Shown here: piece by piece, positions 1 through 64,000 of the stretch
Position numbering within the stretch: position 1 is the first letter of the stretch
Layout of the letters: each line of letters begins with the position of its first letter
DNA from: Candidatus Sungiibacteriota bacterium
Lineage (GTDB): Bacteria > Patescibacteriota > Minisyncoccia > Sungbacterales > SURF-37
Length of the DNA: 64,000 nucleotides
NCBI GenBank assembly: GCA_016203665.1
Contig: JACQMJ010000008.1
Location: forward strand, 19,150 to 83,149
Direction of reading: 5' to 3'
The notes under the pieces: model-generated
Told to the model about the DNA's origin: nothing
Databases searched by the model: none
Seen by the model: the letters and a program-made list of their open reading frames with translations, nothing else
Program-made: the position numbers and the translations under genes

Positions 1-335
1 GCGGCAAAAGCTAAAACCGCCCCAGCCATTGGGAAGAGGTAGCGATGCCGGCCGAGCTCGAGCCCGGCAACAGTAACGCCGGCTTCATTGAGCCAGGTAT
101 AGACATGGCCGTAGAAAAAAAAGACAAAGAGGAATACCGATGCGATGATCCCCGCCTTTAGCCCATCCCTGATGATCAGCCCCACAAGCCAGCGCAGGAG
201 CACGGCCAGCATGATCGCCGCCGCCATGGGAATAAGCACGTCGCCGTAGGCCACGGCCCATCTGTTATAGGCAAATAGGAACAGGACCGGGAAAACGGCA
301 AAAAGGATGGGGTGGATGAAAGATGCCTTGGTCAT
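1..335 (-). CDS. integral membrane protein, 5' part only (gene runs off window start)
   Basis: Minus-strand ATG at 335 opens a frame that stays open to position 1. It translates to MTKASFIHPILFAVFPVLFLFAYNRWAVAYGDVLIPMAAAIMLAVLL..., which is strongly hydrophobic and TM-like. It lies 10 nt downstream of the stop of the 346..1719 gene. It is absent from the ORF track because it has no in-window stop. Confidence 0.45.
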   Translation of the reverse strand, partial: MTKASFIHPILFAVFPVLFLFAYNRWAVAYGDVLIPMAAAIMLAVLLRWLVGLIIRDGLKAGIIASVFLFVFFFYGHVYTWLNEAGVTVAGLELGRHRYLFPMAGAVLAFA

Positions 336-345
336 TGCCGTAACA

Positions 346-1719
346 TCAGGGCTGGGTCATAAGATATAGTACCCGCCCTGAACTTTCAAGATTTCTGCGC
401 TCGCGTATCACGAAATGCTTTCGGAACGCCGCTTCAAAGGCCCCGGCGGTATAGTCGGCAAAAATGTCCTCGCGGCCGGCCAGAAGTTTTTGTACCTGGG
501 AATCCTCTTTGGGCACGAACTCAATGATCAGCGCCGGCGACAAACGGCGGAAAAACTCCGCGATATGCAAAAAGGGGAGGTTATTGGCAATGGCGAGATG
601 ATGAACGAGCGCCAGGGCCAAGAGCATGTCGGCCGGACCCCGTTCCTGGAGGGACATCCGCTCTTCGTGCCCCCAGCCGACGGCCGGACTGGGGTTTAAG
701 AGATCCATTACCAGCGGCAGGATGCGCGTCTCATTCTTACTGACGGTCTCCAGGTAATTTTTTTCCACGGCGGCCGGGTCATAATCAATGGCCACGACAA
801 ATACGCCCGGACGGGCGGCAATACGGCTGAAAAGACCAGTGTTGGCGCCGAGGTCCCAGATGGTTCCCGGGCCGATCTTGGATACAAATTCGTCCACGAT
901 CCTCTTTTTTTGCTCCAGGGCTCCGGGAGAGTAGTTGGTCATATCATAGTAGTCGGCCCACTCGGTGCCGTGCGGCCGCCAGGAACAGCGTTTCACCGCG
1001 CTTTCCAGACTTTCCACCATACCCAGGAGGGCGGCCCGGCTTACTGCTGACTTTTCGGATCGGATGGGCCGTCCGCTAAAATACTTCTGGCTCCGCGAGT
1101 GCAGAAATACATGGAGGAAGAGCGAGGCGTGAAAACGCGCCCGGAACGGCAGCAGGGCGCTGGCCAGATCCAAGGGGATCCCGTCAAGGAAAATCCGGAA
1201 GACCTGGTTCAGACGGACGTCCTTGAACGCCATCAGAGCGAGCGGCGCGAGAAAATGCTGGCAGAACTGGCGATAGGCCGCCCAGGGACGGCCTTCCCGG
1301 TAGGGCTCAAAGGAAAGAGTATCAATGAGTATCGGCCTGCCGCCCTTGAATTGAACGTTAAAGGCGCTGGCATCTTTGAGCGACATGCCAAAGGCCAGGG
1401 CTCGCTTCTGAATGGCCAGCGTCAGGAGGGCCGCATCCTGCAGCTGACTAAAACTCCACTCGTAGGGGTAGGAGACAAACTCTGCCAGCTCCGGCTTGAT
1501 GATTTTATAGGCCGACACGGCCGACTCCGGCGCGACGGCGGCCTCCTCGTGGTTGACCAGCATACCCGCCCGAGCCAGCTCCTTGAAGAGGCCGGAGCGC
1601 ATGAGCTCCTCATAGTGCGCCCGGTACACGACGTTCACCTGCCGATAGAGCGTACCCTCTCTCCAAAATACGAAACCACTGGGGTCCCGGAACGAACCGG
1701 CTACCCTCTGGTGAGGCAT
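346..1719 (-). CDS. two-domain class I SAM-dependent methyltransferase (N-terminal domain of unknown function + C-terminal Rossmann MTase)
   Basis: The C-terminal half has MTase motif I, DLGANTGLFSRIAA, followed by the acidic motif II VVAIDYD. The start was chosen at the second ATG (1719), which overlaps the TGA of the upstream small gene (TGATG coupling). Confidence 0.65.
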   Translation of the reverse strand: MPHQRVAGSFRDPSGFVFWREGTLYRQVNVVYRAHYEELMRSGLFKELARAGMLVNHEEAAVAPESAVSAYKIIKPELAEFVSYPYEWSFSQLQDAALLTLAIQKRALAFGMSLKDASAFNVQFKGGRPILIDTLSFEPYREGRPWAAYRQFCQHFLAPLALMAFKDVRLNQVFRIFLDGIPLDLASALLPFRARFHASLFLHVFLHSRSQKYFSGRPIRSEKSAVSRAALLGMVESLESAVKRCSWRPHGTEWADYYDMTNYSPGALEQKKRIVDEFVSKIGPGTIWDLGANTGLFSRIAARPGVFVVAIDYDPAAVEKNYLETVSKNETRILPLVMDLLNPSPAVGWGHEERMSLQERGPADMLLALALVHHLAIANNLPFLHIAEFFRRLSPALIIEFVPKEDSQVQKLLAGREDIFADYTAGAFEAAFRKHFVIRERRNLESSGRVLYLMTQP

Positions 1720-1943
1720 CATGCTTGGTTTGAACCGCCCCGCCGCCAAACGCGATCAAACAGAAAGCTCTTGACCCGCCGCCAAAAGTTTTTTACGGCA
1801 AACGAAGCGCCAAAGAGGCTCGCCAGGATGATTTGCAAAATAAAACTGCCGGTTCCCGGATCAAGGTAGGCCGCGGCATCGGATGGCAACACCATCAGGA
1901 GAAGCGCAAAACATAATAGAGGGAAAACTGCCATAGGGGTCAT
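1719..1943 (-). CDS. small secreted/membrane protein (signal peptide + one TM), hypothetical
   Basis: An internal ATG at 1943 gives MTPMAVFPLLCFALLLMVLPSDAAAYLDPGTGSFILQIILASLFG..., a signal peptide followed by a hydrophobic helix and a basic tail. The longer track ORF has an Arg-rich N-terminal extension that is probably artefactual. Confidence 0.45.
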   Translation of the reverse strand: MTPMAVFPLLCFALLLMVLPSDAAAYLDPGTGSFILQIILASLFGASFAVKNFWRRVKSFLFDRVWRRGGSNQA

Positions 1944-1965
1944 GATACGCCTTTTTTTTGAATTT

Positions 1966-2145
1966 GTGAACCCCGTTACAACCCGGCCTGAAGGCCGGGG
2001 CCTCCAATGAGTTTTATGGATTCTTCCTTCCTCCCCGCCCTGCCCCGTTAGAGGCTCGCACCAGAGGCGCGGCAGACGCCTGCGGCGTCTTGCCTCTAAC
2101 GGGGCCTGAAGGACGGGGCGTCCGGGTTGTAACGGGGTGAACCCC
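1966..2145. repeat. composite nested palindromic element (outer 16-nt IR enclosing an inner element bounded by the 14-nt IR gccccgttagaggc / gcctctaacggggc)
   Basis: Outer IR is ccccgttacaacccgg (1971-1986) / ccgggttgtaacgggg (2122-2137). Inner IR is gccccgttagaggc (2042-2055) / gcctctaacggggc (2092-2105), with a hairpin-forming loop (agacgcc tgc ggcgtct). Direct repeats cctgaaggccgggg / cctgaaggacgggg are also present. The same inner termini recur at 60557-60632. Confidence 0.6.
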
Positions 2146-2202
2146 ACCCACGGCCTTCGGCTACGGCCTCTGGGCTGTAACCCTTAAATGACGGAGAGTC
2201 CG

Positions 2203-3243
2203 CTATCCGGCTTTGCTGCCGCGAAACATCTCAAATCGCGTCCATACGTTCCGGCGGAGCGTGGCGTAGCGGGTGAGGTAGTGCCAATAGAGCACCAGCG
2301 GCCGGAGGGCGCGCCGGAGGCGCGCCGCCTCCCCGGCCGCGGGAATGAACCGGGCGCGGAAGGGTTCGACTCCTGTTTTTGCGGCCGCCAGGCGCATATG
2401 GCCCGCGGGCAGGCCGAGGCGCTTCTGGGCGGCGAGCGCTTCCGGCGCCTTGCCTTCGTCAACGTCCAGGAACAGCACCCTGAATCCTGCGGCCCCGACA
2501 AAGGCGGCAAGAATTTCTGGAGTGTACATGTACGGATGATCAAGCTGCACGCCGACCCATACCCGGCCGCTTCGCCTGACCTGGTGCCGAAAATTTTTGA
2601 CCTCCAGTATCAGGCGGCCATCGTGTTTCAGGGTCCGCCAGGCCCAGCTGAAAAAATAGGCCGGATCAAGGAAGTGATTGAGCGATTTGACGCAGACAAT
2701 GTTATCCGCCGCAGGGAGACGGATCGGCAGCGCTTCAATATTTTCTATCAGGGCGGCGTGGGTGGGTATGCCGTTCGCGGCTGCATACGCGGCCTCGGCC
2801 GGTACGGGCTCAATGCCGACGGGTTCAATCGGGAGCCGGTCGCGGAGCCCGGCCAATACTCCGCCTTCGCTCGATCCCACGTCAATCGTCACGCCCGGCC
2901 GCATATACTGCCCCAGCCGCTCGGCCAGCCCCTGGCCATGGCGGCGCGCTTTTGCAAAGCCCCAGCCGATCGGCCGGGATTCGTCGGTGTGGGCGCTGGA
3001 CTTGTAGCGGTGCTGCACTCCGCTAACGGAGGAATAGAACTGCTCGTACCATGCTTTCGCCGGCCGGGGGTTCAAAAATATGAGCCCGCAGCTCTTGCAG
3101 AGAACGGTCCGCACCGGCACGCCGACGCAATCTTTCCGGGAGAGCACGGTAAATTCCTCTCCGCCGCAGAGGCGGCAGGGAATTGTTTCCATGAGGGCAC
3201 CGTCCAGAAATCCGGGATCGATCTTGCGGCCGCTGATTTTCAT
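2203..3243 (-). CDS. class I SAM-dependent methyltransferase with N-terminal zinc-ribbon
   Basis: N-terminal CRLCGG...CKSCG is a CxxC-X17-CxxC zinc ribbon. Motif I is IDVGSSEGG. The architecture is Methyltransf_23/11-like. Confidence 0.65.
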   Translation of the reverse strand: MKISGRKIDPGFLDGALMETIPCRLCGGEEFTVLSRKDCVGVPVRTVLCKSCGLIFLNPRPAKAWYEQFYSSVSGVQHRYKSSAHTDESRPIGWGFAKARRHGQGLAERLGQYMRPGVTIDVGSSEGGVLAGLRDRLPIEPVGIEPVPAEAAYAAANGIPTHAALIENIEALPIRLPAADNIVCVKSLNHFLDPAYFFSWAWRTLKHDGRLILEVKNFRHQVRRSGRVWVGVQLDHPYMYTPEILAAFVGAAGFRVLFLDVDEGKAPEALAAQKRLGLPAGHMRLAAAKTGVEPFRARFIPAAGEAARLRRALRPLVLYWHYLTRYATLRRNVWTRFEMFRGSKAG

Positions 3244-4577
3244 GGCATGGCGTTCAAGATATACGTAGCCAGCCGCTCCCCGGCCCGGCCGTCAAGCGCT
3301 CCGCAGTGCGCGGCCACGATGGCCGCCCGCCCGTCCCGGTCGAGCTCGGGCTCTTTGATATAGCGCATGACCCAATCGCAGAGCTCATCAGGGCTTTTGG
3401 CCAGACGCACGCCGCCTGATGCCAAAATGAACTGATGGTGCTCGTAATCATAATATTTAAGAATGCCCTCGTGATAGGGCCGCGGCGTTTCATCAAATCC
3501 GACTAAAACCACGGGCTTCATGAAGGCAATGGCATCCACGATCATAGTGGAGGCCCAGGTTACGACAACATCGGCCGCGTTCAGTGAATCGGCAAGGTGC
3601 CGGTCCGCGGCCCGATCCATGTTGATATTCACGAAGTCACCGTAATCGCCGGGATCATCCAGGCGCATATTCGGCGGAAGCGCTTTACCTTCCAGGCCGC
3701 TCCGGCCGACAATGGGCGGCCTTATCAAAACTTGGAGGCCGCTTGCGGCAAGCGCGTCAACGACCAGCGGCGATACCAAATTATCGCGCAGGTACCGATC
3801 ACTGGGCGTGGCAAAAAGAACGAGCTTTTTATTTTCATCAAATCCGAATTTCCGCATGAAATCAGAACGCGGCATGCAATCCTGCGAGCGATAGTGGTCA
3901 TAGTGCGGCACACCGGTAATGAAAATGCGCTCACCGGGAACATCACCATAGCGGATAAGCTCGTTCTGGATGCGGGGGCCGTTCACGACCACCTCGTCGG
4001 GAATATGCATGAGAAGGGTCTTTGAGGTCACGTTATCCCAGGAGCGGACCATGCCTACGGTTTTGACCCCGCTTTTCTTTGCGGCAAGCATGAGTTTCAC
4101 GTCCTGCAGTGCAAAAACATCCGTGGCAAAAACTAGATCAGGGCGGTACTTTTTAAAAAGGCGCTCGTATTCGCGATAACCGAGCAATATGCCGACAAAA
4201 AAACGAGACATCCGCCGCACCCAGCCAATACGGCCTAAAAAACCAAAGATAACGGAGGCCGCGTAATCGAAGCGGTTCCGATCGAGTGCGAACTTGACCC
4301 GCCGCTGTACCTCGCGCGTTTTCGTCGGCAGGAGGTTGGTGGCGATGGTCCAAAGCAAACGGTCAAAACCGTCGGGGATTTCCTTGGCCGGCATATGGAT
4401 ACCCTCAAAGATGACATTGGGTCCGCCGAACTCGCGCCGGAGCGCGGAAACGTTCTGCTCCGACGCCACTACTACGATCTTTAACCCTGGCTCTTTTGCC
4501 AAACGCGAAAACGCGTCCGTCGCAAGAATATTCCGGGCGATAAGTCCGCGGATGCAGGTGATGAGAATGGTTTTCAT
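3240..4577 (-). CDS. CDP-glycerol glycerophosphotransferase-like (TagB/TagF family) polysaccharide biosynthesis protein
   Basis: The length and the C-terminal region (...YYDYEHHQFILASGGVRLAKSPDELCDWV...) resemble the Glyphos_transf family. It has a paralog at 20894..22252. The start was taken at the internal ATG 4577 (MKTILITCIRG). Confidence 0.5.
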   Translation of the reverse strand: MKTILITCIRGLIARNILATDAFSRLAKEPGLKIVVVASEQNVSALRREFGGPNVIFEGIHMPAKEIPDGFDRLLWTIATNLLPTKTREVQRRVKFALDRNRFDYAASVIFGFLGRIGWVRRMSRFFVGILLGYREYERLFKKYRPDLVFATDVFALQDVKLMLAAKKSGVKTVGMVRSWDNVTSKTLLMHIPDEVVVNGPRIQNELIRYGDVPGERIFITGVPHYDHYRSQDCMPRSDFMRKFGFDENKKLVLFATPSDRYLRDNLVSPLVVDALAASGLQVLIRPPIVGRSGLEGKALPPNMRLDDPGDYGDFVNINMDRAADRHLADSLNAADVVVTWASTMIVDAIAFMKPVVLVGFDETPRPYHEGILKYYDYEHHQFILASGGVRLAKSPDELCDWVMRYIKEPELDRDGRAAIVAAHCGALDGRAGERLATYILNAMP

Positions 4578-4713
4578 TTCCGCCAGTCGGCTAAGCGAGT
4601 TCAATAAGTAAGTGCACCACCCAAGGCTTGTAACGGTGTCTTCCACCCGAGCCGTTTTCTTGGCCGAGCGTTGAGAATGTCCGTTTTATATTTACCAAAG
4701 AACAGGCACCGAA

Positions 4714-5844
4714 TCAGAACGCCCGCTCCATGGCCTCCAAAATATAGCGCGAGCGCGCCAGCACGGTATGGCCCGCCCGTACATCGGCCGCCCAGCGATC
4801 CGCTATGGCTTCCCGCTCGGCCGGATGAGCCAGGTAGTGGCGGATTTTATCCAGGAGCGCGGGAGCGTCTTTCAAATGATAGCGTCCGTCCCGGCATTCG
4901 GCAGCGTAGAGAACGGCGTTTTGGCCGTCGCGAAGCGGCGGACCGGCGGTTTCAATATAGGGCTTGGCCGCGATGAGCAGCGTTCGGGGCGCGAGGCCGA
5001 CCTCACAGTGGCGATACGAGTCCCAGGAAATGCCGGAGGGTGAAAGCGCCATGCGGCTTCCGGCAATATTATCCCAGTACTCCCGCATGGCCAAAAACGC
5101 CCCCCGCGAGGTATGTTCCAGAATGAGCGCGCTCGGGAACGTATCCCGTACCAGCGAAACGACTTCCTGCCGCTCGGGTTGAGCGATGGGCCGCGGCCGA
5201 CCGCTATAAAAAACATCTGACTTTTTCCGTGCCTGATGGTCGAAGGCGTACGATGCGGGGCGGACCGGGGAGGGCGCCAGCGGGAACACAAGGTCTGTCC
5301 GGTACCCCAGCGGCAGCTCTTTTTTAAAATATAGGTCAAAGTCCCGGCCCGGAACCAAACCGCGGAAAAGTTCCCGTTCCGTATCTGCCCCCTTACCGCC
5401 CCCGTAGAGAGACGGATGATCATGCACATCAATCACGGCTACGGGAATGGCGCGCCTCCGCGCCGCGGCAATGAGAAACCCCGCCCTGCCCCAGGACTTG
5501 GCCGAAACCAAGAGCGCATCAACCGAAGGCAGGATACGCTCGGCTTCATCGGCGCCGACGAAAGTCGGGGGCGGCGCGCCGATGCAGGAGGGGTAGGGGC
5601 AGGCCGGGGGAACTTCTTGGGATAAAAAATGCGGCAGATACCTCCCGAATGAAAATACGTGTTCCCCGCCCAGCAGGGCGGGCAAATCGCCGTAAAAAAT
5701 AAGCTCGGCCGAATAAATTTTCGGCTGGCTGAAATGGCGCGCCGCGGCGCGTGCCGCAGCCGAGAGGAATGAGCGCCATCCTGGAGGCAGAGGAGATTCA
5801 AGGAACCGCTCCTCCGGAACGAATAAGAGGTTCTTGATCTTCAT
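4714..5844 (-). CDS. glycosyltransferase family-1-like protein (CgeB/DUF3880-type), paralog A
   Basis: The C-terminal GT-B-like half ends in AEREAIADRWAADVRAGHTVLARSRYILEAM. A conserved ACPYPSC Cys motif is present. It is about 50% identical to the adjacent 5841..6962 gene, and the two overlap by 4 nt. Confidence 0.45.
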   Translation of the reverse strand: MKIKNLLFVPEERFLESPLPPGWRSFLSAAARAAARHFSQPKIYSAELIFYGDLPALLGGEHVFSFGRYLPHFLSQEVPPACPYPSCIGAPPPTFVGADEAERILPSVDALLVSAKSWGRAGFLIAAARRRAIPVAVIDVHDHPSLYGGGKGADTERELFRGLVPGRDFDLYFKKELPLGYRTDLVFPLAPSPVRPASYAFDHQARKKSDVFYSGRPRPIAQPERQEVVSLVRDTFPSALILEHTSRGAFLAMREYWDNIAGSRMALSPSGISWDSYRHCEVGLAPRTLLIAAKPYIETAGPPLRDGQNAVLYAAECRDGRYHLKDAPALLDKIRHYLAHPAEREAIADRWAADVRAGHTVLARSRYILEAMERAF

Positions 5845-6962
5845 ATGATCCCGGTCATGCGGTCCAGGATGTACTGCGAACGCGCCCGTACCGTGTGGCC
5901 GGCGAGCACGTCAGCCGCCCAGCGATCCGCCATGGCTTCGCGTTCGGCCGGATGCGCCAGGTAGTGGCGGATCTTATCGACGAGATCCTGCGCCTTCTTC
6001 AGATAAAACCACCCGTCCCGAAACTCGGTGTCGTAGAGAACGGCATTGACGCCGTCCATGAGCGGCGGTCCGATAGTCTCAACATAGGGCTTGGGCGCGA
6101 TCAGAGCCGTGCCCGGCGCGAGTGCTGACTCGCAGTGCCGGAAAGAATCCCAGTCAAAGCGCGAGGGCGAGAGGGCCAAGCGGGCGGCCGAAAGGCCGTC
6201 CCAGTAGTCGCGCAGTGTCAGGAACGTGCCGTGGGTCTTATGATCAACGAGTTCGGCTGCCGGGAAGTTCTGCCGGATAAGTTCAATCACGGCCGTGCCG
6301 TCGGGCTGTCCATGCCCCCGCATCTTGCCGCTGTAGAAGATGTCTACTGCCTTGGGCAGAGCGCGGAACTGATAGACCTCGGGCCGGAGCGGAGCCGGAG
6401 CCAGCGGCAGAACTATCTCGGTTTGATAGCCCAGGGGCAAATTCTCCTTGAAGTAGAGATCAAAGTCCGGCCCGGCCTCAAGGCCGCAGGTAAGCTCGGC
6501 CGAGATGTTTCGCGCCTTGTAAATTGACTGATGATCGCTGGCGTCGAGGATCGCCACCGGGATGCCGCGCCTGCGAGCACTCGCCCGCGCGAGCGCTCCG
6601 CGGGCTCCGGCCTGCACAGAGACCAGCACCGCATCCACGTTCGGCAGGATGGGCTCAAGTTGCCGCTCCGTGATAATCGTTCCGGCCGGCGTAGCGTGGC
6701 AAGATGGATAGGGGCAGGCCGGCGGCGGGGGGGCGATGTGCAGGTGGGGATAGGTGCGGCCGAGAATGAAGGTATTTTCCTGACCGAGGATGGCGGGTAT
6801 GTCGCCGTAACGCTGAATCTCGGAATTATATACGGAAGGCATGCCGAAGATCCGGCGCTTCGCACTCTTGAGGGCGCGGCTGACAAGAGCCGCGGCCGGA
6901 TGAGCCGGTTCGCGCTCGACCAGGGCATCAGCGGGAACGATCAGCAGGCGCCGAATCGTCAT
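5841..6962 (-). CDS. glycosyltransferase family-1-like protein (CgeB/DUF3880-type), paralog B
   Basis: It is colinear with 4714..5844 throughout (YGDIPAILGQE.../PPPPACPYPSC/...AEREAMADRWAADVLAGHTVRARSQYIL). Confidence 0.45.
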   Translation of the reverse strand: MTIRRLLIVPADALVEREPAHPAAALVSRALKSAKRRIFGMPSVYNSEIQRYGDIPAILGQENTFILGRTYPHLHIAPPPPACPYPSCHATPAGTIITERQLEPILPNVDAVLVSVQAGARGALARASARRRGIPVAILDASDHQSIYKARNISAELTCGLEAGPDFDLYFKENLPLGYQTEIVLPLAPAPLRPEVYQFRALPKAVDIFYSGKMRGHGQPDGTAVIELIRQNFPAAELVDHKTHGTFLTLRDYWDGLSAARLALSPSRFDWDSFRHCESALAPGTALIAPKPYVETIGPPLMDGVNAVLYDTEFRDGWFYLKKAQDLVDKIRHYLAHPAEREAMADRWAADVLAGHTVRARSQYILDRMTGII

Positions 6963-7091
6963 ACCCCGCTAGAAGTCTCAATTAGATGCAAATACTTGGC
7001 TTTAAGGTGAGTCGGCATAAACACATTTCGCGTTAGCACTTTACGAAAAATTTTCTCCGCGAAAATTTTTCGCTGAAGACTTCCAACAGGG

Positions 7092-8162
7092 TCATACCGC
7101 CTCGGTCAGATCGTCAAGCTCCTTAAAATCGGCCAAACCGGTCAGGCGCTCGGCTTTATCGTAGGGCGAATAATCCTCCTCCCGGTCGGCAAAAACGATC
7201 TGGCTGCCACCGAATTCGAACTGGAACGGCACGTGGACGAAGCGGGCCAGGCGCTCGCGCACCAAGGCCTGACGCTCCGGCGGGACGAACAGGAGCATAA
7301 AGCCGCCGCCGCCCGCACCCAAAAGCTTTCCGCCGATGGCTCCGGTAGAGCGGGCTTCGCGGTAAATCCCGTCCACATGCGCATTGGATATGGCGGTACT
7401 GATGGCCTTTTTCGCCTGCCAGGCATCATGCAGCAGCCGGCCGAATTCGCGGAGGTCACGGTTGGAGCCAAGAATCTTCATCCCCTCCTCGGTCATGTCC
7501 CCGATAGACCGAAGCTGTTCTTCCTGTTCATTGAGGTCGGGCACGTAGCTTGCCGTCATGGCTTCGGCCGTGCGCTGAACACCGGTGTAGAAGAGCATGA
7601 GGTGGTTTGAGAGCTCATCAAGGCGCCCGCGAGCGATGGTGACGGGACGAACCGTAAACTCTCCTGACGGCGCAAAGGTAATGTGGTTCAGGCCGCCGTA
7701 GGCGGTCAGGATCTGGTCCTGGCAGCCAACGTGTTCCTTCAAGAGCTGCTGCTCGACGTGAATCGCTTGGCGGGCCAGTTCCGCTTTCGGGGTCATCCGG
7801 CCCTCGAGTGCGGAAAGCGTGTGGAGCAGGCCGACGGTGAAGGCAGAACTTGAACCCATGCCGCTCCTGGCGGGCAGGTCGCCGTGGTGGGCGAGATGCA
7901 GGGAACGATCAAACTTCAGATAGCCCAGCACGGCGCGCACAGCCGGGTGCGCAATCTCGTCAATCGTCCGCCGGCGTTCGTTGTGGGAATAGACAATGCT
8001 GTAGCGGAAGTCAAAAAATGGCGGCAGGTGGCGGCACAGGAGGTAGGAGTACTTGTCTATGGTCGTGGCCAGCACCGCCCCGCCGAAATGGCGGAACCAC
8101 GACGGGTAATCGGTTCCCCCGCCGAAAAATGAAATGCGAAACGGCGTGCGGGTGATGATCAT
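7092..8162 (-). CDS. hddA: D-glycero-alpha-D-manno-heptose 7-phosphate kinase (GHMP kinase, HddA-type)
   Basis: The GHMP ATP-binding motif LPARSGMGSSSA is present, and the Gly-rich loop FFGGGTDYP sits near the N-terminus. It lies next to gmhA and gmhB. The start was taken at the internal ATG 8162 (MIITRTPFRISFFGGGTDY). Confidence 0.7.
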   Translation of the reverse strand: MIITRTPFRISFFGGGTDYPSWFRHFGGAVLATTIDKYSYLLCRHLPPFFDFRYSIVYSHNERRRTIDEIAHPAVRAVLGYLKFDRSLHLAHHGDLPARSGMGSSSAFTVGLLHTLSALEGRMTPKAELARQAIHVEQQLLKEHVGCQDQILTAYGGLNHITFAPSGEFTVRPVTIARGRLDELSNHLMLFYTGVQRTAEAMTASYVPDLNEQEEQLRSIGDMTEEGMKILGSNRDLREFGRLLHDAWQAKKAISTAISNAHVDGIYREARSTGAIGGKLLGAGGGGFMLLFVPPERQALVRERLARFVHVPFQFEFGGSQIVFADREEDYSPYDKAERLTGLADFKELDDLTEAV

Positions 8163-8212
8163 GAATTTGTCTTCGCGTTTTGCAGAATTTGGTGCGGGGT
8201 CATATCGCATCT

Positions 8213-8911
8213 TCAGACCAACCGGTCATCGGCGGCGGTCTGCGGCAGGACGCCGCGCCGCTCGGGGTAAAGGAAACACTCGACGAGCTCGCAGATCACA
8301 TGTTCAACCGCGAGGTGCGCCTCTTGAATATGGCTCGTCCGCTCGCTCGGCACCGCGATGACGAGGTCAGCGACCGACGCGAGCGGGCCGCGGCGGCCCG
8401 TCAAGGCAATTGTTGCGATGCTCATGCGTTTTGCCGTTTCCAAAGCACGGATGACATTCTCCGACGTGCCGCTCGTCGAGATCCCGATGAGGACGTCGCC
8501 GCGGCGCCCGATGGCCTCGACCTGCCGCGAAAAAATCTCCGCGAACCGCTTGGCGTCATTTGAGAATGCCGTCAGGAACGAAGTGTCCGTCGCGAGGGAA
8601 ATCGCCGGCAACGGCGGACGCTCGAACGACCGATCAAGGATGTTGGTAAATTCGGCAGCCATGTGCTGGCAGTCCGCCGCACTGCCGCCATTGCCGCAGA
8701 GAAGCAGCTTCCCGCCGTTCCGGAACGCATGAGCGATGATCTCGGCCGCGCGCGCAATGGCCGCTACGGTCGCCGGCGGCCCGGCGGGGGCGGCGGCAGA
8801 CGCAGCAAAGACGCCCCCATCCGCCGCGGCCGCAATGGCATGCTTGACCGCAGCACTGGCATGGAGATGATCTTGAATTTTCTGGTAGATCCAGCTGTTG
8901 TCAGTTATCAT
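8213..8911 (-). CDS. gmhA: D-sedoheptulose 7-phosphate isomerase (SIS domain) with Ala-rich insertion
   Basis: SIS-domain hallmarks are present: LLLCGNGGSAADCQH and GISTSGTSENV. A low-complexity Ala-rich insert (AAAADGGVFAASAAAPAGPPATVAAIA) sits near the N-terminus. Confidence 0.75.
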   Translation of the reverse strand: MITDNSWIYQKIQDHLHASAAVKHAIAAAADGGVFAASAAAPAGPPATVAAIARAAEIIAHAFRNGGKLLLCGNGGSAADCQHMAAEFTNILDRSFERPPLPAISLATDTSFLTAFSNDAKRFAEIFSRQVEAIGRRGDVLIGISTSGTSENVIRALETAKRMSIATIALTGRRGPLASVADLVIAVPSERTSHIQEAHLAVEHVICELVECFLYPERRGVLPQTAADDRLV

Positions 8912-9480
8912 CAGTTTTCTAGTTTGATAATATTTTGGATCAATCTCGCCGCGGCGGGCAGATCATCCACGATATGGTGCGGTTGGGCCCGCCCGCCGCG
9001 CTCGACCTCGGCACCGTAGCCGGTACGGACAAGAATGGCTGTGGCTCCGGCAGCCCGGCCGAACTCAATATCAATGGCTTTGTCGCCAATCATGAAACTT
9101 TTCGAAGAATCGAAACTATGCTCCGCGAGCGCCCGCTCAAAGAGGCCGAGCTTGGGCTTGCGGCACATGCAGCCATCTTCCGGCGCGTGCGCGCATACAT
9201 ATATACCGTCAAGCCTGACCCCCTCGTTTGCGAGGAGCCCGATCAGCCGCCGGTGTACAGCATTGAGCTCGGCGCTCGTGAAAAAGCCGCGCCCGATTCC
9301 GGCCTGGTTGGTGACCACCGCCAAGCCGAGGCCGAGGGCCTGGAGATCGCGGAGGGCGGAAGCCGCTTTGCGGGTCAACTCCACGCCAGCGGGATCGGAG
9401 AGGTATATCTTCTCCTGGATGAGCGTGCCATCGCGATCAAGCAGTACGAAACGGCGCCGGAGCATGGGTCGCAAGTTCAT
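8911..9480 (-). CDS. gmhB: D,D-heptose 1,7-bisphosphate phosphatase (HAD-IIIA)
   Basis: HAD motif I is present as LLDRDGTLI, and the overall pattern is HAD IIIA (...VVTNQAGIGRG..., ...MIGDKAIDIEFG). The stop/start overlaps gmhA. Confidence 0.75.
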   Translation of the reverse strand: MNLRPMLRRRFVLLDRDGTLIQEKIYLSDPAGVELTRKAASALRDLQALGLGLAVVTNQAGIGRGFFTSAELNAVHRRLIGLLANEGVRLDGIYVCAHAPEDGCMCRKPKLGLFERALAEHSFDSSKSFMIGDKAIDIEFGRAAGATAILVRTGYGAEVERGGRAQPHHIVDDLPAAARLIQNIIKLEN

Positions 9481-9495
9481 AGTACCGCCAACGCC

Positions 9496-10014
9496 TCAAG
9501 CGACGTAGCGGCCGGCTTCATCCCGCTGGGAGAGGATGGGATGTTTCACCGGCCACCAGATGTTGAAGCGCGGATCGTCCCAGCGGTAGGAGGCCTGGCG
9601 CGCCGGATCATAATAGGCCGACTGCTTGTAGTGGAAGATGGTTGAGTCTGAAAGCACGAGATGCGCCACACCGTGCTTGGGGGGTATAAGCACTTGGCGA
9701 CGCGCCGGGGCGGAGAGCACGAAGGATTCCCATTTGCCGAAGTGCGGCGAAGTTTCGTCGCAGTTCACTATAACGAGATAGAAGCGGCCGGCCAAGCACG
9801 ATACGAGCTTCCAGGACGCGGCATCGGCGTGGATACCGCGGAGGACGCTTTTTGTCGAAACCGAAAAATCATCTTCAACGAACTTCACGCCAATGCCCTC
9901 GGCGCGGTAGCGCTCCTCGTTATAGGTCTCTACGTAGTAGCCGCGGAAATCCTCAAAGATGTCGGGCTCGATCAGGCGTACGCCCGCAAGCGTGGTGTCG
10001 GAGACCCTGATCAT
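9496..10014 (-). CDS. dTDP-4-dehydrorhamnose 3,5-epimerase family (RmlC-like cupin sugar epimerase)
   Basis: Cupin signature: FEDFRGYYVETYNE...LRGIHAD...YYDPARQASYRWDDP. This is a typical RmlC fold sequence. Confidence 0.7.
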   Translation of the reverse strand: MIRVSDTTLAGVRLIEPDIFEDFRGYYVETYNEERYRAEGIGVKFVEDDFSVSTKSVLRGIHADAASWKLVSCLAGRFYLVIVNCDETSPHFGKWESFVLSAPARRQVLIPPKHGVAHLVLSDSTIFHYKQSAYYDPARQASYRWDDPRFNIWWPVKHPILSQRDEAGRYVA

Positions 10015-10607
10015 AGCGCTCCTTCCTTAAGGGTGCGTATAGGAGGCTGGGCGGGCGGGCGGACCGGAAACTGCTTAATGCACTGGACATTCAGGCTCAT
10101 GAGCCTGCCGCGCACGAAGTCCATATGCGGCAGGTAGGCCCTGGAGTAATCGTCAAACTCGGCGTGCTCAATGGTCCGCCAATCGTAGCGGCTGATGCGC
10201 TTGAAGCCGGCCTCGGCGAGGAGAGAGCGGAGCCCGCCGTAGGTGAAGACGCGGTAATGGCGATCGTGGCCGTGGACATCGGCGCCGAAGATAAGATTTA
10301 AAAGGTTTTCCAGATCCTTGGTCTCGGCATAGTACTCGGCAATAGCGTCCCAATCCGGTACGGCCAGACGCAGCATGCCGCCCGGCTTCAGCACGCGGTT
10401 CCATTCGCACAGCGCGGGAAACGTGAGCGGCCGCGGGAGGTGTTCGAGCACGCAAGCGGAGTAGAGGTAGTCGGCGTGATCATCGGGAAAGGAGGAAAGA
10501 TCCTCCACCCGCGTGTTGGGGCACTCGATGCCGGGGATGTCCCGGGCATCCACATTGATGAACCCCGGCAGGGGGCGATCCCCGCAGCCGAGGTTGATTT
10601 TGACCAT
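10011..10607 (-). CDS. class I SAM-dependent methyltransferase (Methyltransf_11-like)
   Basis: Motif I is INLGCGDRP, followed by LKPGGMLRL. The start was taken at the internal ATG (MVKINLGCGD). Confidence 0.6.
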   Translation of the reverse strand: MVKINLGCGDRPLPGFINVDARDIPGIECPNTRVEDLSSFPDDHADYLYSACVLEHLPRPLTFPALCEWNRVLKPGGMLRLAVPDWDAIAEYYAETKDLENLLNLIFGADVHGHDRHYRVFTYGGLRSLLAEAGFKRISRYDWRTIEHAEFDDYSRAYLPHMDFVRGRLMSLNVQCIKQFPVRPPAQPPIRTLKEGAL

Positions 10608-10712
10608 TGTATCCCAGGTTGGGTTTTGGGTGTTGGCTGCTATCATGCTCTCAAGAAAGAATACCCTGCCGGCAAAGCGGCGGTAACGACGCCTCCAGTA
10701 AAGTCAACGCCG

Positions 10713-11453
10713 TTACAGCCCGGAGCGGTGCTCCAGGACGTAGCGGATTGTTCGGACGAACGCGCGCGGAATCTCAACGAAGTGATTGATCTTGGTCCGG
10801 CCGTGCGGCCGTTCAGCGAACGTAACCGGCACCTCGGCGATCCGAGCGCCGCGGCGAGCGCCGAGAAGTACCATCGCAATGAGGAGGAAGCTTGATGCCT
10901 CCTCAAGCGCCAGACTTTCCCAGAGCGAGCGCCGGATGGCGCGGCAGTTGGCGGTGAAATCATGGAGCGGAATGCCGGTGAGCCAGCGGATAAGCCGGTT
11001 TTCCCAGGCGCTCGAGAAACGCCTCATTTTGAGCTCGAGCGTCGGCGCGGCAAAGAGCGAACCGGCGGAGTGGCGCGACCCGACGACGAGATCCTGCCCC
11101 GCCGCAAGCGCCCGATACACCCTAAGCGCATCCGGCGGCGGATATGAGCCGTCAACGTCAATGGACAAAATCATCTCGCCCCGCGCCCGGTCATAGCCCT
11201 CACAAAGCGCACTGCCGAATCCGCGCCGATCATGGCGCACCAGGAGCTCAACTGAATAGCGACCGCAAAGCTCACGCACGACGGCCGCCGTGCCATCCGG
11301 CGAATTATCGTCCACGACAATAATCTCGTGGTCAATCTCCCGAAAATGCTCGGCGAGCGCCGGAATGAACCTCCGGGCGTTCTCCCGCTCGTTATAGGTC
11401 GGGATAACGATAGAAAGCGCCGGCGAACGGCCATTCGAACCTTCAGCATTCAT
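10713..11453 (-). CDS. GT2 glycosyltransferase, polyprenol-phosphate sugar transferase (Dpm1/GtrB-like)
   Basis: GT2 hallmarks: LSIVIPTYNEREN, IIVVDDNSPDGT and the DxD motif SIDVDGS, in a Dpm1-like C-terminal pattern. The start is at 11453 (MNAEGSNG). Confidence 0.75.
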   Translation of the reverse strand: MNAEGSNGRSPALSIVIPTYNERENARRFIPALAEHFREIDHEIIVVDDNSPDGTAAVVRELCGRYSVELLVRHDRRGFGSALCEGYDRARGEMILSIDVDGSYPPPDALRVYRALAAGQDLVVGSRHSAGSLFAAPTLELKMRRFSSAWENRLIRWLTGIPLHDFTANCRAIRRSLWESLALEEASSFLLIAMVLLGARRGARIAEVPVTFAERPHGRTKINHFVEIPRAFVRTIRYVLEHRSGL

Positions 11454-11494
11454 AGTCCACAAGACCACCAACGGTATACAATGCTAAAAACGCC

Positions 11495-12817
11495 ATGCAT
11501 CCCCATTACACCACAAGCGACTCATCTTCGCATCCCCGAACGATCCGAATCCTGCGGCGGGCCGGGGCGATCATCGGCGAGGCCGCCGTGGCCGGAATTA
11601 CCATTGCCCTGCTCCTTGAACTCGCGCTGCGTCTTTTCCCCGCGCTCATTCCGCTCCCGCTCCTCGTGAACTTCGAGAAGCACCTCCGCGGCGAAATCGC
11701 TGCCAGGGTACACCTGCCGCTGGAAGCCAATGCCCTCGACGTTGGACGCGATGACGGAGGACTGCGTCTCCTCTCCTACAAGCCCAACGCCACTGTGGCG
11801 CGGCCGGTTGACGGCGCGGATGAGCGCTTCGGTGCCGTAGCCAGCGTCACCCTCGACGAGTTTGGATTCTGCAACCCGCCGGGCGCGGCCGGGCGCATTG
11901 ATATCGTCGCTATCGGCGATTCGTTCACCTGGTGCACGCGCGTCGCGCCCGAAGACACCTGGACCGCCCTCGCCTCCGAGCGGAGCGGCTACCGGATCTA
12001 CAGTTTGGGACTAGGCGGAACCGAACCCTACGGCTACCTCCAGATTTTGAAACGCCTCGGCCTGGATATGTCCCCCCGAGCGGTCATCATGAATATCTAC
12101 GAGGGCAATGATTTCCAAGGCGCTCTGGAGTACCGCCAGTACCTCACCCAGCGAGAACGTGAGCAAGGGGGCGGCTTGGAACGTCCACTAGGGGCCTGCA
12201 TGGCACTGCCTACCACGCTCTGCCGCATCTACCGCACCCTCAAAGAGGGCTGGCTCGGCAGATCAAGCTATGTCTTTAACGCTGCCGCAAACGCCCTGCG
12301 GGAGGCTGTGGCCAGAGCACGCGAGGCCGAGCGCCCCAGCCGCCGCTTCGCGGTCGTCACGGCGCAGGGAGAGGTCGAGTTCAACGCCGCCCAGGCCAGC
12401 GACTGGGACGGCGCAGAAAAACTCCGCGCCGGCGAAGCGGATTTAAGCGTGTTTGACGATGCCCTGGAGGAATTCGTCATCCTCTCCCGGCGCCACGGCT
12501 TCTTGCCGATCGTTACCTACGCGCCGGCGGCGTTCAGCGCCTATCGCAAACGCATCCATTTTGAGGATCCGGCGGTAGAGGAACTGGCCAACTGGTTCAG
12601 CGAGGCGCAACGGGCGTACTTCCGGGCCAAAGCCGGGGAACTGGGCTATGCCTTTATCGACTACACCCCTAGCCTGCGCCAGGCGGCGGCGGGCGATGCC
12701 CTGCTCTATTTCCCGGTAAACCTCCATCTCACCAGAGCCGGCCATCAGGCAGTGGCTGGCGCACTCCAGGATTTTCTCGTCCAACAAAACATCCTGCCGC
12801 CGCAGCAACAACGGTAA
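11495..12817 (+). CDS. membrane-anchored SGNH/GDSL-fold hydrolase-like protein (possible glycan O-acyl-modifying enzyme)
   Basis: This is the only long ORF in this interval and it is on the plus strand. It has an N-terminal TM helix, GDSL block I (IVAIGDSFTW), and a C-terminal block-V-like NLHLTRAGHQ. Confidence 0.45.
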   Translation: MHPHYTTSDSSSHPRTIRILRRAGAIIGEAAVAGITIALLLELALRLFPALIPLPLLVNFEKHLRGEIAARVHLPLEANALDVGRDDGGLRLLSYKPNATVARPVDGADERFGAVASVTLDEFGFCNPPGAAGRIDIVAIGDSFTWCTRVAPEDTWTALASERSGYRIYSLGLGGTEPYGYLQILKRLGLDMSPRAVIMNIYEGNDFQGALEYRQYLTQREREQGGGLERPLGACMALPTTLCRIYRTLKEGWLGRSSYVFNAAANALREAVARAREAERPSRRFAVVTAQGEVEFNAAQASDWDGAEKLRAGEADLSVFDDALEEFVILSRRHGFLPIVTYAPAAFSAYRKRIHFEDPAVEELANWFSEAQRAYFRAKAGELGYAFIDYTPSLRQAAAGDALLYFPVNLHLTRAGHQAVAGALQDFLVQQNILPPQQQR

Positions 12818-12840
12818 CGCCGGAGAAGAAAAATCACGGG

Positions 12841-13710
12841 CTATACAGCACGCCGCTGCCGCTCCAGCGCAATCAAGCGGGCGATGATTTCCGGCAGCTC
12901 GATCTTGGGCTGCCAGCCCAGCCGGGCATCAGAATCGGCGGTATCACAGGTGAGCGTAAAGGACTTTGCCGTCGGCGCCGTGAACTTAATCGTCCCGCCG
13001 GTCTGCTCCGCACAGAGCCGCGCCAGGTCAGCCATGGCGATGCGGTTCCCCGAGAGGAAAAACTGGTAAAAGCCGGGGGCGGCCGTGCGAGCAAAGTCGA
13101 TGGCGCACCGGAAACCGTCGGCCGCATCATCCACAAAGAGCCACTCGCGCTCATGCATCCCGCTGCCGTAGACCGCTATAGGCTCGCCGGAGAGCCCGGC
13201 GCGGACAAACTCAATGGCCGCGCTCGGCGTTGGGGTATCGCCGAGCACCATGGTGGGCCGGAGGGCAAGCGCGGTCATGCCGAAGCGCCGGGCGTACTCC
13301 TCAATGGCATGTTCGGCTGCGGCCTTGGAAGCGCCGTAGGCGTGGATCGGCCGGAAGGGCGAATCGAGCATGTTGGGATGGGCCGGGTCGTTCGAGCCGT
13401 GCACCGTGAGCGAGCTTGCGAACACGAATGCCTTCACTCCGGCCATGCGGCAAGCCTCAAGAAGGTTCAGCGTGCCGGCGAAGTTCGTACGGAAAAGTTC
13501 GGCGATGTTCTGGGACCCAACTCCGCCCAGAAGTGCGGCCAGGTGCACCACGGCATCCGGCTTGATCATGGCTATGCGCTCGCCGATTAGAGCCGCATTC
13601 CGAATATCCGCCTCCGGGAGATCTAAACTGGAAACGATAAAATCCCGCAGGCGTTCAGGGAGATGCCGGCCGATGAACCCGGATCCGCCGATAACAGCTA
13701 CCTTGTCCAT
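12841..13710 (-). CDS. NAD-dependent epimerase/dehydratase (extended SDR)
   Basis: Rossmann motif VAVIGGSGFIGRHL and the catalytic YxxxK element (HAYGASKAAAE) are present. The start was taken at the internal ATG 13710 (MDKVAVIGGSG). The N-terminal extension in the track ORF is unlikely to be real. Confidence 0.7.
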   Translation of the reverse strand: MDKVAVIGGSGFIGRHLPERLRDFIVSSLDLPEADIRNAALIGERIAMIKPDAVVHLAALLGGVGSQNIAELFRTNFAGTLNLLEACRMAGVKAFVFASSLTVHGSNDPAHPNMLDSPFRPIHAYGASKAAAEHAIEEYARRFGMTALALRPTMVLGDTPTPSAAIEFVRAGLSGEPIAVYGSGMHEREWLFVDDAADGFRCAIDFARTAAPGFYQFFLSGNRIAMADLARLCAEQTGGTIKFTAPTAKSFTLTCDTADSDARLGWQPKIELPEIIARLIALERQRRAV

Positions 13711-13732
13711 AGTCGTAAGGGTGGAAAACCGC

Positions 13733-14608
13733 TCAGCGCTCGAGACCGAGCTTTGAGCGCTGGATAGGGATAAGACGGTCGAGCATCGCATCAATGCCGG
13801 TTGTCGCGCGCCAGCCCAGCCGGGCATCAGAATCGGCGGTATCACAGGTGAGCGTAAAGGCCTGGGCCGTGGGTTTAACAAATTCCATACGACCGCCCAG
13901 ACGCGAAATGCATTTCTCGGCGAGATCTTTCATGCTAATGCGGTTCCCGGAAAGGAAAACGGGATGGTAGCCCGGGGCGGCAGCGGCAGAGAAGTCAACG
14001 GCGCGTAAAAACCCCTCGGCGCAATCATCAATCCAAAGCCATTCCCGCTCGTGCGTCCCCGTACCGAATAGCTTGATGGTGTCATCGCGCAGGAGCGTCT
14101 GCACGAAATCAACGGGCGCATGATTCATGTACGTATCCCCCAGGATGCTCACCGGCCGCACGGTCACGATGCTCATGGCATGGAGCTTGGCATACTGCAT
14201 GAGGCAGTACTCCGCCGCGGCCTTTGAGGCACTATAGGCGTGCTTGGGGTGAAAGGGCGAATTCACGGTGCGGGGATCACCAATAGCATTCTCGCCGTGC
14301 ACTGTCAGGGAGCTCGCAAAGACGTAGCGGCGCACGCCATGCTCGGCGCAACTCTGTACCAAGTTCAGGTTGCCCAGCGCATTGGTCTCGAATATCTCGT
14401 AGGCGTTCTTGGAGTACATTGTCCCCAGCACCGCGGCGAGGTTCACGACCATATCCGGCCGCGACTGTTCCAGCCGTTGGGAAAATGAAGCCGGGCGGCG
14501 GATGTCTACCTCCGGTAAATCCCACACCTCGACCTGGTGATCCGGCCGCAGCTGTTCCACGAGCGGACGACCGATGAACCCCCGGCCACCGACCACAATG
14601 ATGTTCAT
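13733..14608 (-). CDS. NAD-dependent epimerase/dehydratase (extended SDR), tandem paralog
   Basis: Motifs VVGGRGFIGRPL and HAYSASKAAAE are present. It shares a 50-nt identical stretch with the 12841..13710 gene (peptide FTLTCDTADSDARLGW). Confidence 0.7.
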   Translation of the reverse strand: MNIIVVGGRGFIGRPLVEQLRPDHQVEVWDLPEVDIRRPASFSQRLEQSRPDMVVNLAAVLGTMYSKNAYEIFETNALGNLNLVQSCAEHGVRRYVFASSLTVHGENAIGDPRTVNSPFHPKHAYSASKAAAEYCLMQYAKLHAMSIVTVRPVSILGDTYMNHAPVDFVQTLLRDDTIKLFGTGTHEREWLWIDDCAEGFLRAVDFSAAAAPGYHPVFLSGNRISMKDLAEKCISRLGGRMEFVKPTAQAFTLTCDTADSDARLGWRATTGIDAMLDRLIPIQRSKLGLER

Positions 14609-15855
14609 GGCATGCGGCCCCGGCCGATCGAGGCGTAATCAACCGCTAAAGCTTTGACGCGCTCCCGATCCAGCAGGTTTGCGGCGTCAATGAGAATCCG
14701 GCCGCGCATCCGGCCGACGAGCGAGGCAAAATCGAGCTCGCGGAAAGCCGGCTTGGAAACGGCAATCACTACCGCGTCGGCGCCGTCGAATACTTCCTTC
14801 GCGCTCGGCTTTGCGAAGGGCGAGGACTCGATATTGGGATCCCAGAGCGCCACGGCGGCACCGGCGGCGGCGAGCTTTTCCATCAGGGGGAGAAAGAGCG
14901 AACCCCGGAGCGTGCTCGTGAACGGCCGATACGTCGCCCCGAGAAATCCTATTCTTTTGCCGCGGACTTCGGGCATGCGTTCGGCGAGCTTTTTCTCGAT
15001 AAAGCCATTGTGTTCGTTATTCACGTTGATGACCTCGCGGAGCATGGGCAGATCAAAGCCGTTCCGGCGGGAGAGATCGAGCAGCACGCGGATATCCCGC
15101 TCCACGGTCTCTCCGGAAAATCCCATACCGGGCATGACGTAGGCCTTGGGACCGATACGCTTGTCATGCCTTAAAATCTCACCGATTTTTTCCAGATCAA
15201 CATTGTAGCGCTCGCTGAATTTGGTGAGCTCGGAGATAAAACTCACCGTGGTTGCCACAAACGCATTGGCCGCGTGCTTCGACATTTCGGCCTCCTCCAG
15301 CGAAACGGCAAACTTCGGGCACTGGATCGCCGAAAAAAATTCAAGCACCGCTTGGGCCGACGGCTCGCTGCCGCCGACGACAATGAAGTCCGGCTTCAAA
15401 AAACGCTCGAGCGCAGTGCCGAGGCGTAAAAATTCAGGAAAGTACGTTATGGCGATCCCCGGATAGGCCCGGGAAAACTCGCGGCAGGTACCAAGTGGCA
15501 GCTGCGAGGAAATCGCGAGTACTTTCCAGGGATGGGCACCCGCCACTTCATCGAAAAGAGACTGGAAAGCCGCAAGATCCACACCGGATGCGCTAACCTT
15601 GCAGTCCTCGGCAATAAAGCATACCTCGACCGCATTGGCTGGATCATGGATGTCGGACGAGAACGAAAGGCGCCCCGCGCGACGGAGATTCTGAATCCCC
15701 TCCTCCAGGCCAGGCTCAAAGACCGGCGGCTTGCCGGTCTCATACCCGGCGCTAACTTCCGGAGGCGCCACCAGCCGCACTTCGTGCCCGAGAGTTCCCA
15801 GGCCAACGGCATAGACGGAGGCGAGGTGCCAGGATCCGACAACGGCAGTTTTCAT
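14605..15855 (-). CDS. UDP-glucose/GDP-mannose dehydrogenase family protein (divergent)
   Basis: Overall three-domain colinearity with nucleotide-sugar dehydrogenases holds (central dimerisation helix region, C-terminal UDP-binding ...GFLGATYRP...). However, the N-terminal GxGxxG is degenerate (VVGSWHLASVYAVGL), and the catalytic-Cys motif (GGSCFPKD) reads GFSGETVERD. Confidence 0.6.
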   Translation of the reverse strand: MKTAVVGSWHLASVYAVGLGTLGHEVRLVAPPEVSAGYETGKPPVFEPGLEEGIQNLRRAGRLSFSSDIHDPANAVEVCFIAEDCKVSASGVDLAAFQSLFDEVAGAHPWKVLAISSQLPLGTCREFSRAYPGIAITYFPEFLRLGTALERFLKPDFIVVGGSEPSAQAVLEFFSAIQCPKFAVSLEEAEMSKHAANAFVATTVSFISELTKFSERYNVDLEKIGEILRHDKRIGPKAYVMPGMGFSGETVERDIRVLLDLSRRNGFDLPMLREVINVNNEHNGFIEKKLAERMPEVRGKRIGFLGATYRPFTSTLRGSLFLPLMEKLAAAGAAVALWDPNIESSPFAKPSAKEVFDGADAVVIAVSKPAFRELDFASLVGRMRGRILIDAANLLDRERVKALAVDYASIGRGRMP

Positions 15856-16788
15856 TTAGATATTTGCGTACCGCCCTCCCCGAATGATGCGGTAGCCCTT
15901 GATGAGTTCACGGATGCCATCGCCAAGGGAATAGGCGGGCTTGAATCCAGTGCGCTCTATTTTTTCGTTCGAGACAATATAATCGCGCTTATCCGGGTCT
16001 TCTCCCACCGTAGCTTCGGTAAAGTAAAAGTCAGGGATCTGCTTCTTAATCTCCCCGCAGAGTTCGCGCTTGGAAAGATTGGCGTCCGAGAGACCGACGT
16101 TGTAGGGCTCGTTTTTCATGCGCTCAAAATTCTCGATGCCGTGGAGGAATGCCCGCGCCACATCGCGGATGTGAAGGTAATTGCGCTTGAAGTCGGCCTC
16201 AAAAAGCACAAGGCAACGGTCAGTTACGGCACGGTAGACGAAGTCATTGACGAGGAGATCGAGGCGCATGCGGGGCGATACGCCGAAAACCGTGGCGAGA
16301 CGGAGCGTAATGGCATTAGCGTCGTCCAGGATAAGCCGTTCGGCCTCCACCTTTTGCCGGCCGTAGCGGGAGATCGGATTCAGCGGCGTCTCCTCGGTGC
16401 AGAAAACACCTTTCTCCCCGATGCCGTAACCGCTGTTCGTGGTCGGAAAAATTATTTTCTGCCCCGGATTACGGAGCTCCAGGAGGAGCTTGACAGCGCC
16501 GACGTTCGTTGATTCGGACTCCAGCGGCTCCTTATCACAGAGCGGAGCGCCCACCAGCGCGGCCAGCGGAATGATGAGATCTACGCCGGCGATGTGGCGC
16601 GCCATGAGTTCGCGGTCCCGGGCATCCCCGCGGACGACCTCGAGCTTGGGATGGTGGCATACGTCCAGGAGAGACGACTGCCGGAACCTGAAACTGTCGA
16701 GAACGGCAACGGCATGCCCCCGGGCCAGAAGCTCGGGGACGAGGATGGATCCGATATAGCCGGCGCCGCCGGTAACGAGAATGCGCAT
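15856..16788 (-). CDS. NAD-dependent epimerase/dehydratase (extended SDR)
   Basis: Motifs ILVTGGAGYIGS and YGRQKVEAE (YxxxK) are present. The start was taken at ATG 16788 (MRILVTGG). The upstream track extension is Pro/Ser-rich low-complexity sequence. Confidence 0.7.
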   Translation of the reverse strand: MRILVTGGAGYIGSILVPELLARGHAVAVLDSFRFRQSSLLDVCHHPKLEVVRGDARDRELMARHIAGVDLIIPLAALVGAPLCDKEPLESESTNVGAVKLLLELRNPGQKIIFPTTNSGYGIGEKGVFCTEETPLNPISRYGRQKVEAERLILDDANAITLRLATVFGVSPRMRLDLLVNDFVYRAVTDRCLVLFEADFKRNYLHIRDVARAFLHGIENFERMKNEPYNVGLSDANLSKRELCGEIKKQIPDFYFTEATVGEDPDKRDYIVSNEKIERTGFKPAYSLGDGIRELIKGYRIIRGGRYANI

Positions 16789-16792
16789 GGGG

Positions 16793-17893
16793 TTAGCCGC
16801 CGAGGGCGGCGGTGACGTCTTTGAGGTGAGCGGTAAAAAAATCGCGATGCCGCCCGATGATGTGCCGCTCCCCGGTTGGAAAGGACCACAGATGGCGCGA
16901 AAACGTAAGCTCGGAACCGTCTCGCGGGTCATCGCCATACTCCATGAGTTTTTTCATAAAAGCAATGGGGTCTTTCTCGGCGATGCCGTTGATAACTTCC
17001 CACACGCGGTGCGCATAAAAGTACCCTTCCACCGTTTCCCGAAAGTCGGTGTTCAAAATGTCCCGCACGCCGCGATCCTGCCGGTTCACCGGATCGCCGA
17101 CATGCGCATGGCGGCCGTTATTGAACAGAACCTTCTGCCATACGAATGAAGCGTAGATGTCGTCAAACTGGGCCGCATGCGGCCAGAGAATGGGCAGCGG
17201 GAAGAGGATTTTGGCGAACGCCGTATTCTGCATGTTGTAGGGCGACCAGACGTCACGGAGGCAGTAGTTTTTCTCGCTAATCGCATTGAGCGGCAGGCGC
17301 TTCGGATAGACCAGCCGCGTCATGCCGTCTATGTCAGGATCCCCCAGCGAGATGCCCTGGAAAAGGCCTACTCGCTCGGGCGGGATGGGTGCGTCTGCCG
17401 CACGAATTTCGATGGCCGAGGCAGGACGGAATGGAATCGGAAAGCCGCGCGGGTATATCTCAAACGGCGCATCCGACGTGCGGAGATAGTTGTGCCATGG
17501 GGCCGGGCCAGACGCAGCGGCCGGCACGGCCACGCGGCCAACGGGCTTGGTGAGAACGTCGTGCCACCGCCGAAAGTAGTCGGGCGACGGGATATTGTCA
17601 TCATCAATCGAAAGAATGTAATCCGGTCCAAGCTCGATGGCGCGGAGCCAGGCAATGGGCCGCCGCCGCGGCGTTTTCCAGCCGATGGTCTCACTCACGC
17701 TAAATCGCTCCTGATCCACCGGTTCAAGATACTCTACGCGGCAGAGGAACTTCGAGGTATCAAAGGGCGCCGAGTTCCGGTCGCCGGCGATCACGAACGT
17801 AACGTCCGAAAAATTGGATTCGGCCGCCAGGCGGTCAAAGGGCAGGTAGCCGCCCTCGCCGTGGATGGTTGTGCCGATGATAACAAGGCGCAT
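16793..17893 (-). CDS. putative DxD-motif glycosyltransferase/nucleotide-sugar-utilising enzyme (family uncertain; STELLO/DUF288- or GT75-like)
   Basis: Contains ILSIDDDNIP and GDPDIDG acidic motifs and is about 360 aa. It sits inside the glycan locus, overlapping the upstream gene by a few nt. No confident family assignment can be made from sequence alone. Confidence 0.35.
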   Translation of the reverse strand: MRLVIIGTTIHGEGGYLPFDRLAAESNFSDVTFVIAGDRNSAPFDTSKFLCRVEYLEPVDQERFSVSETIGWKTPRRRPIAWLRAIELGPDYILSIDDDNIPSPDYFRRWHDVLTKPVGRVAVPAAASGPAPWHNYLRTSDAPFEIYPRGFPIPFRPASAIEIRAADAPIPPERVGLFQGISLGDPDIDGMTRLVYPKRLPLNAISEKNYCLRDVWSPYNMQNTAFAKILFPLPILWPHAAQFDDIYASFVWQKVLFNNGRHAHVGDPVNRQDRGVRDILNTDFRETVEGYFYAHRVWEVINGIAEKDPIAFMKKLMEYGDDPRDGSELTFSRHLWSFPTGERHIIGRHRDFFTAHLKDVTAALGG

Positions 17894-17900
17894 AAGTCCG

Positions 17901-18359
17901 CTACCGTTTGATGAGGCTATGGCTGCGGAGAAAACGGCCGACCCCGGGGATAACCTTCCGCGGCAACGAGCGGAAAAACGAAATTTCCCTGGCCTGCCAG
18001 CTCCCCCGGGGCATTCCGCCGATCAGACGCGCCGCGAGCACGACGCTTACGCTATGCGTCACAAACCCGGGCGCAGTCCGATCTCGGAGGTACTCAACCG
18101 CACCGAGCACCTTTGACACCCGCACCTTGACGCCAAGCTCTTCGCGGCAGATCCGCTCGGCGGCGCGACTCAACGTTTCAAACTTATGCACCCGCCCGCC
18201 CGGCAAATGCCACCAGCCGCGCCACGGCGGGATGCTCCGCCGGGTGAGGAGAACGCCGCCGGATGCGCGGATCACGACGTCCGCACAAAGACGCGGCACG
18301 GCCGAGTAAATGCGTCGGTAGCTGGCCGAAGAAAGTTTTTGGAGGCGTCCGGCGCTCAT
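17901..18359 (-). CDS. NUDIX hydrolase
   Basis: NUDIX box: GGRVHKFETLSRAAERICREELGV (Gx5Ex7REUxEExGU pattern). Confidence 0.6.
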   Translation of the reverse strand: MSAGRLQKLSSASYRRIYSAVPRLCADVVIRASGGVLLTRRSIPPWRGWWHLPGGRVHKFETLSRAAERICREELGVKVRVSKVLGAVEYLRDRTAPGFVTHSVSVVLAARLIGGMPRGSWQAREISFFRSLPRKVIPGVGRFLRSHSLIKR

Positions 18360-19294
18360 ACTTCCTGCACCGCTTCCGCCATTTCGCCCTCTATCCAGCG
18401 GTAGAGACGGTCAATGCCCTCCTGTAATGAAACGCGCGGCTGCCAGCCAAGGCGGGAATCGATGGCCATGACCTCATCGGGCTTGCGCTCAATGCCGCGG
18501 GGTGCCGATGTATCGTAGATACGCTCCAGTTTGACGCCGGCGGCGGCCTCAATCGCATCCACGAGCTGGTTCACGCTCGTAAACTCGTTGGAGCCGATGC
18601 GAACGGGATCGGTAATGCCGCTCGACATGAGCGCGGCAAGTCCGTCGGCGCAATCTTCCGCGAAGAGGAAGCTCCGAACTTGGGTGCCGTCACCCCAAAT
18701 TTCAATGCGGTTATCCCCGCGGCGCTTGGCTTCAAGGGCCTTCAGCGCTAGCGCGGCCGGAGCGCGCACGCGTTCCCCGCGGATACGATCATGCGTGCCA
18801 TAGACGTTTTGCAGACGCGCCACGCGCGTCTCCAGGCCGAAATCCTCGCGGAAGTGGCGGCAGAGCCGCTCGGAAAAAAGTTTCTCCCAGATGTGCCCGT
18901 CCTCAAGGACATTGGCCGGTTGATGGTCGGCCGCAGCCACGGCAAAGGTGGAAGTATAGAGGTAGCGCTTTACGCCAAGGTCCCGGGCGGCCATCAGGAG
19001 GTGAGTGTTGATAAGCACCGAGAGCATGCATAGGGCCTTATTCTTCTCTATGAAATTCACCCCGCCGATATCGGCCGCAAGATTATAAACCAGATCAACG
19101 CCGTCTGCGGCGCTGTAACAATTCTTTTTTTCGGTGAGGTCAAGCTGGAGGTTCTCGGCGCCGTCATGGCGCTGGGACCATTCCCCGACCGGCCGCCGCC
19201 CGACGGCGCGAACTTCATGGCCATCCGAAAGAAGGCGCTTCACGAGGTGACCGCCGATGAGACCTGATGCGCCGGCAACGAGTATGCGGGACAT
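18356..19294 (-). CDS. NAD-dependent epimerase/dehydratase (extended SDR; GDP/UDP-sugar modifying)
   Basis: Rossmann motif ILVAGASGLIGGHLVKRL and the YxxxK element YTSTFAVAA...Y are present, in an extended-SDR pattern. Confidence 0.7.
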   Translation of the reverse strand: MSRILVAGASGLIGGHLVKRLLSDGHEVRAVGRRPVGEWSQRHDGAENLQLDLTEKKNCYSAADGVDLVYNLAADIGGVNFIEKNKALCMLSVLINTHLLMAARDLGVKRYLYTSTFAVAAADHQPANVLEDGHIWEKLFSERLCRHFREDFGLETRVARLQNVYGTHDRIRGERVRAPAALALKALEAKRRGDNRIEIWGDGTQVRSFLFAEDCADGLAALMSSGITDPVRIGSNEFTSVNQLVDAIEAAAGVKLERIYDTSAPRGIERKPDEVMAIDSRLGWQPRVSLQEGIDRLYRWIEGEMAEAVQEV

Positions 19295-19424
19295 GGTAAA
19301 AAAGAAAAGCCGAACTGGCTTATGATAATACTACCGTCTAACGAATAGAAGCAGTTTCAGCGGCTCTTCAAAAGAAAGCCCTGGGCGCGCGGCGCGCCCA
19401 GGGACTTTGGGTTCGGAACGAACT

Positions 19425-20006
19425 TCAGATCCCGATCCCCACGTTGAGGTGCGGCAGGGCGAGCATGGTGATGGCGATGGTCTTCTGGTCCTTGATCTCG
19501 CCCGCCCATATCCTCCCAATCCACTCCGTGAGCGGAAACTTGACGATCTGGATGTACTCGCCGCGGTCGGGCTTTGGATCCCCCACGCAGACGCAGTCCA
19601 TGGCGAGGAACAGCGCCTGGGGAAACGTGAGCGAAGCTGGGTCGCCGTAGACCTCGGGGTTCAGGAGGATAAGTTCTCCGGGCGCGTAGCCGGTCTCCTG
19701 CTGGAGTTCCTCCCGCGCGACATCCTCCGCGCTCTGCCCCGGCTTCCGGTTTCCGCCCGAGACCTCGAGCATCGGTCTGTCAATCCCGTAACGGAACTCC
19801 CACTGCGCCACCACCATCCGATCGGTGGTGACGGGCAAGGTGATGGAGGGATAAGCATCCGCGTGCCAGTGCGAGTAGTCGTCCTCCCACCCTTCGGGAT
19901 GGCGGTAGCGCTGAACGCGGAGCGACCGGCCGAACTTCGATGCGAGCACCTGGGGCTCGCCGACCCGTTCGGGAACGGTGAGCGTCGCGGGAACGGCGAT
20001 GGACAT
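19425..20006 (-). CDS. NUDIX hydrolase (ADP-ribose/nucleotide-sugar pyrophosphatase-like)
   Basis: NUDIX box: GGNRKPGQSAEDVAREELQQETG. Confidence 0.65.
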   Translation of the reverse strand: MSIAVPATLTVPERVGEPQVLASKFGRSLRVQRYRHPEGWEDDYSHWHADAYPSITLPVTTDRMVVAQWEFRYGIDRPMLEVSGGNRKPGQSAEDVAREELQQETGYAPGELILLNPEVYGDPASLTFPQALFLAMDCVCVGDPKPDRGEYIQIVKFPLTEWIGRIWAGEIKDQKTIAITMLALPHLNVGIGI

Positions 20007-20041
20007 CGCCCGGCTCCTTTCCTTGTTGGGTGTGCAGGATA

Positions 20042-20824
20042 CTAGCGCAGCTTCGCCATGAGCTGATCGTGCAATCCGGAGTGGGCGACGAAAATGGACT
20101 CGTCACCGAGCTCCCACTCCTTGCCGAAACGATCCGTAACCCGCGCCCCGGCCTCGCGGCAGATGACGGCCGCCGCAGCCATGTCCCAGGGCTGGAGAAA
20201 AGGCGCGACAAAGGCGTGGTAGACGCCGCTCGTCGTAAGGGCGAGCGACACCGAGGCGCAGTTCGAGGTGAAGATGGCCGTCACGCCTTCCCCCGCGAGA
20301 AGCTTGTCGATGATGCCGACCGCTTGCGTGCGTCCGGGCGGCTTGCCGTACTCGAGCGCGACGCGGGCCTGGCGGACATCCAAGAGCGGCGCGGTTGCTG
20401 CGATCGGCTGGCCGTTCTTCATCGCGCCCCGGCCGCGGACAGCCCGGTAGAGTTCGTGGCGCTCCGGCGCGTAGATCACGCCCGCCGCCGGAGTGCGGCC
20501 GTCGCAGAGAGCGACGCAGACCGCAAAATAGTCCGACGATTCGCTTGTGAAAACCACCGTCCCGTCTAACGGATCCACGACCCACGTCATGGCCGATCCG
20601 ACCTCCCGTGCGTCGCTCTCCTCGGAGAGTATGTTGTGCTCCGGGAACGCCGCTCCGATCTCCCTTCGGAGATAACAGTCGCTCTCCTCGTCGGCCAGGG
20701 TCTTGATGTGAGTGCGCTGGTCCCACGTGAACCCGGCAAGGGTTCCGTGATGACGCATGAGGATCTCGTCACCGGCCAGGCGCGCGATGCGTTCGGCGAA
20801 ATCACAGGCCTTTTGAAGATCCAT
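20042..20824 (-). CDS. inositol monophosphatase family protein (SuhB/CysQ-like sugar-phosphate phosphatase)
   Basis: IMPase signatures: WVVDPLDGT and ...AAAAVICREAGARVTD. Confidence 0.7.
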   Translation of the reverse strand: MDLQKACDFAERIARLAGDEILMRHHGTLAGFTWDQRTHIKTLADEESDCYLRREIGAAFPEHNILSEESDAREVGSAMTWVVDPLDGTVVFTSESSDYFAVCVALCDGRTPAAGVIYAPERHELYRAVRGRGAMKNGQPIAATAPLLDVRQARVALEYGKPPGRTQAVGIIDKLLAGEGVTAIFTSNCASVSLALTTSGVYHAFVAPFLQPWDMAAAAVICREAGARVTDRFGKEWELGDESIFVAHSGLHDQLMAKLR

Positions 20825-20893
20825 CCGTTGTCTCCTTTGGCGAAATTCTTAATCTCCAACCGAAATTATTAGTATCCGTCCCTACTCCATTTG

Positions 20894-22252
20894 TCAAGAT
20901 TTCACGACCGCAAGGATATGATCGGCAATACGCTCCCCCGCTTTGCCGTCCACACGCCAGCACTGGGCCTTTATAAGGCGCTCGCGTTTCTCGCGGTCAA
21001 GCGATGGATCGGCAAGATACGCGTTGATGGCGGCGATAAGCTCGCGCTCGCTCTTTGCCAGGCGGATGCCGCCGGTAGCCACGGCTTTCGCATAATGTTC
21101 CGTGCGGTAATACTGCGTCGGAGACCTAGCAAGAAGTTGCTGTTTCACCTCAAAGGCGATGCCCACGGTCGGCTTGCCGAATATGGCCGCATCAATAGCA
21201 ATGGAAGAGGCGTAGCAGACGAGCACGGAGAGGTGGGCCAGCGTGTCGGTGAGGTGGGCGAGTTCCTCAAAACCCATGTCCCAATCCACACTCCGCTCCC
21301 GGCCGAAACGGATGCCGGGGATGTCATAGCGGAGATGCGGCCGGCGCTTGAGTTCCTCCTCGTCTATGAAATCATTGGGCTGGAAACGCACCAAGAGGGC
21401 CGCATCCGGCCCAATGCGCCCGCTCTCAATGGCCGAGTGCAGAATATCGATCATCTCCCAATCCGAATCCGAAAATGTCCGACCCATGGGAGCGTAGACG
21501 ATAAGGCGCTTTGACGGGTCTATGCCGATGCGGCGGAAGAATTCTTCCCGGGAACCGGACCGGGCCGTGACGTAACGATCATACTGCGGGATGCCGGCCG
21601 GAATAACCCGCTCCGGGCGCATGTCGGCGTAGCGGATGACCTCGTCCTTCACGATGTCGTTGAACACCAGGAGCGTATCCGGAAGCAAGCGGAGAGAAGC
21701 GCGCGTCGTTACCTTGTCCCAGGAATTGATGTAGCCGACCGTGGGCACGCCGCGACGCCTAGCCTCCCGCAGGAGCGCAATTTCCACGTCATCAAAGAGA
21801 TGGGCCAGGAATACGGCCCGCGGCCGGTAGCGCTCAAAGTACGGGCCAAAGCCGGGATCGCCGACAAAGCGGAGATCGAGCGGCCGGAGGAAGCTCCGCA
21901 CGGCTGGCCGCGCCATCAACCAATTAAGGGCGTGACTCACGACAAAGAGCGGCCAGTTGCCGGAACGCTCCAGGTGCATGCGCTTCTTCAGATTCGTAGT
22001 CTTGGTGCGAATGAGGTGGAACTTGAGAAAACTCATCAGGCGCTCGAAGCGGCCGTAGGGCGAACGCCCGAAGGGCTCATAGACGAGCCGTTCGTGCGGG
22101 ACTTCGCGCCGGTAATAAGCGGCGCGCTCCTCGGAGCGCACGAAGCAGACCAGGCGCACGTCGGGCTCGGCTAAAAGGCGCTCAACAATGCCAGTGCGGA
22201 GGATGTTTTTGGCCTCAATGCCTTGGAAAATGGTAATGAAAATCGTCCTCAT
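20894..22252 (-). CDS. CDP-glycerol glycerophosphotransferase-like (TagB/TagF family) protein, paralog
   Basis: It is colinear with 3240..4577 (MRTIFITIFQGIEAKNIL... vs MKTILITCIRGLIARNIL...; C-terminal ...YYRTEHYAKAVATGGIRLAKSEREL...). Confidence 0.5.
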   Translation of the reverse strand: MRTIFITIFQGIEAKNILRTGIVERLLAEPDVRLVCFVRSEERAAYYRREVPHERLVYEPFGRSPYGRFERLMSFLKFHLIRTKTTNLKKRMHLERSGNWPLFVVSHALNWLMARPAVRSFLRPLDLRFVGDPGFGPYFERYRPRAVFLAHLFDDVEIALLREARRRGVPTVGYINSWDKVTTRASLRLLPDTLLVFNDIVKDEVIRYADMRPERVIPAGIPQYDRYVTARSGSREEFFRRIGIDPSKRLIVYAPMGRTFSDSDWEMIDILHSAIESGRIGPDAALLVRFQPNDFIDEEELKRRPHLRYDIPGIRFGRERSVDWDMGFEELAHLTDTLAHLSVLVCYASSIAIDAAIFGKPTVGIAFEVKQQLLARSPTQYYRTEHYAKAVATGGIRLAKSERELIAAINAYLADPSLDREKRERLIKAQCWRVDGKAGERIADHILAVVKS

Positions 22253-23334
22253 ATGATTTCAGCGTACAGGCGCTGATACGAGCTCGTTACCCGCTCCCAC
22301 GTCATCTCGCGGGCAAACGCGAGTGATGCCGCACGGAAGCGCTCCCGGAGCTGGGCATCCGATAGAATGCGGATGGCGGCTTCGGCTGCGGCATCGGCGT
22401 CGCGCGGCGGCACGAGAAAACCGTTGACGCCGTCGGAGAGCGCATCTTCCGCGCCCGAATCACGGGTCCCGATCACCGGCAGCCCGGCGGCGGCGGCCTC
22501 AAGGAAAGCGAAACCAAAACCCTCGATATCCTTACTATCATCCACCGGCAGCAGGAAGAATAATTCGGCGCCCGCATAGATGGCTTTCAGGAACGGCCAG
22601 CGGATGTTCTTGAAGTAGCTGACCGCACCGCCAAGGCCGAGGGGCTCTTCCAATTGCGGCTTGGGGCCGATGCCGCAGATGACATAGGAGAGCTCCGGAA
22701 AACGCTTTTTCATTTCCGCAAAGGCGGCAAAGGAGTATTGGAAACCCTTGCGCCTCTTCCAGCCGCCCACCGAGAGCACATAGGGCTTAAGAGCGCGGAT
22801 GGCGGAACGCTCCTCGGCGGTGAGCGCTATAGAGAGGTCGCCCGAAAATTCTCCGGCATCCACAGCATGATTGATGACCGTGATGGCGACATCCGGGACC
22901 CGCGCTAAAATTTCCCGCCGGGTGTTAGAGCTGATGGCCACGACGCGTGATGCCCGGCGGTAGGCCCAGGCGACGAGCCAACCGTACGGTCGGTAGAGCG
23001 GCTGGACGGCACCGGTTCCGATAGCAGTTATAACGAGCTTCTTGCCCAAGCCGAGCGACGCCAGGGCCGCGATAACGCCGTAGGGCCAGCCGTCAAGCGC
23101 ATGGATGAGGTCGCAGTGCCGAAAAACGGCGCGAATGCGCGGAAGAGCCAACAGAAACTTTACCTTGGATGGATATAAAATAGCTTCTTCCAGAGGGTGG
23201 CCCGAACCGGCCGACGTTAACACGGTACATTGAATATCCGGCCGCGCCTGGCGCAGGCGCGAAATAAAATTCACGCCGAACCTTCCGGCTCCTTTCCGGT
23301 CATCTAAATCATGATTCAGGAAACAGATACGCAT
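22249..23334 (-). CDS. GT4 (GT-B) glycosyltransferase
   Basis: The GT4 C-terminal E-x7-E region is EGFGFAFLEAAAAGLPVIGTRDSGAEDAL, and the length is typical for GT4. Confidence 0.75.
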   Translation of the reverse strand: MRICFLNHDLDDRKGAGRFGVNFISRLRQARPDIQCTVLTSAGSGHPLEEAILYPSKVKFLLALPRIRAVFRHCDLIHALDGWPYGVIAALASLGLGKKLVITAIGTGAVQPLYRPYGWLVAWAYRRASRVVAISSNTRREILARVPDVAITVINHAVDAGEFSGDLSIALTAEERSAIRALKPYVLSVGGWKRRKGFQYSFAAFAEMKKRFPELSYVICGIGPKPQLEEPLGLGGAVSYFKNIRWPFLKAIYAGAELFFLLPVDDSKDIEGFGFAFLEAAAAGLPVIGTRDSGAEDALSDGVNGFLVPPRDADAAAEAAIRILSDAQLRERFRAASLAFAREMTWERVTSSYQRLYAEII

Positions 23335-23358
23335 GACGTGGAATCCATCGGGTGCGGA

Positions 23359-24738
23359 TTACAGAATGAATCGCCGGAGAGGCTGGAGGAAGGCGAGCAC
23401 CTCGGCTGCCCCCCGCCGGAAAATCAGGCGGTCCTCGGTATCAACGCGGAGGAACGATCGAAACCGCAATCGCAGGAACGGATATTTCCTAGATATCCGC
23501 CGGTAGAAAAACCAAACCCGCCACAGGATGGCGCTGTTGGTCTCAATGCCGACGGCTAGGAGGCCGACCCCGGGAAGGAACGCCACAAGAATAGCAGCAC
23601 TTAACGCGATCTCCGTCAGGAAAAAAGAGGCCAACAGCCGCTGCTCACGAAAGGCCGTCAGGAGCAAACCCTCTAACCGGGAGATGCCATGCAGCGGCAC
23701 GGACAAAAGGAAAAAAATGAAGAGCGGCATCGCGGGGATGTATTTGGGAAATATAAGCCCAATGAGCTGGGGCACCATGAGGGCGCTCACCGCCGCCAGT
23801 GCCGTACCGCCCCAGAAGAGGTACTTCACGCTGCGGCTGAAAATATAGCCGAGCCGCTGGGGATTCGCCGCCTCCCAAGCCAGGAGCGAAGGATCCGGCA
23901 AGGGCAGGAGATTCTTGATCATGGACACCAGGTTCACCGCCAGCGTGTAGAACGCCACCGCCTCGGCGTTTATAAGTGTGACGATAAGCCAGGGGCGGAG
24001 GGGTTTGGCCGCCCGGCGCGTCGCCGAGCGGAACAGTATCCAAAACCCGTAGGCCTGAAAAATGCGCCGGAACATGAATCGCGGCGCAGCGGCGACCCCG
24101 CCCAAAAACACACGAAACTCCCTCGCGAACGGAATGACGAGATACACCAGGGCGACGCACGAGGCCATTAGCGTGGCCAGGAGTACCTCGCGGATGCCGA
24201 GGGTGTAAAAAACGAACAGGCCGGCCACGAGGGTAAGTTTTGAAAACTCCTCCACCGCGCCCGCCCCGATGGCCCGGAGCGACACCACCGAACGCAAGAA
24301 TAGGTTGAGGATGGATTGGAGCGCGTGGACCACCATAATCAAACTGATGATGCGCAGGTATAAGCCGATGTCTTCGCCGTACCAATGCGCCACTGCCGAA
24401 GCGCTGGCGAAAAGTACGGCTGCAACCACGGCGCTGACGCCGGCTTTGAGCGCGGCGAATTCAAAAAACAGCCGCTTGGCATCGGCATTGTGCCGGTCGC
24501 TGAAGGCGCGGGTGATATCGTTCTGCACCACCTCGTCAAAAAAATTGACCGAAAAGGCATCCAGGAACACCACCACCGAAAGTACCAGCTGGTAAATGCC
24601 GAATTCGCGAACCGAAAGAGCGGTGAGGGTTAGGAAAGACGTCAACAGGCCGAGGCCCCCGAGGAGATTATTCCAGAAAATATTAAGAATGTTCCCGCGG
24701 ATGAAGCGTTGGGCGAAGGAGTGCGGCGGATGAGGCAT
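23359..24738 (-). CDS. wzx: oligosaccharide flippase (Wzx/MOP-superfamily polysaccharide biosynthesis protein)
   Basis: About 12 predicted TM helices, N-terminal basic stretch, and a typical PST-family hydrophobicity pattern. Confidence 0.65.
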   Translation of the reverse strand: MPHPPHSFAQRFIRGNILNIFWNNLLGGLGLLTSFLTLTALSVREFGIYQLVLSVVVFLDAFSVNFFDEVVQNDITRAFSDRHNADAKRLFFEFAALKAGVSAVVAAVLFASASAVAHWYGEDIGLYLRIISLIMVVHALQSILNLFLRSVVSLRAIGAGAVEEFSKLTLVAGLFVFYTLGIREVLLATLMASCVALVYLVIPFAREFRVFLGGVAAAPRFMFRRIFQAYGFWILFRSATRRAAKPLRPWLIVTLINAEAVAFYTLAVNLVSMIKNLLPLPDPSLLAWEAANPQRLGYIFSRSVKYLFWGGTALAAVSALMVPQLIGLIFPKYIPAMPLFIFFLLSVPLHGISRLEGLLLTAFREQRLLASFFLTEIALSAAILVAFLPGVGLLAVGIETNSAILWRVWFFYRRISRKYPFLRLRFRSFLRVDTEDRLIFRRGAAEVLAFLQPLRRFIL

Positions 24739-24750
24739 ACGGATACGTGG

Positions 24751-26568
24751 TTAAGGGAGGCGATAGACGTCCACGAAGAGGCCAAAACGTTCCAAATCCA
24801 AAAGGTCGGCGAAGGAAAGGCGATCTAGCTTGCCCGAACCGTCAGGCGCAAACGACCGCCCAATACGCCATGGGTTGAAACGGGCAATGAGCGTCGCCCG
24901 CTCCGCGATGCGGCGCGTATCGCCGCGAATCGCATCCGACGATCGATACTCAATGACGAGATGCGTAAACCCCTGCCGGAGGAAGGCATTGGTATCAGCG
25001 GTGAGGCTGTTGCGCGCTTGCGGGGAAACGAGATCAAGATTGAGATTGGCCGCGGCCGGATGGGGTGCGGCCGGGCCGAGCGCGATAACCGCGCGATCCG
25101 CCGCCCGGAGCGCTCCCGGATCGATCGCCTCGACCAGCCGCACGCCCGCGGGCGTGTTCGGCAAGCGCAGATACTGCGCATCCATTAATACCCTGGAACC
25201 CGCCGGCAAGTTCCCTAAGAGCCACTTCCGCGCGACGAGGCGCGTATCCGGCCGGGAAAGGAGTTGCTGGTAGCGGAGGTCGGTCGCGAGCTGCCAGCCG
25301 AAAACAAAAAGAAAAAAGAAAAAGGAAATTGAGAAATTAAAGAGCGGGTGGGACGATACATTTAATTTCTTAATTTCTAAATTTATCACTTTCTCGTACA
25401 GCCGATCGGCGGCATAGCCGGCAAAAGCGGCGAGGACGGGCGTGATGAGCACCACGCCGCGCACCGTAAAATCATCAAAGAGGTAGAGCAGCGTGAAAAA
25501 CGCGATGGCATATAAAACCGTAACGCCAATCCAGAAACGCCTGCCCTTCCAATTTTCCGCACCGAAAAGTTGGGAGGGTGAACGCCGCAGCCAGAGGAGA
25601 CCCATACCGGCAAGCGAGAAAAGAAAGAGCGGCGTCTCAAATTCCCAGAACGTCCGAAGGTATTCGGCGATGAAACGCAACCATCCGAGAACGCTTTTCG
25701 TACCAATGGAAGCAATTCGACCGAGTACATCGCTCGCGGCGCCGGACGCGCCCTCGGCTCTCGTCAACCCATACGGATAGAGCGCAATGCCTGCGAGGGC
25801 CACCAGGGCGAAGGCGACAAGAATTGCCAGCACCTCGCGGCTGGCGAGACGCCTAAACCAGTGCTGGATCGGGCTTCCGGCAGAACCGCCGACACGCGCG
25901 GCGACGAGCGGGATGAGGCCGACCGCAGCCGCGGTGTTCACGCCGCCGGCGGCAATCCCGGCAAGAGCGCCCGCGCCGAGCCAGTGCCCTAGGGGCCGCA
26001 CCTGGCCGCGCCAAGCCAGCGCCCGCTCCCAGAGAAAGGCCAGCAACACGGATGCCGGCATCCAGTGGCGGACGTTATGCGAGAGCTGGAGATGATAGAA
26101 CGAAAGCGCAAGGAACGCCGCCGCAAATAGCGCGGCGCGCTTCGTGCCGGAGAGATGATACGAAATGCGGTACGTCAAATAAACCCCGCTAACGCCGATC
26201 GCCGCCATCCAGACGCGCGCCGCCACCCAGAGAAAGGACGGGTCAAGGGCGAGCATGGCGCGATACGTTTCAAGCGGCGGCATGCCGGAGGCGAGGTAAT
26301 GCACGGCGATGACCGGCGCCAGGACGATGAGATAGAAATACGAGAGCAGTAACGGATAGTAGAGCACCGCCTTAAACTCCTCGGCGTGAAAGGCGGGGAT
26401 GAGGGTTTTAAGCTCGATCATTTTCAGCGCCCCATAGACATGGGGCGTTTCGTCGTTCACCAGAAAGAGCGGCAAACCATAGGTAATGCCCCAGAGCCGG
26501 AGCAGGAACGCTGAGAAAAGAATCCAAACGATGGGCGCTTTTATAATTTTGAGAACCTGATGCGCCAT
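24751..26568 (-). CDS. GT-C glycosyltransferase, GT39/GT83 (PMT_2/ArnT-like, phospholipid-carrier-dependent)
   Basis: The N-terminal membrane domain starts ...ILFSAFLLRLWGITYGLPLFLVNDETPHVYGA (the DE-type loop typical of Pmt/ArnT-like GT-C enzymes). It is followed by multiple TM helices and a soluble C-terminal domain. Its start overlaps the Ppm1-like GT2 gene. Confidence 0.65.
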   Translation of the reverse strand: MAHQVLKIIKAPIVWILFSAFLLRLWGITYGLPLFLVNDETPHVYGALKMIELKTLIPAFHAEEFKAVLYYPLLLSYFYLIVLAPVIAVHYLASGMPPLETYRAMLALDPSFLWVAARVWMAAIGVSGVYLTYRISYHLSGTKRAALFAAAFLALSFYHLQLSHNVRHWMPASVLLAFLWERALAWRGQVRPLGHWLGAGALAGIAAGGVNTAAAVGLIPLVAARVGGSAGSPIQHWFRRLASREVLAILVAFALVALAGIALYPYGLTRAEGASGAASDVLGRIASIGTKSVLGWLRFIAEYLRTFWEFETPLFLFSLAGMGLLWLRRSPSQLFGAENWKGRRFWIGVTVLYAIAFFTLLYLFDDFTVRGVVLITPVLAAFAGYAADRLYEKVINLEIKKLNVSSHPLFNFSISFFFFLFVFGWQLATDLRYQQLLSRPDTRLVARKWLLGNLPAGSRVLMDAQYLRLPNTPAGVRLVEAIDPGALRAADRAVIALGPAAPHPAAANLNLDLVSPQARNSLTADTNAFLRQGFTHLVIEYRSSDAIRGDTRRIAERATLIARFNPWRIGRSFAPDGSGKLDRLSFADLLDLERFGLFVDVYRLP

Positions 26569-27248
26569 GGTTCGATCAGTCCTTCATAGATAATGTTGGT
26601 TGAAATTTTAGATGTGCCGAGCCGCCGGTCGGTGAAGGTGATGGGGATTTCGACAATGCGCGCCCCGCGGCGGTAAAACATCATCCGCAGCGTGAACCAC
26701 CAGGCGTAGCCCGAGGCGCGGATGCGCTCGAACGGAACCCGGCGCAGGAAATCGGACCGCATGGCCGAGAATCCGGCCGTGCAGTCATGAATGGGCGACC
26801 CGGTAATGATGCGCACGTAGAGATTTCCTCCCCAGGACAGCGCCCGCCGCCACAGCTCCCAGTTTTCAATCCGGCCGCCGCGGATGTAGCGGGACCCCAC
26901 CACCAGATCATACCGTTCAGCGCTCCTTATAAGTTCGGGTACATAGCGGGGGGCGTGGGAAAAATCCGCGTCCATGGTGATAACGCAATCATCCCCGCCC
27001 TCATCAAGCACCCGCCGAAAGGCCTGCTGGTAGGCCGTCCCCAGGCCGAGCTTCCCCGGGCGCGTCAGGAGAGAAACCCGCGGCTCACCTTGGGCCAGGC
27101 GCCGTACGATCGCGCCTGTGCCGTCGGGCGAGCTGTCATCCACGACAAGGATGCGAGTGTCCGGGGGGGCGACCCGGAGCAGCTCGGTCAGGAGCGGAAT
27201 GATGTTCTCACGCTCGTTATACGTTGGGATGATGATACGAACCTTCAT
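26541..27248 (-). CDS. polyprenol-phosphate mannosyl/glycosyl transferase (GT2, Dpm1/Ppm1-like)
   Basis: GT2 signatures: IIIPTYNERENI, LVVDDSSPDGT and the DxD motif TMDADFSH. The tail is Dpm1-like (...GYAWWFTLRMMF). Confidence 0.8.
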   Translation of the reverse strand: MKVRIIIPTYNERENIIPLLTELLRVAPPDTRILVVDDSSPDGTGAIVRRLAQGEPRVSLLTRPGKLGLGTAYQQAFRRVLDEGGDDCVITMDADFSHAPRYVPELIRSAERYDLVVGSRYIRGGRIENWELWRRALSWGGNLYVRIITGSPIHDCTAGFSAMRSDFLRRVPFERIRASGYAWWFTLRMMFYRRGARIVEIPITFTDRRLGTSKISTNIIYEGLIEPWRIRFSKL

Positions 27249-27249
27249 A

Positions 27250-28815
27250 TCATTGACTACCGATACTGCCGATATACTGCTCCTCGGTGTATACCCCGAA
27301 CGCGTAGAGGAACCGGATTTGGAAATAGTGGAAGTTGCCGAGGAACGTTACGACGAAGAGCAGGCCGAGCGCACCGACCGCGAGCCGGCTCGCCAAAGCA
27401 CCCGTTCCTGCCAACCGCGTGCGGATTGAGGCAAGAATGCTATCGGCAAGAAGTACGAGAAACGGGACGAGAAAGAGCACGGCGGGCAAGAGGAACCGGA
27501 TCTGGTGCGAGGTCAGGAACGAAAAAAGGAGCCAGAGGCCCATGGCGAGAAGTAGAAGCGCTTCGGCGGCTGACAGCCGGTGGCGGACGAAGATGGTCAG
27601 TGGCAGGAGGATATAGAGCACCCCGAAGTAGGCAAGCGGCACCAGGCGGCTGGAGGTCTCATTGGGATCGGAGAACCACCGGCCGAACCGGGCGAACGGG
27701 AAGAGAAAAAAATTCTGCGGCGTTCGCTCGACGATAAGGTTCTCAACCGCGCCCGTGAACTCCGCGCTCGAGAACATCGGATAAACCGGACTGCCGAACC
27801 ATGCCGCATTCCGAACGTACCAGTAGCCGGCAATGGCTGCGATAACCAGAAGGCAGACGCTGCCCCACCGAACCAGCCAGCCGAGGCCTTCCCTGGCGCG
27901 CCAGGCCAGAATCGCGAGGAGCAGGCCGTTCGTCGCCAGGGAGAAAAATGCCAGGTACTTCATCGAGAGCGCTATGCCGAGCATGGCCGCGGAAAGCACG
28001 ATCCCGCTCTGCTGGATCGTCCGGCTCGCCGCGGCCTCGATTAAAAGGAGCGTTGACGCAATACTGAAGAGGAAGACGAAAACGTCAATGTAGCCGGCAT
28101 GCATGATCTCACGCTGGAAATCGAAGAGCGAGAGGATCAAAAGCGGCGCGGCGATGGCCAGGCGCCGGTCGGCCACCCGATCGCGGAGAAAATCGTAGAT
28201 AAGCGCCAGGAGCAGCGGAAGAACGCTATACATGAGGAACTGAAAAACGTAGGGCGCACCCGTTTCCCCGAAGAGAACAATCGGCACGGCATAGAATATT
28301 TCGGCGAGAATCGGCAGGTAATTATAGCTTGGGATGGCCGGCGTGAAATCCGCGCGCTCCTTGGTGATAATGTCGTTGATGATGGGCAGGTGATAGTCGA
28401 GGGCATCCCAGCCGGTGATGGGCACAAAAACTATGAAAATATTTGCAAAAAGCCAGAGCGCAATCAGAGCCTTGAAAAACGGGTAGTCGCGAAAAAGACC
28501 GCTTAAATTTTTATGAACAAAACCTAGGCGGGCGAGACCGCAAAGATGGGAGAAGATGGTCCTGGCCGAGAAGATGAGAACTGCGAAGAACGCGATGCGG
28601 AGGGCGGCGGCGTTGAACAGGCCGACCAGGGCGAGTACAAGCCCAATCAACGCGAAGATGCCGTAGCCGATGAGTAGGCGGTAAACAACGCGTTTGATCC
28701 GCGAGGAGAGGTCAAAACCGGCCAGGCGCAGGACCGCATCGCCAAGAGCGTAGGAGGCATATATGAAAAGCACCGATTCGATCAATACCAGCGGGTTGAA
28801 ATTCTGCAGGAACAT
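27250..28815 (-). CDS. polytopic integral membrane protein (probable GT-C-type glycosyltransferase or glycan polymerase)
   Basis: More than 12 hydrophobic helices across 521 aa. It sits between two GT2 polyprenol-P sugar transferases. No soluble catalytic motif is recognisable. Confidence 0.4.
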   Translation of the reverse strand: MFLQNFNPLVLIESVLFIYASYALGDAVLRLAGFDLSSRIKRVVYRLLIGYGIFALIGLVLALVGLFNAAALRIAFFAVLIFSARTIFSHLCGLARLGFVHKNLSGLFRDYPFFKALIALWLFANIFIVFVPITGWDALDYHLPIINDIITKERADFTPAIPSYNYLPILAEIFYAVPIVLFGETGAPYVFQFLMYSVLPLLLALIYDFLRDRVADRRLAIAAPLLILSLFDFQREIMHAGYIDVFVFLFSIASTLLLIEAAASRTIQQSGIVLSAAMLGIALSMKYLAFFSLATNGLLLAILAWRAREGLGWLVRWGSVCLLVIAAIAGYWYVRNAAWFGSPVYPMFSSAEFTGAVENLIVERTPQNFFLFPFARFGRWFSDPNETSSRLVPLAYFGVLYILLPLTIFVRHRLSAAEALLLLAMGLWLLFSFLTSHQIRFLLPAVLFLVPFLVLLADSILASIRTRLAGTGALASRLAVGALGLLFVVTFLGNFHYFQIRFLYAFGVYTEEQYIGSIGSQ

Positions 28816-28824
28816 ATGGAGCGG

Positions 28825-29877
28825 CTAGGCGGCGCGGACAAAGCTCGCTGCGGCCGCGGCGAGGCCGAAGAGCGGCAGGATAATGCCAAATGAACGCCAG
28901 CGAAGGGGTGCGGCCATCCGGCCGCGGATGCCGAATAGAGACGCGGCGATAGCGAGTGCGCCGAGAAAAGGCACCAGCGCCCCAAAACGGCGGAGTAATT
29001 CCACGCCGCCGAATAAGAGCGTGAAGTAGTAAGCGCTGATAGGACCCTTCAGGAGCCCCTCCAGGTCTAGGAGGAGCGGCGGACCTTTGGGAATAGCCAC
29101 GAGGCCAAGCCAGAGCCAGGCTAGAAGCGCATCAAGAACGGCCGCAGTAAAAAGCGCACCTCCCAGCGGCGCCGGATCGGTCGCTACGATCCTCGCCATA
29201 GCGGCAAGGCATCGGAACCCGTCGCGCCAGTCAAGCTTTTTACCCTCCGTCCGAGCACGAGCGCGATAGTGGATCGGCACTTCTAGGATCCGCCCGTCTT
29301 TGGCAAGCGCATAGGTCAGTTCCACGGCGTCAAACACGAAGCCGTTCCCCGGCCGGCCGATGAGCTCCGGCAGGAGCCGGCGGGGAAAGAGCTTGTAGCC
29401 AGTGTGGATGTCAGTGAACGAAGTGCCGAACACGACATTGAAAGCGAGAGTGGTGAGGCGTCCGCCGTAGAAGTACACCGCACTGAACGGTACGTTATTG
29501 GACCTCAAATTGCGCGACCCAAAAACGGTTTCGGCATCACCCGCAAGCACGGGCTTAAGGAGCACGCCGTAATCCGCTGGGTCATATTCCAAGTCAGCAT
29601 CCTGGATAAGCACATAATCCCCCGTGGCGGCCGCAAACCCGGTCTTCAGCGCCGCTCCCTTTCCGCGGTTGGTCCCGTGGTAGGCGGCACGACAGCGGCC
29701 CTCGCGCTCGAACGCGGCAATAATCTCACGGCTGCCATCCGTGGAACCGTCATCCACCAGAATAATTTCTTTCCGGACATCACCGAGGTCGCTCTGGGCA
29801 ATGCGCGCCAGAACCCGGCCGATCGTATGCGCCTCGTTGTAGACGGGAATAACGATGGAAAGGGTTGCCATACTCAT
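28825..29877 (-). CDS. GT2 polyprenol-phosphate glycosyltransferase (GtrB/ArnC-like) fused to C-terminal 4-TM domain
   Basis: GT2 signatures: [25 protein letters not shown] and the DxD motif IQDADLEYD. The C-terminal ~110 aa are hydrophobic helices. Confidence 0.75.
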
Positions 29878-29910
29878 TATGGGACAAACGCGGCCGGCGG
29901 ACCGGCTCTA

Positions 29911-30585
29911 CTAAATAAGCTCAAATGTTGAAAGGGAAGTCAGCCAGTGATGCGTGAAGGCGTAGTGCCGTTTCAAGTATTTCCTTAAAAACAAGACGTT
30001 GGCATCGCGGCCGTCAACGATCATCAGGAAACCGGGCCGAAAGCCCTCCTCAATATCCAATGGGTCGGCGGCCACCTGGCGCTCGCGGGTCAGCGACGGG
30101 CCGTCTAGAAACAAGAGGTCGGGCGCCGCCGCGGGGAGATCGGCGTGCCGAAATACCGGCACGCCGTGAGACTCTTCTTCGCGGAGGCGGCTATGCCGAA
30201 TGCTGCAAAACTTGGCGAGGTGCGGCGGCATGATTTTGGCAGCCGTCACCGCCCAGTAGGGATCCGCGTCAACCGATGTAATACTGCCGCTAGTCCCTGA
30301 TTCCGCGGCGTTATCGGCCAGGGCCTGGGCCATGATAATCGTGGAGCACCCGCTGCCGAATTCCAAAATGCCGGCGGGCTTCCGCTCCCGGACCACCCGA
30401 TAGAGGAACCAAAGATCCCCGAAATTCGGTCTAAAGGCCTGCGGCGGCCGAGCGCGGAGAAAATCCAAATACCCCCTGCGGCGGAGCTGGTAGCGCGCCC
30501 AGCGCTGGAACATCCGCATCATCGTTCTCCGTACCGACCATGCGGCCGCCCGCCTGGTTTTCAGAAATATATTACGATCACCCAT
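29911..30585 (-). CDS. class I SAM-dependent methyltransferase (CmcI/Methyltransf_24-like)
   Basis: Motif I is ILEFGSGCSTI. Its start overlaps the upstream GT4 by 8 nt. Confidence 0.55.
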   Translation of the reverse strand: MGDRNIFLKTRRAAAWSVRRTMMRMFQRWARYQLRRRGYLDFLRARPPQAFRPNFGDLWFLYRVVRERKPAGILEFGSGCSTIIMAQALADNAAESGTSGSITSVDADPYWAVTAAKIMPPHLAKFCSIRHSRLREEESHGVPVFRHADLPAAAPDLLFLDGPSLTRERQVAADPLDIEEGFRPGFLMIVDGRDANVLFLRKYLKRHYAFTHHWLTSLSTFELI

Positions 30586-31753
30586 GAGAATTTGGTCGAG
30601 CGATCCCAGGGCCCGGATGAGCCGCGGTTGACTTAGGCAGCACCGGCGGAAACAATTTTAAGAATTCCGGCAGCACCGCGGACAGATCATACCGGGCGAT
30701 CCAAGTCTGCTCGGCCCTGGCCATTGCCGCGCGTTCGTGCGGCGGCTGGGCGAGGAGGCGGAGAATTTTTGCGGACAGCTCCGAAATATTTCCGACCGGA
30801 ACAATATATTCAGCCAGTGCGGGCGGCGTGATCTCTCTGACGCCGCCAACATCGCTTGCCACGTAGGGCAGACCGGCGGCCATAGCCTCCAGCAAGACGT
30901 GCGGAAACCCCTCCTCCTCCGATGGCATCAGGAAAACGTCAGCCGCACGGAAATATCTGGAAATCTCGCGCTGCGGCACTTCGCCGACAATCTTCACCTT
31001 ATCCGCCAACCCCCGGTTCCTGACCTCACGCTCCAGGCTCTCTTGCTCCGGCCCGGCGCCGACAATGGCAAAGATAACATGTTTATTGCCCCGGGTAACC
31101 CTGGCGATTATCTCCGGCAAGAGATGTATGCCTTTGCGGCGCGACAGGCGGTGAACGAAGAGTACCACCCCGGCATCCGCCCGGACCCCGAGCCCAGCTC
31201 GCAGACCAGGCCGATCGGAAACGTTCCGGAATCTCGCAAGACTGATCCAGTTCGGAAGGATGCGCACACACTCCGGCTTGAGCCCGTAGCGCTCCCGGTA
31301 CTGCCGGCCCAGTCGCGGCGTACCGGTTACCAGAACGGTATGACGCATAACGAGACGGAACGCGGCCTCGTAGAGCCGCCCCCGCCGGTAGAGCCACGGC
31401 AGGCCGCAGTTCCAATAGTAGGCCGTACCGCCGAAGAGGCGGGTGACGACGCTTGAGGCCAGGCCGCCGAAAAGGGAGTAGTGCGTATAGAAGTACGTGC
31501 GGCCGCGGAGCCGCTCGCGGACCATAACCGCCATAATCTCCATGAATCGGAGCGGCGTCCATGAGAATCGTTGGCAATAGACGCGGCCGGGGAGATTTTG
31601 CGGCGGCCGGAGTACTGACTCAATAATGATGAATATATCAAGGTGCCGGCCAGCCGCGGCGAGGAGTTCGCCAAGGTAAAAAAAATGACTGCCGCTATCA
31701 GGATCGTAGCGCGGCAACACGTAGACGATGGACACGCGCTCTCCGCCGGTCAT
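30578..31753 (-). CDS. GT4 (GT-B) glycosyltransferase
   Basis: GT4 signature: EGFPHVLLEAMAAGLPYVASDVGG. The start was taken at the internal ATG 31753, which overlaps the upstream stop (ATGA). Confidence 0.7.
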   Translation of the reverse strand: MTGGERVSIVYVLPRYDPDSGSHFFYLGELLAAAGRHLDIFIIIESVLRPPQNLPGRVYCQRFSWTPLRFMEIMAVMVRERLRGRTYFYTHYSLFGGLASSVVTRLFGGTAYYWNCGLPWLYRRGRLYEAAFRLVMRHTVLVTGTPRLGRQYRERYGLKPECVRILPNWISLARFRNVSDRPGLRAGLGVRADAGVVLFVHRLSRRKGIHLLPEIIARVTRGNKHVIFAIVGAGPEQESLEREVRNRGLADKVKIVGEVPQREISRYFRAADVFLMPSEEEGFPHVLLEAMAAGLPYVASDVGGVREITPPALAEYIVPVGNISELSAKILRLLAQPPHERAAMARAEQTWIARYDLSAVLPEFLKLFPPVLPKSTAAHPGPGIARPNSHG

Positions 31754-32553
31754 AGGCGGGAGCGGATAACGAAGTAGCGAAAACTCCGCCATTTCTTTCC
31801 GCTGGCATCACCTTCCTCGGCGTCAATAACGTTCCCGCCGTGGCCAGCGATGTAGTCAATGAGCTCGCCCCTGGCGATACCGTGCATTTCCAGCACCGGC
31901 CGATAGTGATAGCGCCACCGGTAGTAGCCGCGCTTTAGCGGCGCCGGGAGCACGGCCTTCAACCGCTGCCGCCAGGGATGTGCCCGCTCCTGCAAGAGCG
32001 GGGTTGGTTCGCTCGCCATCTGGAAGACAAGGAGGCCGTCCGGCTTCAGAACTCGCAAAAACTCTTTGATGTAGCTCTTGGCGTAGCGCGGTTCGAGGTG
32101 CTGCAGGGTGATGCTGGAATAGATAAAATCAAACATCCCATCGGCGAAGATGCTCAAATCGTCATCGCGGTTCAGTAAAAACCGACAGCGGGAGCCGTGC
32201 CGATTGTACCGCGCGGCGAGCTCCAGCATGGAGGGAGCGATATCCACGCCGTACACTTCACCAAAGTAATCGGCCAGACGCTGGGTGAGCCGTCCGACGC
32301 CGCAGCCAAAGTCAAGGGCCCGGTTGAAATGGATTTGGACGCCTCGGGACCGGGCAGCGGCGAGCACGCCGTCAATTTCCCGTACGCCGGTCTCAAAGAA
32401 TTCCTCTTCGCGCCACTTCCGCCCCTTTCTATTTTTGTCGGTGAGGATGAAGTAGAAGGGATCGATCTGGCCGAAGCGGTGCCAATTTTTTTGAACATCT
32501 TTTAGCTCCATAGCCCGTAAACCCATTACTAAGGCGTAAACGATGGCTCCCAT
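31750..32553 (-). CDS. class I SAM-dependent methyltransferase
   Basis: Motif I is LDFGCGVGRLTQRL, and the post-II motif is LKPDGLLVF. Confidence 0.7.
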   Translation of the reverse strand: MGAIVYALVMGLRAMELKDVQKNWHRFGQIDPFYFILTDKNRKGRKWREEEFFETGVREIDGVLAAARSRGVQIHFNRALDFGCGVGRLTQRLADYFGEVYGVDIAPSMLELAARYNRHGSRCRFLLNRDDDLSIFADGMFDFIYSSITLQHLEPRYAKSYIKEFLRVLKPDGLLVFQMASEPTPLLQERAHPWRQRLKAVLPAPLKRGYYRWRYHYRPVLEMHGIARGELIDYIAGHGGNVIDAEEGDASGKKWRSFRYFVIRSRL

Positions 32554-34310
32554 CGAATTTTCAGATTATCACTCTTCCCCGCCCCTGAAGAGCCGGGACT
32601 AGCGGCGGGAGCGGGGTGCAGGCGCCAGACGGCAAAATCACCTTGATCATAGAGTTTCTCGCCGGGCGGCGGTTTAAGGGAATCAGCCCGAGCGCGATCG
32701 AAAACAACATAATCAACGCGGTACGGCTGGAGCTGGACGTAGAGGTCGCGCGCCCGAACTTCGGCCCAGCGCTGGCGAATGGCGGCGAGAGCCTCGGGCG
32801 GCGCCATCACCGCCGGTTTGGGTTCAAGTCCCAATAACCGGCGCACCTTGTTCTCCTGGCGGGTATGGAGGGCTATGTTAAGGTACTGCGTTCCGAATAC
32901 TTCCTTCACCGACCCCTCGGCGTCCACGGGTTTTCCGTACGCGCTCAATGCGGCGCGATCGAGCACCTCCCGATCACTCATCAGCGTAACGCGGCTCCAG
33001 CTGGAGAAAAAAACGTTATTCGCGGTGTAGATCGGGGCGAGATTTGAAATTTCATCGGGCGCATAGATGACGCTGTCTTGTGCCGTGTTGGCGTTCAGCC
33101 ATTTAAACAAGGGCAGGTAGCGCCGAAGTTCTGCTCGGGCGCTCATGTACTGGGGCGGAACGGCACTGGCGATGGCATAACCAACCAGCGCAATGGCAAG
33201 GGCCCCGGCCGCAGCGGATAGGGACCGGGACCATCCGGTTCTCTCTTTGGCGAGCCCACCCGCGAGATAGGCGCCAAACAGCGAAAACCAAAACAGGGCC
33301 AGCATATAAAAGTGGCTGGAAAATTCGAAATTCCTGCCGGTCAGGAGGTGCTGATTCACGCTCACAACCGCCGCGAGCGCTCCGGCAACCAAGAACGCCA
33401 TACGCTGCTCCCAGCGGAGCACACCCCGCCAGAGTAAAACGGCAGCCAGACCGAGAAGCAGGGCCGCCGGCACGATGATGGCCGCACCCGAGGGGAAATG
33501 CGTCTCGATCATGCCAATGCGGCGCAGGGTCTCAGTGTACTCCGGCCGCATGGCCGCTCGGGCAAGCATCCAGAAGTATGGCAGGGCGACGATCACCCCT
33601 CCGCCGGCCACCCAGCCGATGGCACGAGCCCGAACCCCATCCCCCATCGCCAGCGCCCCTACGGCGGCAATGGCGAAAAACGCGGCATAGAACATCCAGT
33701 AGTAGGGGTAGATATAGAAGAGGAGCCCGAAATTCACCGCGGCGGCCAGGATGAGGGCGCGCCGCCGCGGCGGCGCGGGATCACGGGTGAGGAGCGCATG
33801 AAGGATAAGGAATTCCGAGAGCCAGAAGAGAAAATTCGTCTGCGGGCTTACCGTTCGGGCAAAATCGGTCGGGAAGGCGAAAAGAAAGAGAACCGCGGTG
33901 CCGAGGATCGCAAACAAACGGCGGCTCGTGAGAACGAGGAAACAGGCGTATGTCAGCAGAACGGCGGCTGCCGGCAGGATGGCGTCAAGGACGACGTTCC
34001 CGGCAACTACATCAAGACCCATAAGGCGGATGGCCTCGGCTGTCAGGTATTCGCCCAAAAACACCGGCTGGCCCGGGGGATCGGCCTTACCCTCCCAGGT
34101 GTAGGGGTTGCCGGAGAGAGGGTAACCGTCAAATACATCACGAATCCGCGCAAAGTAGAAAAATTCATCCGCAATGCGGATGTTCACCGGATCGTTGAGG
34201 GACACGCCGGAACGAATCTTGCCCCAGAGCGGCGGAAGGGCTATGAGGATAGCGATGAATAGGGCGAGCGCACCGGCGACCCAATGGCGGCGGAGGAGAA
34301 GAGCGTTCAT
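32529..34310 (-). CDS. large polytopic membrane protein with C-terminal extracytoplasmic domain (hypothetical, glycan-locus associated)
   Basis: The start was taken at the internal ATG 34310 (MNALLLRRHWVAGALALFIAIL), which overlaps the stop of the nucleotidyltransferase gene. The Arg/Pro-rich 98-aa extension in the track ORF is unlikely to be real. There are about 12 TM helices followed by a ~230-aa soluble tail. Confidence 0.45.
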   Translation of the reverse strand: MNALLLRRHWVAGALALFIAILIALPPLWGKIRSGVSLNDPVNIRIADEFFYFARIRDVFDGYPLSGNPYTWEGKADPPGQPVFLGEYLTAEAIRLMGLDVVAGNVVLDAILPAAAVLLTYACFLVLTSRRLFAILGTAVLFLFAFPTDFARTVSPQTNFLFWLSEFLILHALLTRDPAPPRRRALILAAAVNFGLLFYIYPYYWMFYAAFFAIAAVGALAMGDGVRARAIGWVAGGGVIVALPYFWMLARAAMRPEYTETLRRIGMIETHFPSGAAIIVPAALLLGLAAVLLWRGVLRWEQRMAFLVAGALAAVVSVNQHLLTGRNFEFSSHFYMLALFWFSLFGAYLAGGLAKERTGWSRSLSAAAGALAIALVGYAIASAVPPQYMSARAELRRYLPLFKWLNANTAQDSVIYAPDEISNLAPIYTANNVFFSSWSRVTLMSDREVLDRAALSAYGKPVDAEGSVKEVFGTQYLNIALHTRQENKVRRLLGLEPKPAVMAPPEALAAIRQRWAEVRARDLYVQLQPYRVDYVVFDRARADSLKPPPGEKLYDQGDFAVWRLHPAPAASPGSSGAGKSDNLKIRWEPSFTP

Positions 34311-34987
34311 ACCAGCATGGACTCGTCGCCCTGCACCTCGGCCAGGCGCTCCTCGGTGCCCAGGTCCGTCCAAAAGCCGCGGTGGCGCATGGTCCGCAGG
34401 AGTCCCTGCCCGGCCAACCGTGGAAAAATCGCCTGCTCGAGCATGAACGCCGTATCGGGAGCACCCTCGAGGTGCTCCGGGTGGAGAATGTAGCAGCCGG
34501 CGTTTATGAATCCCGGCTGCGGCTCGGACGGCTTTTCGAGGAAAGCTTGGATGCGATCCTTGGCAACGTCGAGAAGACCGAAATCGCGGGCATCCTCGCG
34601 CCAATGCGACACCATGAGCGCCGTGCCGGTCTCGTGGGCGCGAAGGATCGCGGAAAAATCGAAATCGGCGAGGGTATCGCCGTTCAGGACAAGGAATGGT
34701 TCAGTCAGTCCTTCGGCGGCAAAACGCACCGCACCGCCGGTACCGAGAGGCTCCGACTCCACCGCATATTCAATATGGCCCCTACCGCTTGCGGCAAGAT
34801 GCGCGATTATCTGGTCGGCCCGGAAGCCAAGCGAGAGCCGCACATCGGTCAAGCCGTGTTTGGCAAGAGCATCCAGTTGATGGTCAAGAATTGTCTTGCC
34901 ATGCACCCGTACTAGCGCTTTTGGAATATCACGGGCCGAATGCGGCAGCCTCGTGCCGCGCCCGCCGGCGAGGATAATGGTCTTCAT
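34307..34987 (-). CDS. sugar-1-phosphate nucleotidyltransferase, short HddC-like (candidate D-glycero-alpha-D-manno-heptose-1-P guanylyltransferase)
   Basis: NTP_transferase motifs ILAGGRGTRL and EPLGTGGA are present. At 226 aa it matches HddC-sized enzymes rather than 350-480-aa ManC/GalU. It is the only candidate for the fourth step of the GDP-heptose pathway in the window. Confidence 0.6.
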   Translation of the reverse strand: MKTIILAGGRGTRLPHSARDIPKALVRVHGKTILDHQLDALAKHGLTDVRLSLGFRADQIIAHLAASGRGHIEYAVESEPLGTGGAVRFAAEGLTEPFLVLNGDTLADFDFSAILRAHETGTALMVSHWREDARDFGLLDVAKDRIQAFLEKPSEPQPGFINAGCYILHPEHLEGAPDTAFMLEQAIFPRLAGQGLLRTMRHRGFWTDLGTEERLAEVQGDESMLV

Positions 34988-34998
34988 GATGGTTCCTT

Positions 34999-36171
34999 TT
35001 ATACTACCTTCCCCAGGGGCTTAGTGGCACGCGCGAGGAGATCCAAAATCTTTGCCGCGCGAGCCTCCCACGTGTACTGTCGTACTGCCATGCGCGCCGA
35101 ATTCGAGCGCCGTTCCGCCTCTTCCGACCGACCCAGAGCCAGAGCGATTACTGCCGCGAAAGCCTTGGGATCATCCGGCCCAGCGAAAAATACCATGGAC
35201 TCATCCGCGATCTCCCGAATGGACGGAATGTCGGAGGCCACGATGGGCCGGCCCGCGGCCATGTACTCGAAGAGCTTCATGGGCGAGGTATAGCGGAGCG
35301 ACTCCTCATTGCGTGCGGTATTGGGAATAACGAGGACGTCGGCCGCCCTCAGCCATAGCGGAATCTCCTTCCATGGTTTCTGCCCGACAAACACAATTTG
35401 TGATTTGGAATTTGTGATTTGGAATTTGGATATCTCGGCTTTGCCGCCGCCTACTATATAGAGTGAAACGCCATCGGAAAGATATTGCGCCGCAGCAACG
35501 AACGTCTCCACTCCTTTCCAGCGCTGGAGCGAACCCGAATAGAGCACGATCTTTTTATCCTGCGGCAAGCCCAGCCGTGCGCGCGCCTCTTGCCGGCTCA
35601 CCGAAATATCGAAACGCTCGATATCCGTCCCGTTCGGCCAATAAACAATTCGTTCGGCCGCTATGCCGAAATCCCTTTGGAGGGCAGTCATTTTCCATTT
35701 TGTCTGTACCGAAAAACCGATGGCGCGCTTGATAATCCGCCGGAAGAGCCGCGTACGGCCGGGATAATTATGGATGTCATAGAAGATCCGGGGAGCAACA
35801 AAACTTGCGAAGAAGAGCGGCACGTGGTCGTGCGAAAAAATCACGGTATCGCGAAGACCGCCGGAAAAACCGTAGCGGATAAGGAGCCAAAAGGCGGCGA
35901 CTTTTGAAAAAGAAAAAAGCTGCAGGGCAAACCAGAAGCGCTTGCCGAACGGCAGCCACAGGAGATCAACGCTCGGCAGGTAAAAAATACGGAAATTCCG
36001 CTCCACGCCGTAGTATTCATAAAGATCAATTTTAAGCGGATTGGAGCGCCGCGGCGCAAAAATAATGACCTCTGCCCCCTGCTTGGCAAACGCCGCGCAG
36101 AGTTTCACGGTGGCGAGCCCGTGGGCTTTCTCGGTCGGCAGACGGGCATTCGTAACATAGAATATCCTCAT
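34999..36171 (-). CDS. GT4 (GT-B) glycosyltransferase
   Basis: GT4 C-terminal domain: ...PMKLFEYMAAGRPIVASDIPSIREI.... It contains a 15-bp in-frame tandem repeat at 35397-35441. Confidence 0.7.
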   Translation of the reverse strand: MRIFYVTNARLPTEKAHGLATVKLCAAFAKQGAEVIIFAPRRSNPLKIDLYEYYGVERNFRIFYLPSVDLLWLPFGKRFWFALQLFSFSKVAAFWLLIRYGFSGGLRDTVIFSHDHVPLFFASFVAPRIFYDIHNYPGRTRLFRRIIKRAIGFSVQTKWKMTALQRDFGIAAERIVYWPNGTDIERFDISVSRQEARARLGLPQDKKIVLYSGSLQRWKGVETFVAAAQYLSDGVSLYIVGGGKAEISKFQITNSKSQIVFVGQKPWKEIPLWLRAADVLVIPNTARNEESLRYTSPMKLFEYMAAGRPIVASDIPSIREIADESMVFFAGPDDPKAFAAVIALALGRSEEAERRSNSARMAVRQYTWEARAAKILDLLARATKPLGKVV

Positions 36172-36178
36172 GTGAGTT

Positions 36179-36218
36179 CATTAACATTTCTCATACGATC
36201 GTATGAGAAATGTTAATG
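36179..36218. promoter_or_regulatory. perfect 40-bp AT-rich palindrome (cattaacatttctcatacga|tcgtatgagaaatgttaatg) between two GT4 genes
   Basis: The two 20-nt arms are exact reverse complements with no spacer. The element overlaps the stop codon of 36213..37346 and ends 7 nt upstream of the ATG of 34999..36171. Its GC content is about 30%, inside a genome of >60% GC. Confidence 0.6.
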
Positions 36219-37346
36219 TAAATTCATAATAGTGTGAAACGCCGCGCGATACCGTTCGAGGTATTCTTGCCATGTTAGCGGCGACAAGACCAGGACTTCC
36301 GCCCGCGCCCGCTCGGCCATCGCCTGCATGGCCGGGTAGTTCCGGCGCGCATCGGCGAGCGCTTGGGCGAGCGCCCGGCTGTCTCCCACCGGCACCACGC
36401 GGCCGGTCTCGCCGTCCCGGATAATCTCTCCGGCCACGCCAACGTCGGTCATGACGACCGGCGCGCCCGCGGCCGCCGCTTCAATAACGGTCCGGCCATA
36501 GCCTTCAAAAGCCGAGGTTAATAGGTAAAGGTCGGCAGTTTTGTAGTACGAAACGAGATCATCCTGCCACCCTTCCAGCCATACGCCTCCCGTCAACGCG
36601 AGATTCTGAATTTGAGATTCTATACTCCGCCGCTCCGGCCCCTCGCCAACGATGACGAGTCCCGCGCGGGGAAATTCGCGGCGAAATTCAGCAAAGGCCT
36701 CGAGCGCAACGTCGATGCGTTTGTCGCGATTCAGGCGTGATACCATGAGCACGATGAAGTCAAAATCGGGGTAGCGCTCGCGGCGCGAGATGGTTGGCCG
36801 GGTGCTCGCAATCGCCTCGCGGTCGACGAAAATCGGAAGGGTAACGACCTTCGCCGCGGGAATGCCGAATACGGATGCAAGCGAATGGGCAAGACGTGCA
36901 GAGACCACGCGGAACGCATCGCCGCGGGGTATGGTAAACCGGCTAATCCCATAGCGGAGCCTATCCTTCCACGAATTATGGCGAAAGTACGGACTCAAAA
37001 CATCGGCATGGAGCTGGATGTGCAGCGGCACGCCGGTAGAGCGCTTGATGAGCCAGCCGGCAAGCCCGGATTCGGCCGGATCCTGCACGCTTACCGCGTC
37101 AATCCCCCGCTCCCTGACAATGGTCTTACCGATCCGGACGGCGTCAAACGGCCGTCGAAAAAAGAAGCGGGAATTGGTCGGATAGAGCCGCGCGCCGGAC
37201 TGAAGCGCCTCGACCCGGAATCCCGGCGCCGTATAGATAACGATATGCAGTTCATCGAACAGGCGGCCGTAGGCCTCAATGCGGCTACGGGCATCCGAAT
37301 CCGGACGAAAGATGGTTGTATCGGTGCCGATAATCAGAAGTTTCAT
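36213..37346 (-). CDS. GT4 (GT-B) glycosyltransferase
   Basis: GT4 signature: EGYGRTVIEAAAAGAPVVMTDVGVAGEI. The start is at ATG 37346 (MKLLIIGTD), which overlaps the upstream stop. Confidence 0.7.
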   Translation of the reverse strand: MKLLIIGTDTTIFRPDSDARSRIEAYGRLFDELHIVIYTAPGFRVEALQSGARLYPTNSRFFFRRPFDAVRIGKTIVRERGIDAVSVQDPAESGLAGWLIKRSTGVPLHIQLHADVLSPYFRHNSWKDRLRYGISRFTIPRGDAFRVVSARLAHSLASVFGIPAAKVVTLPIFVDREAIASTRPTISRRERYPDFDFIVLMVSRLNRDKRIDVALEAFAEFRREFPRAGLVIVGEGPERRSIESQIQNLALTGGVWLEGWQDDLVSYYKTADLYLLTSAFEGYGRTVIEAAAAGAPVVMTDVGVAGEIIRDGETGRVVPVGDSRALAQALADARRNYPAMQAMAERARAEVLVLSPLTWQEYLERYRAAFHTIMNLH

Positions 37347-39601
37347 AGTGAATCCCGGATTACTTTCAGCCAATCCCCCGCGACATCATCCCACGAACGG
37401 CCGCCCCTGAACTCGCGAAGACGCTCGCAATAGGCCGCGTATGAGGGCGAATCCATGAGTATCCTCAACTTTGCGGCGATGTCCGCCTCATCCAGCGGGT
37501 CGACGAAGATGCCGATATCTTTCAGCGCTTCATAAAAACCTGTCTCCTTAGTGAGGAGAAATGGCGTACCGGTCTCGATACAGTCGAGAATCACGTTGGG
37601 ACTAACGTCCGAGAGCGAAGGGAGGAGAACGGCGTGAGCTGAAGCGATGGCCGCGCCAACTTCAGCTGTAGGGAGGGCCGGCCGGATGCGGATGCGATCG
37701 GCGGCGCCGGAGGCGCGAATTTCCGCTTTGAGTGCGGTCCGCTGCGGCCCCGCGCCGATGAGAAGAAGCCGCCAGGGCGGCGGGCAGGCCGCGGCGAACG
37801 CTCGGATGAGCCGCGGCAGATTCTTCACGCCGACGAACCGGCCGGCGAACACGAATGCCCGGTTGCGCTCGCTGCTACGGCGCTCTGGCCCGGGATAGGG
37901 CGGTCTGATGAGCGCCGCCTGTTCTGGGCGCAGGGAATATCCGGCTTGGAAAATATCATTCCGCCACCGGGATGAGAATACGATGCGCTTCGCCCGCGGA
38001 AATACCCGCTGGCTCATGCGCTGCCACGCCCGTTCCCGCGGGCTCAACGAAAGGCGCGCCAGGGCCCCGTAAAACTGCTTCAGCGTAAATTCCCTGCCGG
38101 TGCGCTCGACATAGCGCTCCCACAGGGCATCACCCTCGACGCGAATGATGAACGGCTTGCCACTCATGCGGCAGGCCACAGCAAGGGGACGCCCGACCGC
38201 GACCGGATCGAGCGCGATGGCGATATCAGCATCGCCGAGCATTCGCCATGCGGCAAAACCGTACCGGAATAGCCGAACGGGCAGGGGTGCGGAGAGCGGC
38301 ACGTATGTTTGCACGATGCCGGTACCGGGCGCCGTGCTCATCCGGCTGCCGTAGCTCAAAATAGATACGCGATGGCCGCGCCCGAAAAATTTATCGGCCA
38401 GCTTCAACGCATACGCGCCGGGGCCGCCGATGTCCGGCGGCAGCATGGGGGTCGCGATCAAAATGCGCGGGAGCATTGCGTCGCGGAACGCCTCTTTGTA
38501 GCCGGCGGCGATGGCATCCCAGGAGAATCGCTCGCGAACCATGGCCCGGCCGGCATCGGCGATCCGCCGGCTCAACGGCACATCACGGAGAAGCCGAAGC
38601 GTTTTTTCGGCCACATCGGCGGGGTCGTCCACTCTCGCAAACAGGCCGGTCCTGCCATCCTCGATGATATCGAGGATGCCCTCGACCGGCGTCCCCACGA
38701 TCGGCAGACCCGCGGCGAGCGCTTCGACAAAGGCGTTGCCCATACCCTCGGAGCGCGCCGGCCGCACGAAAACATCAGCTGCGGCTAGATACCGCGGGAG
38801 ATCAGCATACGGCACACTGCCCAAAAACGTGACCGCTGGCCCAACGCCGAGCCTCCGGGCCAGCTCCTCCAGGCGCGGCCGCTCCGGCCCGCTGCCGAGG
38901 ATATGGCAGTACACATCGGGGACGGATTTCCGTATTTGGGCGACGGCGCGGATGAGAATATCCACGCCGTTCTTCGGCACGAGCCGCGATACCGTTATAA
39001 TCATTGGCCCGTTTTCGCGTTTTTTTTCTCGCGGCACGGCAGAAAATGCATCAATGGAAACGCCATTATGGAACAATGCCACCGGACGGCGGTAGCCGAA
39101 ATGCGCCGCCTCTCCCGCGAGGTACTTTGATATCGCCGTCACCGCATCGGCGCGGCCGAGCATCCAGCGCAATGAAAGTCCAATGACGCCCAGGCGCCCG
39201 CGCCGGAGCCGGCGGCCGCCGTAACCGTATTGAATAGTAAGGATAAAGCGCGCGCCCGGCGAGAATACTTTTGCGATGGCCGCACCAAGGGCTCCGGCCG
39301 ATACATCCATGCCCCAGAGAATAGTGCCAGGCTCATCGCGTTCACGACGAACGGCAAACGGAATTAAAAGCGGTAAAATCCACTTATCAAATGGCGTGCC
39401 CCATCCGATGCGGATGATGGTTCCTTCCGGCCGCGCTTCCCGCTTGGGCAGATCCGAACGCAGACGCGCGGTAACAATGAAAAAACTAAATTCATCCGTA
39501 ATACGCCGGCTTACTTCTTGGATGGCTATTTCTGCACCGCCGACAAACGGATAGTAAGCGGTGGTGCATGCAAAAATGGCGGGTTTGCGGCCTGCCTCCA
39601 T
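37343..39601 (-). CDS. tandem two-domain GT4 glycosyltransferase (fusion of two GT-B modules)
   Basis: Two complete GT4-like units are present. The first has EGMGNAFVEALAAGLPIVGTPVEG. The second starts around aa 380 and has ...LPSLSDVSPNVILDCIETGTPFL. Confidence 0.65.
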   Translation of the reverse strand: MEAGRKPAIFACTTAYYPFVGGAEIAIQEVSRRITDEFSFFIVTARLRSDLPKREARPEGTIIRIGWGTPFDKWILPLLIPFAVRRERDEPGTILWGMDVSAGALGAAIAKVFSPGARFILTIQYGYGGRRLRRGRLGVIGLSLRWMLGRADAVTAISKYLAGEAAHFGYRRPVALFHNGVSIDAFSAVPREKKRENGPMIITVSRLVPKNGVDILIRAVAQIRKSVPDVYCHILGSGPERPRLEELARRLGVGPAVTFLGSVPYADLPRYLAAADVFVRPARSEGMGNAFVEALAAGLPIVGTPVEGILDIIEDGRTGLFARVDDPADVAEKTLRLLRDVPLSRRIADAGRAMVRERFSWDAIAAGYKEAFRDAMLPRILIATPMLPPDIGGPGAYALKLADKFFGRGHRVSILSYGSRMSTAPGTGIVQTYVPLSAPLPVRLFRYGFAAWRMLGDADIAIALDPVAVGRPLAVACRMSGKPFIIRVEGDALWERYVERTGREFTLKQFYGALARLSLSPRERAWQRMSQRVFPRAKRIVFSSRWRNDIFQAGYSLRPEQAALIRPPYPGPERRSSERNRAFVFAGRFVGVKNLPRLIRAFAAACPPPWRLLLIGAGPQRTALKAEIRASGAADRIRIRPALPTAEVGAAIASAHAVLLPSLSDVSPNVILDCIETGTPFLLTKETGFYEALKDIGIFVDPLDEADIAAKLRILMDSPSYAAYCERLREFRGGRSWDDVAGDWLKVIRDSL

Positions 39602-39619
39602 ATATTCCGTAATACCCCA

Positions 39620-41218
39620 TCAAAACGCCTTCCGCTTCAAAACGACCATACCGGCGGCAGTCAGGAGGCCTAGAACGACGCTTGCGCCGAGAAACGCGTA
39701 TGGCTTAACGCCGGCAGAGCCAATCAGGGCTGATTGCTCCGTTTTACGAGCTATGGTCGGAGGAGGAGCCGGCGGCAAGGAAGATCCCACAGGCGCTTGC
39801 GGCTCGACAGGCGGTCCGCCCGGCGGTGGTTGGGGCTTTGGCGAGGCGGGAAGCGAAGGACTCGCGACTGATACTCGCGGCGTGACCGCGCTCGCTCCGG
39901 GCGATGAGGGCGGAAGCTTGCCTGGGGTGGGATTAGACTGCGGCCTGAATTCATAGCCATCGCGCTCCCATGATACGCCTGGAGGAAGCATTCCGGAAAA
40001 CCGGGCCGCATCCAGAGTGACACCCCGCGCATCACGGAGATCCACGTATGTCGTCGGGACGATGTGCGTATTGAGCGCAGGCAGTACAACGGTGCTTTTG
40101 GAGCCGACCACAGTATCCTGAGGAATACGGAATACTGCGCGGCGATCATCGGTTAGAAACATGCCGCCGACGTCCACGCGGGCGGCCGATGCATTGGTGA
40201 GCTCAATGAATCCATTCTCGCCCGGCTGGACCTCGCTGATGGATATTTCCGCCGGCAGCACGCTGACCGTCCGCCAGTCCGAGCCGGCGTAGTGGCCGGA
40301 CTGTACAAGGAGGTTCACGTAGTACGTGCCGGGAAAATGGAAAATGTGCGTCGGAGATTGCTTCTCCTGCGTGGAGCCGTCGCCGAAGTTCCAGAAGTAA
40401 CGCGTGGCATCAAGCGGCTTGCCGTCAAGCCCAAAGGCCAGGCCGTTGAACTGGATAATGGCGCCGGCAATGGCCAGCGCATCCGGCCCGGCATCCGCCC
40501 CAAGCGAAGGCGCCGGAGGCGGCGCGGGTGGTGGTGCAGGAACGGGCGCGGGTTCGGATGCCGGAGGCGTGCCTTCCGGCGCGGCAGGCGGCGGTGGCGG
40601 GATACTGCCGCTGCCGACCGCATTGGCGCTCCCCAAAGACGGTGAGGCGAACGCCTGCCACGAGGCCGCACTGCCGCGAACGCCGTCGGCAGTAAGTCCG
40701 ATGGAACTCCCCTCCGAGAAACCGGAAATGTCGAAATACGTTCCCGCAGCCCAAAGCCCGGCCTCGACGGCAGTTGATTCCCAGGTCTTCTTCTCCGAGC
40801 TCCCCGGCTTATGATAGCGCACAAAGTCCACGATAGTGTCCTTTGTCCGGCCGCCGAAGCGGAAGAGCGCGACGGAACCGGAGGAATTGCCCATGTTCAA
40901 ACTTGCCGCGGAATGATAAAGATTTGCCGCATCATTCGTGCCGCTCGTCCGGAGGTGGATCGTCACGAATGATTGCGCGGCAAGCGAGAACCCGACCGGA
41001 AACGGGAAATACCCGATACCGTCAGGGTAAAGTTCCCAGCCGCCCATATCCGCGGCCGTGGCATCGGGGTTATAGATTTCTATTTTTTCCAATCCGGTAT
41101 CCGTTCCGGAAGGGTCAAAGAGGATCTCGTTGATGACGACGGATGCAGATACAAAATTCGTCAGAAAGATGCTATTCCCTAGAACGGCCAACATCCAATA
41201 CGCAAATTCTCTTCGCAT
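39620..41218 (-). CDS. secreted cell-surface protein: 2x lamin-tail (LTD) domains + PKD domain + Pro-rich linkers + C-terminal TM anchor
   Basis: Signal/TM region MLAVLGNSIFLTNFVSA. LTD-like segments are VVINEILFDPSGTD...KIEIYNP and ISISEVQPGENGFIELTN. The PKD motif is RYFWNFGDGSTQ...GTYYVNLLV. Pro-rich segments include PAPVPAPPPAPPPAP. The C-terminus is a hydrophobic helix followed by KRKAF. Confidence 0.6.
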   Translation of the reverse strand: MRREFAYWMLAVLGNSIFLTNFVSASVVINEILFDPSGTDTGLEKIEIYNPDATAADMGGWELYPDGIGYFPFPVGFSLAAQSFVTIHLRTSGTNDAANLYHSAASLNMGNSSGSVALFRFGGRTKDTIVDFVRYHKPGSSEKKTWESTAVEAGLWAAGTYFDISGFSEGSSIGLTADGVRGSAASWQAFASPSLGSANAVGSGSIPPPPPAAPEGTPPASEPAPVPAPPPAPPPAPSLGADAGPDALAIAGAIIQFNGLAFGLDGKPLDATRYFWNFGDGSTQEKQSPTHIFHFPGTYYVNLLVQSGHYAGSDWRTVSVLPAEISISEVQPGENGFIELTNASAARVDVGGMFLTDDRRAVFRIPQDTVVGSKSTVVLPALNTHIVPTTYVDLRDARGVTLDAARFSGMLPPGVSWERDGYEFRPQSNPTPGKLPPSSPGASAVTPRVSVASPSLPASPKPQPPPGGPPVEPQAPVGSSLPPAPPPTIARKTEQSALIGSAGVKPYAFLGASVVLGLLTAAGMVVLKRKAF

Positions 41219-41301
41219 GGAATCGCCTCCATCATACTACGCGACCCCCATGGGAACTATTTGATTGCCGCTCCTGTTGCCCAAGGAGTATACTCTACGG
41301 T

Positions 41302-42576
41302 ATGAAATGCCGAACATTGCTTGCTATAGCTACCGCCTTCACCTGGTTTTCGACGCCGCTCGCCTACGCCGCCGATACCGCGGCGCTCATCCGCGAAATA
41401 GAGGCGCAGATTGCAGTACTGCAGCAGCAGCTGGCTATACTCGTCGCAGAACAGCAGTCTCCTGCCGCTGCGACGGCAAGTCAGTTCACGAAAACGCTAC
41501 GGCGCGGCAATCGGAGCGCCGAAGTCACACGGCTCCAGGAATTTCTCGCCAAGACGCCGGAATTCTATCCGGAAGGCCTGGTAACCGGATTTTTCGGCCC
41601 CGCGACCGAACGCGCAGTCAAGCGCTTCCAACAAACGTACGCCATCCCAGCGATCGGTATTGTCGGTCCGCAAACGCGCGCCAAATTAAATGAGCTCCTG
41701 ATCGCCCCTTCAGCGCCGCCTGCCCCGAGCCGAGCCGAAGAGGCGCCCGCGCCAACACCGGCGCCTGAACCGGCCCCTCAACCCGCTCCGACTCCGGAGC
41801 CCCCTCCCGCGCCCGCACCGACGCCCCCTCCATCGCCTGCGCCGACTCCCCCGTCAACGCCCGTCTACACCCCAACACCCGGCGAACTCGGCCAGCCGGC
41901 CATCTCCGCGTTAGTTTGGGGAACAGATTACATGAATGTGCAATTTGCACACGATCCCTCGAGCTACACCCGCTCCTACACCATCCTCCGGAGGAAACCG
42001 GGCGAAACAGCAGACACCGCCCTCGGCACTTTTGCCCTCATTCCCGCCGGCAGCAGTACCGCTACCACTTCCGACGGTATGACGTTCCACCGCTTGAGTA
42101 TAAACGCCTGGGAGTGGCGCCAGACGCTTGATCTTGCGAGCCAGCCGACCGGCGACTACGTCTTCGCGGTAAAAGCCCTTGGCGACGGCGGCGCGGAAGG
42201 GTTCCCCTCCCCTGGCCGGATCGCAACACTCCACCCCAAGGCCGAATTTGAAGAGCTCCTGGAGGGCGCGCCGCTCCGGACCGTTTTCTCAAACACCATC
42301 ACGCGCTTCCCCATCACCATGCGGATCAAAAATTTCTACACCGCCCTCTACTACCACTACGAGCTCTGGGACGGTGCCACACGCGTCTGGGACAGCGCCT
42401 ACCTCAATACCACCACAAGTTCAAAAATTGAGGCGGCGTTCCAGAACACGAACGGCTACCCCTTTGTAGCCGGGAAGACGTACCGCTTGAGCGTAAACGT
42501 ATTCGACAATAACACCGGCGCTGATTCGACCACGAAACAGCCGACAAGCGAACTCACCTTCACCTACCAGCCGTAA
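41302..42576 (+). CDS. secreted protein with coiled-coil segment, peptidoglycan-binding domain (PG_binding_1-like), Pro-rich linker and C-terminal beta-rich domain
   Basis: The start was taken at the internal ATG 41302 (MKCRTLLAIATAFTWFSTPLAYA, a signal peptide). A heptad-like segment (IAVLQQQLAILVAEQQ) is followed by the PG-binding motif LRRGNRSAEVTRLQEFLA...GFFGPATERAVKRFQQ. The giant protein has the same N-terminal architecture. Confidence 0.6.
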   Translation: MKCRTLLAIATAFTWFSTPLAYAADTAALIREIEAQIAVLQQQLAILVAEQQSPAAATASQFTKTLRRGNRSAEVTRLQEFLAKTPEFYPEGLVTGFFGPATERAVKRFQQTYAIPAIGIVGPQTRAKLNELLIAPSAPPAPSRAEEAPAPTPAPEPAPQPAPTPEPPPAPAPTPPPSPAPTPPSTPVYTPTPGELGQPAISALVWGTDYMNVQFAHDPSSYTRSYTILRRKPGETADTALGTFALIPAGSSTATTSDGMTFHRLSINAWEWRQTLDLASQPTGDYVFAVKALGDGGAEGFPSPGRIATLHPKAEFEELLEGAPLRTVFSNTITRFPITMRIKNFYTALYYHYELWDGATRVWDSAYLNTTTSSKIEAAFQNTNGYPFVAGKTYRLSVNVFDNNTGADSTTKQPTSELTFTYQP

Positions 42577-42632
42577 GCCGGTCGCCCAAGCACCTCAAAA
42601 CGCCCCCGATGGGGCGTTTTGAGGTGCTTGGA

Positions 42633-43457
42633 TCACGGATTTTGCGCCTTCAGCCGATTCACTTCGGCGGCAATAACGGCGCGCTGTTGGGCGCTCATCG
42701 CGGCGCTCGCGCCTGTCTGAACACCAAGCACCTTTTCATAATACTCAATCGCACGGGCGACCTTGCCCATCGTCTCGGAAAGTGCCGCGTAGGAAATCAT
42801 GAGGTTTATTTCATTCGGTATCTTCATTAGACCCTGCTCGAGCACCCGTTCGGCCGCCGGCAGATCTCCCATAACCTCGCGGTAAAAATCAGCGAAGCTG
42901 CTGTAGTACGCAGAGTTCATCGGATCGCGCTGGAGGGCCGCCTCGTACTTCGCGATGGCCTTTGCCGGCTCTTTCAGGTAGTAGCCGTAAAGGCCGGCGA
43001 GATTAAAGAACGACAATCCATCGCCTTCGGCAATGCGGTTCACGTACTCGTAGGCTTCGGCCGCGCCGGCGTAATCGCCGTAGAAGCGTTTAATGTAGGC
43101 CACCCGCATCCAGCCATCCGCATCACGGGGGTTGGCCGCGAGCGACACGGCGAGCTCGGCAAGCTCTTGGCGCGATCGCTCGTAGGTGTTGGCCGGCACC
43201 TGCTTTAAAATGTCGGGGCTGGGGTTTAAATTCTGTACCGGGATGCCGGTATAAGCAGGCGCCGTGCCCCCCAAAGCTTGCGGCGGAGGCGTGGGTTCAG
43301 CCGACGGAGTTGCCGGGGGCGGCAATATACCGGCAGTTTCGGATGGAACACGGAAGTATTGCTGCCAGGCAATCGCTCCGCCAATAGCGGCGAGGATAAA
43401 AAACGCGCTTACACCAATAAGAATATTGCGATGCTGGTAGAAAAGTGTTGCAAACAT
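42633..43457 (-). CDS. membrane-anchored TPR-repeat protein
   Basis: The start was taken at the internal ATG 43457 (MFATLFYQHRNILIGVSAFFILAAIGG, a TM anchor). This is followed by a Pro-rich spacer and TPR-like repeats (...AYIKRFYGDYAGAAEAYEY..., ...AKAIAKYEAALQRDPMNSAYY...). Confidence 0.55.
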   Translation of the reverse strand: MFATLFYQHRNILIGVSAFFILAAIGGAIAWQQYFRVPSETAGILPPPATPSAEPTPPPQALGGTAPAYTGIPVQNLNPSPDILKQVPANTYERSRQELAELAVSLAANPRDADGWMRVAYIKRFYGDYAGAAEAYEYVNRIAEGDGLSFFNLAGLYGYYLKEPAKAIAKYEAALQRDPMNSAYYSSFADFYREVMGDLPAAERVLEQGLMKIPNEINLMISYAALSETMGKVARAIEYYEKVLGVQTGASAAMSAQQRAVIAAEVNRLKAQNP

Positions 43458-43828
43458 AGAAATCTGCGGGCTCACGCCCGCGGTACTCCCTCGCGGGAGT
43501 ACCCGTCCTTTTGCCAAATCGCTGGTGTTTCGCTTCGCGAAACGCTTTGGCAAAAGTCCTGAATTTATATATTCCCCTCCGTCCCGCCTTCGGCGGGACT
43601 CCGGGCTGGCATTCATCCGCCGGCTCACGCCGGCGGTTTTCTGCCAGTGAATATAAAGGCCAGTATACACCGCAGAAAATTTGCACACAAGGTGACTGAT
43701 AATTTGTAGTTCACTATAAGCGGCAAAAGCGCCGCAAGGCGCTTTTGCCAATGGAAATGGAAAAGAAACCAGCCCCCTTTGAGAGGGGGCTGGAATCCGA
43801 GTCCTACAAGGATAGACTCTTTAGACCT

Positions 43829-46800
43829 TTACAGACTGAGGGTAATGGACTGCGCGCCGCCGGAGGGCAGGCCCGGTACGACGAAGCCGTTGTACCAGTC
43901 CGGACCCATGATGCCGTTGCCCGAGCCGGAGTGCGTGGTCGTGGAGTTGCCCGACCAGATGAAGTCGTCACCCGGATTGGTGTCGTCGGCGTTCACGCCC
44001 GTCGCTCCAACGTTCCTGGCCTGTACACCCGAGTCGCCGTCATCCGCGAAGGGCGCAGTGGTGGCATAGGTGTAGACGCGCGACCCCACGAGGAAGCCGG
44101 CGTCGCTGCAGTCGGTAGTTCCCGAGCAGAGCGAGCCGATCCATGTGTTATCGCCCATCATCTGCACCGTGGCGGAATCACCGGCGTCGGCACCAGTTAC
44201 GTCCCCGCGGAGCTCGAAGTAGTAGGTCGAGCCGGCCGGGACATTGATGGCCTCGCGGGAGTTGGCGCCGGTTGAGGACGGAGTCGCCGGGTTGAAGTAG
44301 ATCGCTTTGTCGGTCGTGGTGGCGCGATCGTTCTCAACGCCGTCGTTGTTGCCGTCGGAACTGAAGAACGTTGAGCCGTTGTTCAGCTGGCCGTCGGCGG
44401 AGTAGGCGCCGCCCGAGAAGTTAGAACCGGTGAAGGCGAAGAGGCGGAGGTTGGTGATGACGACATCCGTATTAGACTGATCATCACCGCTCGTCGCGAT
44501 GGAGAAGGTGAACTTGAAGAGCGAAACGCCGTTCCCGCCGGCGGTCGAGGTGACCGAGAAGCGGTAGAGCACCTTCTGGGCCTGATCAGCCAAGCTCGTT
44601 GAAGGCACGGACAGAACCGAGATCGTCGGGTAGCCCCGCACGATCCGGGTACCGGCGGATGCCGTGTCGGAGTCGCTCCGCGAGGCATAGACATTGGTCG
44701 AGGACTGCGCGCCGATCGCATAGGTTGCGGAGTTGGAGTTGTCCGCGGACGCGTCGCGATCCCAGTCCACCGTGACAAGGTGGCCGGGGCGCGCCGCCTG
44801 GTTCACGCCGATCGCACCGATCACGCCCTTCACCGTCAGGAGCTTGTCACCGTCCTTAGGGATGGTGAAGCTCGAGAGGGTTGCGGTGGCGTTGTCGAGC
44901 GACGTCAGGACGGCCTCGCCAACCTTGGTCGAACCGTCCCAGAGCGTGATGGAGGAGAGGTCCTGCGGGGTGTTAGAGGCGATATTCGAGAGCTGGAGCC
45001 CAATCTGCTTCAGGTCGAGGTCCTCGTTCGTGCCGGTAATACGGAGCACGGCCAGCACCACCTCCTGGCCGGACTGAGCCAGGCGGACTGCCGGACTCGA
45101 ACCGTCGAGGGAAACCGAGAGCGTGCCGCCGGACTTGATCGTCATCTTGTTGTTGTTGTCCGTGGAGTTGGCGTTGGAGCCGTTGTTCAGGGTCGGGGTG
45201 ACCGTGTTCCCCGAGGTAAGGCCCGTCGCGCCGTAGGAAGCGCCGATGTTGATCTTCCACTCGATCGTGTCATCAGCCGTGGAGTTCGCCGGGACGTCGC
45301 ACTTGAGATCAACCGTCTTCAGCGTGCCCTTCGGGATAATGAGGTTCTTGTCGAGCGTGAAGGTCTTCTGGCCGTCGGACGTCGGGTTCTGAACGTTCGT
45401 GCCGGTGTTCAAGGCGGTCGTACCGTCGAAGAGCTGGCAGTTGGTCGGCTCGGAGGAGCCGGTATCAGTCTCAAGCGCAAACTGCGCCGAGGTGAACCGG
45501 ACGTCCTCGCCCGAGGAGGTGCCGTCGAAGAGGATCTTCGCGAAGGTGAAGCCGGTGACGCCGGCGACGACGTTCTGATTCGTCGGCGTGTTCGAAAGGC
45601 TGATCGAAGAGGTCGCCGTCTTGACGGTGAAAGAGTTACCGGTCACCGCCGTGGTCGGCGTCGGCGTGATGCTGTTTCCGGACACCGCGCCGGTCGCGGT
45701 CCAGCCGTTCGGGGTGGTCGAAGCCGAGACCAGGGTGTCGGAATCGAAGTCGGTGGAGAGCTTGCCCTTCAACAGGTAGGCGCGCTTCCCGATCGGGAAG
45801 GTTACCGAGTCGGTGAAGGTGAAGATCATCTCGGCGTCGGTCGTACCCGAGCCGTCAAGCGGCCCGGCGACTACCTTGCCGGTGGTGTTGTCATAAAGGG
45901 CCACCTGCGAGAAGTCGACCTCGGTTACCGAGGAGTCGTTCCTATTGGCCGAAACGCGGATGATCATGCTCGTGACATTCACATCCTCGCCCTTGACCTC
46001 AACATCGAAGGCACCCAAGGGCTGGTCGTTCAGGTTGACCGCGATGTTCTGCGCCGGGATGGCCGTGGATTTGGTCACCGAGAGCGAGCCCGAACCGATC
46101 GTGGCCTCGAAGGCGTCCCACACCGGGTTCGTCGCCTGGAAGGTGCCGTCGTCGTCGGTTGAGGAGTCACCCGAGTCAGTGGCCGACGGCGTCAAGCCGT
46201 AGCCGAACTGATTGCCGACCACGTAGAGGTCGGTGTAGCGGTACATATCGAAGTCAACGCCGCGGTTGGTTCCGGATTCAATGTCGCCCTTCACGTAAAA
46301 CTCCTTGGTGTTGCCCTTGGTGATGGTGACACCGTCGCCGAAGTTCGCGGTGTAGTACTTGCCGTCCGCGGAGATCGTTACCGCATAGTCCGTGCCGTCG
46401 AAGTTCACCTTGATGTTCTTCAGGTCAGTGGTGGCAGCCGAACCGGACTGGTTCAGGCTCACCCACTTGGCCTTGACGTCCTCGGCCGAGCCGGCGGTGA
46501 TACGCATACCGGTGAAGGTGTAGCCGGTCGTGCCGATCTCTTTCGTCGCGCCGCTGCCGGGATCGTTCACGCCTTTGGTGAGCGTCACCGTGCCGATGGT
46601 GAGGGAGGAATTCATCGTGATCGGACTGCCGACAATGGGCAGGGAACCGTTCACGACGGTCGCTCCGGCGTCAACGGCCACGACAGCGAGCTTCACGATG
46701 TCGCCGCCGTCAGAGGCGGACGAGGGACGATTAAGGCCTATAGTCAGGGTGCGCGACGTGCCGGCCTTGATGGTGATGGGCTCGTTCAGGATCGCCTGGT

Positions 46801-47536
46801 GGTTCGAGTTCAGGTTTTTGGAAAGGCCGATCTGGAGGCCGTCCTCACCGAGCACCACCACGCTGCCCACCGACGAGTCGCTGGATGGGCCCTGGCGCTC
46901 GACGGTGATTGAATTCACCTTAACGTCGCCGTCAGAGGAGGCGGTGAGGGTGAACTTGGTCGCCGGGACGCGCGAGGCGTTCTTGGGCGCGAGCGAATCG
47001 CCTGGCTGCGTGGCCGCGGCCACGGTCAAACCCGTGCCTGCCGGGGCTGCCGGTACTTCTGGGGCCGGGGTGCCGGGTGTCGTCGGAGTTGTCGGAGTTG
47101 TCGGAGTTGTCGGTACGCCTGCTACCAGCGAGTTATACCTGGCTTGCGAAAGCGGGCCGAAGTAACCTACGGCCGGGGAGACGCCGTTCGAGGACTGCCA
47201 CGCGGCAACGGCTGATCGGGTCAATGAGCCGAAGTACATCGTCTCATTGCCCGGGGAGCCGGCGCCGCTCGATGCGACTTTGTTCGCGGTTGAATTCAGA
47301 TACTGCTGCAGACACTTCACGTCGTCACCCGTTACGCCGACCGTGAGACTGCGGGTGAAACTGCATTTGCCTGCGGGTGCCGCCTGCTGGCCCTGGAGGG
47401 TTGCGATCTGCGCCTGGAGGGCTGCGATCTGGGCAAGGAGCTCGTCGATGGTCACCGCGGAGGCAACCTGCGGCAAGAGTGCGCCCACACCCGAGAGCAT
47501 GGCGGCGGTGGAGAGCGACACGATGACTCGCGTCAT
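43829..47536 (-). CDS. giant (about 1235 aa) Thr/Ser/Gly/Asp-rich surface protein with N-terminal signal peptide, coiled-coil, peptidoglycan-binding domain, (PTT)n linker and multiple beta-sandwich repeats; S-layer-like candidate
   Basis: The start was taken at ATG 47536 (MTRVIVSLSTAAMLSGVGALLPQVASA). A heptad segment IDELLAQIAALQAQIATLQGQ is followed by the PG-binding motif FTRSLTVGVTGDDVKCLQQYL...GYFGPLSQARYNSL, then TPTTPTTPTTPGTP. About 1000 aa of low-complexity T/S/G/D/N-rich repeats follow. No C-terminal anchor is present. Confidence 0.65.
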   Translation of the reverse strand: MTRVIVSLSTAAMLSGVGALLPQVASAVTIDELLAQIAALQAQIATLQGQQAAPAGKCSFTRSLTVGVTGDDVKCLQQYLNSTANKVASSGAGSPGNETMYFGSLTRSAVAAWQSSNGVSPAVGYFGPLSQARYNSLVAGVPTTPTTPTTPTTPGTPAPEVPAAPAGTGLTVAAATQPGDSLAPKNASRVPATKFTLTASSDGDVKVNSITVERQGPSSDSSVGSVVVLGEDGLQIGLSKNLNSNHQAILNEPITIKAGTSRTLTIGLNRPSSASDGGDIVKLAVVAVDAGATVVNGSLPIVGSPITMNSSLTIGTVTLTKGVNDPGSGATKEIGTTGYTFTGMRITAGSAEDVKAKWVSLNQSGSAATTDLKNIKVNFDGTDYAVTISADGKYYTANFGDGVTITKGNTKEFYVKGDIESGTNRGVDFDMYRYTDLYVVGNQFGYGLTPSATDSGDSSTDDDGTFQATNPVWDAFEATIGSGSLSVTKSTAIPAQNIAVNLNDQPLGAFDVEVKGEDVNVTSMIIRVSANRNDSSVTEVDFSQVALYDNTTGKVVAGPLDGSGTTDAEMIFTFTDSVTFPIGKRAYLLKGKLSTDFDSDTLVSASTTPNGWTATGAVSGNSITPTPTTAVTGNSFTVKTATSSISLSNTPTNQNVVAGVTGFTFAKILFDGTSSGEDVRFTSAQFALETDTGSSEPTNCQLFDGTTALNTGTNVQNPTSDGQKTFTLDKNLIIPKGTLKTVDLKCDVPANSTADDTIEWKINIGASYGATGLTSGNTVTPTLNNGSNANSTDNNNKMTIKSGGTLSVSLDGSSPAVRLAQSGQEVVLAVLRITGTNEDLDLKQIGLQLSNIASNTPQDLSSITLWDGSTKVGEAVLTSLDNATATLSSFTIPKDGDKLLTVKGVIGAIGVNQAARPGHLVTVDWDRDASADNSNSATYAIGAQSSTNVYASRSDSDTASAGTRIVRGYPTISVLSVPSTSLADQAQKVLYRFSVTSTAGGNGVSLFKFTFSIATSGDDQSNTDVVITNLRLFAFTGSNFSGGAYSADGQLNNGSTFFSSDGNNDGVENDRATTTDKAIYFNPATPSSTGANSREAINVPAGSTYYFELRGDVTGADAGDSATVQMMGDNTWIGSLCSGTTDCSDAGFLVGSRVYTYATTAPFADDGDSGVQARNVGATGVNADDTNPGDDFIWSGNSTTTHSGSGNGIMGPDWYNGFVVPGLPSGGAQSITLSL

Positions 47537-48462
47537 CCTGCCGCCCGCGGGAATGAATGTACCCATAGAAGTTACAACGAAGTTATGATTTCGGCGCGCG
47601 ATGCGCGAACCGAAAACCTTTATCCATCGTTCCGGTGCGCCGACGCTCCAGCTCTTCTTAAAAAGAGAAAAACTGGAAACACGCAACAAAGCGATGGAAG
47701 TCAACGGATGAATACTGGAATCGTTTCAGGAACACGGTTCCGGGCGAACCCCGCTGGCGCGGGATCGACCTGCCCGAAACGCATGATGGTTTCAAGAAGT
47801 AAGAATTACTGTAGAAAAACTGATCCGTTCAATTTTCAAAGTTCTGTCGTGCCGGCGCTCGCAATCGTTTCAATCCGCGTCTCAAGCCGTATCAGGCGCA
47901 AAAGGCATCATAGCGGCCTGGGACCCGGACTGCAACTTGACGTATCGGATTAACGGCGTTCCCGCTATCCCACAGCAAAAGAAAGAACTCCCGATGTCCT
48001 GGAACGTTCCATTCGTTCCGTTCATCAACCCATCAATACCCTCTATTATAGGAGCCACTCAACCGGACGGGCAAACGGCTAAATGTGGATAAGTAGGAAC
48101 GCCTGAAACCACACTCGACACGAGTTGTTTTGCCCATAACCGGACAGCGGCAAATCCTATGCTACCCATTATAGGGAACCGCCGGGAACCGGGCAAAAGC
48201 CGTGTGGATAACTGAAAATGCCTATTTTCCCTGCAAGAACGCCCAAGATTGAAGGGGGACACTGAAAATTCATCCGGCCTTCAAACCGTGGCGCGCCAGC
48301 AATACCGAATCTTACCAGTAGCCGAGTATATGGTGTCCTGTCAAAGCCGCAGAACCAGCGGGATGCCCTTTGCGGTGAGTTTTTATTCCTATAGGACATC
48401 TATCGGACAGCAAAAAATACGATTAAATATCGGTATTATGCATATCGGACACAAAATATGTC

Positions 48463-49050
48463 CTATATGGAATACACGGTCCAGCGGTTATCGCCCTGCC
48501 GCTGGATAAAGCCGGCGCTTACGAGCTGCAGAAGATCGCGCTGGAGCGTTTTTTCGCTATAGGTATCCCCGAATATTTGGCGAATATCCCCGAGTTGGGC
48601 CCGGCCGTTGCCCGAGAGGTAGGTCAGGATCCGGGATTGGCGCTCATTCGGGGTGAATAGAGCTCTAGAGGGCAGAGAATCCGTTGCTGCCAAATCATTA
48701 TTCCCTTCCGGAATCGCCCGCAGGCCGTCGCTGACGGCGCCATATGCCGCAATTACCCGGCCGGCGTTACCAGCGGTGATAAGACAAGAGCGCTCGGTAA
48801 AGCGAATAATCTCAACCGCTCCCGCAATCAAGGCCGTGAGCCGCTCTCGCTCGTTGGAACGCCGGACTTCGGTAAAAAATGCCATACCGGTCACGCCGCC
48901 CAAAATTTCGGTGGCGTGCCGCCGGAGGGAATGCTTCAGGGCGGAATCAAACGCGGCAAAACCGGTCAGCCGGTAAATCGCTTCGGCCGCGGCCAGGGCT
49001 TTTCTTCGCGCCTCCTGCAGTGCATCGGCATCTGACATAATGCCATCCAC
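48463..49050 (-). CDS. hypothetical protein with C-terminal DeoR-type winged-helix DNA-binding domain (putative transcriptional regulator)
   Basis: The C-terminal ~55 aa (RILTYLSGNGRAQLGDIRQIFGDTYSEKTLQRDLLQLVSAGFIQRQGDNRWTVY) match the wHTH pattern of DeoR/Fic-associated HTH domains. The N-terminal 130 aa are uncharacterised. It sits directly downstream of clpB. Confidence 0.4.
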   Translation of the reverse strand: MDGIMSDADALQEARRKALAAAEAIYRLTGFAAFDSALKHSLRRHATEILGGVTGMAFFTEVRRSNERERLTALIAGAVEIIRFTERSCLITAGNAGRVIAAYGAVSDGLRAIPEGNNDLAATDSLPSRALFTPNERQSRILTYLSGNGRAQLGDIRQIFGDTYSEKTLQRDLLQLVSAGFIQRQGDNRWTVYSI

Positions 49051-49125
49051 AGTATGCCAAAATTTGTTGTTTCGTCAACCGTTAAAAACCCGCCGCCTCA
49101 TAGGAGGCGGCGGGTTTTGGATGCA

Positions 49126-51840
49126 TCACTTCTTCACGCCGGCGAGCGAACGCTTCTTTATAACAGCGCCGGCCTTGATAAAACGCACCGCATCGCGCTC
49201 CACGCCGACGATGACGGCATCGCCGGCCTTGATGTTCCCGTTAATCAGTTCCTGGGCCAGCTCGTTTAAAAGGTGGGTCTGGATGGCACGCTTAAGGGGG
49301 CGCGCGCCGTAGTGCGGATCGTGGCCCTTCTCGGCTAGAAAGTCTTCGAGCGCGGGATCAAAGGAGAGGGTAATGCCCTTCTCAAGCGCCCTCTTGGCCA
49401 CGCGCTCCAACTGCAGCCGAACTATACGGCGGAGCACGGCCTTAGTCAGCGAGTTGAAGATAATGATCTCGTCAATGCGGTTCAAGAACTCCGGCCGAAA
49501 GCTCCGCTCCAAGGCCTTCCTAATCTTATCTTTCAAGTCCTCGCCGGTTGCCGAACGCGCCTCGTCGGCCGCGGAGGCAAATCCAATCCGCGAGAGCTCG
49601 GCCACGAACTCCGAGCCGATATTGGAGGTCATGATGACGACAGTATTCTTGAAGTTCACCGTGCGGCCTTTGGCATCGGTCAGGCGGCCGTTGTCCAGGA
49701 TCTGTAAAAGAATGTTGAACACTTCGGGGTGCGCCTTCTCAATCTCGTCAAAGAGAATGACCGAATAGGGGCGATGTTTGACCTTCTCCGTCAACTGGCC
49801 GCCCTCCTCGTAGCCGACGTAGCCCGGCGGTGAGCCGATGAACTTGGCCACGGTGTGGCGCTCCATGTACTCGGACATGTCCACGCGGATGAGGGCCTTC
49901 TCATCGTTGAACATGAATTCGGCCAAGGCTTTCGAAAGCTCGGTTTTACCCACACCCGAGGGGCCGAGGAAAATAAAAGAGGCGATGGGCCGGTCCTCGT
50001 CCTGGATGCCGGCGCGTGATCTGCGTATGGCGTGCGCCATCTTCTCAATGGCCTCTTCCTGCCCCAGTACCCGGCCGGAGAGCACCGCCTCCAGGCGCAT
50101 CAGCTTCTCGCCCTCGGCCTCGAGCATGCGCGTCACCGGAATACCGGTCCAGCGCTCCACAACCGCGGCAATATCCTCGGCGGTCACCTCTTCCTTAAGC
50201 ATCTGACGCTCGGCCTGCACTTTCTTCATCTTGGCCTCGGTATCGCGAAGCTTCTTTTCCGCCTCGGGAATTTTGCCATAGCGCAGCTCGGCCACGCGCT
50301 CGAACGCGCCCTCGCGCTCGCGGATATCAGATTCCTGGCGAAAATCGCCGAGCTGCTTCTTCAGCTCCCGGATGGAGGCAATGAGTTCCTTTTCAGTTTG
50401 CCAGCGGCCTTCGAGCTGTTTCACCTTGGCGCGGAGCGCCTCGAGGTTCTTTTGCAGCACTGCAAGACCCGCTGACCCCGCGGCTGACCGGCCTCGCTCG
50501 CGCCTCTCCTTTAAAGCTCTCGCCCGGGCCGGCTCGCCCTGCTTCATAGTCTCGCGCTCGATTTCAAGCTCGGCGAGCTTGCGGCGCAGTTCTTCAAGGT
50601 CCTTGGGCATGGAATCAATTTCCAGACGGAGGGAGGAGGCCGCCTCGTCCATGAGGTCAACGGCCTTGTCCGGCAGGAAGCGGTCGGTAATGTAGCGGCT
50701 GGAGAGCTGCACCGCGGCCTCGAGTGCCTCATCGGAGATGCGCACGCCGTGGTGCACTTCGTACTTCGCTTTCAGACCGCGGAGAATGGATACTGCCTCT
50801 TCGGGCGAGGGCTCCTCCACATAGACCGGCTGGAAGCGCCGGGCCAGCGCCGGATCCTTTTCAATGTACTTATGGTACTCGCGGAGCGTCGTCGCGCCGA
50901 TGGCCCGGAGTTCGCCCCGCGCCAGCGCCGGCTTCAGCATGTTTGAGGCATCAATCGCCCCCTCGGCCGCGCCCGCGCCAACGATAGTGTGGAGTTCATC
51001 AATAAAAATGACGTATTTGCCCTGCTGGCGCTCGAGCTCCTTTAAAAGGGCTTTCAGACGGTCTTCAAATTCACCGCGGTACTTCGTGCCGGCGACGAGC
51101 GAGCCGACATCGAGATTGATGAGTTCCTTCTCCTTTAGCGATTCCGGCACCTCGCCCGAAACAATGCGTTGGGCCAGGCCCTCGGCGATGGCCGTCTTGC
51201 CGACGCCAGCCTCGCCGATGAGCACGGGGTTATTCTTCGTGCGGCGCGAGAGCACCTGCATGACGCGGCGAATTTCCTGATCGCGGCCGATGACCGGGTC
51301 AAGTTTCTCCTCCCGCGCAAGCTTCGTCAAATTCCGCGCGTATTTTTCGAGCACGTTATACTTCGCCTCGGGCTCGGGATCGGTGATGCGCTGCGAGCCG
51401 CGGAGCTCCCCGAGAGCGCGGACAATGGCATCATGCGCCACGCCGTGCTCCAGGAGCACTTCGTGCGCCCGGGAGGGAACGACTGCAATGGCGAGCAGCA
51501 GGTGCTCCACGGAAATAAATTCGTCCTTCAGGGCGGATGCCTCGCGGTGAGCCTGCTCCATGACGCGGCCGAGGTCCTGGGAAAGATAGAGGGAGGCAAT
51601 GCCGCCCGAGCCCGAAACGCGCGGCTGGCGATCGAGGAGGTCTAAAAGCTTCTCCGAGAGCGCGGCAACGTCAAGGCCGATGCGCTCCAGCACCTCGTCC
51701 ACGGTCCCCTCCTCCTGCAAGACAAGCGCGGCCAGGATGTGTAACGGCGTAATCTGCTGGTGCGAGCGCTCAATGGCTAAATCGTGCGCTTTCTTCAGCG
51801 CCTCCTGGGCCTTGATAGTGAAATTATTGAATGGCGTCAT
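49126..51840 (-). CDS. clpB: ATP-dependent chaperone ClpB (Hsp104 family disaggregase)
   Basis: Clp N-domain; two AAA+ modules with Walker A motifs [15 protein letters not shown] and [15 protein letters not shown]; long coiled-coil middle domain between NBD1 and NBD2. Length is 904 aa. Confidence 0.9.
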
Positions 51841-51983
51841 GGACTATAAAAGGCAGGAATGGCGTAGAGTCTCTACTGCCTTTACTGCCTCTAAAGTTCC
51901 TACAGCGGAATTTATCCATAATATAGCAGAAAAAATAAGATAAATCAAGCCCCTCTAATCTATATACCAAACATAATACATGA

Positions 51984-52010
51984 TTAGCACTCTAGTCAAT
52001 GGAGTGCTAA
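51984..52010. promoter_or_regulatory. CIRCE operator (HrcA box) TTAGCACTC-N9-GAGTGCTAA upstream of clpB
   Basis: Perfect match to the CIRCE consensus: ttagcactc tagtcaatg gagtgctaa. On the clpB strand a -35-like TTGACT lies inside the spacer, and TATTAT lies about 15 nt downstream. The element is about 145 nt upstream of the clpB ATG. Confidence 0.8.
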
Positions 52011-52049
52011 TAGATCGGTTTAAATATTTGAATCTTTAAATACGCAATG

Positions 52050-53282
52050 TTATTTCCGCTCCTCAAGCGTGGCGGTTAGCGTAAGCGTCTCTCCGCCGCG
52101 GCGAACCTTCAGGGCTGCCTGCTGCCCTACTTTATGCTCGCCGATGAGCGCGGCCAGAGTGTTTTGTGCATCCACCCGCTTGCCGCCGAGCTCAATGATG
52201 ATGTCGCCGGCTTTGAGCCCGGCCTTGTCCGCCGGGCCGCCGGCCGCCACCGCCGGACTTTCGCTGTCGCCGACGAGGTAGGCACCGTAGTCCACCGGCA
52301 GCTTTTCCTGTGCGGCAATGTCCTTGGTTACCATGACGTAGCGCACGCCTAGAAAAGGGTAGACGATGCGGCCTGTCGCCTTAACGCTCTCAATATCGCG
52401 CTTGGCTTTGTTGACGGGGATAGCAAAGCCGACGTTCTCCGCGCCCTGGGCCATGGCGGTGTTGATGCCGATGACCTCGCCCTTCATGTTCAGGAGCGGC
52501 CCGCCGGAATTCCCGGGATTGATGGCGGCGTCAGTCTGAATGAGCTCCTGGAGCGATTCCGAACCAATGCCCGGACCGCTGGCCGTGACTGTCCGCTGGA
52601 GACCCGACACTACGCCCACGGAAACGGTGTTGCGGAACTCGCCGAGGGCGTTGCCGATGGCAATGACCGTCTGGCCGACCTCGGCCTTTGAGGAGTCCCC
52701 GAGCGCGACCGTGGGCAGGCCGCCCCGTTCAATCTTGACTATGGCAAGATCCTGCACCGGGTCACGGGCGAGCACCTTGGCCGCGAGCTTGGTGCCATCG
52801 TTCAGGAAGACCGTATAGTCCGCAGCGGTGTCGGACACGACGTGCTTATTCGTCAGGATGAGGCCGTCAGAGGAGACGATGAAACCGGTGCCGGCGCCGA
52901 CCTCCTGGCGCTGGGTGCCGCGCTGGCGGTACTGCGGAACGCCGAACTCCCGGCCGAAGAAACGCTCAAAGAAGGGATCACCGCCGAAGGGATTGACGAA
53001 GTACTGTTCCACGATCGGCACGTCCTTCGTCGCGACGATAGACACCACTGCAGGCGCGGTGCGCTTCACCGCCGTGACCACCGGCTCGTCGCGGTTCAAC
53101 ACGCCCTCGGCGGCTTGGCGTAGACCCGAACCGGTAGACGAAGACTCGATAATGCGCTCCACAACCTGGCCCGGCCGCTGGCCGGTTAGAAAGGAGAGGG
53201 TGACCAGCACAGTCAGGAACGATGTTGCGGCTGCAACGACGATGGTCGCGGCGATGAGTTGTCTGGGGCGGAGGTTATCCAT
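52050..53282 (-). CDS. htrA: HtrA/DegP-family serine protease (trypsin-like S1C + PDZ), membrane anchored
   Basis: N-terminal TM; catalytic triad context GTGFIVSSDGLILTNKHVV (His), Asp, and GNSGGPLLN (Ser); C-terminal PDZ domain (...GLKAGDIIIELGGKRV...). Confidence 0.85.
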   Translation of the reverse strand: MDNLRPRQLIAATIVVAAATSFLTVLVTLSFLTGQRPGQVVERIIESSSTGSGLRQAAEGVLNRDEPVVTAVKRTAPAVVSIVATKDVPIVEQYFVNPFGGDPFFERFFGREFGVPQYRQRGTQRQEVGAGTGFIVSSDGLILTNKHVVSDTAADYTVFLNDGTKLAAKVLARDPVQDLAIVKIERGGLPTVALGDSSKAEVGQTVIAIGNALGEFRNTVSVGVVSGLQRTVTASGPGIGSESLQELIQTDAAINPGNSGGPLLNMKGEVIGINTAMAQGAENVGFAIPVNKAKRDIESVKATGRIVYPFLGVRYVMVTKDIAAQEKLPVDYGAYLVGDSESPAVAAGGPADKAGLKAGDIIIELGGKRVDAQNTLAALIGEHKVGQQAALKVRRGGETLTLTATLEERK

Positions 53283-53294
53283 AAATAGTCACTC

Positions 53295-53516
53295 CTACAC
53301 TACTGCCTCGACGCGCTCTACGCCCGGCACGCGCTCCTTCAGAAGCTCTTCCACGCCGGCTTTCAAGGTCAGCCCGGAGAGCGGGCAGCCATGGCATGTG
53401 CCGAGGAGCCGGACCTTAACAACGCCCTCATCAACGGCTACAAGCTCAATGTTGCCGGCATGGAGCGCCAGCATCGGCCGTACCTCCTCAAGTACTTTCT
53501 CCACCTGTTCCTTCAT
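53295..53516 (-). CDS. nfuA: Nfu/NifU-C-terminal-domain Fe-S cluster carrier protein
   Basis: 73 aa with the CxxC motif LGTCHGCPLSG typical of the NifU C-terminal (Nfu) domain. Confidence 0.75.
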   Translation of the reverse strand: MKEQVEKVLEEVRPMLALHAGNIELVAVDEGVVKVRLLGTCHGCPLSGLTLKAGVEELLKERVPGVERVEAVV

Positions 53517-53732
53517 TTATATCGCCAGCAAATATCGGAACTTTGCGAGCAGGGCCAGGGCAAGAATGCCCCAGATAATGGCAAAGGCCGTCACGATCCG
53601 GCCTTCGCGCTTTAATTCCGACTCGGTGAACATGACAAGTCCAATAATCAGCCCGGAAAAAATCGGATTCAGGAGCGCTATGACAACCGCGGCCAGGAAT
53701 AACTTATTTTTTGCGATACTCGCTCGTTCCAT
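53517..53732 (-). CDS. small two-TM membrane protein, hypothetical
   Basis: 71 aa with two hydrophobic helices. It is tightly packed between sodA and nfu, with a 1-nt gap to nfu. Confidence 0.4.
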   Translation of the reverse strand: MERASIAKNKLFLAAVVIALLNPIFSGLIIGLVMFTESELKREGRIVTAFAIIWGILALALLAKFRYLLAI

Positions 53733-53737
53733 TGGAT

Positions 53738-54322
53738 CTAACCTGCCAACCGGCCGGCTGCAATATTCCAGTCAATAGCTTTGAAAAATGCTTCAATATA
53801 ATCGGCTTTCTTTATGCCGTAGTCCAGCATATAGGCGTGTTCAAAAACATCAAGCACAAGAAGCGGTGCACACCCGGCAAGGTGGCCCGTGTCGTGCTCG
53901 TTCACCCATGTATTGAAGAGTTCGCCGCTGGCTGAATCGCGATAGAGGATGGCCCAGCCAATGCCGCGCATCGCAGCCACGGCCTGAAACCCTTTCCGCC
54001 ACACCTCATACGAGCCAAACTTCTGCACGAGGTGGCGCATCAGCGAGGCGTCATCGGCAAGCGCCGTACCGGCCTTGGCCATGTTGCCGAAATAGAGCTC
54101 GTGGAGGCGCATGCCGTTAAATTCCCATCCGAACCGGCGCTTCAACTCCGCATACAATGGCGTGCCGAGCTTGCCTTCGTCCACCAGCGCCCGGATCTCC
54201 TCCATGAGTTTATTGGTATTCGTGACATACCCCTGGTAGAGCGTGAAATGGTTATTCAGCAGTTGGTCGGAAAACCCCGGCGTGCCGAGAAGATGATCGT
54301 AGTTTTTTGGTTCGTAGGCCAT
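53738..54322 (-). CDS. sodA: Fe/Mn superoxide dismutase
   Basis: The metal-ligand context DVFEHAYMLDY (Asp and His ligands) is present. The N-terminal helical hairpin begins ...LGTPGFSDQLLNNHFTLYQGYV.... Length is 194 aa. Confidence 0.9.
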   Translation of the reverse strand: MAYEPKNYDHLLGTPGFSDQLLNNHFTLYQGYVTNTNKLMEEIRALVDEGKLGTPLYAELKRRFGWEFNGMRLHELYFGNMAKAGTALADDASLMRHLVQKFGSYEVWRKGFQAVAAMRGIGWAILYRDSASGELFNTWVNEHDTGHLAGCAPLLVLDVFEHAYMLDYGIKKADYIEAFFKAIDWNIAAGRLAG

Positions 54323-54406
54323 AGCAAGTTGTTAGCTGTTTAGCTGCCTAGCTTCTTAGAGATCGAATACCTAAGAAGCTAAAAAGCTAATGAGCTAGAA
54401 AGCTCA

Positions 54407-54700
54407 TCATGGGTAAATCTGCCTCCCCTCCTCATCATAGACGATAATCGCCTGCGTCGGACAAGACTTGGCCGCAAGGAGCAGCATTTCATCATCAATG
54501 GTTTGATCTTCCAATTCCTTGCGCGCGGTCATGTCCGAGGTCGGCGGCTGGCTCTTGCGGCGGAGCACGGCCTTATTCTCGGGGTCAAGTTCAAAGGCGG
54601 AGGGCGCTACGGCTATGCATGATGCCGCGCCGATGCAGAGATTACGGTCCACCATGAGCTTGCCGATGCGTGGTTTTTTCTCCTGTCCTTGATTTTCCAT
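54407..54700 (-). CDS. fdx: small ferredoxin-like protein (Cys-rich, single [Fe-S] cluster type)
   Basis: The start was taken at the internal ATG 54700, preceded by AGGAG. The Cys motifs are LCIGAASCIAVAP and AAKSCPTQA. The 109-aa upstream part of the track ORF is unlikely to be real. Confidence 0.65.
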   Translation of the reverse strand: MENQGQEKKPRIGKLMVDRNLCIGAASCIAVAPSAFELDPENKAVLRRKSQPPTSDMTARKELEDQTIDDEMLLLAAKSCPTQAIIVYDEEGRQIYP

Positions 54701-54977
54701 CTCTCCTATTCTATACGTAAACGTAGACAGAACAACCGGGGAGGTGAAACGCCGTGGCCCACCGCATCGCGGCCCATCGCGCCATGAGAAGCGGCATTGA
54801 AATGATCGCGCACTGCCTCTTCCATTAGACACCGCCCCGCGAGTGGGTGTGCTGCCCCGACTGCGACAAAAAGCTTGTACATATCGATAGGCGTAGGGTA
54901 CTGCCCGTGGTGCATCACGCGGATAGTTACGGCGGACTGCCCCATCTGCACCGGCAAACCGTGGTAGGAGGAATGCC

Positions 54978-55346
54978 ATGCTGGTCGTTTGGTGCGTTCT
55001 CTTAACCATCACGGCGCTCGCAGCCAATTACGCCTACGGGCTCCTCCTAGTCTGCGCCGGACCGCCCGCGGCTCCCCAAACCCGCAACGAACGCTGGTTC
55101 ATCCTGTTTCTCGGGTTACAGGGAGCTGTTGCGCTGAAAGTTAGCGACTGGTGCTGCAATAGCTGGGGTCATTCGCTATTCGCCATAGTGACCCTTGGCA
55201 TGCTTGGAATCCTGCTCTTACAAGGCGCCAAGCGCATCGGCGGCGAGCCAGCGGTCAACGCGATCGCCATCTTCGGCGTCGTCTGGTGGGCGAGCGCTAT
55301 GCTCGCCATCTCGATACAGCCGAGCATCGCATCGGGCCGAGAATAA
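54978..55346 (+). CDS. possible small membrane protein (plus strand, low confidence)
   Basis: It is the only ORF in a 680-bp gap between fdx and nifU. The translation is hydrophobic with Trp/Cys-rich loops. It could equally be a GC-driven spurious ORF. Confidence 0.25.
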   Translation: MLVVWCVLLTITALAANYAYGLLLVCAGPPAAPQTRNERWFILFLGLQGAVALKVSDWCCNSWGHSLFAIVTLGMLGILLLQGAKRIGGEPAVNAIAIFGVVWWASAMLAISIQPSIASGRE

Positions 55347-55380
55347 AACTTTCGGCCCGTTTTCCTTTGACAAATCGCCG

Positions 55381-56052
55381 CTAGCCGTAATATTTATCTT
55401 TATAAAACCGAATGAGCTGCTCTACCTCGGTAATGATTTCGGGGCTTCCGACGCCGACTTTCAGCTTCCGCTGCACGGCATCGAGGTCCATCGCCCCCTC
55501 GAGCACCGCCTCCTCGATATCGCGGTCCGTGATGTTGAGCGCGGCATCGATCACCCGCGCCCCCTCCACCAGGATGCGCTCGTGCTGGCCGCTCTTCCGG
55601 AAATAGTCGTTGGCCGCCTTGCGAAAGGCCTTATCCGCGAGCACCGAGCAATGAATCTTGCGATTGGGCAGGCCGCCCAAGCGCTCCATGATGTGCTGGG
55701 GCCGGATGCCGAGAGCGTCCTTGATCGGCATGCCGCCCTCTTCAGTGACCATAACCGAGAACATCGAAGTCGCGGCAATGGCCGAGGCGCACCCGAACGT
55801 CCGCCATTTCAAATCGGTTATGCGCTCCGTGTCCGGGTCAACCTTCAGCCACATTTTCATCATGTCGCCGCAGGCCGGGCTGCCAACCATTCCCACCGCG
55901 CTGTAGCCAGACTCATCCGGCTCTTCCAGCATAATATTCCGCGGGTTGAAAAAGTGGTCCTTCACGATCGGCGAATAGTACCACTGCTCCCCAGTGTATT
56001 GATTCATAACGTCACCTGTGGCTGAATTGAGTTCGGGTTTCTGTTCTGGCAT
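55381..56052 (-). CDS. nifU: NifU-like Fe-S scaffold (IscU-like N-domain + BFD-like [2Fe-2S] central domain)
   Basis: IscU-like Cys ligands: GSPACGDMMKMWLKV and RTFGCASAIAATS, plus HCSV. The C-terminus has a BFD-like segment. The start is ambiguous (ATG 56052 or 56007). Confidence 0.75.
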   Translation of the reverse strand: MPEQKPELNSATGDVMNQYTGEQWYYSPIVKDHFFNPRNIMLEEPDESGYSAVGMVGSPACGDMMKMWLKVDPDTERITDLKWRTFGCASAIAATSMFSVMVTEEGGMPIKDALGIRPQHIMERLGGLPNRKIHCSVLADKAFRKAANDYFRKSGQHERILVEGARVIDAALNITDRDIEEAVLEGAMDLDAVQRKLKVGVGSPEIITEVEQLIRFYKDKYYG

Positions 56053-56101
56053 AGTGGATCTGTAATTTCGGAGCGCGATCACATAAAAAAGGGGGTGCGG
56101 T

Positions 56102-56488
56102 ATGCGCGTGGCGCAGATTGACATCCGGCGGAGAGGCGCGGCCGAGCCGGCTGCATCTCTTGCTGTCGGCCGGCGTCTCTTCGGTCACCCCGCGTTCTTC
56201 GAGCCGAAGTTATTGGAACGGGGCCTTCGCTTCTTTGTCCCGTTCGAAGCGGCAAAACTCAAGCTGTTGCCGGACGAAGAGCACATGACGCTGACATTGC
56301 AGGAGCGCGTGCTCCTGCGCCTCCGCACATACCTCACCGCCGAGCTCGGGGAGGGATGGGATCTCGATGAGGTCATCATTCTCGAAGGATCCGAAGCCGA
56401 ACGCGTACTAGCCTCGCTCGCAACCCAGACCGGATCTCCCGCCCCGGCCGAGGCAGAAACGCTGGGCGATGCCAACCGGATGTATTGA
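56102..56488 (+). CDS. hypothetical acidic protein (plus strand, low confidence)
   Basis: It is the only ORF in the 490-bp gap between nifU and iscS. There is no recognisable domain, so it may be non-coding. Confidence 0.2.
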   Translation: MRVAQIDIRRRGAAEPAASLAVGRRLFGHPAFFEPKLLERGLRFFVPFEAAKLKLLPDEEHMTLTLQERVLLRLRTYLTAELGEGWDLDEVIILEGSEAERVLASLATQTGSPAPAEAETLGDANRMY

Positions 56489-56613
56489 GCCGCACGCGCG
56501 TGCCGGCTCTTTTCTTTACCTGCCTGCAAACGATAGCCAGTAGCTATAGGTAAAAAACCTTGTCAAAGCTCCAAAAGGAGCGTCGGCGGCTACCGTTATT
56601 ATTTATACGTCTA

Positions 56614-57885
56614 TTATTTATACGTCCGCCCTCCTATTTTCACCCTCGCTCCCTGCCCCGCAAAAGCCTCGGGATGCGAAATGGCGCGTTGCCCGATTTC
56701 CATCTTCACCGGCGAAATTTGGCGGAGCTTGGCAATGATGCCGGGCAAAACTTCCATGACGCGATTCAGATCCTCTTTTGCGGTGGAGCGGCCGAGCGTA
56801 AAGCGAAGGGAGCTGTGAGCGTACTCGTAGGGCTTGCCGAGCGCCAAAATGACGTGCGAAGGATCAAGCGTCATTGAAGTGCAGGCCGAGCCGGTAGAAA
56901 TAGCTACCCCTTTATGATCGAGATAGAGCACAACCGCCTCGCCCTCCACATCCAGGATAGAAACATTTACGTTATTCGGCAGCCGCTTGACGGGGTCACC
57001 GTTCAGGTCGGTCTTAGGGATCTCGGCGGTGAGCCGGCGGATGAAGTAGTCGCGCAGTTCGCAGAGCCGCCGGGATTCCCGATCGCGCTCGGCATTGGCA
57101 ATTTCTAGGGCCTTTGCAAAACCGACAATCAGGGGAACGTTTTCAGTGCCGGAGCGGAGGTTTTTCTCCTGCCCGCCGCCCTGGAACATCGGCTTCAGGC
57201 GCACGCCCGAGCGGATATAGAGGCACCCCGAACCTTTAGGACCATAAATTTTGCCGCCGTTTAGGGAAAGGAGATCCGCCCCGAGCCGTTCAACGTTCAG
57301 GTCCAAGAACCCGGCAGCCTGCGACGCGTCGCAGTGGAAATAAATCGGCGACTGATTGCTGTCAGCTATTCGCTTTCGTCTTTCGACTTTCAGCATTCGT
57401 CCAATCTCCGCAGTCGGCTGAATAGTCCCGATCTCGTTATTGGCGTACATGACCGAAACGAGAAGCGTATCAGGACGGATGGCCGCGCGAAGCGTTTCCG
57501 GCTCCACGATCCCCTCGACGCTTACCGGCAGATACGTTACTGCCCAGCCATCGCGTTCCAAACGCTCAAATGTGCGGAGGCCGGCATGGTGCTCAAAAGC
57601 GGTCGTGATGAGATGCCCCGTCTTTGCCGCCGCGCCGGCCGCCCCGAAAATGGCGATATTGTCGGCCTCGGTGCTCCCGGCAGTAAAAATAATTTCATCG
57701 GGCTTTGCGCCCAAAATCCACGCCACGGTTTCGCGGCTCGCATCCACGGCGTCCTTGGCGAGCCGGCCCTGGCGGTAGAGCGCGGAAGGATTGCCGTACG
57801 CATCGTCCCAGTATGGTGCCATCGCCGCTTTCACGCGGGGGTCGAGCGGCGTGGCGGCGGCATGGTCGAGGTATATTTCGCGCAT
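56614..57885 (-). CDS. iscS: cysteine desulfurase (NifS/IscS, class V aminotransferase)
   Basis: PLP-Lys context SLNGGKIYGPKGSG and the catalytic Cys loop STGSACTS are present. A strong SD (GGAGGAG) precedes ATG 57885. The C-terminal extension is about 35 aa. Confidence 0.85.
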   Translation of the reverse strand: MREIYLDHAAATPLDPRVKAAMAPYWDDAYGNPSALYRQGRLAKDAVDASRETVAWILGAKPDEIIFTAGSTEADNIAIFGAAGAAAKTGHLITTAFEHHAGLRTFERLERDGWAVTYLPVSVEGIVEPETLRAAIRPDTLLVSVMYANNEIGTIQPTAEIGRMLKVERRKRIADSNQSPIYFHCDASQAAGFLDLNVERLGADLLSLNGGKIYGPKGSGCLYIRSGVRLKPMFQGGGQEKNLRSGTENVPLIVGFAKALEIANAERDRESRRLCELRDYFIRRLTAEIPKTDLNGDPVKRLPNNVNVSILDVEGEAVVLYLDHKGVAISTGSACTSMTLDPSHVILALGKPYEYAHSSLRFTLGRSTAKEDLNRVMEVLPGIIAKLRQISPVKMEIGQRAISHPEAFAGQGARVKIGGRTYK

Positions 57886-57919
57886 ATCGTTCACTCCTCC
57901 ATTTCTCATTTCTCGTTTC

Positions 57920-58207
57920 TCACTTCTCCATTTCTCGAAGCACCGGGCAAAATTGCTGTATGGGGCTGTAGAAATTAATCAGCGCCTCTACGGAAACCTG
58001 ACCGCCATCCTTGCTGAGCCGGTAGCCGCCATACGGCCCCTTGCGCGACTCTAACCATCCGGCCTGTTTCAACTCCTGGGCAACTTTTTCGAGGTAGGCC
58101 CGCGGCAAACCTAATGCCTCGGCAATTGTTCCGACGCCTGCGAATGTCCCACCCTGCTCCCGGAGGGAGCCGAGGAGAGCGATGGCGTAATCAAAGCGTT
58201 TCCGCAT
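57920..58207 (-). CDS. Rrf2-family winged-helix transcriptional regulator, short form lacking the Cys cluster ligands
   Basis: Rrf2 N-terminal wHTH: MRKRFDYAIALLGSLREQ...TIAEALGLPRAYLEKVAQELKQAGWLESRKGPYGGYRL. It is 95 aa with a single Cys, so the three-Cys Fe-S ligand set of IscR is absent. Confidence 0.7.
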   Translation of the reverse strand: MRKRFDYAIALLGSLREQGGTFAGVGTIAEALGLPRAYLEKVAQELKQAGWLESRKGPYGGYRLSKDGGQVSVEALINFYSPIQQFCPVLREMEK

Positions 58208-58319
58208 GGGATTTCCTAATCCGGATAGATTTAGTCCGATTATAACCGGCGGCCCGGCGGTAGCAAGGGACTTGCCCTTGACATCCTAAAAAGAAATGGA
58301 GCGCCGATCAAAACTCACC

Positions 58320-58357
58320 CATAAGGTTTATTGACCGATCGGCCAATAAACCTTATG
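58320..58357. promoter_or_regulatory. 38-bp near-perfect palindrome upstream of rrf2 (candidate Rrf2 operator)
   Basis: cataaggtttattg-accgatcggc-caataaaccttatg: perfect 14-nt arms flank a 10-nt spacer. It lies about 115 nt upstream of the rrf2 ATG (58207). Confidence 0.5.
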
Positions 58358-58715
58358 TCGGCCGAGATACCCCATAAATCCTGCCGCAGCAAAACGCAAA
58401 TACCTCAAGCAACAAAACTGCCGATTACCTTTGAACTTTTGGGGCCATCGGATAAAATAAACCCAGTAAACTAGTCCTTGCACACCCACCTCACTTAGGG
58501 AAGGTTATACAACATCTGTTGAAAGATTCTTTGGGGCACTTGGAAATAAATACTATGAAGCCTACTAGAGAGATGTTCCAACTCGGGCAAGCGGTTTTCT
58601 TGGAGGGAATAGAAAAACTGAAGATATGCAAACAGTTAGATTTTGTTCATGATAGAGACGAGTGGCAGCGCTCGGCCGGCGCATCCGCGCCTGCGTGTCC
58701 GAGGAATTGGAGGGA

Positions 58716-58880
58716 GGAATGCTGACCGACGCTCTGGTGAAGCTGATTGGCGATAAAATCATCCCTCATCTCTCCCGGAATATCGTTAGCAGGATGACGG
58801 CCGCCAAAATGCAGAAAGAACTGTCGGACGCGCTGTATCAAGCCGTCATCAAGGCATTGCACGAAGCATCAAGGCCATGA
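58716..58880 (+). CDS. small hypothetical protein (54 aa) with strong ribosome-binding site
   Basis: GGAGGGAGGA lies immediately 5' of ATG 58716 (MLTDALVKLIGDKIIPHLSRNIVSRMTAAKMQKELSDALYQAVIKALHEASRP). It sits in a lower-GC spacer between rrf2 and the MFS gene. Confidence 0.35.
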   Translation, partial: GMLTDALVKLIGDKIIPHLSRNIVSRMTAAKMQKELSDALYQAVIKALHEASRP

Positions 58881-58953
58881 AATATGAAATACTACCGTTG
58901 TTACTTGGTAGATGCGCCCCGACTGTTTGCGCAACCACTTCGCTTGAGAGAAG

Positions 58954-60258
58954 TTACGTAACCTGTGTAGGAGTAGAATGATTCCGCATCGTAATGCGTT
59001 GCATGAGTAGGAACCCGATCGCCGCGGCGAGCGCAAGGCCCGCCCCGTATGAGAAGGCGACATGGCTCCCGAAATGCTGACTCAAGTAGCCGAACGCCAC
59101 GCTCGCCGGCAGGAGCGCGAGGCCGGTCGCGGCGTTGTAAATACCAAAGGCTGTGGCCCGGATCCCCGGCGGAACGAGGCTGGCGACAATGGCGCGGCCG
59201 ACACCCTCGGTGAGCGCGGCGTAAATGCCGTAGGCGATAAAGAGGAACCAGATACTTTGCGGCGTGGCAACAAACGCCATGCCGAGATAGACCGCCGCGA
59301 AAAGGAAAAGGCCGGCCGTATAGGTATTCCGCTTGCCGACCCGATCGGCGACGGCGCCGAAGGGTGTGGCAAGAACCGCAAACGTGATGCTAAAAACAAA
59401 ATAGAGAATCGGAATGAGCGCAATCGCGATGCCGACATCCCTCGCCTTGAGGATGAGAAACGCCTCGGATGCTTTACCAAGCGATGCTACCGCGGCAACG
59501 GCGAGAAAAAGAAAGAACGGCAGGCTAAGCCCTACAGGGCTTGATATGCGAGCCCTACTTGAATTGTTAAACGAATTAACACGAATATCGGATACTTGCG
59601 GCCGCGCCGGCTTATCCGCCGTAGCCGTGGCGGAGGCGGAAGGCGCGGCCGCAGCCGTGCCATCAGCCTTAATCTCGCGCACGAAGAATATCAGGATGAG
59701 GACCGCAAAGAAGCTGGCGATGAACGAGAACAGAAAAAGCAGGCGATAATTTTGATTTATAAGCGGCAGTATGGCAAAAGCGGCGAGCGGACCGAGTGCG
59801 GCGCCAAGCGTATCCATGCCGCGGTGGAACCCGAAGGCGCGGCCGTAAAGGGCGCGCTCCGTGGAGAAACTGATGAGCGCGTCGCGGGGGGCATCGCGCG
59901 TGCCCTTGCCCACGCGATCCATGAAGCGTACCCCGAGCACGTGCCATGGCGCAGTGGCTGCGGCAAGGATCGGTTTGGCGAGCGCCGATAGCGAATAGCC
60001 GGCTACTACCAGAGGCTTTCGCCTTTGCCAGCGGTCGGATATCCGGCCGGATACGATCTTCAAAATACTCGCCGTAGCATCGGCAACTCCCTCCACGACT
60101 CCAACGAAGGCATAGGACGCGCCGAGTACCGAGGTTAGAAAAATCGGTATGAATGGGAAGATCATGTCCGATGACAAATCGTTCAGGAATGACACGACCC
60201 CCATCCAGATAACGTTCGGCGACAACCCCAAAAACGTTTTTTTCGCCTGCTGGTTCAT
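58954..60258 (-). CDS. MFS transporter with low-complexity central-loop insertion
   Basis: 12 TM helices in 6+6 arrangement. MFS motif A-like GRISDRWQRRKP after TM2. The central loop carries AAAAPSASATATADKPARPQV.... Confidence 0.75.
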   Translation of the reverse strand: MNQQAKKTFLGLSPNVIWMGVVSFLNDLSSDMIFPFIPIFLTSVLGASYAFVGVVEGVADATASILKIVSGRISDRWQRRKPLVVAGYSLSALAKPILAAATAPWHVLGVRFMDRVGKGTRDAPRDALISFSTERALYGRAFGFHRGMDTLGAALGPLAAFAILPLINQNYRLLFLFSFIASFFAVLILIFFVREIKADGTAAAAPSASATATADKPARPQVSDIRVNSFNNSSRARISSPVGLSLPFFLFLAVAAVASLGKASEAFLILKARDVGIAIALIPILYFVFSITFAVLATPFGAVADRVGKRNTYTAGLFLFAAVYLGMAFVATPQSIWFLFIAYGIYAALTEGVGRAIVASLVPPGIRATAFGIYNAATGLALLPASVAFGYLSQHFGSHVAFSYGAGLALAAAIGFLLMQRITMRNHSTPTQVT

Positions 60259-60887
60259 AAGGGAGCGGCGGCGAGGTGCTTATACTCCGCCCCTGACGGT
60301 TTCAGGTGCGACTCCATCACGGTGACCTCATTCGCCTCAAAGCTAAAATCAACCTCGCCGAGCGTGCGGGTTTTGGATTCAAGTTCCTTTAATTCGCCGG
60401 GCTCGAAGCGCGCGAGCGTTACGTGGAGATGCACCGGTCGGCTCTCCGGTTTCAGCGGCGGCAATTCTTTCTCTGCGCCCCACACTTTCTCAATCTTCTT
60501 TTTCAGCCGCACGAGTTCCGGCGGCGTATCGCCTTCGAGCCAGATCATCCGCGCCTGCCCCGTTAGAGGCCCGTTCCGCTTTTGGCGGAACGGCAGCTCC
60601 GACATCCGGTCGGAGCTTGCCTCTAACGGGGCCTGTACGCCGGCCGGCGCCAGCACTACGCGCGAAAAACGGATCAGAAACGGCTTCCCGAAACGGCTAC
60701 GGCCGGCGAGTGCGGAGAGTACTTCGACCTCACGATTTTCCAAGTAGACCGGTGGAACGATGGTAATATGCCAGTTCGTAGGCGCGAGCCACCAAATGGG
60801 CAGCCAGCGCCATTGGGCGATGGCATCTTCAATCCCCCGCTTCAATTCCGGCGGCAAGTCAATGACAACAAAAATGCGCCGCTTCAT
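60255..60887 (-). CDS. ligT: 2'-5' RNA ligase / 2H phosphoesterase (LigT/ThpR family) carrying an in-frame repeat-element insertion
   Basis: Two H-x-T/S-x motifs (NWHITIVPP and PVHLHVTLARF) are present. The spacing between them is about 30 aa longer than in canonical LigT. The extra segment APLEASSDRMSELPFRQKRNGPLTGQA is encoded exactly by the palindromic element at 60557-60632. Confidence 0.65.
   Translation of the reverse strand: MKRRIFVVIDLPPELKRGIEDAIAQWRWLPIWWLAPTNWHITIVPPVYLENREVEVLSALAGRSRFGKPFLIRFSRVVLAPAGVQAPLEASSDRMSELPFRQKRNGPLTGQARMIWLEGDTPPELVRLKKKIEKVWGAEKELPPLKPESRPVHLHVTLARFEPGELKELESKTRTLGEVDFSFEANEVTVMESHLKPSGAEYKHLAAAPL
60557..60632. repeat. second copy of palindromic element with 14-nt terminal IR gccccgttagaggc / gcctctaacggggc, inside ligT CDS
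   Basis: Termini are identical to the 2042-2105 copy, and the flanking ct...ctg also match. The internal loop differs but is itself hairpin-forming (ccgttccgc tttt ggcggaacgg; ctccgac atccg gtcggag). The insert length of about 81 nt equals 27 codons. Confidence 0.6.
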
Positions 60888-60915
60888 CTTTTGATGATAC
60901 CACGGCTCACAAAAG

Positions 60916-61461
60916 CTACCGCCGTTTCACCAGCTCTCTAAACCGCGGATGCTCGTCGAGGATGCGCGCCTCTTCAATACACCAATCAGAATATTTGTCG
61001 GGGTTCGTAGCGATGTCCTGCAGGAACGCTCCCCAACCAAGCCAGGCGGCCGCCTCAACTTCAACCGGATTCAACGATGGTTCTTCGCGGGTGAATCCGA
61101 CGAGAATGGGACAGATCTCGTTCTCCATCACGCCGTCCCGGGAATAGCGGTAGCGATACGGTGCAACCTCCTCCAAAACTTCCGCCCGCATGCCGAGTTC
61201 GTCCTTGAGGCGGCGCTCGGCTGCGCGAACGTTCGTCTCGCCGAGCTCGGGGTGCCCGCAGCAGGAATTGGACCACACGAGCGGCCATGTCTTCTTTTTC
61301 GAACTGCGCTGTTGTAAGAGCACTTGTCCGCGCGGGTTAAACAAAAATAATGAAAAGCCGCGGTGGAGCGGAGTGGATTCGTGGTGCACCTCGGCTTTAG
61401 GCATAGTACCGAGCACCGAATTCGTTTCGTCTACAAGGACAACGTGTTCTGCCGGGGACAT
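60916..61461 (-). CDS. idi: isopentenyl-diphosphate delta-isomerase, type 1 (NUDIX superfamily)
   Basis: Idi-1 signature: WPLVWSNSCCGHPELGE (catalytic Cys/Glu region), plus Idi-like length when started at ATG 61461 (MSPAEHVVLVDE, 181 aa). Confidence 0.7.
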   Translation of the reverse strand: MSPAEHVVLVDETNSVLGTMPKAEVHHESTPLHRGFSLFLFNPRGQVLLQQRSSKKKTWPLVWSNSCCGHPELGETNVRAAERRLKDELGMRAEVLEEVAPYRYRYSRDGVMENEICPILVGFTREEPSLNPVEVEAAAWLGWGAFLQDIATNPDKYSDWCIEEARILDEHPRFRELVKRR

Positions 61462-61502
61462 GCGATTTTTACGTATGATAACAGCGCGCCCTGCTTCGTA
61501 CA

Positions 61503-62930
61503 ATGACATATACTGGAAATACCCGTGCAATGGTTCTGCGCCACCCTCTAATTCCGTGGTTAGTGTTGATAGCGCTTGCCGCCGCTTTTAATCTTGTCCT
61601 GCTCGGTCGCCTGCCGCTTGAGGATGCGGACGAGGCGACCTACGCCATGGTGGCGCGCGAAATGAGCGAAAACGGCGATTATATCGTGCCGCGTATTGAT
61701 GGTGCGCCGTGGGTGGATAAGCCGCCCCTTTATTTTTGGCTGGCCGCCTCAAGCGCAAAAATTTTCGGAGAGAACGAATTCTCTCTCCGCCTGCCATCCG
61801 TACTTGCCGGCATCGCCGCGGTCGTTTTGACGGCGCTCATAGTCCGGCAACTGACGCAGGACAAAGAATCCGCGCTTTTCAGCGGGCTTGTGCTTATTTC
61901 CTTGCCGCTCTTCCTTTTGGCCAGCCGGAATATGCGGCTTGACGTGCCCGTCAGCACAGCCATCCTTGCCGCCATTTATTGTTTCCTAAAGGGACGCGAG
62001 CGGCCTGGCTGGTTTGCCGGCGTCGGCACTGCCATAGGCATCGGCGTTCTTCTAAAAAGCGTCGTGGGCCTCTTGGCCCTGCCGCTCATTCTTATATTCT
62101 CACTCATCTACCGCGACTGGCGCTGGCTGAAAAATCATTACTTTTGGATAGGCGCCGCGCTCGGCATTGCCATCGCCCTGCCTTGGCACTTGGCCATGGA
62201 AGCGGCGCTTGACGGATTTTTCGCACACTATTTCGGTTTCCAGATCGGCCGCGCCGCCGTGAATATTTTGGAAAGCCAGATAACTGCGGCTTATGTGCTC
62301 TGGGTGTTTTTCCGCCACGGCCAGCCATGGAGCTCGCTCCTCATTGCCGGCGCCGCGGGTTGGCTCGCCGCGCGGTTCGCCGGATGGCGGCGCGGCAATC
62401 CCGAGATCGCGCGCGCCGTATGGTTTTCCCTTGCCGCGTGGCTCTTCTTTTTTGGTTTTTTCCTTTTGCCGAAAACAAAGCTCATCACCTATTTCATCCC
62501 CTCCTATCCTTTTGCCGCGATATTTTTGGGCGCGCTTTACGCCGCAATTCTCCAAACCAAAAGCCGCACGGTTTTCCGAGCGGTCGGCCGCGCCGCCATA
62601 ATTGCCGCGCTTATCCTTTCCGTCCGCGAGGCATTCTTAGATACGCGTCTTTACGTAACTGCGGCGTCAGCCGACGAAAAGTCCATTGGCCTTACGCTTG
62701 CCGGAGAATCGGCTGGAATTCCGATCTACCTCTACGAATTCCCTCCCGACCAATCCATACAATACTATAGCCGCCGTCCAGTGCGGCATATCTCGGCCGC
62801 GAGCGGCGTCGCGTTAGCCCCGCCGTTTAACCTCATCATTCCCACGCCGCTCATTGCCGAAAACAAATGGCTGAATGCGTTTCCGCCGCTTTATCGGGGT
62901 AAGTCGTTGGCGCTGTATAGAATTGAATAA
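61503..62930 (+). CDS. GT-C glycosyltransferase, GT39/GT83 (ArnT/PMT_2-like)
   Basis: N-terminal ...LLGRLPLEDADEATYAMVAREMSENGDYIVPRIDGAPWVDKPPLYFWL is the characteristic DE/Y..ARE/KPP first periplasmic loop of ArnT/Pmt-type enzymes. Multiple TM helices follow. Confidence 0.7.
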   Translation: MTYTGNTRAMVLRHPLIPWLVLIALAAAFNLVLLGRLPLEDADEATYAMVAREMSENGDYIVPRIDGAPWVDKPPLYFWLAASSAKIFGENEFSLRLPSVLAGIAAVVLTALIVRQLTQDKESALFSGLVLISLPLFLLASRNMRLDVPVSTAILAAIYCFLKGRERPGWFAGVGTAIGIGVLLKSVVGLLALPLILIFSLIYRDWRWLKNHYFWIGAALGIAIALPWHLAMEAALDGFFAHYFGFQIGRAAVNILESQITAAYVLWVFFRHGQPWSSLLIAGAAGWLAARFAGWRRGNPEIARAVWFSLAAWLFFFGFFLLPKTKLITYFIPSYPFAAIFLGALYAAILQTKSRTVFRAVGRAAIIAALILSVREAFLDTRLYVTAASADEKSIGLTLAGESAGIPIYLYEFPPDQSIQYYSRRPVRHISAASGVALAPPFNLIIPTPLIAENKWLNAFPPLYRGKSLALYRIE

Positions 62931-63017
62931 GACTCCGGGACAGGGACTCGTTCCGCTTCCAACGGGATTCGCGTTTCCTGTTGACACTGGTGATACACTT
63001 TTGATACACTTTTGGGT

Positions 63018-63242
63018 ATGCCCACAACCAAAAAGCGGATCAATGTAAGCATATCAAGAGACCTGGATGAGGCATTGTCTACAGCCGCCAAAAGAGACGG
63101 TGTTCCCGAAGCAACAAAGGCGGCTGAATTGCTTCGGCTCGGTCTTGAGATCGATGAGGATATGTTATTGGAACAAATAGCGAGCGAGCGGTATCGGACT
63201 TCAAAAAAGTTTCTCTCCCATAAAGCAGTGTGGCGCCGCTAG
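63018..63242 (+). CDS. ribbon-helix-helix antitoxin (RelB/DinJ/CopG-like)
   Basis: Short protein with N-terminal beta-strand/RHH (KKRINVSISRDLDEALSTAAKRDGV). Its stop is 3 nt before the toxin ATG. Confidence 0.55.
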   Translation: MPTTKKRINVSISRDLDEALSTAAKRDGVPEATKAAELLRLGLEIDEDMLLEQIASERYRTSKKFLSHKAVWRR

Positions 63243-63245
63243 GAT

Positions 63246-63521
63246 ATGCGGTATGCGGTCAAATACGATACCCGTGTCCCGGGCGATTTACAATCTATTG
63301 ATGTGCCGTCCGGGAAAAGGATACGGAACGCAATTGAAGCCAAGCTGACCGCACAGCCCGAACTGTTTGGAAAACCCCTCCGTCATTCTCTCGCCGGATT
63401 CCGAGTTCTGCGCGTCGGCATGTACCGAGTAGTGTATCTCATCGAACAGTCCGTCGTGTTGGTGCTGTTGATTGGCGACAGAAAACACGTTTACCAAGAG
63501 GCGTTCAAAAGATTAGGCTGA
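63246..63521 (+). CDS. RelE/ParE-family type II toxin
   Basis: 91 aa. C-terminal ...GMYRVVYLIEQSVVLVLLIGDRKHVYQ matches the RelE/ParE beta-sheet core and the conserved R/K-H-Y ending. Confidence 0.65.
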   Translation: MRYAVKYDTRVPGDLQSIDVPSGKRIRNAIEAKLTAQPELFGKPLRHSLAGFRVLRVGMYRVVYLIEQSVVLVLLIGDRKHVYQEAFKRLG

Positions 63522-63543
63522 AGGGTATCATCCATTTCGCCCC

Positions 63544-63587
63544 GGGACAGGGATTTGAACCCCAGTTTCCGCGTCTCCCGCACAAAA
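63544..63587 (-). pseudogene. tRNA 3' fragment (T-arm + 3' acceptor strand only), possible integration remnant
   Basis: The minus strand reads ...GGAAAC TGGGG TTCAAAT CCCTG TCCCGGG G: a T-loop TTCAAAT, a 5-bp T-stem with two G·U pairs, and a 7-nt acceptor 3' strand. No cognate 5' half exists, because the adjacent tRNA-Gln occupies that space. Confidence 0.3.
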
Positions 63588-63658
63588 CTCGGGGGCTTGG
63601 ATTCGAACCAAGATACCATGCTCCAGAGGCATGGGTCCTACCGTTAGACGACCCCCGA
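63588..63658 (-). tRNA. tRNA-Gln (anticodon CUG)
   Basis: Minus-strand cloverleaf: acceptor TCGGGGG/CCCCCGA, D-arm GTC-TAACGGTAG-GAC, anticodon stem CATGC/GCATG with loop CT-CTG-GA, T-arm CTTGG-TTCGAAT-CCAAG. CCA is not encoded. Confidence 0.75.
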
Positions 63659-63698
63659 GTTTTATGCGGGACTTCGCGCCGCGCGGCTTACCCACTTT

Positions 63699-63770
63699 TG
63701 GCTATGGGTGGAGTCGAACCACCGTTTGAGCGTTATGAGTGCTCTGTTCTAACCGTTGAACTACACAGCC
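63699..63770 (-). tRNA. tRNA-Met (anticodon CAU; elongator Met or Ile2-lysidine type)
   Basis: Minus-strand cloverleaf: acceptor GGCTGTG/CATAGCC, D-arm GTTC-AACGGTTA-GAAC, anticodon loop CT-CAT-AA, T-arm GGTGG-TTCGACT-CCACC, discriminator A. Initiator hallmarks are absent. Confidence 0.75.
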
Positions 63771-64000
63771 GAAAATCGATCACCCGAACACAGGAAATTA
63801 TACGTTAATCCGGCATTTCTGCAAGAAAAACGCCGGGCATGGAACTTCCTGCCCGGCTTTGGCTTCTTCTCCGGCTGTTGCGGCAGCAGCGCTGACGGAC
63901 AGGAGATGCCCGCGGTCGCGCACATATTCAGGAATCTCTCCCGAAGGCGCGACATCTTTTCGCTGACGAAACCGATCCCACTGCCGCTCATCTTCACTCG

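Follow-up and report, generated by a model that had tools for sequence, protein, structure and literature searches.

Probable nesting of two MITE-like elements in a gene spacer of a Candidatus Sungbacteria genome

The window analysed here (the whole stretch of DNA, 64 kb in length) comes from a Candidatus Sungbacteria (CPR) MAG and has at 1966-2145 a region in which one perfect inverted repeat encloses another. The spacer that contains this region is 259 nt long and separates a methyltransferase gene from a small-protein gene, both on the minus strand; the original prediction had placed the region between two co-directional genes. How did such a structure arise in the spacer of two co-directional genes? 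That prediction offered the insertion of one palindromic element into or next to another, or a complex RNA structure, and considered that the region might be a terminator, an attenuator or a hotspot for mobile elements. Our analysis indicates that the region consists of two nested non-autonomous MITE-like elements, one of 62 bp inside one of 101 bp, and we put the probability of this reading at about 85%.

Anatomy of the composite and its empty sites

The repeat search of the window found the outer arms at 1970-1986 and 2122-2138, 100% complementary and 135 nt apart. A perfect inverted repeat had been predicted at this place, but with arms of 16 nt, while those found are 17 nt long. As estimated from the base composition, about 0.001 perfect 17-nt inverted repeats within 200 nt would be expected per 64 kb by chance. 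The inner arms, at 2042-2055 and 2092-2105, are 14 nt long and again 100% complementary. The same anatomy was found again, for both repeat types, in many unrelated genomes. The direct repeats described earlier were present as well: GTGAACCCC is found at 1966 and at 2137, and the pair CCTGAAGG(C/A)CGGGG is part of a 26-nt direct repeat (85%; 1980-2005 and 2098-2123). Each of the two perfect inverted repeats is directly bordered by a 4-bp direct repeat of its own. The features are as follows, with the strand given where one applies.

1719-1943, minus strand: small hydrophobic protein of 74 aa, downstream flank (57% identical to its L126 orthologue)
1967-1970: left TSD of the outer element, TGAA (sequence; 4-bp flank repeat found family-wide)
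1971-2137, minus strand in the family reference orientation: outer MITE-like element of the CAACC type, 167 nt as found, termini CCCCGTTACAACC
1971-1986: left terminal inverted repeat of the outer element, CCCCGTTACAACCCGG (repeat search)
2039-2042: left TSD of the inner element, CCTG, at the apex of one outer-element hairpin (sequence)
2043-2104: inner MITE-like element of the GAGGC type, 62 nt, with two internal hairpins (repeat search; family copies)
2043-2055 and 2092-2104: 13-nt terminal repeats of the inner element, CCCCGTTAGAGGC and GCCTCTAACGGGG (repeat search)
2105-2108: right TSD of the inner element, CCTG (sequence)
2122-2137: right terminal inverted repeat of the outer element, CCGGGTTGTAACGGGG (repeat search)
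2138-2141: right TSD of the outer element, TGAA (sequence)
2142-2183, minus strand: adjacent hairpin region, whose minus-strand GGGTTACAGCCC is like the outer terminal repeat (inspection and fold)
2203-3243, minus strand: class I methyltransferase of 346 aa, upstream flank (ORF and protein annotation)
60255-60887, minus strand: ligT gene, which holds an in-frame insert (ORF)
60554-60635: GAGGC-type element, CCTG + 74-nt element (60558-60631) + CCTG (repeat search)

The two duplications account for the direct repeats. GTGAACCCC occurs twice because of the TGAA duplication (1967-1970 and 2138-2141) and its adjoining bases. The second copy of CCTGAAGG is present because the inner duplication CCTG (2105-2108) is followed by the remainder of the outer-element hairpin, which is similar to the other hairpin of this element at 1988-2001.

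When the inner 62 nt and one CCTG are taken out of the 167-nt outer element, exactly 101 nt remain. This reconstruction is nearly identical to two copies found elsewhere (L161 and L173), and its length is the modal length of the outer family. The consensus of that family, CCTTCAGGGCGGGG on the minus strand, has a single CAGG where the window reads CCTTCAGG-inner element-CAGGGCGGGG; the uninterrupted target is thus seen in paralogous copies. Compared with the copies in L060 and L104, the interior of the inner element shows just 2 nt of difference. With its own terminal inverted repeats and TSDs on each element, the 101-nt reconstruction and the uninterrupted target in relatives, the predicted insertion of one palindromic element into another was borne out. 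The terminal motif CCCCGTTA is common to the outer and inner types.

The syntenic locus of another Sungbacteria MAG (L126) has the same gene order, with a methyltransferase 67% and a small protein 57% identical to those of the window. Its spacer between the two genes is about 27-50 nt long and contains neither palindrome nor element, which is the empty site that the original prediction had proposed to look for; it lacks the whole composite. In the window the gene pair is part of a glycosyltransferase/methyltransferase cluster, and the start codon of the small protein lies 23 nt past the duplication of the outer element. Another independent assembly has a contig break 24 nt inside the outer element, as tends to happen at repeats.

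These observations suggest two events. The 101-nt element (CCCCGTTACAACC) would have entered the methyltransferase/small-protein spacer first, with duplication of TGAA (TTCA on the gene strand), and the 62-nt element (CCCCGTTAGAGGC) would later have entered a hairpin apex of the first, with duplication of CCTG. A transposase acting in trans would recognise termini of about 10-13 bp; the cuts to which it joins these would be staggered by 4 bp and lie at Y-N-N-R, mostly T-N-N-A. As judged from the duplications alone, we infer mobilisation by a DDE-type enzyme.

The predicted sharing of the inner repeat with ligT was confirmed. Apart from the inner arms at 2042-2055 and 2092-2105, the 14-mer occurs in the window only at 60557-60570 and 60619-60632, within the ligT ORF. 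There are four matches in total against 0.72 expected, and at least four were found in 0 out of 100 shuffles. The ligT insert is 78 nt (the 74-nt element and one CCTG), or 26 codons, and is in frame. Its 26 residues, QAPLEASSDRMSELPFRQKRNGPLTG, were present in 0 out of 12 homologues aligned, and the ligT product has 210 aa against 184-189 aa for most of 78 homologues. A base-precise empty site was found for this insertion: L186 reads GGCATCCAGGCGCGGATG, while the window reads GTACAGG-element-CAGGCGCGGATG, so that CAGG is present once before the insertion (L186) and twice after it (window). The filled allele was found in three independent Logan assemblies. In the AlphaFold model of the window ligT (mean pLDDT 86; core above 90), values below 50 are confined to the insert (residues 88-109), which lies between two strands of the core. 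Altogether the window has only three such elements in 64 kb, with TGAA duplicated once and CCTG twice.

The two element types in other genomes

A scan for the inner type covered 596 Gb, with each species represented by a single genome, and used 10+10 nt of the termini with a 25-55-nt gap. It gave more than 119 loci among the matches listed, against about 17 expected by our own calculation. By record title, the hosts among these matches were about 83 Patescibacteria, 17 Omnitrophota, 7 Planctomycetota and 2 Elusimicrobia; the few single matches listed from other phyla were mostly without the family flanks. The flanks CCC/GGG of the inner-type copies listed were not set by the search pattern. 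Among the bases outside the pattern, C was found at -1 in 116 out of 122 and at -2 in 119 out of 122 of the copies listed.

Beyond CCC/GGG, exact 4-bp repeats were found in 63 of the 122 listed copies, compared with 5.4 when the right flanks were permuted. The duplicated tetranucleotide differs from copy to copy (TGAA, TCAA, TAAA, TTGA, TTTA, TTCA, CAAG, CCAG and others). Its consensus is T-N-N-A, or more rarely C-N-N-G, and TTAA was found once in 67 exact duplications among the matches listed. An exact duplication was absent in about half of the copies listed. The copies with unmatched flanks include some nested cases (L072 and L061) and three from Planctomycetota.

The interiors of the inner type are variable, with two hairpins in many copies and A+T-rich sequence in others. 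Subfamilies differ in their inner arms (GAAAT, GAAGC, GACCT, GAGAT and CAACC). The motif YCCCGTTA(G/C)A is common to all of them, and the conservation of the terminal 10 nt from phylum to phylum is striking. Within the window the elements measure 62 and 101 nt, and over the family the range is 51-108 nt, too short for a transposase gene. Both elements belong to one large family found across Patescibacteria/CPR, Omnitrophota and Planctomycetota and common among ultra-small bacteria of groundwater, with hairpin-rich interiors and YCCCGTTA(G/C)A termini.

For the outer type, metagenomes were scanned with the pattern CCCGTTACAACC N60-90 GGTTGTAACGGG. Copies were found in 54 metagenome stretches, mostly groundwater assemblies, with a modal length of 101 nt and a conserved, oriented interior. 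Together with the more than 119 inner-type loci, these 54 copies run counter to the case of no further copies, which the original prediction had named as one that would refute it. Exact 4-bp flank repeats were present in 32 out of 41 distinct outer-type copies, whereas permutation gave a mean of 16.5 and a maximum of 26. The flanks are mostly TTCA; where minority flanks occur (TGAA, TTTA and others), the left and right sides change together. An asymmetry was also seen in this family: in 35 out of 41 copies the base at +5 is C, but on one side only, perhaps through selection or because some copies are orthologous and not independent.

Nested pairs were found at five other loci (L061, L072, L078, L083 and L125). 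The hairpin loops of the outer family, TTCA/TTTA, are similar to the preferred target, and this likeness is a simple and probable reason for the nesting. The proposed hotspot may be accepted to this extent only.

The flanks also bear on the way of moving. The elements might have moved without a staggered cut, as HUH elements (IS200/IS605-derived or REP/RAYT-like) or through a site-specific recombinase, with the tetranucleotides as recognition sites. REP/BIME elements with RAYT and IS200/IS605-derived elements are likewise small, hairpin-forming and multicopy, and the hairpin-rich palindromes found here are like REP and IS200/IS605 ends. In the outer family one tetranucleotide, TTCA, is found at the flanks almost throughout, and no DDE transposase was found near the copies. 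REP/BIME and IS200/IS605-derived elements are known as extragenic, are not known to make a target duplication and use one fixed tetra- or pentanucleotide, whereas variable duplications and copies inside genes were found here. Inner copies with identical termini have varied flanks whose two sides match (63/122 versus 5.4 among the matches listed), and the co-varying minority flanks of the outer family point the same way. A single tetranucleotide was present before insertion at the ligT empty site (L186), and no Y1/RAYT-type gene was recurrent nearby. We therefore regard movement without a staggered cut as improbable.

Returning to the reading of transposition with 4-bp duplications, we looked for an autonomous parent. 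Arm pairs 300-6000 nt apart and solo arms were sought in about 1.2 Mb of loci, and no parent was found; in the fetched loci every arm has its partner at most 300 nt away or a partner that has decayed. Pfam searches of the ORFs adjoining solo arms for a transposase returned housekeeping proteins only. All-against-all clustering of 1,627 ORFs gave no family of recurrent neighbour proteins in more than 6 out of 119 loci. BLAST searches of plasmid and phage collections gave no match; for viral carriage, the sole viral-contig match was without CCC/GGG flanks and looks like chance.

Genic copies, RNA structure and other explanations

The inner-type length was 2 mod 3 in 89 out of 123 copies among the matches listed, so that the element with its duplication is a multiple of three. 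We counted a copy as genic when a stop-free frame of at least 30 codons was present on both sides. By this definition there were 39 genic inner-type copies among the matches listed, and the frame was kept in 38 of them. The host genes with in-frame copies include those of SecA (two inserts), UvrA, UvrB, pyruvate phosphate dikinase (PPDK), ThrRS and RecJ. The ThrRS insert is the same in two Omnitrophota species. The frames used are only the two which avoid the TAG/TAA of the termini, read as PVRG...ASNG in 25 copies and as PLEA...PLTG in 13 among the matches listed.

Many copies lie at gene edges. There the terminal A/G with TGAA remakes ATG/GTG, as at the starts of AlaRS, GreA and RpiB, or TGA stops adjoin the element. 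In prepilin-like genes, several copies are found at the G|FT site. Insertions in genes or at their edges are often harmless because of the multiple-of-three size, the two open frames and the regenerated starts. Persistence of the family may be explained likewise, in that multiple-of-three inserts with two open frames would be tolerated in compact genomes.

The RNA reading takes the composite for a structured cis-regulatory RNA (an attenuator, a terminator, or an mRNA stabiliser or processing site) which controls the small-protein gene. The minus-strand fold that had been suggested as a check proved very stable, at -133.7 kcal/mol and z = -7.4 against shuffles, and the outer element is only 23 nt upstream of the start codon. 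However, the plus strand of the region also folds strongly (z = -5.2). Rfam 15 gave only two tRNAs at threshold in the 64-kb window and nothing at the ligT copy; in the composite region, the best match of a permissive local scan was CRISPR-DR9, with 22.2 bits against a threshold of 45. No terminator-like site was found on either strand of 1966-2145 by the intrinsic terminator scan, and the minus strand after the hairpin reads TTCACAAATTCAAAAAAAAGG, which has no T-run. The proposal of a terminator or attenuator is not upheld by these results.

The internal hairpins of the outer family have 74-88% of cells paired, with a few compensatory changes, and some structural constraint on them exists, at the DNA or RNA level. 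RNAalifold on the outer family recovered the invariant outer stem only, and a hand-drawn three-hairpin structure showed weak covariation. G-U and A-C mismatches were about equally frequent (47 versus 37), which favours neither strand. The orientation of copies relative to neighbouring genes was without bias, at 14 versus 10 near starts and 7 versus 12 near stops. A regulatory RNA of the small-protein gene is also at odds with the absence of the sequence from L126 and with the copies within unrelated housekeeping genes. We consider this explanation very unlikely, and the complex RNA structure proposed earlier found no support in Rfam, strand asymmetry, covariation or orientation.

For the genic copies, but not for the intergenic composite, it might be argued that the insert is removed by RNA splicing or ribosomal bypass and is not translated. 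The elements do lie in essential genes, and each puts a strong hairpin between identical short repeats, like take-off and landing sites. Removal would demand neither frame keeping nor stop-free frames, whereas among the matches listed the frame was kept in 38 out of 39 genic copies and only two stop-free frames were used. In T4 gene 60 and the mitochondrial byps, the bypassed inserts break the frame or carry stops, whereas the genic copies here keep the frame. We give removal hardly any credence.

The least credible explanation is that of binding or recombination sites (operator, attC-like or dif-like) kept for a host protein, which would suit the striking conservation of the terminal 10 nt across phyla and the loose likeness of GTTAGAG/CTCTAAC to the integron attC core (GTTRRRY/RYYYAAC), but not the in-frame copies within SecA, UvrA, ThrRS and other genes, the variable duplications at the flanks, the empty orthologous sites, or the lack of cassette arrays and of any recurrent adjoining integrase or regulator. 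Integron attC sites themselves were rejected on their context, namely genic copies, duplications and no cassette arrays.

Relation to known elements and meaning

The elements are small and non-coding, and have terminal inverted repeats, TSDs that are constant in length but vary in sequence, many dispersed copies and empty orthologous sites, as is usual for MITEs. Correia elements of Neisseria, RUP of pneumococcus and ERIC are likewise short and non-coding, with terminal inverted repeats, short TSDs, dispersed or nested copies and no transposase. Compared with such bacterial MITEs, the elements here belong to the very smallest by size, the search of the fetched loci gave no parent insertion sequence that shares their ends, their termini are conserved over several phyla with wholly different interiors between subfamilies, and there is a strong bias to insert totals divisible by three.

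The ends of piggyBac and IS1380-type elements have a 4-bp duplication, a CC(C) start and short terminal repeats of about 13 bp. The elements here likewise have 4-bp TSDs, CC(C) ends and repeats of about 13 bp. However, piggyBac has the target TTAA, against T-N-N-A or C-N-N-G here, and piggyBac-like TTAA targeting was ruled out by its single occurrence in the 67 exact duplications of the matches listed. No IS1380/piggyBac-like transposase was found near the copies, and a relation between the two sets of termini is not demonstrable.

The closest analogue is the Rickettsia palindromic element (RPE), on which the work of Ogata et al. 2000 is reported in a review. RPE are selfish palindromes found in frame in unrelated housekeeping genes of reduced genomes, and are translated as extra peptide loops which leave the protein fold intact (PMC10969869). 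The elements here are also in frame in housekeeping genes, and the insert is predicted to form a disordered loop in the ligT model. RPE are about 100-150 bp long, against 51-108 nt here, and their hosts are Alphaproteobacteria, against CPR, Omnitrophota and Planctomycetota; no sequence similarity would be expected. RPE are not known to have clear terminal repeats or duplications, unlike the elements here, which have both. We take the elements here as behavioural analogues of RPE, and not as members of that family, on a likeness that would be one of behaviour alone.

In the open-access literature on MITEs, CPR, the terminal motifs, Rickettsia elements and IS1380/piggyBac, no account of these elements was found. 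A 2024 census of conserved MITEs makes no mention of Patescibacteria. The family is seemingly undescribed in this literature; an earlier description may exist elsewhere.

The chances are about even, in our view, that the composite is the trace of an undescribed cross-phylum superfamily of ultra-small 'frame-neutral' transposons, whose termini and length have been shaped for harmless translation. At the same even odds, proteins such as SecA, UvrA and ThrRS would have become longer by 17-28 residues through these elements, with starts regenerated and the prepilin G|FT kept; the mover would be a transposase, possibly a new one or one like that of piggyBac/IS1380, and the superfamily would be a much broader counterpart of the Rickettsia elements, in genomes regarded as streamlined. 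It would form beside them a second and much wider system of selfish DNA which adds peptide loops.

The genomes of CPR and Omnitrophota, which are small and densely packed with genes, are usually called poor in mobile DNA. Here a 50-110-nt family moves between or within many such lineages, and essential genes tolerate its copies. Gene calling and the comparison of protein lengths in such MAGs are affected by the family, which also accounts for some contig breaks and offers strain-level presence/absence markers. It could be of practical interest to identify the enzyme, which would recognise a 10-13-bp end and join with a 4-bp stagger.

The composite itself is probably ordinary and neutral at its locus. 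It is most likely a neutral passenger in a transcribed spacer, to which it has added a very stable hairpin but no terminator, and it should be annotated as repeat/mobile-element DNA. With their duplications the two nested elements come to 105 nt and 66 nt, each a multiple of three. The composite is open in the reading frame of the small protein, which results in a 142-aa ORF at 1719-2147; this ORF is spurious and should not be annotated as a gene. The hairpin region beside the composite, at 2142-2183, is possibly the decayed relic of a third element, a tentative assignment made from its sequence.

Rebuilt cleavage sites and start codons

Among the fetched loci of other genomes and metagenomes, several prepilin-like genes had an element, of the GAGGC or the CAACC type, positioned exactly at their G|FT motif (L014, L021, L030, L106, L115, L138 and L164). 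The resulting arrangement is GFT-[insert]-G-FT..., in which the leader peptide is made longer by the insert, and the prepilin cleavage site is rebuilt by the terminal GGG of the element together with the duplication, the 4-bp target-site repeat that flanks it. In copies with T...A termini, the last A and the duplication TGAA (or a similar one) restored an ATG start codon (L155, L156, L162, L083, L098, L053, L029, L078 and L067). Examples are an AlaRS-like N-terminus (L155) and an ATP-grasp-like start (L162).

In 35 of the 41 distinct outer-type (CAACC) copies of L131-L184, the base directly after the duplication was C at just one of the two ends (TTCA|C); at the opposite end there was no base preference after the duplication. 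A one-sided C is not expected from symmetric termini. It may reflect selection, either for Phe-Thr codons at G|FT sites or for a -35-like TTCACA, or it may come from copies that are not independent.

Unusual copies and other in-frame inserts

One GAGGC-type copy was common to three Planctomycetota MAGs (L027, L034 and L064). Its interior was A+T-rich and formed no hairpin, and its flanks did not match (CCTG versus TGAA). It looks like an orthologous copy that was passed down by inheritance, or like a recombinant formed from two elements. A single 5.9-kb metagenome contig (L134, Ga0155869_143) held three GAGGC-type arms or copies (positions 241, 1104 and 2217), with identical CTCG flanks, plus a CAACC-type copy (1833-1934). 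A gene segment that is repeated could account for this group, as could local clustering.

The 26-residue in-frame insert of ligT in the window was absent from the homologue P0008 (L186:790-860, GCA_030697585.1). P0008 contained a different palindromic insert of about 69 nt, in frame and elsewhere in the gene, with the arms GCCTGCCCGTCC / GGACGGGCAGGC, and this suggests that these genomes carry additional, unrelated families of translated palindromic elements. Small extra segments were also present in the ligT homologues P0042 and P0044.

Surroundings of the composite and other repeats in the window

1719-2147, minus strand: 142-aa ORF with a GTG start
1942-1970, minus strand: promoter-like match, TTCACA-17 nt-TATCAT
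2142-2183: hairpin region, minus-strand sequence GGGTTACAGCCC...GTGGGTGGGG
10708-10723: another match to the outer repeat, with 2 mismatches

The 142-aa ORF spans the entire composite in frame with the gene of the 74-aa small protein. It is probably spurious, and a hazard for gene callers, because its extension was missing from the small-protein orthologue in L126, the syntenic Sungbacteria locus without the composite. The promoter-like sequence is a consensus match only; its putative -35 hexamer (TTCACA) begins with the duplication TTCA of the outer element, and there is overlap between its putative -10 hexamer (TATCAT) and the small-protein start codon. The hairpin region adjoins the outer element. 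It is similar in part to that element's terminal repeat and in part to the 'GGCCGTAGCCG' interior seen in some copies of the GAGGC type, and may represent the decayed remains of a third element.

Two further perfect palindromes, both lacking the CCCGTTA motif, were seen at 42586-42631 and 36179-36218; one has 21-nt arms and a 4-nt loop, and the other is 40 nt long with no spacer. A 300-nt repeat of 73% identity (4729-5028 / 5856-6155) joins the adjacent paralogous ORFs 4714-5844 and 5841-6962, and the two copies of a 64-nt repeat of 94% identity (12912-12975 / 13810-13873) lie 898 nt apart.

Follow-up and report, generated by a model that had tools for sequence, protein, structure and literature searches.

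In the ORF list of the window (the whole stretch of 64,000 nucleotides that was analysed), one long open reading frame on the minus strand terminates at position 43829. The features at and around this giant gene are as follows.

43829..47566, minus strand: giant surface protein gene (open reading frame; conserved upstream ATG giving 1,245 aa)
47567..48211, minus strand: promoter region and long 5' leader (two tandem units, then a leader of ~470 nt)
43769..43793, minus strand: intrinsic terminator, 36 nt past the stop codon (10-bp stem with 8 GC pairs, T-rich tail)
48463..49050, minus strand: winged-helix (DeoR-like HTH) protein, candidate regulator (weak Pfam HTH_DeoR match)
42633..43457, minus strand: membrane-anchored TPR protein with one TM segment, a Pro-rich linker and TPR (Pfam TPR families)
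41302..42576, plus strand: 424-aa paralogue of the anchor module with another C-terminal beta domain (PG_binding_1, 48.2 bits)
39620..41218, minus strand: secreted LTD and PKD protein with a C-terminal TM segment (Pfam LTD, PKD)

The earlier note had described the product as a protein of about 1,235 aa, the form that begins at a downstream ATG at 47536. The reading frame is real, but this length was revised. The most likely start, judged by comparison of related loci, is the ATG at 47566, 30 nt upstream, because this ATG is kept in 9 of 9 close loci, the ATG of 47536 is replaced by ACG in one relative, and a MAG contig with 99.89% identity carries the giant protein annotated as 1,245 aa. The mature protein has a mass of ~124 kDa and a pI of 4.4. 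Its composition includes T (12.6%), S (11.1%), G (10.7%), D (7.1%) and N (6.3%), with Ser and Thr together making up 24%, and it contains 6 Cys. The following parts were assigned, all on the minus strand.

47456..47566, minus strand: signal peptide MGTFIPAGGRMTRVIVSLSTAAMLSGVGALLPQVASA, followed by VT (read from the sequence; cleavage between LPQVASA and VT)
47381..47455, minus strand: heptad (coiled-coil-like) helix VTIDELLAQIAALQAQIATLQGQQA (helix 2-14 in the AF2 model)
47120..47365, minus strand: PG_binding_1 domain, three-helix bundle (Pfam PF01471)
47042..47119, minus strand: Pro/Thr-rich disordered linker VPTTPTTPTTPTTPGTP, (PTT)4 followed by PAPEVPAAPAG (sequence)
43832..47041, minus strand: all-beta body, D1 to D8 (AF2 secondary structure, pLDDT ~90)
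43952..44554, minus strand: most variable, indel-rich C-terminal region, ~aa 995-1195 (identity to distant homologues)

The signal peptide, coiled-coil-like helix, peptidoglycan-binding domain and (PTT)n linker reported previously were all recovered. The N-terminal pattern of the signal peptide is conserved in the family alignment, and the sole hydrophobic segment of the protein lies at aa 3-21 (numbering of the 1,235-aa form). The helix sequence VTIDELLAQIAALQAQIATLQ comprises three heptads, with a 7-residue spacing of I and likewise of L. The PF01471 match (E 1.6e-6, 28.6 bits, cut-off 23) covers the only region that was matched in a profile search of the PDB (e.g., 1lbu). This region was modelled by AF2 with pLDDT values of 90-97, and its Cys pair, C23 and C40, is nearly invariant in the alignment. 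Disorder of the linker is indicated by pLDDT values below 50 at model residues 105-127.

The beta body comprises ~1,070 residues, and the AF2 model has a mean pLDDT of 87.1. Comparison by hhalign revealed that D1, D3, D4, D5 and D6 are mutually homologous beta-sandwiches (probability 85-98%, E 1e-13 to 7e-6). D7 is a divergent sixth copy of the repeat with weak homology to the other domains, D2 is a small insert, and D8 is a C-terminal cap. These repeats were not detected by self-BLAST. Foldseek matches of the protein were limited to generic strings of Ig-like/MG domains. The T/S/G/D-rich beta repeats of the earlier note, for which it had suggested a structure prediction (beta-sandwich, Ig-like repeats), agree with the model. 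Matches to the MG-domain strings of A2M, CD109 and complement C3 (E 1e-12 to 1e-10), together with the source name "SpoIID/LytB protein" borne by one homologue, might point away from a structural coat, to a protease trap of the alpha-2-macroglobulin type or some other wall protein of enzyme-like character. This reading is very improbable. The TM scores against A2M, CD109 and C3 are just 0.09-0.10, the CxEQ thioester motif is present at 0 of 6 Cys (KCSF, KCLQ, NCQL, KCDV, LCSG, DCSD), no catalytic domain was found in Pfam or NCBIfam, and the repeats are all of one simple beta-sandwich type.

No membrane or sortase anchor, LPXTG motif or lipobox is present in the giant protein; the missing lipobox likewise speaks against an enzyme-like wall protein. 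Domain searches of the protein and the neighbouring glycan island found no SLH, CWB2 or SLAP anchor domain. We know of no established case of PG_binding_1 as an S-layer anchor. Overall, the protein is built as would be expected of one that is anchored to the wall and displayed at the surface.

The promoter region contains two tandem units of ~50 nt (48168-48211 and 48045-48092), each consisting of TTATCCACA, N7-9, TTTGCCCG, N17-18 and TATAAT. In 53 of 79 related loci, TTATCCACA is found on the sense strand 400-750 nt 5' of the giant gene. The leader gave no Rfam match, and a search for a consensus RNA structure found none. The ENC of the giant gene (35.7) is the lowest among 50 window genes, corresponding to the strongest codon bias. 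In five relatives its rank was 1/15, 2/16, 1/12, 6/14 and 6/14, so that the bias is unremarkable in two of the five. The low ENC, the gene's own promoter and long leader, and the strong terminator would fit high expression of the gene; codon bias, terminator and the acidic pI would likewise agree with an outer coat protein that is abundant and anchored to the wall.

The search for relatives revealed more than 862 full-length homologues in at least 519 species, and 3,227 clusters at 50% identity matched the giant protein at E ≤ 1e-30. All named homologues belong to Patescibacteria, mostly to Parcubacteria/Paceibacteria candidate phyla. The nearest named ones are Sungbacteria, so that the organism itself belongs to Patescibacteria and is most likely Sungbacteria-like. 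Length and collinearity are kept across the family. At the same loci, the median identity is 42% for the giant protein and 56% for ClpB; the giant protein is more conserved than the adjacent GT4 (29-44%) and TPR (26-46%) genes. In 40 of 69 loci the winged-helix gene precedes the giant gene in the same orientation, and it was also identified in five individually inspected ones. The TPR gene follows downstream in the same orientation in 50 of 66 loci, where the median gap is 438 nt; in locus L088 its product is annotated as 274 aa. The same gene order surrounds the giant-protein homologues in 6 of 6 contexts examined. The family cassette runs from a putative winged-helix regulator through the predicted TTATCCACA promoter and its leader of 400-750 nt to the giant gene and the membrane TPR protein. 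The 424-aa protein, which has a signal peptide, a heptad helix, PG_binding_1 and a long Pro-rich linker, is encoded at the matching position in three loci including L088, and the LTD and PKD protein (TM segments at aa 10 and 507) recurs in L088 and one other locus. The giant protein is therefore not an orphan but belongs to a family conserved, with its promoter and neighbours, in hundreds of ultra-small uncultivated Paceibacteria (CPR).

Conservation is uneven along the protein. In the C-terminal variable region, identity to distant homologues is 0.20-0.32 compared to 0.45-0.62 elsewhere, with gap fractions of up to 0.45. This region is presumed to lie farthest from the wall. Variability concentrated there is what would be expected of a host-attachment adhesin of an episymbiont, in which the Ig-like string extends and a variable tip binds the host without forming a continuous coat. 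The top Foldseek match (E 4e-16), which falls in the Ig-like part of PrgB, an adhesin of enterococci, points in the same direction. Secreted proteins with PG-binding and Ig-like domains were also among the top-expressed genes of three Paceibacteria and were read as host-attachment factors (Kuroda et al. 2024, PMC10936435). However, the one protein of that set that was checked has 692 aa, and its membership in the giant-protein family is not established. Moreover, full-length identity of ~42% is maintained over many candidate phyla with presumably different hosts, whereas host-tracking adhesins usually vary more. In some family members the helix and PG_binding_1 are swapped for a different module of ~190 aa, which in Patescibacteria also occurs in fusions with many other extracellular domains. 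Because the PG-binding module adjoins the signal peptide and is interchangeable with this generic display module, it probably anchors the protein to the producer's own wall. Taken together, a purely adhesive role is rather unlikely; the roles of coat and adhesin are mutually compatible.

The glycan-biosynthesis genes on the 3' side of the giant gene, and one related gene elsewhere, are as follows.

30578..39601, minus strand: GT4 glycosyltransferase block adjoining the surface-protein genes (Pfam)
32529..34289, minus strand: 586-aa polytopic membrane protein with a GT-C fold (AF2 and Foldseek)
1..30585, minus strand: rest of the glycan-biosynthesis island (Pfam, NCBIfam, TM counts)
7092-10014, minus strand: HddA-, GmhA-, GmhB-like and RmlC-like genes (NCBIfam/Pfam)
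3240-4646 and 20894-22252, minus strand: two TagF-like glycerophosphotransferases (Pfam)
23359-24738, minus strand: Wzx-type (Polysacc_synt) flippase (Pfam)
24751-29877, minus strand: two pairs of GT2 and polytopic membrane protein (Pfam, TM counts)
61503-62930, outside the island and 14 kb away: PMT/PMT_2 family protein, the sole one found by Pfam

The GT4 block contains a double GT4 (37343-39601), three further GT4 genes, an NTP-transferase, the GT-C protein and a methyltransferase. In a gene-neighbour comparison covering 10-kb flanks, 35 of 54 relatives have GT4 homologues within 10 kb on the 3' side of the giant gene, compared with 1 of 65 on the 5' side, which indicates that the position of the block is conserved. 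The check suggested earlier, whether gene and island co-occur, thus came out largely positive; 19 of the 54 relatives have the giant protein without an adjacent GT cluster. The 586-aa protein has no Pfam match. Its AF2 model (pLDDT 85.3, pTM 0.85) matched DPY19, AftA, STT3, PglB, AglB and ArnT with TM scores of 0.41-0.50, and D41 in the DE motif of the first loop is invariant. A GT-C fold within a GT block suggests that a sugar is transferred outside the cytoplasm from a lipid-linked donor.

The island as a whole encodes at least 10 GT-A/GT-B glycosyltransferases and a Wzx-type flippase, as had been claimed, in addition to UDP-glucose dehydrogenase and several SDR NDP-sugar epimerases/dehydratases. 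Four of the five methyltransferases claimed are clear and the fifth is weak. The GDP-heptose pathway had been called complete. HddA, GmhA and GmhB are indeed the best NCBIfam matches, but all score below the curated cut-offs (135/600, 184/276 and 154/178 bits), and the nucleotidyltransferase, encoded 25 kb away, is a better match as a ManC-like enzyme than as HddC (86/300). The heptose genes also lie outside the 10-kb flanks covered by the comparison of relatives. Similarly, the proposed Ppm1/Pmt-like pairs were confirmed in part. Polyprenyl-phosphate-sugar synthases are the best matches for the GT2 genes, but their polytopic partners (24751-26568 and 27250-28815) have no Pfam match even at E ≤ 1. 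The PMT_2 protein outside the island scores highest as ArnT-like (110 bits; the Pmt equivalog gave 32 bits against a cut-off of 800).

These contents bear on a further reading, in which the island does not glycosylate the surface protein but makes a secondary wall polymer, a teichoic-acid-like polymer or a capsule, and the adjacency reflects a general envelope gene neighbourhood. Given the two CDP-glycerol glycerophosphotransferase-like (TagF-type) proteins, with another in one relative, a wall polymer fits equally well as the island product. Polysaccharide loci typically contain a Wzx-type flippase and many GT4/GT2 genes, as seen here. Searches of the giant protein and the island detected no O-oligosaccharyltransferase domain of the Wzy_C/PglL type, the relatives without a nearby GT cluster still keep the giant protein, and AftA and ArnT, which the GT-C fold also matches, are enzymes of glycans and lipids. 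GDP-heptose pathways serve capsules and O-antigens too, so that the Aneurinibacillus precedent offers a lead rather than a test; GDP-heptose and RmlC-like modifiers are known from Campylobacter capsule and Yersinia O-antigen pathways. In contrast, the one-sided position of the GT4 block, the Ser+Thr content of the giant protein, the protein-modifying enzymes DPY19, STT3, PglB and AglB among the best GT-C matches, and the PMT/PMT_2 family protein argue against this reading. An island devoted to a wall polymer is a serious possibility, somewhat short of an even chance.

The proposal of an S-layer-like glycoprotein made earlier is thus supported in part: the wall-anchored anatomy holds, whereas the known S-layer anchors and an O-oligosaccharyltransferase domain were not found in the protein and island. 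The giant protein is a good candidate for a surface coat of Paceibacteria, and we give about an even chance that it is the main outer coat protein, held on the wall, of this organism. No S-layer protein is among the top 50 Foldseek matches in the PDB (TM 0.1-0.17), which counts against a coat, as does the usually faster divergence of S-layer proteins compared to this family. A cryo-EM study reported S-layer-like envelopes in a Nealsonbacterium and noted three PG-binding proteins without assignment; a 2026 review states only "S-layer reported in some species" and leaves the gene unnamed.

The protein is exported by way of its Sec-type signal peptide. In the proposed coat, the N-terminal module would grip the cell's own peptidoglycan non-covalently, probably as an oligomer through the helix. 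The Pro/Thr linker would span the wall, and the domain string would make up a dense layer outermost on the cell, which could be a true S-layer lattice or a coat without crystalline order, with the fast-evolving C-terminal region pointing outward. The gene may be transcribed alone and at a high level; transcripts would start at the conserved TTATCCACA/-35/-10 promoter, which is in tandem in this window, carry a long leader and end at the strong terminator. The winged-helix protein is a candidate regulator and the membrane TPR protein a candidate assembly factor. The adjacent GT4, GT-C and Wzx genes may build a glycan on a lipid carrier for transfer outside the membrane, and the coat protein, rich in Thr and Ser, could plausibly accept it.

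Comparison with known systems revealed partial likenesses. PrgB and the antigen I/II family share a surface stalk of beta-sandwich domains, and PrgB is the best structural match; they differ in having a C-terminal sortase (LPXTG) anchor and specific adhesin domains, whereas the giant protein is conserved throughout a class and has PG_binding_1 as an N-terminal anchor. Actinobacterial O-mannosylation by Ppm1 and Pmt (GT39) resembles the island in that polyprenyl-phosphate-sugar-synthase-like GT2 genes adjoin polytopic membrane proteins and a PMT/PMT_2 family protein is present, but the island partners lack a PMT signature and the PMT_2 protein scores best as ArnT-like. Tandem Ig-like domains are shared with the S-layers of Deinococcus radiodurans HPI and Haloferax csg, described in PMC10120038 as coats of tandem immunoglobulin-like domains. 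Those are anchored by an outer-membrane complex or by lipid/archaeosortase and have no detectable homology to the giant protein.

In Aneurinibacillus thermoaerophilus and Geobacillus stearothermophilus NRS 2004/3a (SgsE, slg cluster), a surface-protein gene likewise lies beside a large glycan cluster, and GDP-D-glycero-D-manno-heptose is made by GmhA/HddA/GmhB/HddC, three of which have best-matching counterparts here. Their glycan systems rely on an ABC transporter and on an O-oligosaccharyltransferase of the WsaB type, which has a Wzy_C domain. The present island has a Wzx-type flippase and GT-C proteins without a Wzy_C match, and its heptose enzymes, below the curated cut-offs, are encoded 35 kb from the giant gene. 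Glycan or wall-polymer loci often adjoin Gram-positive S-layer genes. The SLH anchors of SbsB/SbsC (G. stearothermophilus) and Sap/EA1 (Bacillus anthracis) bind pyruvylated secondary wall polymer, in contrast to the heptad helix and PG_binding_1 (PF01471) of the giant protein, which has no sequence similarity to them and belongs to a family much more conserved than typical S-layer proteins. Like HPI and csg, these proteins form S-layers, whereas a lattice of the giant protein is hypothetical. SbsB/SbsC and Sap/EA1 nevertheless resemble it as secreted, acidic, Cys-poor proteins of ~100-130 kDa that are encoded by a monocistronic gene with strong expression signals and in which an N-terminal wall-binding module precedes beta-sandwich domains arranged in a string; SbsC is described as having nine domains (PMC13635256).

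The giant gene is one very long open reading frame on the minus strand that ends at position 43829 of the window. Translation from the ATG at 47536 gives a giant protein of 1,235 aa. A second in-frame ATG is located 30 nt upstream, at 47566, and is kept in nine of nine aligned close loci; one relative carries ACG where the first start had been placed. In MAG contig CAZLFX010000002.1 (GCA_964559385.1), which is 99.89% identical to the window across 21.8 kb, the giant protein is annotated with 1,245 aa. Because of the conserved upstream ATG, the relative with ACG, and this annotation, the giant gene was assigned to 43829 to 47566. The features around it are as follows.

41302-42576, plus strand: neighbour gene encoding a 424-aa protein
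42633-43457, minus strand: TPR gene
43829-47566, minus strand: giant gene
47567-48040, minus strand: 5' leader of the giant gene
48045-48211, minus strand: two tandem promoter-like units
48390-48467, three copies on the minus and one on the plus strand: TGTCC(G/T)ATA motifs
48463-49050, minus strand: wHTH gene

Inspection of the giant protein sequence revealed a signal peptide ending in ...VASA|VT, a three-heptad helix (VTIDELLAQIAALQAQIATLQ), a PG_binding_1 domain (PF01471; 28.6 bits versus a Pfam gathering cut-off of 23), and a linker (VPTTPTTPTTPTTPGTP). The rest of the protein is a long region rich in Thr, Ser, Gly, Asp, and Asn (T 12.6%, S 11.1%, G 10.7%, D 7.1%, N 6.3%), and six Cys residues are present. 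The anatomy described in the earlier note was thus recovered in the sequence and by Pfam. The mature protein has a mass of about 124 kDa and a pI of 4.4. A search for a second hydrophobic segment found none. SLH, CWB2, and SLAP anchors were not found, and Pfam and NCBIfam scans of the giant protein and three homologues returned only PG_binding_1. A sequence-profile search of the PDB matched 1lbu, 5nm7, and 7rum, all in the PG-binding region, and gave no match beyond it. The signal peptide together with a PG_binding_1 match above the cut-off identifies a secreted protein with a dedicated cell-wall anchoring module.

The 424-aa neighbour shares the signal peptide, helix, PG_binding_1 domain, and Pro-rich linker with the giant protein and carries a different cargo, a small, beta-rich C terminus. 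Its position is the same in close relatives, and the helix could mediate its pairing with the giant protein.

An alignment of 108 homologues was used to generate an AlphaFold2 monomer model of the giant protein (mean pLDDT 87.1, pTM 0.53), numbered so that residue n of the model is residue n+35 in the 1,235-aa form. The model comprises an N-terminal helix, a PG-binding three-helix bundle with a pLDDT of 90 to 97 (helices 36-47, 69-81, and 93-103 above 90), a disordered linker (model residues 105-127), and unbroken beta structure from residue 134 to the C terminus. Self-BLAST of the giant protein detected no repeats. Profile-profile comparison of sub-alignments revealed that the following five beta domains are homologous (probability 85 to 98%, E values of 1e-13 to 7e-6), and a further domain, D7, is weakly related to them.

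130-240: beta domain D1
293-410: beta domain D3
441-585: beta domain D4
590-740: beta domain D5
760-920: beta domain D6

The description of this region as beta-repeat sequence therefore holds at the profile level. A Foldseek search against the PDB returned generic Ig-like or macroglobulin strings (PrgB, mastigoneme, A2M/CD109/C3, integrin legs) with an identity of 8 to 11% and TM scores of 0.1 to 0.17, and no S-layer protein was among the top 50 matches. An alpha-2-macroglobulin reading was rejected, since the six Cys residues are not accompanied by a CxEQ thioester motif and a lipobox is lacking; the TM scores of the MG-domain matches were just about 0.1.

A homology search with the giant protein yielded more than 862 matches. 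Nearly all of the best 120 are full length (1,150 to 1,290 aa), with an identity of 41 to 85%. The best homologues are named just "hypothetical" or "peptidoglycan-binding protein" in their source records. They come from Sung-, Harrison-, and Pacebacteria, among other Patescibacteria. When one genome per species was scanned, homologues appeared in at least 519 species, including Giovannoni-, Yanofsky-, Niyogi-, and Kaiserbacteria and Paceibacterota, and an exhaustive profile search gave 3,227 clusters (50% identity) at an E value of ≤1e-30. In loci that also carry ClpB, the median identity was 42% for the giant protein versus 56% for ClpB. The giant protein is conserved above the adjacent GT4 genes (29 to 44%) and TPR genes (26 to 46%). 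Within the protein, the anchor is the most conserved part (about 0.6), the body is evenly conserved (0.45 to 0.55), and the C-terminal region at about aa 995 to 1195 is the least conserved (0.20 to 0.32, with many indels). The conserved anchor and the variable C-terminal region fit a protein whose N terminus is close to the wall and whose far end is exposed and diversifying.

In some family members (P0195, P0225, P0228, P0236, P0247, P0256, P0258, and P0265), an unannotated module takes the place of the helix and PG_binding_1 at the N terminus; it spans about 190 aa, repeats a "G..VY.V...GkkR.f"-like motif, and gave no Pfam match at an E value of ≤1. Fusions of this module to extracellular domains such as cupredoxin, Fn3, and Big_1 were found in more than 1,100 Patescibacteria proteins, and it is a candidate CPR-specific domain for display or anchoring at the cell surface. 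Because this module replaces the helix and PG_binding_1 and is fused to other domains elsewhere, the N terminus of the giant family acts like an exchangeable module for display or anchoring.

Six context look-ups for homologues of the giant protein (42 to 80% identity) all revealed the same gene order: ClpB, small open reading frame(s), the giant gene, the TPR protein, and a GT4 block (in the window, the part of the glycan island nearest the giant gene) that includes a double GT4 (about 750 aa). The small reading frames include a winged-helix (DeoR-like) protein in five of these contexts. A TPR protein is encoded 3' of the giant gene in four, and an unannotated reading frame of 266 to 278 aa occupies this place in the other two. 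Across genome loci compared with flanks of up to 10 kb, 50 of 66 have the TPR gene directly downstream in the same orientation, 40 of 69 have the wHTH gene upstream, and 33 of 65 have ClpB upstream. Of 54 loci, 35 carry GT4 homologues in the 10 kb downstream, compared with 1 of 65 upstream; in the remaining 19 of 54 loci, no glycosyltransferase cluster was present within the 10-kb flanks. Since the cluster is absent from these 19 loci, co-location of the giant gene with glycan genes, a check named in the earlier note, is frequent and positionally conserved but not obligatory, and the heptose genes, 35 kb from the giant gene, are beyond these flanks. The wHTH, giant, and TPR genes form the constant core; the wHTH and TPR genes are steadier companions of the giant gene than the glycosyltransferases. 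In the TPR protein, a single TM segment and a Pro-rich linker accompany an extracytoplasmic TPR domain, an arrangement that fits a putative assembly or scaffold role.

Two further differences between loci were observed. Distant relatives carry an extra multi-TM reading frame of about 240 aa between ClpB and the wHTH gene, which is absent in the window. Near SOD/ferredoxin, a NifU-like gene in the related loci L086 (1-1233) and L087 (1730-3550) encodes 606 to 615 aa with a weak LAGLIDADG_3 match, which suggests an intein-like insertion. The counterpart region in the window (about 55.0 to 56.6 kb) contains a 247-aa reading frame alone.

The non-coding gap upstream of the giant gene is 925 nt long (858 to 890 nt in close relatives) and contains two units in tandem, about 50 nt apiece, which each have a perfect TTATCCACA followed by TTTGCCCG, 17 to 18 nt, and TATAAT. 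TTATCCACA is a DnaA-box-like 9-mer positioned just upstream of a TTTGC (-35-like)/TATAAT promoter, and both of its exact copies in the 64-kb window are in this gap. Among 79 related loci (L006 to L087), 53 carry it on the sense strand at a distance of 400 to 750 nt upstream of the giant gene, again followed by -35-like and TATAAT motifs, compared with a density elsewhere of about one copy per 23 kb. Many other copies in relatives are intergenic and promoter-like, just 3' of giant or TPR genes. An assignment of these DnaA boxes to oriC was rejected: the window holds two copies, the other positions in relatives are promoter-like, and a dnaA gene is absent. Because the copies are sparse, intergenic, and promoter-like, TTATCCACA was interpreted as a promoter-associated element rather than a replication origin; it may act across the class as a promoter or activator element, with DnaA or another factor binding to it.

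The 5' leader is unusually long, as about 470 nt separate the ATG from the proximal -10, and a leader length of 400 to 750 nt appears to be conserved across the giant-gene family. Sequence blocks of the leader are kept in eight closer relatives, and nhmmer confined leader similarity to the closer clade. An Rfam search of the whole window returned two tRNAs alone, with no match in the upstream gap or leader, and RNAalifold on nine leaders gave no consensus structure, the alignment being too gappy. The four TGTCC(G/T)ATA copies lie within 80 nt, right where the wHTH gene ends (3'), and the motif occupies the same place in L086 and L087; these copies are a possible operator, perhaps for the wHTH protein.

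A strong intrinsic terminator is located 36 nt past the giant-gene stop codon. The codon bias of the giant gene is the strongest among 50 window genes (ENC of 35.7 versus a median of about 46; GC3 of 0.84), with ClpB and HtrA among the next most biased, and the gene ranks 1/15, 2/16, 1/12, 6/14, and 6/14 in five relatives. Codon bias, promoter, and terminator are indirect, moderately consistent indicators that the giant gene may be highly expressed. The plus-strand GC skew rises to +0.11 and +0.07 at 44001-48000, exactly over the giant gene, because the gene prefers C-ending codons (C3/[C3 + T3] = 0.83). The resulting peak in cumulative skew at about 48 kb was for this reason rejected as a replication landmark.

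The glycan-biosynthesis island occupies positions 1 to 39601 and encodes the following functions in addition to its heptose and polytopic proteins.

4714, 5841, 22249, 30578, 34999, 36213, and 37343: GT4-type and related GT-B genes (37343 is a double GT4)
10713, 26541, and 28825: three GT2 genes
3240 and 20894: two TagF-like glycerophosphotransferases
23359: Polysacc_synt flippase
Within the island: four clear methyltransferases and one weak one
Within the island: UDP-glucose dehydrogenase, several SDR epimerases/dehydratases, and an RmlC-like cupin

Two GT2 genes are next to genes for polytopic proteins, and their best NCBIfam matches are polyprenyl-phosphate-sugar synthases (ArnC, AglJ, and dolichyl-phosphate hexose transferase). 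This supports the sugar-lipid half of the Ppm1/Pmt-like pairs proposed in the earlier note; the polytopic half was not recovered, as the partners of these GT2 genes gave no Pfam match at an E value of ≤1, and neither did the third polytopic island protein. The GT2 partners, each following its GT2 gene (24751-26568 and 27250-28815, both minus strand; 605 and 521 aa with 7 and 11 predicted TM segments) are probably divergent GT-C-type transferases. The model of the third polytopic protein (32529-34289; 586 aa; pLDDT 85, AF2 pTM 0.85) matched the GT-C fold of DPY19, AftA, STT3, PglB, AglB, and ArnT in Foldseek (probability 1.0, TM scores of 0.41 to 0.50), and an invariant Asp (D41) is located in a DE motif in the first extracytoplasmic loop. 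The predicted fold and this motif indicate an extracytoplasmic transfer step from a lipid-linked sugar. A 36%-identical homologue of the GT-C protein, P0282, bears the source label "Nanoarchaeota archaeon," which could reflect CPR-DPANN transfer or a mis-binned contig. Pfam detected no Wzy_C/PglL-type O-oligosaccharyltransferase (Wzy_C or O-antigen ligase domain) in any island protein. Outside the island, the protein encoded at 61503-62930 matches PMT_2 (102.9 bits) and PMT (71.1 bits) in Pfam; in NCBIfam, an ArnT-like family ranks first (110.7, cut-off 567), and the Pmt equivalog scores 32 versus 800.

The best NCBIfam matches of the heptose cluster (7092-9480) are HddA (135 bits; cut-off, 600), GmhA (184; 276), and GmhB (154; 178). 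The nucleotidyltransferase gene at 34307, located 25 kb from this cluster, matches mannose-1-phosphate guanylyltransferase (ManC-like; 134 bits, cut-off 440) better than HddC (86; 300). The complete GDP-heptose pathway of the earlier note is therefore putative: HddA, GmhA, and GmhB are the top matches, all scores are below the cut-offs, and the nucleotidyltransferase is rather ManC-like. An RmlC-like cupin epimerase gene and a GDP-mannose-dehydratase-like SDR gene are positioned beside the HddA-, GmhA-, and GmhB-like genes (7092-10014 and 12841-13881, minus strand); RmlA, RmlB, and RmlD are absent.

The giant protein has a secretion signal, a PG-binding domain, a linker, and a repeat architecture, and its gene has a broad family, a conserved cassette, a promoter element, a terminator, and marked codon bias. 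The best-supported reading is that it is an abundant, peptidoglycan-anchored outer coat protein of Parcubacteria/Paceibacteria. It would be anchored on the producer's own wall, oligomerise through its helix, point its variable C terminus outward, be highly abundant, and form a coat. The observation in the earlier note was largely right, and its reading as an S-layer-like glycoprotein system is partly supported: a surface protein that is often linked to glycan genes stands, and a crystalline lattice, glycosylation, and the heptose link are unproven proposals. The neighbouring glycan machinery may decorate the giant protein or instead build a wall polymer or capsule; the TagF-like enzymes point to the latter as the island product, and the frequent linkage is in keeping with the former.

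The main rival reading, that the giant protein is a host adhesin, is compatible with a coat role. In three Paceibacteria, secreted PG-binding and Ig-like proteins are among the most highly expressed genes and were interpreted as host-attachment factors (Kuroda et al. 2024, PMC10936435). One of these proteins is encoded by 2,079 nt and has 692 aa; because of this size, it was neither equated with the giant family nor counted as expression evidence. For a coat, cryo-EM has revealed S-layer-like envelopes on some CPR/Patescibacteria, and a Nealsonbacteria study described an apparent S-layer by cryo-EM and noted three unassigned PG-binding proteins. A literature search returned no paper assigning an S-layer gene in Parcubacteria/Paceibacteria.

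It is tentatively proposed, as the less probable outcome, that the giant family is the Paceibacteria S-layer protein, with a coiled-coil and PG_binding_1 peptidoglycan pin (swappable with a second CPR-specific anchor), a private beta-sandwich repeat, Wzx/GT-C O-glycosylation, and a class-wide promoter with TTATCCACA and a 400- to 750-nt leader. Much of bacterial diversity belongs to the CPR/Patescibacteria, and Paceibacteria are the largest CPR class. One family that is highly conserved, easy to recognise, and confidently modelled is a concrete experimental target that makes CPR surface-layer identity directly testable. It could serve metaproteomics, glycoproteomics, cryo-ET map fitting, antibody or affinity handles for cell sorting, and studies of the surface that episymbionts show to hosts and phages. 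With its conserved promoter element and long leader, the family also offers a first entry point to strong-promoter architecture in these bacteria. If the giant protein is one of several surface proteins, the result is an ordinary annotation improvement.

The family is uncharacterised, and its anchor and repeat type are unlike those of known S-layer proteins. Modified-heptose pathways, leading to 6-deoxy or epimerised GDP-heptose, occur in Campylobacter capsules, and the heptose genes of the window, with the neighbouring cupin and SDR genes, resemble these pathways more than plain GDP-heptose synthesis.

Follow-up and report, generated by a model that had tools for sequence, protein, structure and literature searches.

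The RNA-repair gene LigT (2H phosphoesterase) of the window, by which we mean the whole 64-kb stretch of Candidatus Sungbacteria DNA that was analysed, carries an insertion of a 74-nt unit that duplicated 4 bp of its target (Table 1). The inserted sequence is very likely a non-autonomous, hairpin-forming mobile element that resides in LigT with the reading frame kept. It belongs to a large and apparently undescribed family that is found in several phyla and whose lengths are tuned to multiples of three.

Table 1. Positions in the window of the LigT gene, the three elements and their parts
Feature	Position	Strand	Evidence or remark
Host gene, LigT / 2H phosphoesterase, 210 aa	60255..60887	-	Pfam, orthologs, AF2 model, PDB match
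Element unit, 74 nt (CCCC...GGGG), inside LigT	60558..60631	-	Absent from orthologs; identical in five assemblies
Target-site duplication, copy 1 (CCTG on +, CAGG on -)	60554..60557		Single CAGG at orthologous empty sites
Target-site duplication, copy 2 (CCTG on +, CAGG on -)	60632..60635		Single CAGG at orthologous empty sites
Left terminal arm CCCCGTTAGAGGC; 14 nt when the flanking G at 60557 is counted	60558..60570		
Right terminal arm GCCTCTAACGGGG	60619..60631		
Internal hairpin, 10-bp stem and 3-nt loop on + strand	60571..60593		Folding; equivalent hairpins covary in the family
Internal hairpin, 9-bp stem and 5-nt loop	60595..60617		Folding; equivalent hairpins covary in the family
Second copy, 62-nt subfamily, intergenic; 2 nt different from the copies at loci L042 and L066 (other CPR genomes)	2043..2104	-	
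Target duplication CCTG of second copy, left	2039..2042		
Target duplication CCTG of second copy, right	2105..2108		
Outer related element, termini CCCCGTTACAACCCGG, hosting the second copy	1971..2137		
Target duplication TGAA of outer element, left	1967..1970		Right copy 2138-2141

Insertion of a 74-nt unit into LigT

On the + strand the LigT copy reads ...cgcgCCTG^CCCCGTTAGAGGC-48 nt-GCCTCTAACGGGG^CCTGtacg..., and its inverted repeat is perfect, with GCCCCGTTAGAGGC at 60557-60570 and the exact reverse complement at 60619-60632, 48 nt apart. This 14-mer has 4 matches in the 64-kb window, against a chance expectation of 0.72, and they are paired in inverted orientation at 60557/60619 and at 2042/2092; in no case did any of 100 shuffles give 4. 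The inverted repeat is genuine and not a chance occurrence. The forward orientation of the LigT copy, set by the unpaired A that follows the left arm, is the - strand, which is the mRNA sense, and the element on this sense strand encodes PLEASSDRMSELPFRQKRNGPLTG.

The orthologous empty sites define the event precisely. At the DNA level, two orthologous LigT genes read ...ATC CAG GCG CGG ATG... and ...GTC CAG GCA CGG ATG..., each with one CAGG, and the window gene reads GTA CAGG^74 nt^CAGG CG CGG ATG at the same site; deleting the unit and one CAGG from the window gene gives back V-Q-A-R-M exactly. The single CAGG of the empty site and the restored V-Q-A-R-M therefore identify a 74-nt insertion plus a 4-bp duplication, which together make 78 nt (26 aa). 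The window LigT gene is base-for-base identical in five contigs whose assemblies are independent, and thus the insertion is not an assembly artefact. A wobble-degenerate junction pattern for the empty-site allele of the window LigT returned 0 matches in JGI metagenomes, and recent mobility in the source genome is not demonstrated because no same-strain empty-site allele was found. The LigT copy has no T-run, and we found no terminator or promoter signal there.

The host protein is a typical member of its family outside the insert. The 210-aa ORF matches Pfam LigT_PEase (E 1.1e-12) and 2_5_RNA_ligase2, its product has a 100% identical counterpart in a Candidatus Sungbacteria MAG, and 78 further LigT homologs were found, mostly of 184-189 aa. 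When the protein was aligned with 27 LigT orthologs (45-76% identity), 26 extra residues were present only in the window protein, and H40, T42, H155 and T157 were invariant. The insert corresponds to roughly residues 85-110 and encodes the peptide APLEASSDRMSELPFRQKRNGPLTGQA between the two H-x-T motifs, H40-x-T42 and H155-x-T157. An AF2 model of the window LigT, built on the ortholog alignment, has a mean pLDDT of 88 and matches LigT structures, with E. coli LigT 5ldm as the best PDB match (Foldseek, TM 0.80 on target). The insert appears in the model as a low-confidence coil (pLDDT about 43-63, and below 50 for residues 90-103), and this low-confidence stretch sits between strands 70-79 and 113-119. 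In the model the insert forms a disordered surface loop and leaves the 2H fold undisturbed; both catalytic H-x-T motifs are preserved. Other LigT orthologs, such as P0008 and P0042, have unrelated small insertions elsewhere in the protein. The gene order NUDIX-LigT-MFS is also present at one ortholog locus, and the neighbors of the two window copies encode NUDIX, MFS, Rrf2, cysteine desulfurase and glycosyltransferase proteins.

An earlier note, made from the sequence alone, had described a palindrome with a perfect 14-nt inverted repeat inside LigT, and this description held for the sequence, the ORF and the Pfam match, as did the placement of an extra segment between the two H-x-T motifs. 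Both of its sizes required correction: the segment given as ~27 aa is 26 aa (78 nt), and the element given as ~76-81 nt is a 74-nt unit plus one 4-nt duplication. It had stated beforehand that orthologs already carrying the segment would refute its interpretation; the 27 LigT orthologs are without it, and the interpretation was not refuted. Its proposal that a mobile element inserted without breaking the frame is supported by the empty sites, the duplications and the family, with the term MITE kept as provisional, and the structural model that it called for places the insert in a predicted disordered surface loop.

Termini, length, fold and target of the family

A scan for CCCCGTTAGAGGC-N30-60-GCCTCTAACGGGG in one genome per prokaryotic species returned at least 118 loci. 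According to the record titles, ~78 of the 118 hosts are CPR/Patescibacteria, including two Sungbacteria, 21 are Omnitrophota and 10 are Planctomycetota; Elusimicrobia, Gammaproteobacteria and Deltaproteobacteria contribute 1 each, and 6 are titled just "bacterium." Every carrier of the family is a MAG, and the carriers come from many assemblers and studies. The core CCCCGTTA is common to all subfamilies, and variant sub-termini (GAAGC, GAAAT, GAGAT, CAACC, AAAAT, and GACGC) follow this constant core in the same loci. The interiors are phylum-specific, the best cross-phylum identity being 0.79 (CPR versus Omnitrophota) and that of other pairs being near 0.6, and 18 of the 22 Omnitrophota copies have a partner elsewhere that is >=85% identical. 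What is common across phyla is the 13-nt end and the architecture, and on this ground we argue that the ends are a functional recognition site. The exact termini had 0 matches in 2.9 million viral contigs (looser termini had 6), and no meaningful BLAST match was obtained in plasmid and phage collections. We found no description of the family in the searchable literature, outside of which most subscription journals fall, and a prior description is not excluded.

The host genes are ordinary and often essential, as judged from the hosts checked with Pfam, which include SecA (two copies in one gene), ThrRS, UvrB, UvrD/PcrA, PGK, ComEC, a DEAD-box helicase, a flavoprotein oxidoreductase and a glycosyltransferase. 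A census that searched 12 element-encoded peptides, concatenated into one query, against 5.8 billion sequences added an amino-acid kinase and a uracil-DNA glycosylase. Only 3 significant matches were obtained, and the census was underpowered because 20-aa matches cannot reach significance in a collection of that size.

The lengths of the units are strongly constrained. Units span 35-107 nt, with interiors too short for any protein, and nearly all are 56, 59, 62, 65, 68, 71, 74, 77, 80 or 83 nt long. Among 51 unique two-hairpin copies rich in GC, 49 have a length of 2 mod 3 (p about 2e-21), and so do 103 of the 129 unique copies of all kinds; a 3n+2 unit plus a 4-nt duplication means that the inserted total is a multiple of three. 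The termini include TAG and TAA, and in a 3n+2 unit both stops share one frame; the two frames left open read xPLEA...PLTG and PVRG...ASNGV. We scored a copy as in-gene when its frame was stop-free for >=40 codons on each side, and 134 copies were far enough from the locus ends for this criterion. Long open frames hold 44 of them, every one being 3n, and none of the 28 non-3n copies (Fisher p 5e-6), which shows selection against non-3n copies in genes. Copies are also depleted in genes, with 33% in such frames compared to 72% of random positions in the same loci. The 33 strongest in-gene cases use only the two open frames and never the TAG/TAA frame, and copies occur in both orientations relative to the host gene (13 versus 9). 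All four usable reading modes are open in 57% of two-hairpin copies, as opposed to 34% after interior shuffling. The p-values reported here are optimistic, since the family copies are not phylogenetically independent. The length and frame data fit purifying selection on host genes together with element-level selection for translatability.

The fold is the second trait held in common. In each strand of the LigT copy, a stem of 13-14 bp is capped by two hairpins that leave hardly any base unpaired at the junction, and the mRNA-sense strand folds at -68.9 kcal/mol (z = -9.2), where the value for shuffles is -35. The second copy is built in the same way from a different interior sequence (z = -5 to -6). 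Across 15 copies of the 62-nt subfamily, the two internal hairpins are 97% paired and 8 pairs are changed on both sides, a number reached by 0 of 500 shuffles; pairing falls to 33-48% in shifted registers. Between subfamilies the stems are entirely different and the three-way junction is retained. This conservation could reflect a structural need of mobilization or a self-correction of the palindrome by intrastrand templating, two possibilities that the data do not separate. Rfam 15 gave no gathering-score match in the window except two tRNAs, and none overlapping the element at E below 10.

The flanks of the copies record how they were inserted. Of 122 copies, 72 lie between exact direct repeats of 4 nt, the remainder having mostly 2-, 3- or 5-nt repeats, and the empty sites that we rebuilt give the target consensus G^Y-N-N-R^C, with no purine at position 1 and no pyrimidine at position 4. 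One genome has two 62-nt copies of identical sequence, one between duplicated CCAG and the other between duplicated CTGG, and therefore the 4-mer is created when the element inserts and does not travel with it. With copies oriented according to their asymmetric junction, the 4-mer that was duplicated is Y-N-R-R, its middle dinucleotide being RR in 19 copies, YR in 12, YY in 2 and RY in 0 (p 2e-4), and the LigT copy obeys this rule with CAGG on its forward strand. A symmetric cut-and-paste reaction does not predict the link between orientation and 4-mer, and we do not yet have an explanation for it; it may hint at a strand-specific intermediate or an asymmetric complex. Nested insertions were seen in the window (1971-2137 around 2043-2104) and at loci L104, L108, L112, L094, L079 and L043. 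Such frequent nesting fits the possibility that earlier copies are safe landing sites.

The LigT copy, the copy at 2043-2104 and the outer element at 1971-2137 are the only three elements in the 64-kb window. The first two both bear flanking CCTG on either side, and the 14-nt termini of the second copy lie at 2042-2055 and 2092-2105. The claim of the earlier note that the same termini and flanking bases recur at 2042-2105 thus held, with the addition that this copy is nested in a third element. Termini confined to two occurrences would, by its own account, have weakened the mobile reading; they occur at at least 118 loci in other genomes, and the reading is not weakened. Its idea of a family defined by termini with differing interiors also held, the 13-nt termini being cross-phylum and the interiors phylum-specific, and the likeness that it saw to Rickettsia palindromic elements (RPEs) holds as a functional analogy. 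It underestimated how widely the family is spread among phyla, the rule of 3n lengths and the conservation of the three-way junction.

Known systems, mechanism and rival explanations

No autonomous element or transposase was found in the window or in about 1.2 Mb of flanking DNA, a search that did not cover whole genomes. When the ORFs around 118 and, later, 175 loci were clustered all against all, only housekeeping families emerged, and no long-range terminal pairs bracketing a gene-sized segment were found in the flanking DNA; every seemingly solitary terminus has a degenerate partner within 110 nt. The family shows the generic features of a MITE (short units, no transposase gene, perfect 13-14 nt arms and target duplication), and we use this label provisionally because the matching autonomous element was not found.

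According to a 2024 review (PMC10969869), in-frame elements have precedents in RPEs, intragenic ERIC, Coxiella QMITE1 and Anabaena MITEs. RPEs are the closest in behavior. They are palindromic repeats that sit in-frame in unrelated genes of small, gene-dense genomes and are read as extra peptide segments judged fold-compatible (PMC10969869), and a transposase is known for neither RPEs nor the present family, which shares with them in-frame residence in diverse ORFs. RPEs are, however, about 100-150 bp long and limited to Rickettsia (in part from PMC10969869), compared to 35-107 nt and several phyla here, and unlike RPEs the present family has sharp 13-nt termini, exact 4-bp duplications, a 3n+2 rule and a three-way junction. 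By analogy, and without a direct sequence comparison, we regard the family as a functional counterpart of the RPE phenomenon but a separate family. ERIC, Coxiella QMITE1, Anabaena MITEs and Correia elements are likewise small, with inverted repeats, target duplications, no transposase gene and occasional in-frame fusions. They are mostly intergenic, belong to one genus or family and usually have a recognizable parent IS, whereas here no parent IS was found, approximately one-third of copies are in genes and length is quantized to keep the frame. Because hosts, unit size, termini and duplication, quantized length and multi-phylum span differ, the present family is not a member of the RPE, ERIC, QMITE1 or Anabaena MITE families.

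Other systems resemble the family in single respects. In duplicating 4 bp, in its palindromic outer target consensus and in its CC(CC) ends, the family recalls DDE enzymes of the IS1380/piggyBac type, IS1380 having been used as a prokaryotic outgroup or relative of piggyBac; piggyBac excises precisely, which would suit gene-dwelling elements. The shared 4-bp duplication and ends starting CC(C) are a resemblance only; the target here is YNNR and not TTAA, the orientation bias is unexpected for that type and no IS1380-like gene with these ends was found. Derivatives of IS200/IS605 (PATEs) and REP/REPIN-RAYT systems are also short, hairpin-rich, strand-specific and moved in trans by a single-copy enzyme, but they make no target duplication and have a fixed flanking tetranucleotide, and REPs are extragenic. 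PATEs insert 3' of one fixed tetra- or pentanucleotide and lack terminal inverted repeats. An IS200/IS605 (PATE) identity is ruled out by the duplication of CCAG or CTGG around identical 62-nt copies and by the perfect inverted arms; the fixed, oriented TGAA of the sister family described below is the sole IS605-like trait. REP/REPIN-RAYT, which is marked by a conserved 5' GTAG-type tetranucleotide and a RAYT gene close by, is ruled out by common intragenic copies, duplications of variable sequence and the lack of a shared neighboring gene. The GC-cluster or "byp" elements of yeast mitochondria are short, GC-rich, mobile palindromic inserts in coding sequence with short direct repeats. Byps are skipped by ribosomes and hence have no frame or length constraint, in contrast to the strict constraint on both here.

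Further candidate identities were rejected on structural grounds. The order GTTAGAG ... CTCTAAC is the reverse of the 5'-RYYYAAC ... GTTRRRY-3' of an integron attC on either strand; the three-way junction lacks the conserved unpaired core of hammerhead and twister ribozymes; the insert is too short for an intein and has no splice residues; and the element is too short for a retron noncoding RNA and has no reverse transcriptase nearby. DNA uptake sequences do not account for copies that show duplications and termini common to several phyla, a terminator is excluded by the missing T-run at the LigT copy, and no Rfam family matched.

The insertion, the duplication, the in-frame residence, the family traits and the selection against non-3n copies in genes are shown directly by the data. 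In the mechanism that we propose, the element landed at a CAGG site in the LigT coding sequence and duplicated 4 bp. The termini of the resulting 78-nt insert read PLEA...PLTG in the mRNA sense without a stop, so that the gene stays open, and the insert would be translated as a 26-residue disordered surface loop tolerated by LigT; translation, tolerance and enzyme activity are all inferred. Termini of the CCCCGTTA type define a superfamily and are the presumed recognition site of a trans-acting enzyme, which has not been identified. Element-level selection in gene-dense genomes has apparently led to 3n+2 units, openness of two frames on both strands and a compact three-way junction. For the chemistry, we infer that the target is probably cut at Y-N-N-R with a stagger of 4 nt, and that the intermediate is possibly strand-specific.

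Several rival explanations have to be weighed against this mechanism. One holds that the element is in the DNA but not in the protein, either being removed from the mRNA by an endonuclease and ligase as in splicing, with the long stem juxtaposing the two CAGG copies, or being hopped over by ribosomes between identical take-off and landing codons. The very stable RNA fold (-68.9 kcal/mol, z = -9.2), the identical in-frame CAG codons on either side of the element, the covariation of the internal hairpins as in a structured RNA and the orientation asymmetry, with its hint of a strand-specific process, speak in favor of this view. We nevertheless consider it very unlikely, because length and frame would not matter under either removal or bypass, and both are constrained: 44 of 44 in-gene copies are 3n, non-3n copies are kept out of genes and the stop-containing frame is used in 0 of 44, for which (2/3)^44 is about 2e-8. 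The occurrence of both orientations relative to the host gene (13 versus 9) and the absence of a stop codon after the take-off codon, of an Rfam match and of a ribozyme-like junction also count against it. No better placed is the idea that the sequence is a module of benefit to the host, such as a palindrome bound by a protein, a site for an RNase or a sequence pair of the DNA-uptake type, and not selfish DNA. The conservation of 13-nt termini across phyla with variable interiors, the conserved structure and the presence of some copies in DNA-repair and competence genes could be read in this way. However, target duplications, nesting and random host genes and positions are hallmarks of transposons, the copies are depleted in genes (33% versus 72% at random positions) and the LigT copy is without a terminator or promoter signal. 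Uptake sequences, moreover, are lineage-specific and make no duplications.

The two remaining alternatives can be all but dismissed. A lineage-specific loop expansion or a slippage palindrome with a chance likeness to 2042-2105 would find some support in the unrelated small insertions of other LigT orthologs (P0008 and P0042), but it is contradicted by a 26-nt exact terminal match to at least 118 loci, which is beyond chance, and by the exact duplication of 4 bp where orthologs have an unoccupied site. That the insertion is an artefact of assembly or binning might be suspected since all carriers are MAGs; against this stand the identical assembly of LigT with its insert in NCBI and three Logan run assemblies, the family members from many assemblers and studies and the preservation of the frame.

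Within the mobile-element reading, a bolder version is possible, although we advance it only tentatively and as one joint claim. It would make the CCCCGTTA-ended elements a new ultra-short structured class that does not derive from any known insertion-sequence family and is moved by an unidentified trans enzyme through a strand-specific single-stranded DNA or RNA intermediate, yet with a 4-bp duplication, frame-neutrality having evolved to colonize essential genes of streamlined genomes in several phyla.

The findings bear on how selfish DNA can persist in very small, gene-dense bacterial genomes, namely, by sparing reading frames, as length-quantized, stop-free elements are tolerated inside secA, thrS, uvrB, pgk and similar genes. 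They offer a concrete explanation for some odd lineage-specific insertions in CPR proteins. For annotation, inserts of 20-35 residues with PLEA...PLTG or PVRG...ASNG in many proteins of uncultivated bacteria are to be read as parasitic DNA and not as functional loops, with the reservation that their neutrality for the host proteins is not established. The cross-phylum 13-nt termini, the orientation-specific target and the lack of a recognizable transposase point to a mobilizing enzyme that is yet to be discovered, and because its recognition site is very small, such an enzyme could serve as a tool.

The sister family

The outer element at 1971-2137, which is 101 nt long after removal of the nested 66-nt insertion, belongs to a sister family with CCCCGTTACAACC ends, for which a scan of JGI metagenomes gave 51 loci. 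The modal length of this family is also 101 nt, which is 2 mod 3. Its copies are mostly intergenic and its 3n rule is looser (27/51); all 5 of its copies within genes are 3n. Among the 40 copies that have an exact direct repeat, 35 show a duplicated TGAA or TTCA, and the choice between the two correlates perfectly with the orientation of the element (35/35). Type IV pilin-like genes carry several copies, of both families, within the leader, where the G-F-T codons are duplicated, so that the true G^FT(L/I)IEL cleavage site is kept after the insert.

Insertions in pilin-like genes and the sister family

At five loci from other sequences (L numbers in the table), type IV pilin-like genes carry element insertions in their leader region. 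These insertions target TTCA and duplicate the G-F-T codons, so that G|FT(L/I)IEL, the motif for prepilin cleavage, is retained downstream of the insert. The element-encoded peptide would be removed with the pilin leader at cleavage. The sister family (the outer element of the window together with loci L131-L181) consists of elements of ~101 nt that have CCCCGTTACAACC ends and a conserved interior, which carries a Shine-Dalgarno-like GGAGGAAGG on one strand, and its TGAA duplication is locked to element orientation. A small membrane-protein ORF, encoded on the - strand and starting near 1947, lies directly downstream of the window copy.

Coordinates of elements, palindromes and tRNA genes in the window and at other loci
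Feature	Sequence	Position	Strand
Element in pilin-like leader	L138	268-368	
Element in pilin-like leader	L155	240-340	
Element in pilin-like leader	L165	1068-1168	
Element in pilin-like leader	L161	1049-1149	
Element in pilin-like leader	L103	about 3700	
Sister-family copy	window	1971-2137	
Two elements in ribosomal-protein operon	L036	3424-3507 and 4531-4635	
Element adjoining tRNA gene	L024	6714-6792	
AT-rich copy	L004	7102-7181	
AT-rich copy	L104	2407-2486	
Palindrome in LigT ortholog P0008	L125	about 1690-1755	
40-nt palindrome	window	36179-36218	
38-nt palindrome	window	58320-58357	
Stem-loop	window	42586-42631	
tRNA-Gln(CTG) and tRNA-Met(CAT) genes	window, right end	63587-63770	-

Genomic settings of other copies

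Two elements lie within the ribosomal-protein operon rplC-rplD-rplW-rplB of locus L036. One, whose ends are TCCCGTTAGAAAT, has taken the place of the rplC 3' end and gives L3 a new C-terminal tail; the other is between rplW and rplB. On a Planctomycetota contig (L024), an element immediately adjoins a tRNA gene. Kaiserbacteria harbor AT-rich "cargo" subfamilies of 79-81 nt without internal hairpins; most of their copies are intergenic, and their lengths do not strictly follow the 3n rule. A TGATATAAT-like -10 box and the start of a gene follow immediately downstream of each of the two copies tabulated. In six IMG/VR contigs (L119-L124), classed as viral by an unverified classification, the elements have looser ends, CCCCGTTAGA...TCTAACGGGG, and none of the six contains an exact GAGGC-type element.

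Other inserts and a domain fusion in LigT orthologs

The LigT ortholog P0008 contains, in-frame, a 66-nt GC-rich palindrome unlike the window element. Its arms are CCCGCCTGCC/GGCAGGCGGG, its fold reaches -65 kcal/mol over 100 nt, and it encodes SLPVPARPARLPDGQAGGRQAG at a LigT site different from that of the window insert. Small, unrelated inserts are also present in orthologs P0042, P0010, P0018, P0007 and P0044. Given this separate palindrome and the unrelated inserts, it is therefore possible that more than one palindromic insertion family is active on these genomes. Another LigT homolog, P0075 (325 aa), has a fused Archease domain (PF01951), a fusion from which we infer a tie to RtcB-type RNA ligation.

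Other palindromes in the window

A perfect 40-nt palindrome (CATTAACATTTCTCATACGA / TCGTATGAGAAATGTTAATG) occupies the gap separating glycosyltransferase-like ORFs 35002-36177 and 36216-37385. The near-perfect 38-nt palindrome immediately upstream of an Rrf2-family regulator gene (57923-58285, - strand) is a plausible operator. Between convergent ORFs lies a terminator-like stem-loop, in which a 4-nt loop caps a perfect stem of 21 bp.
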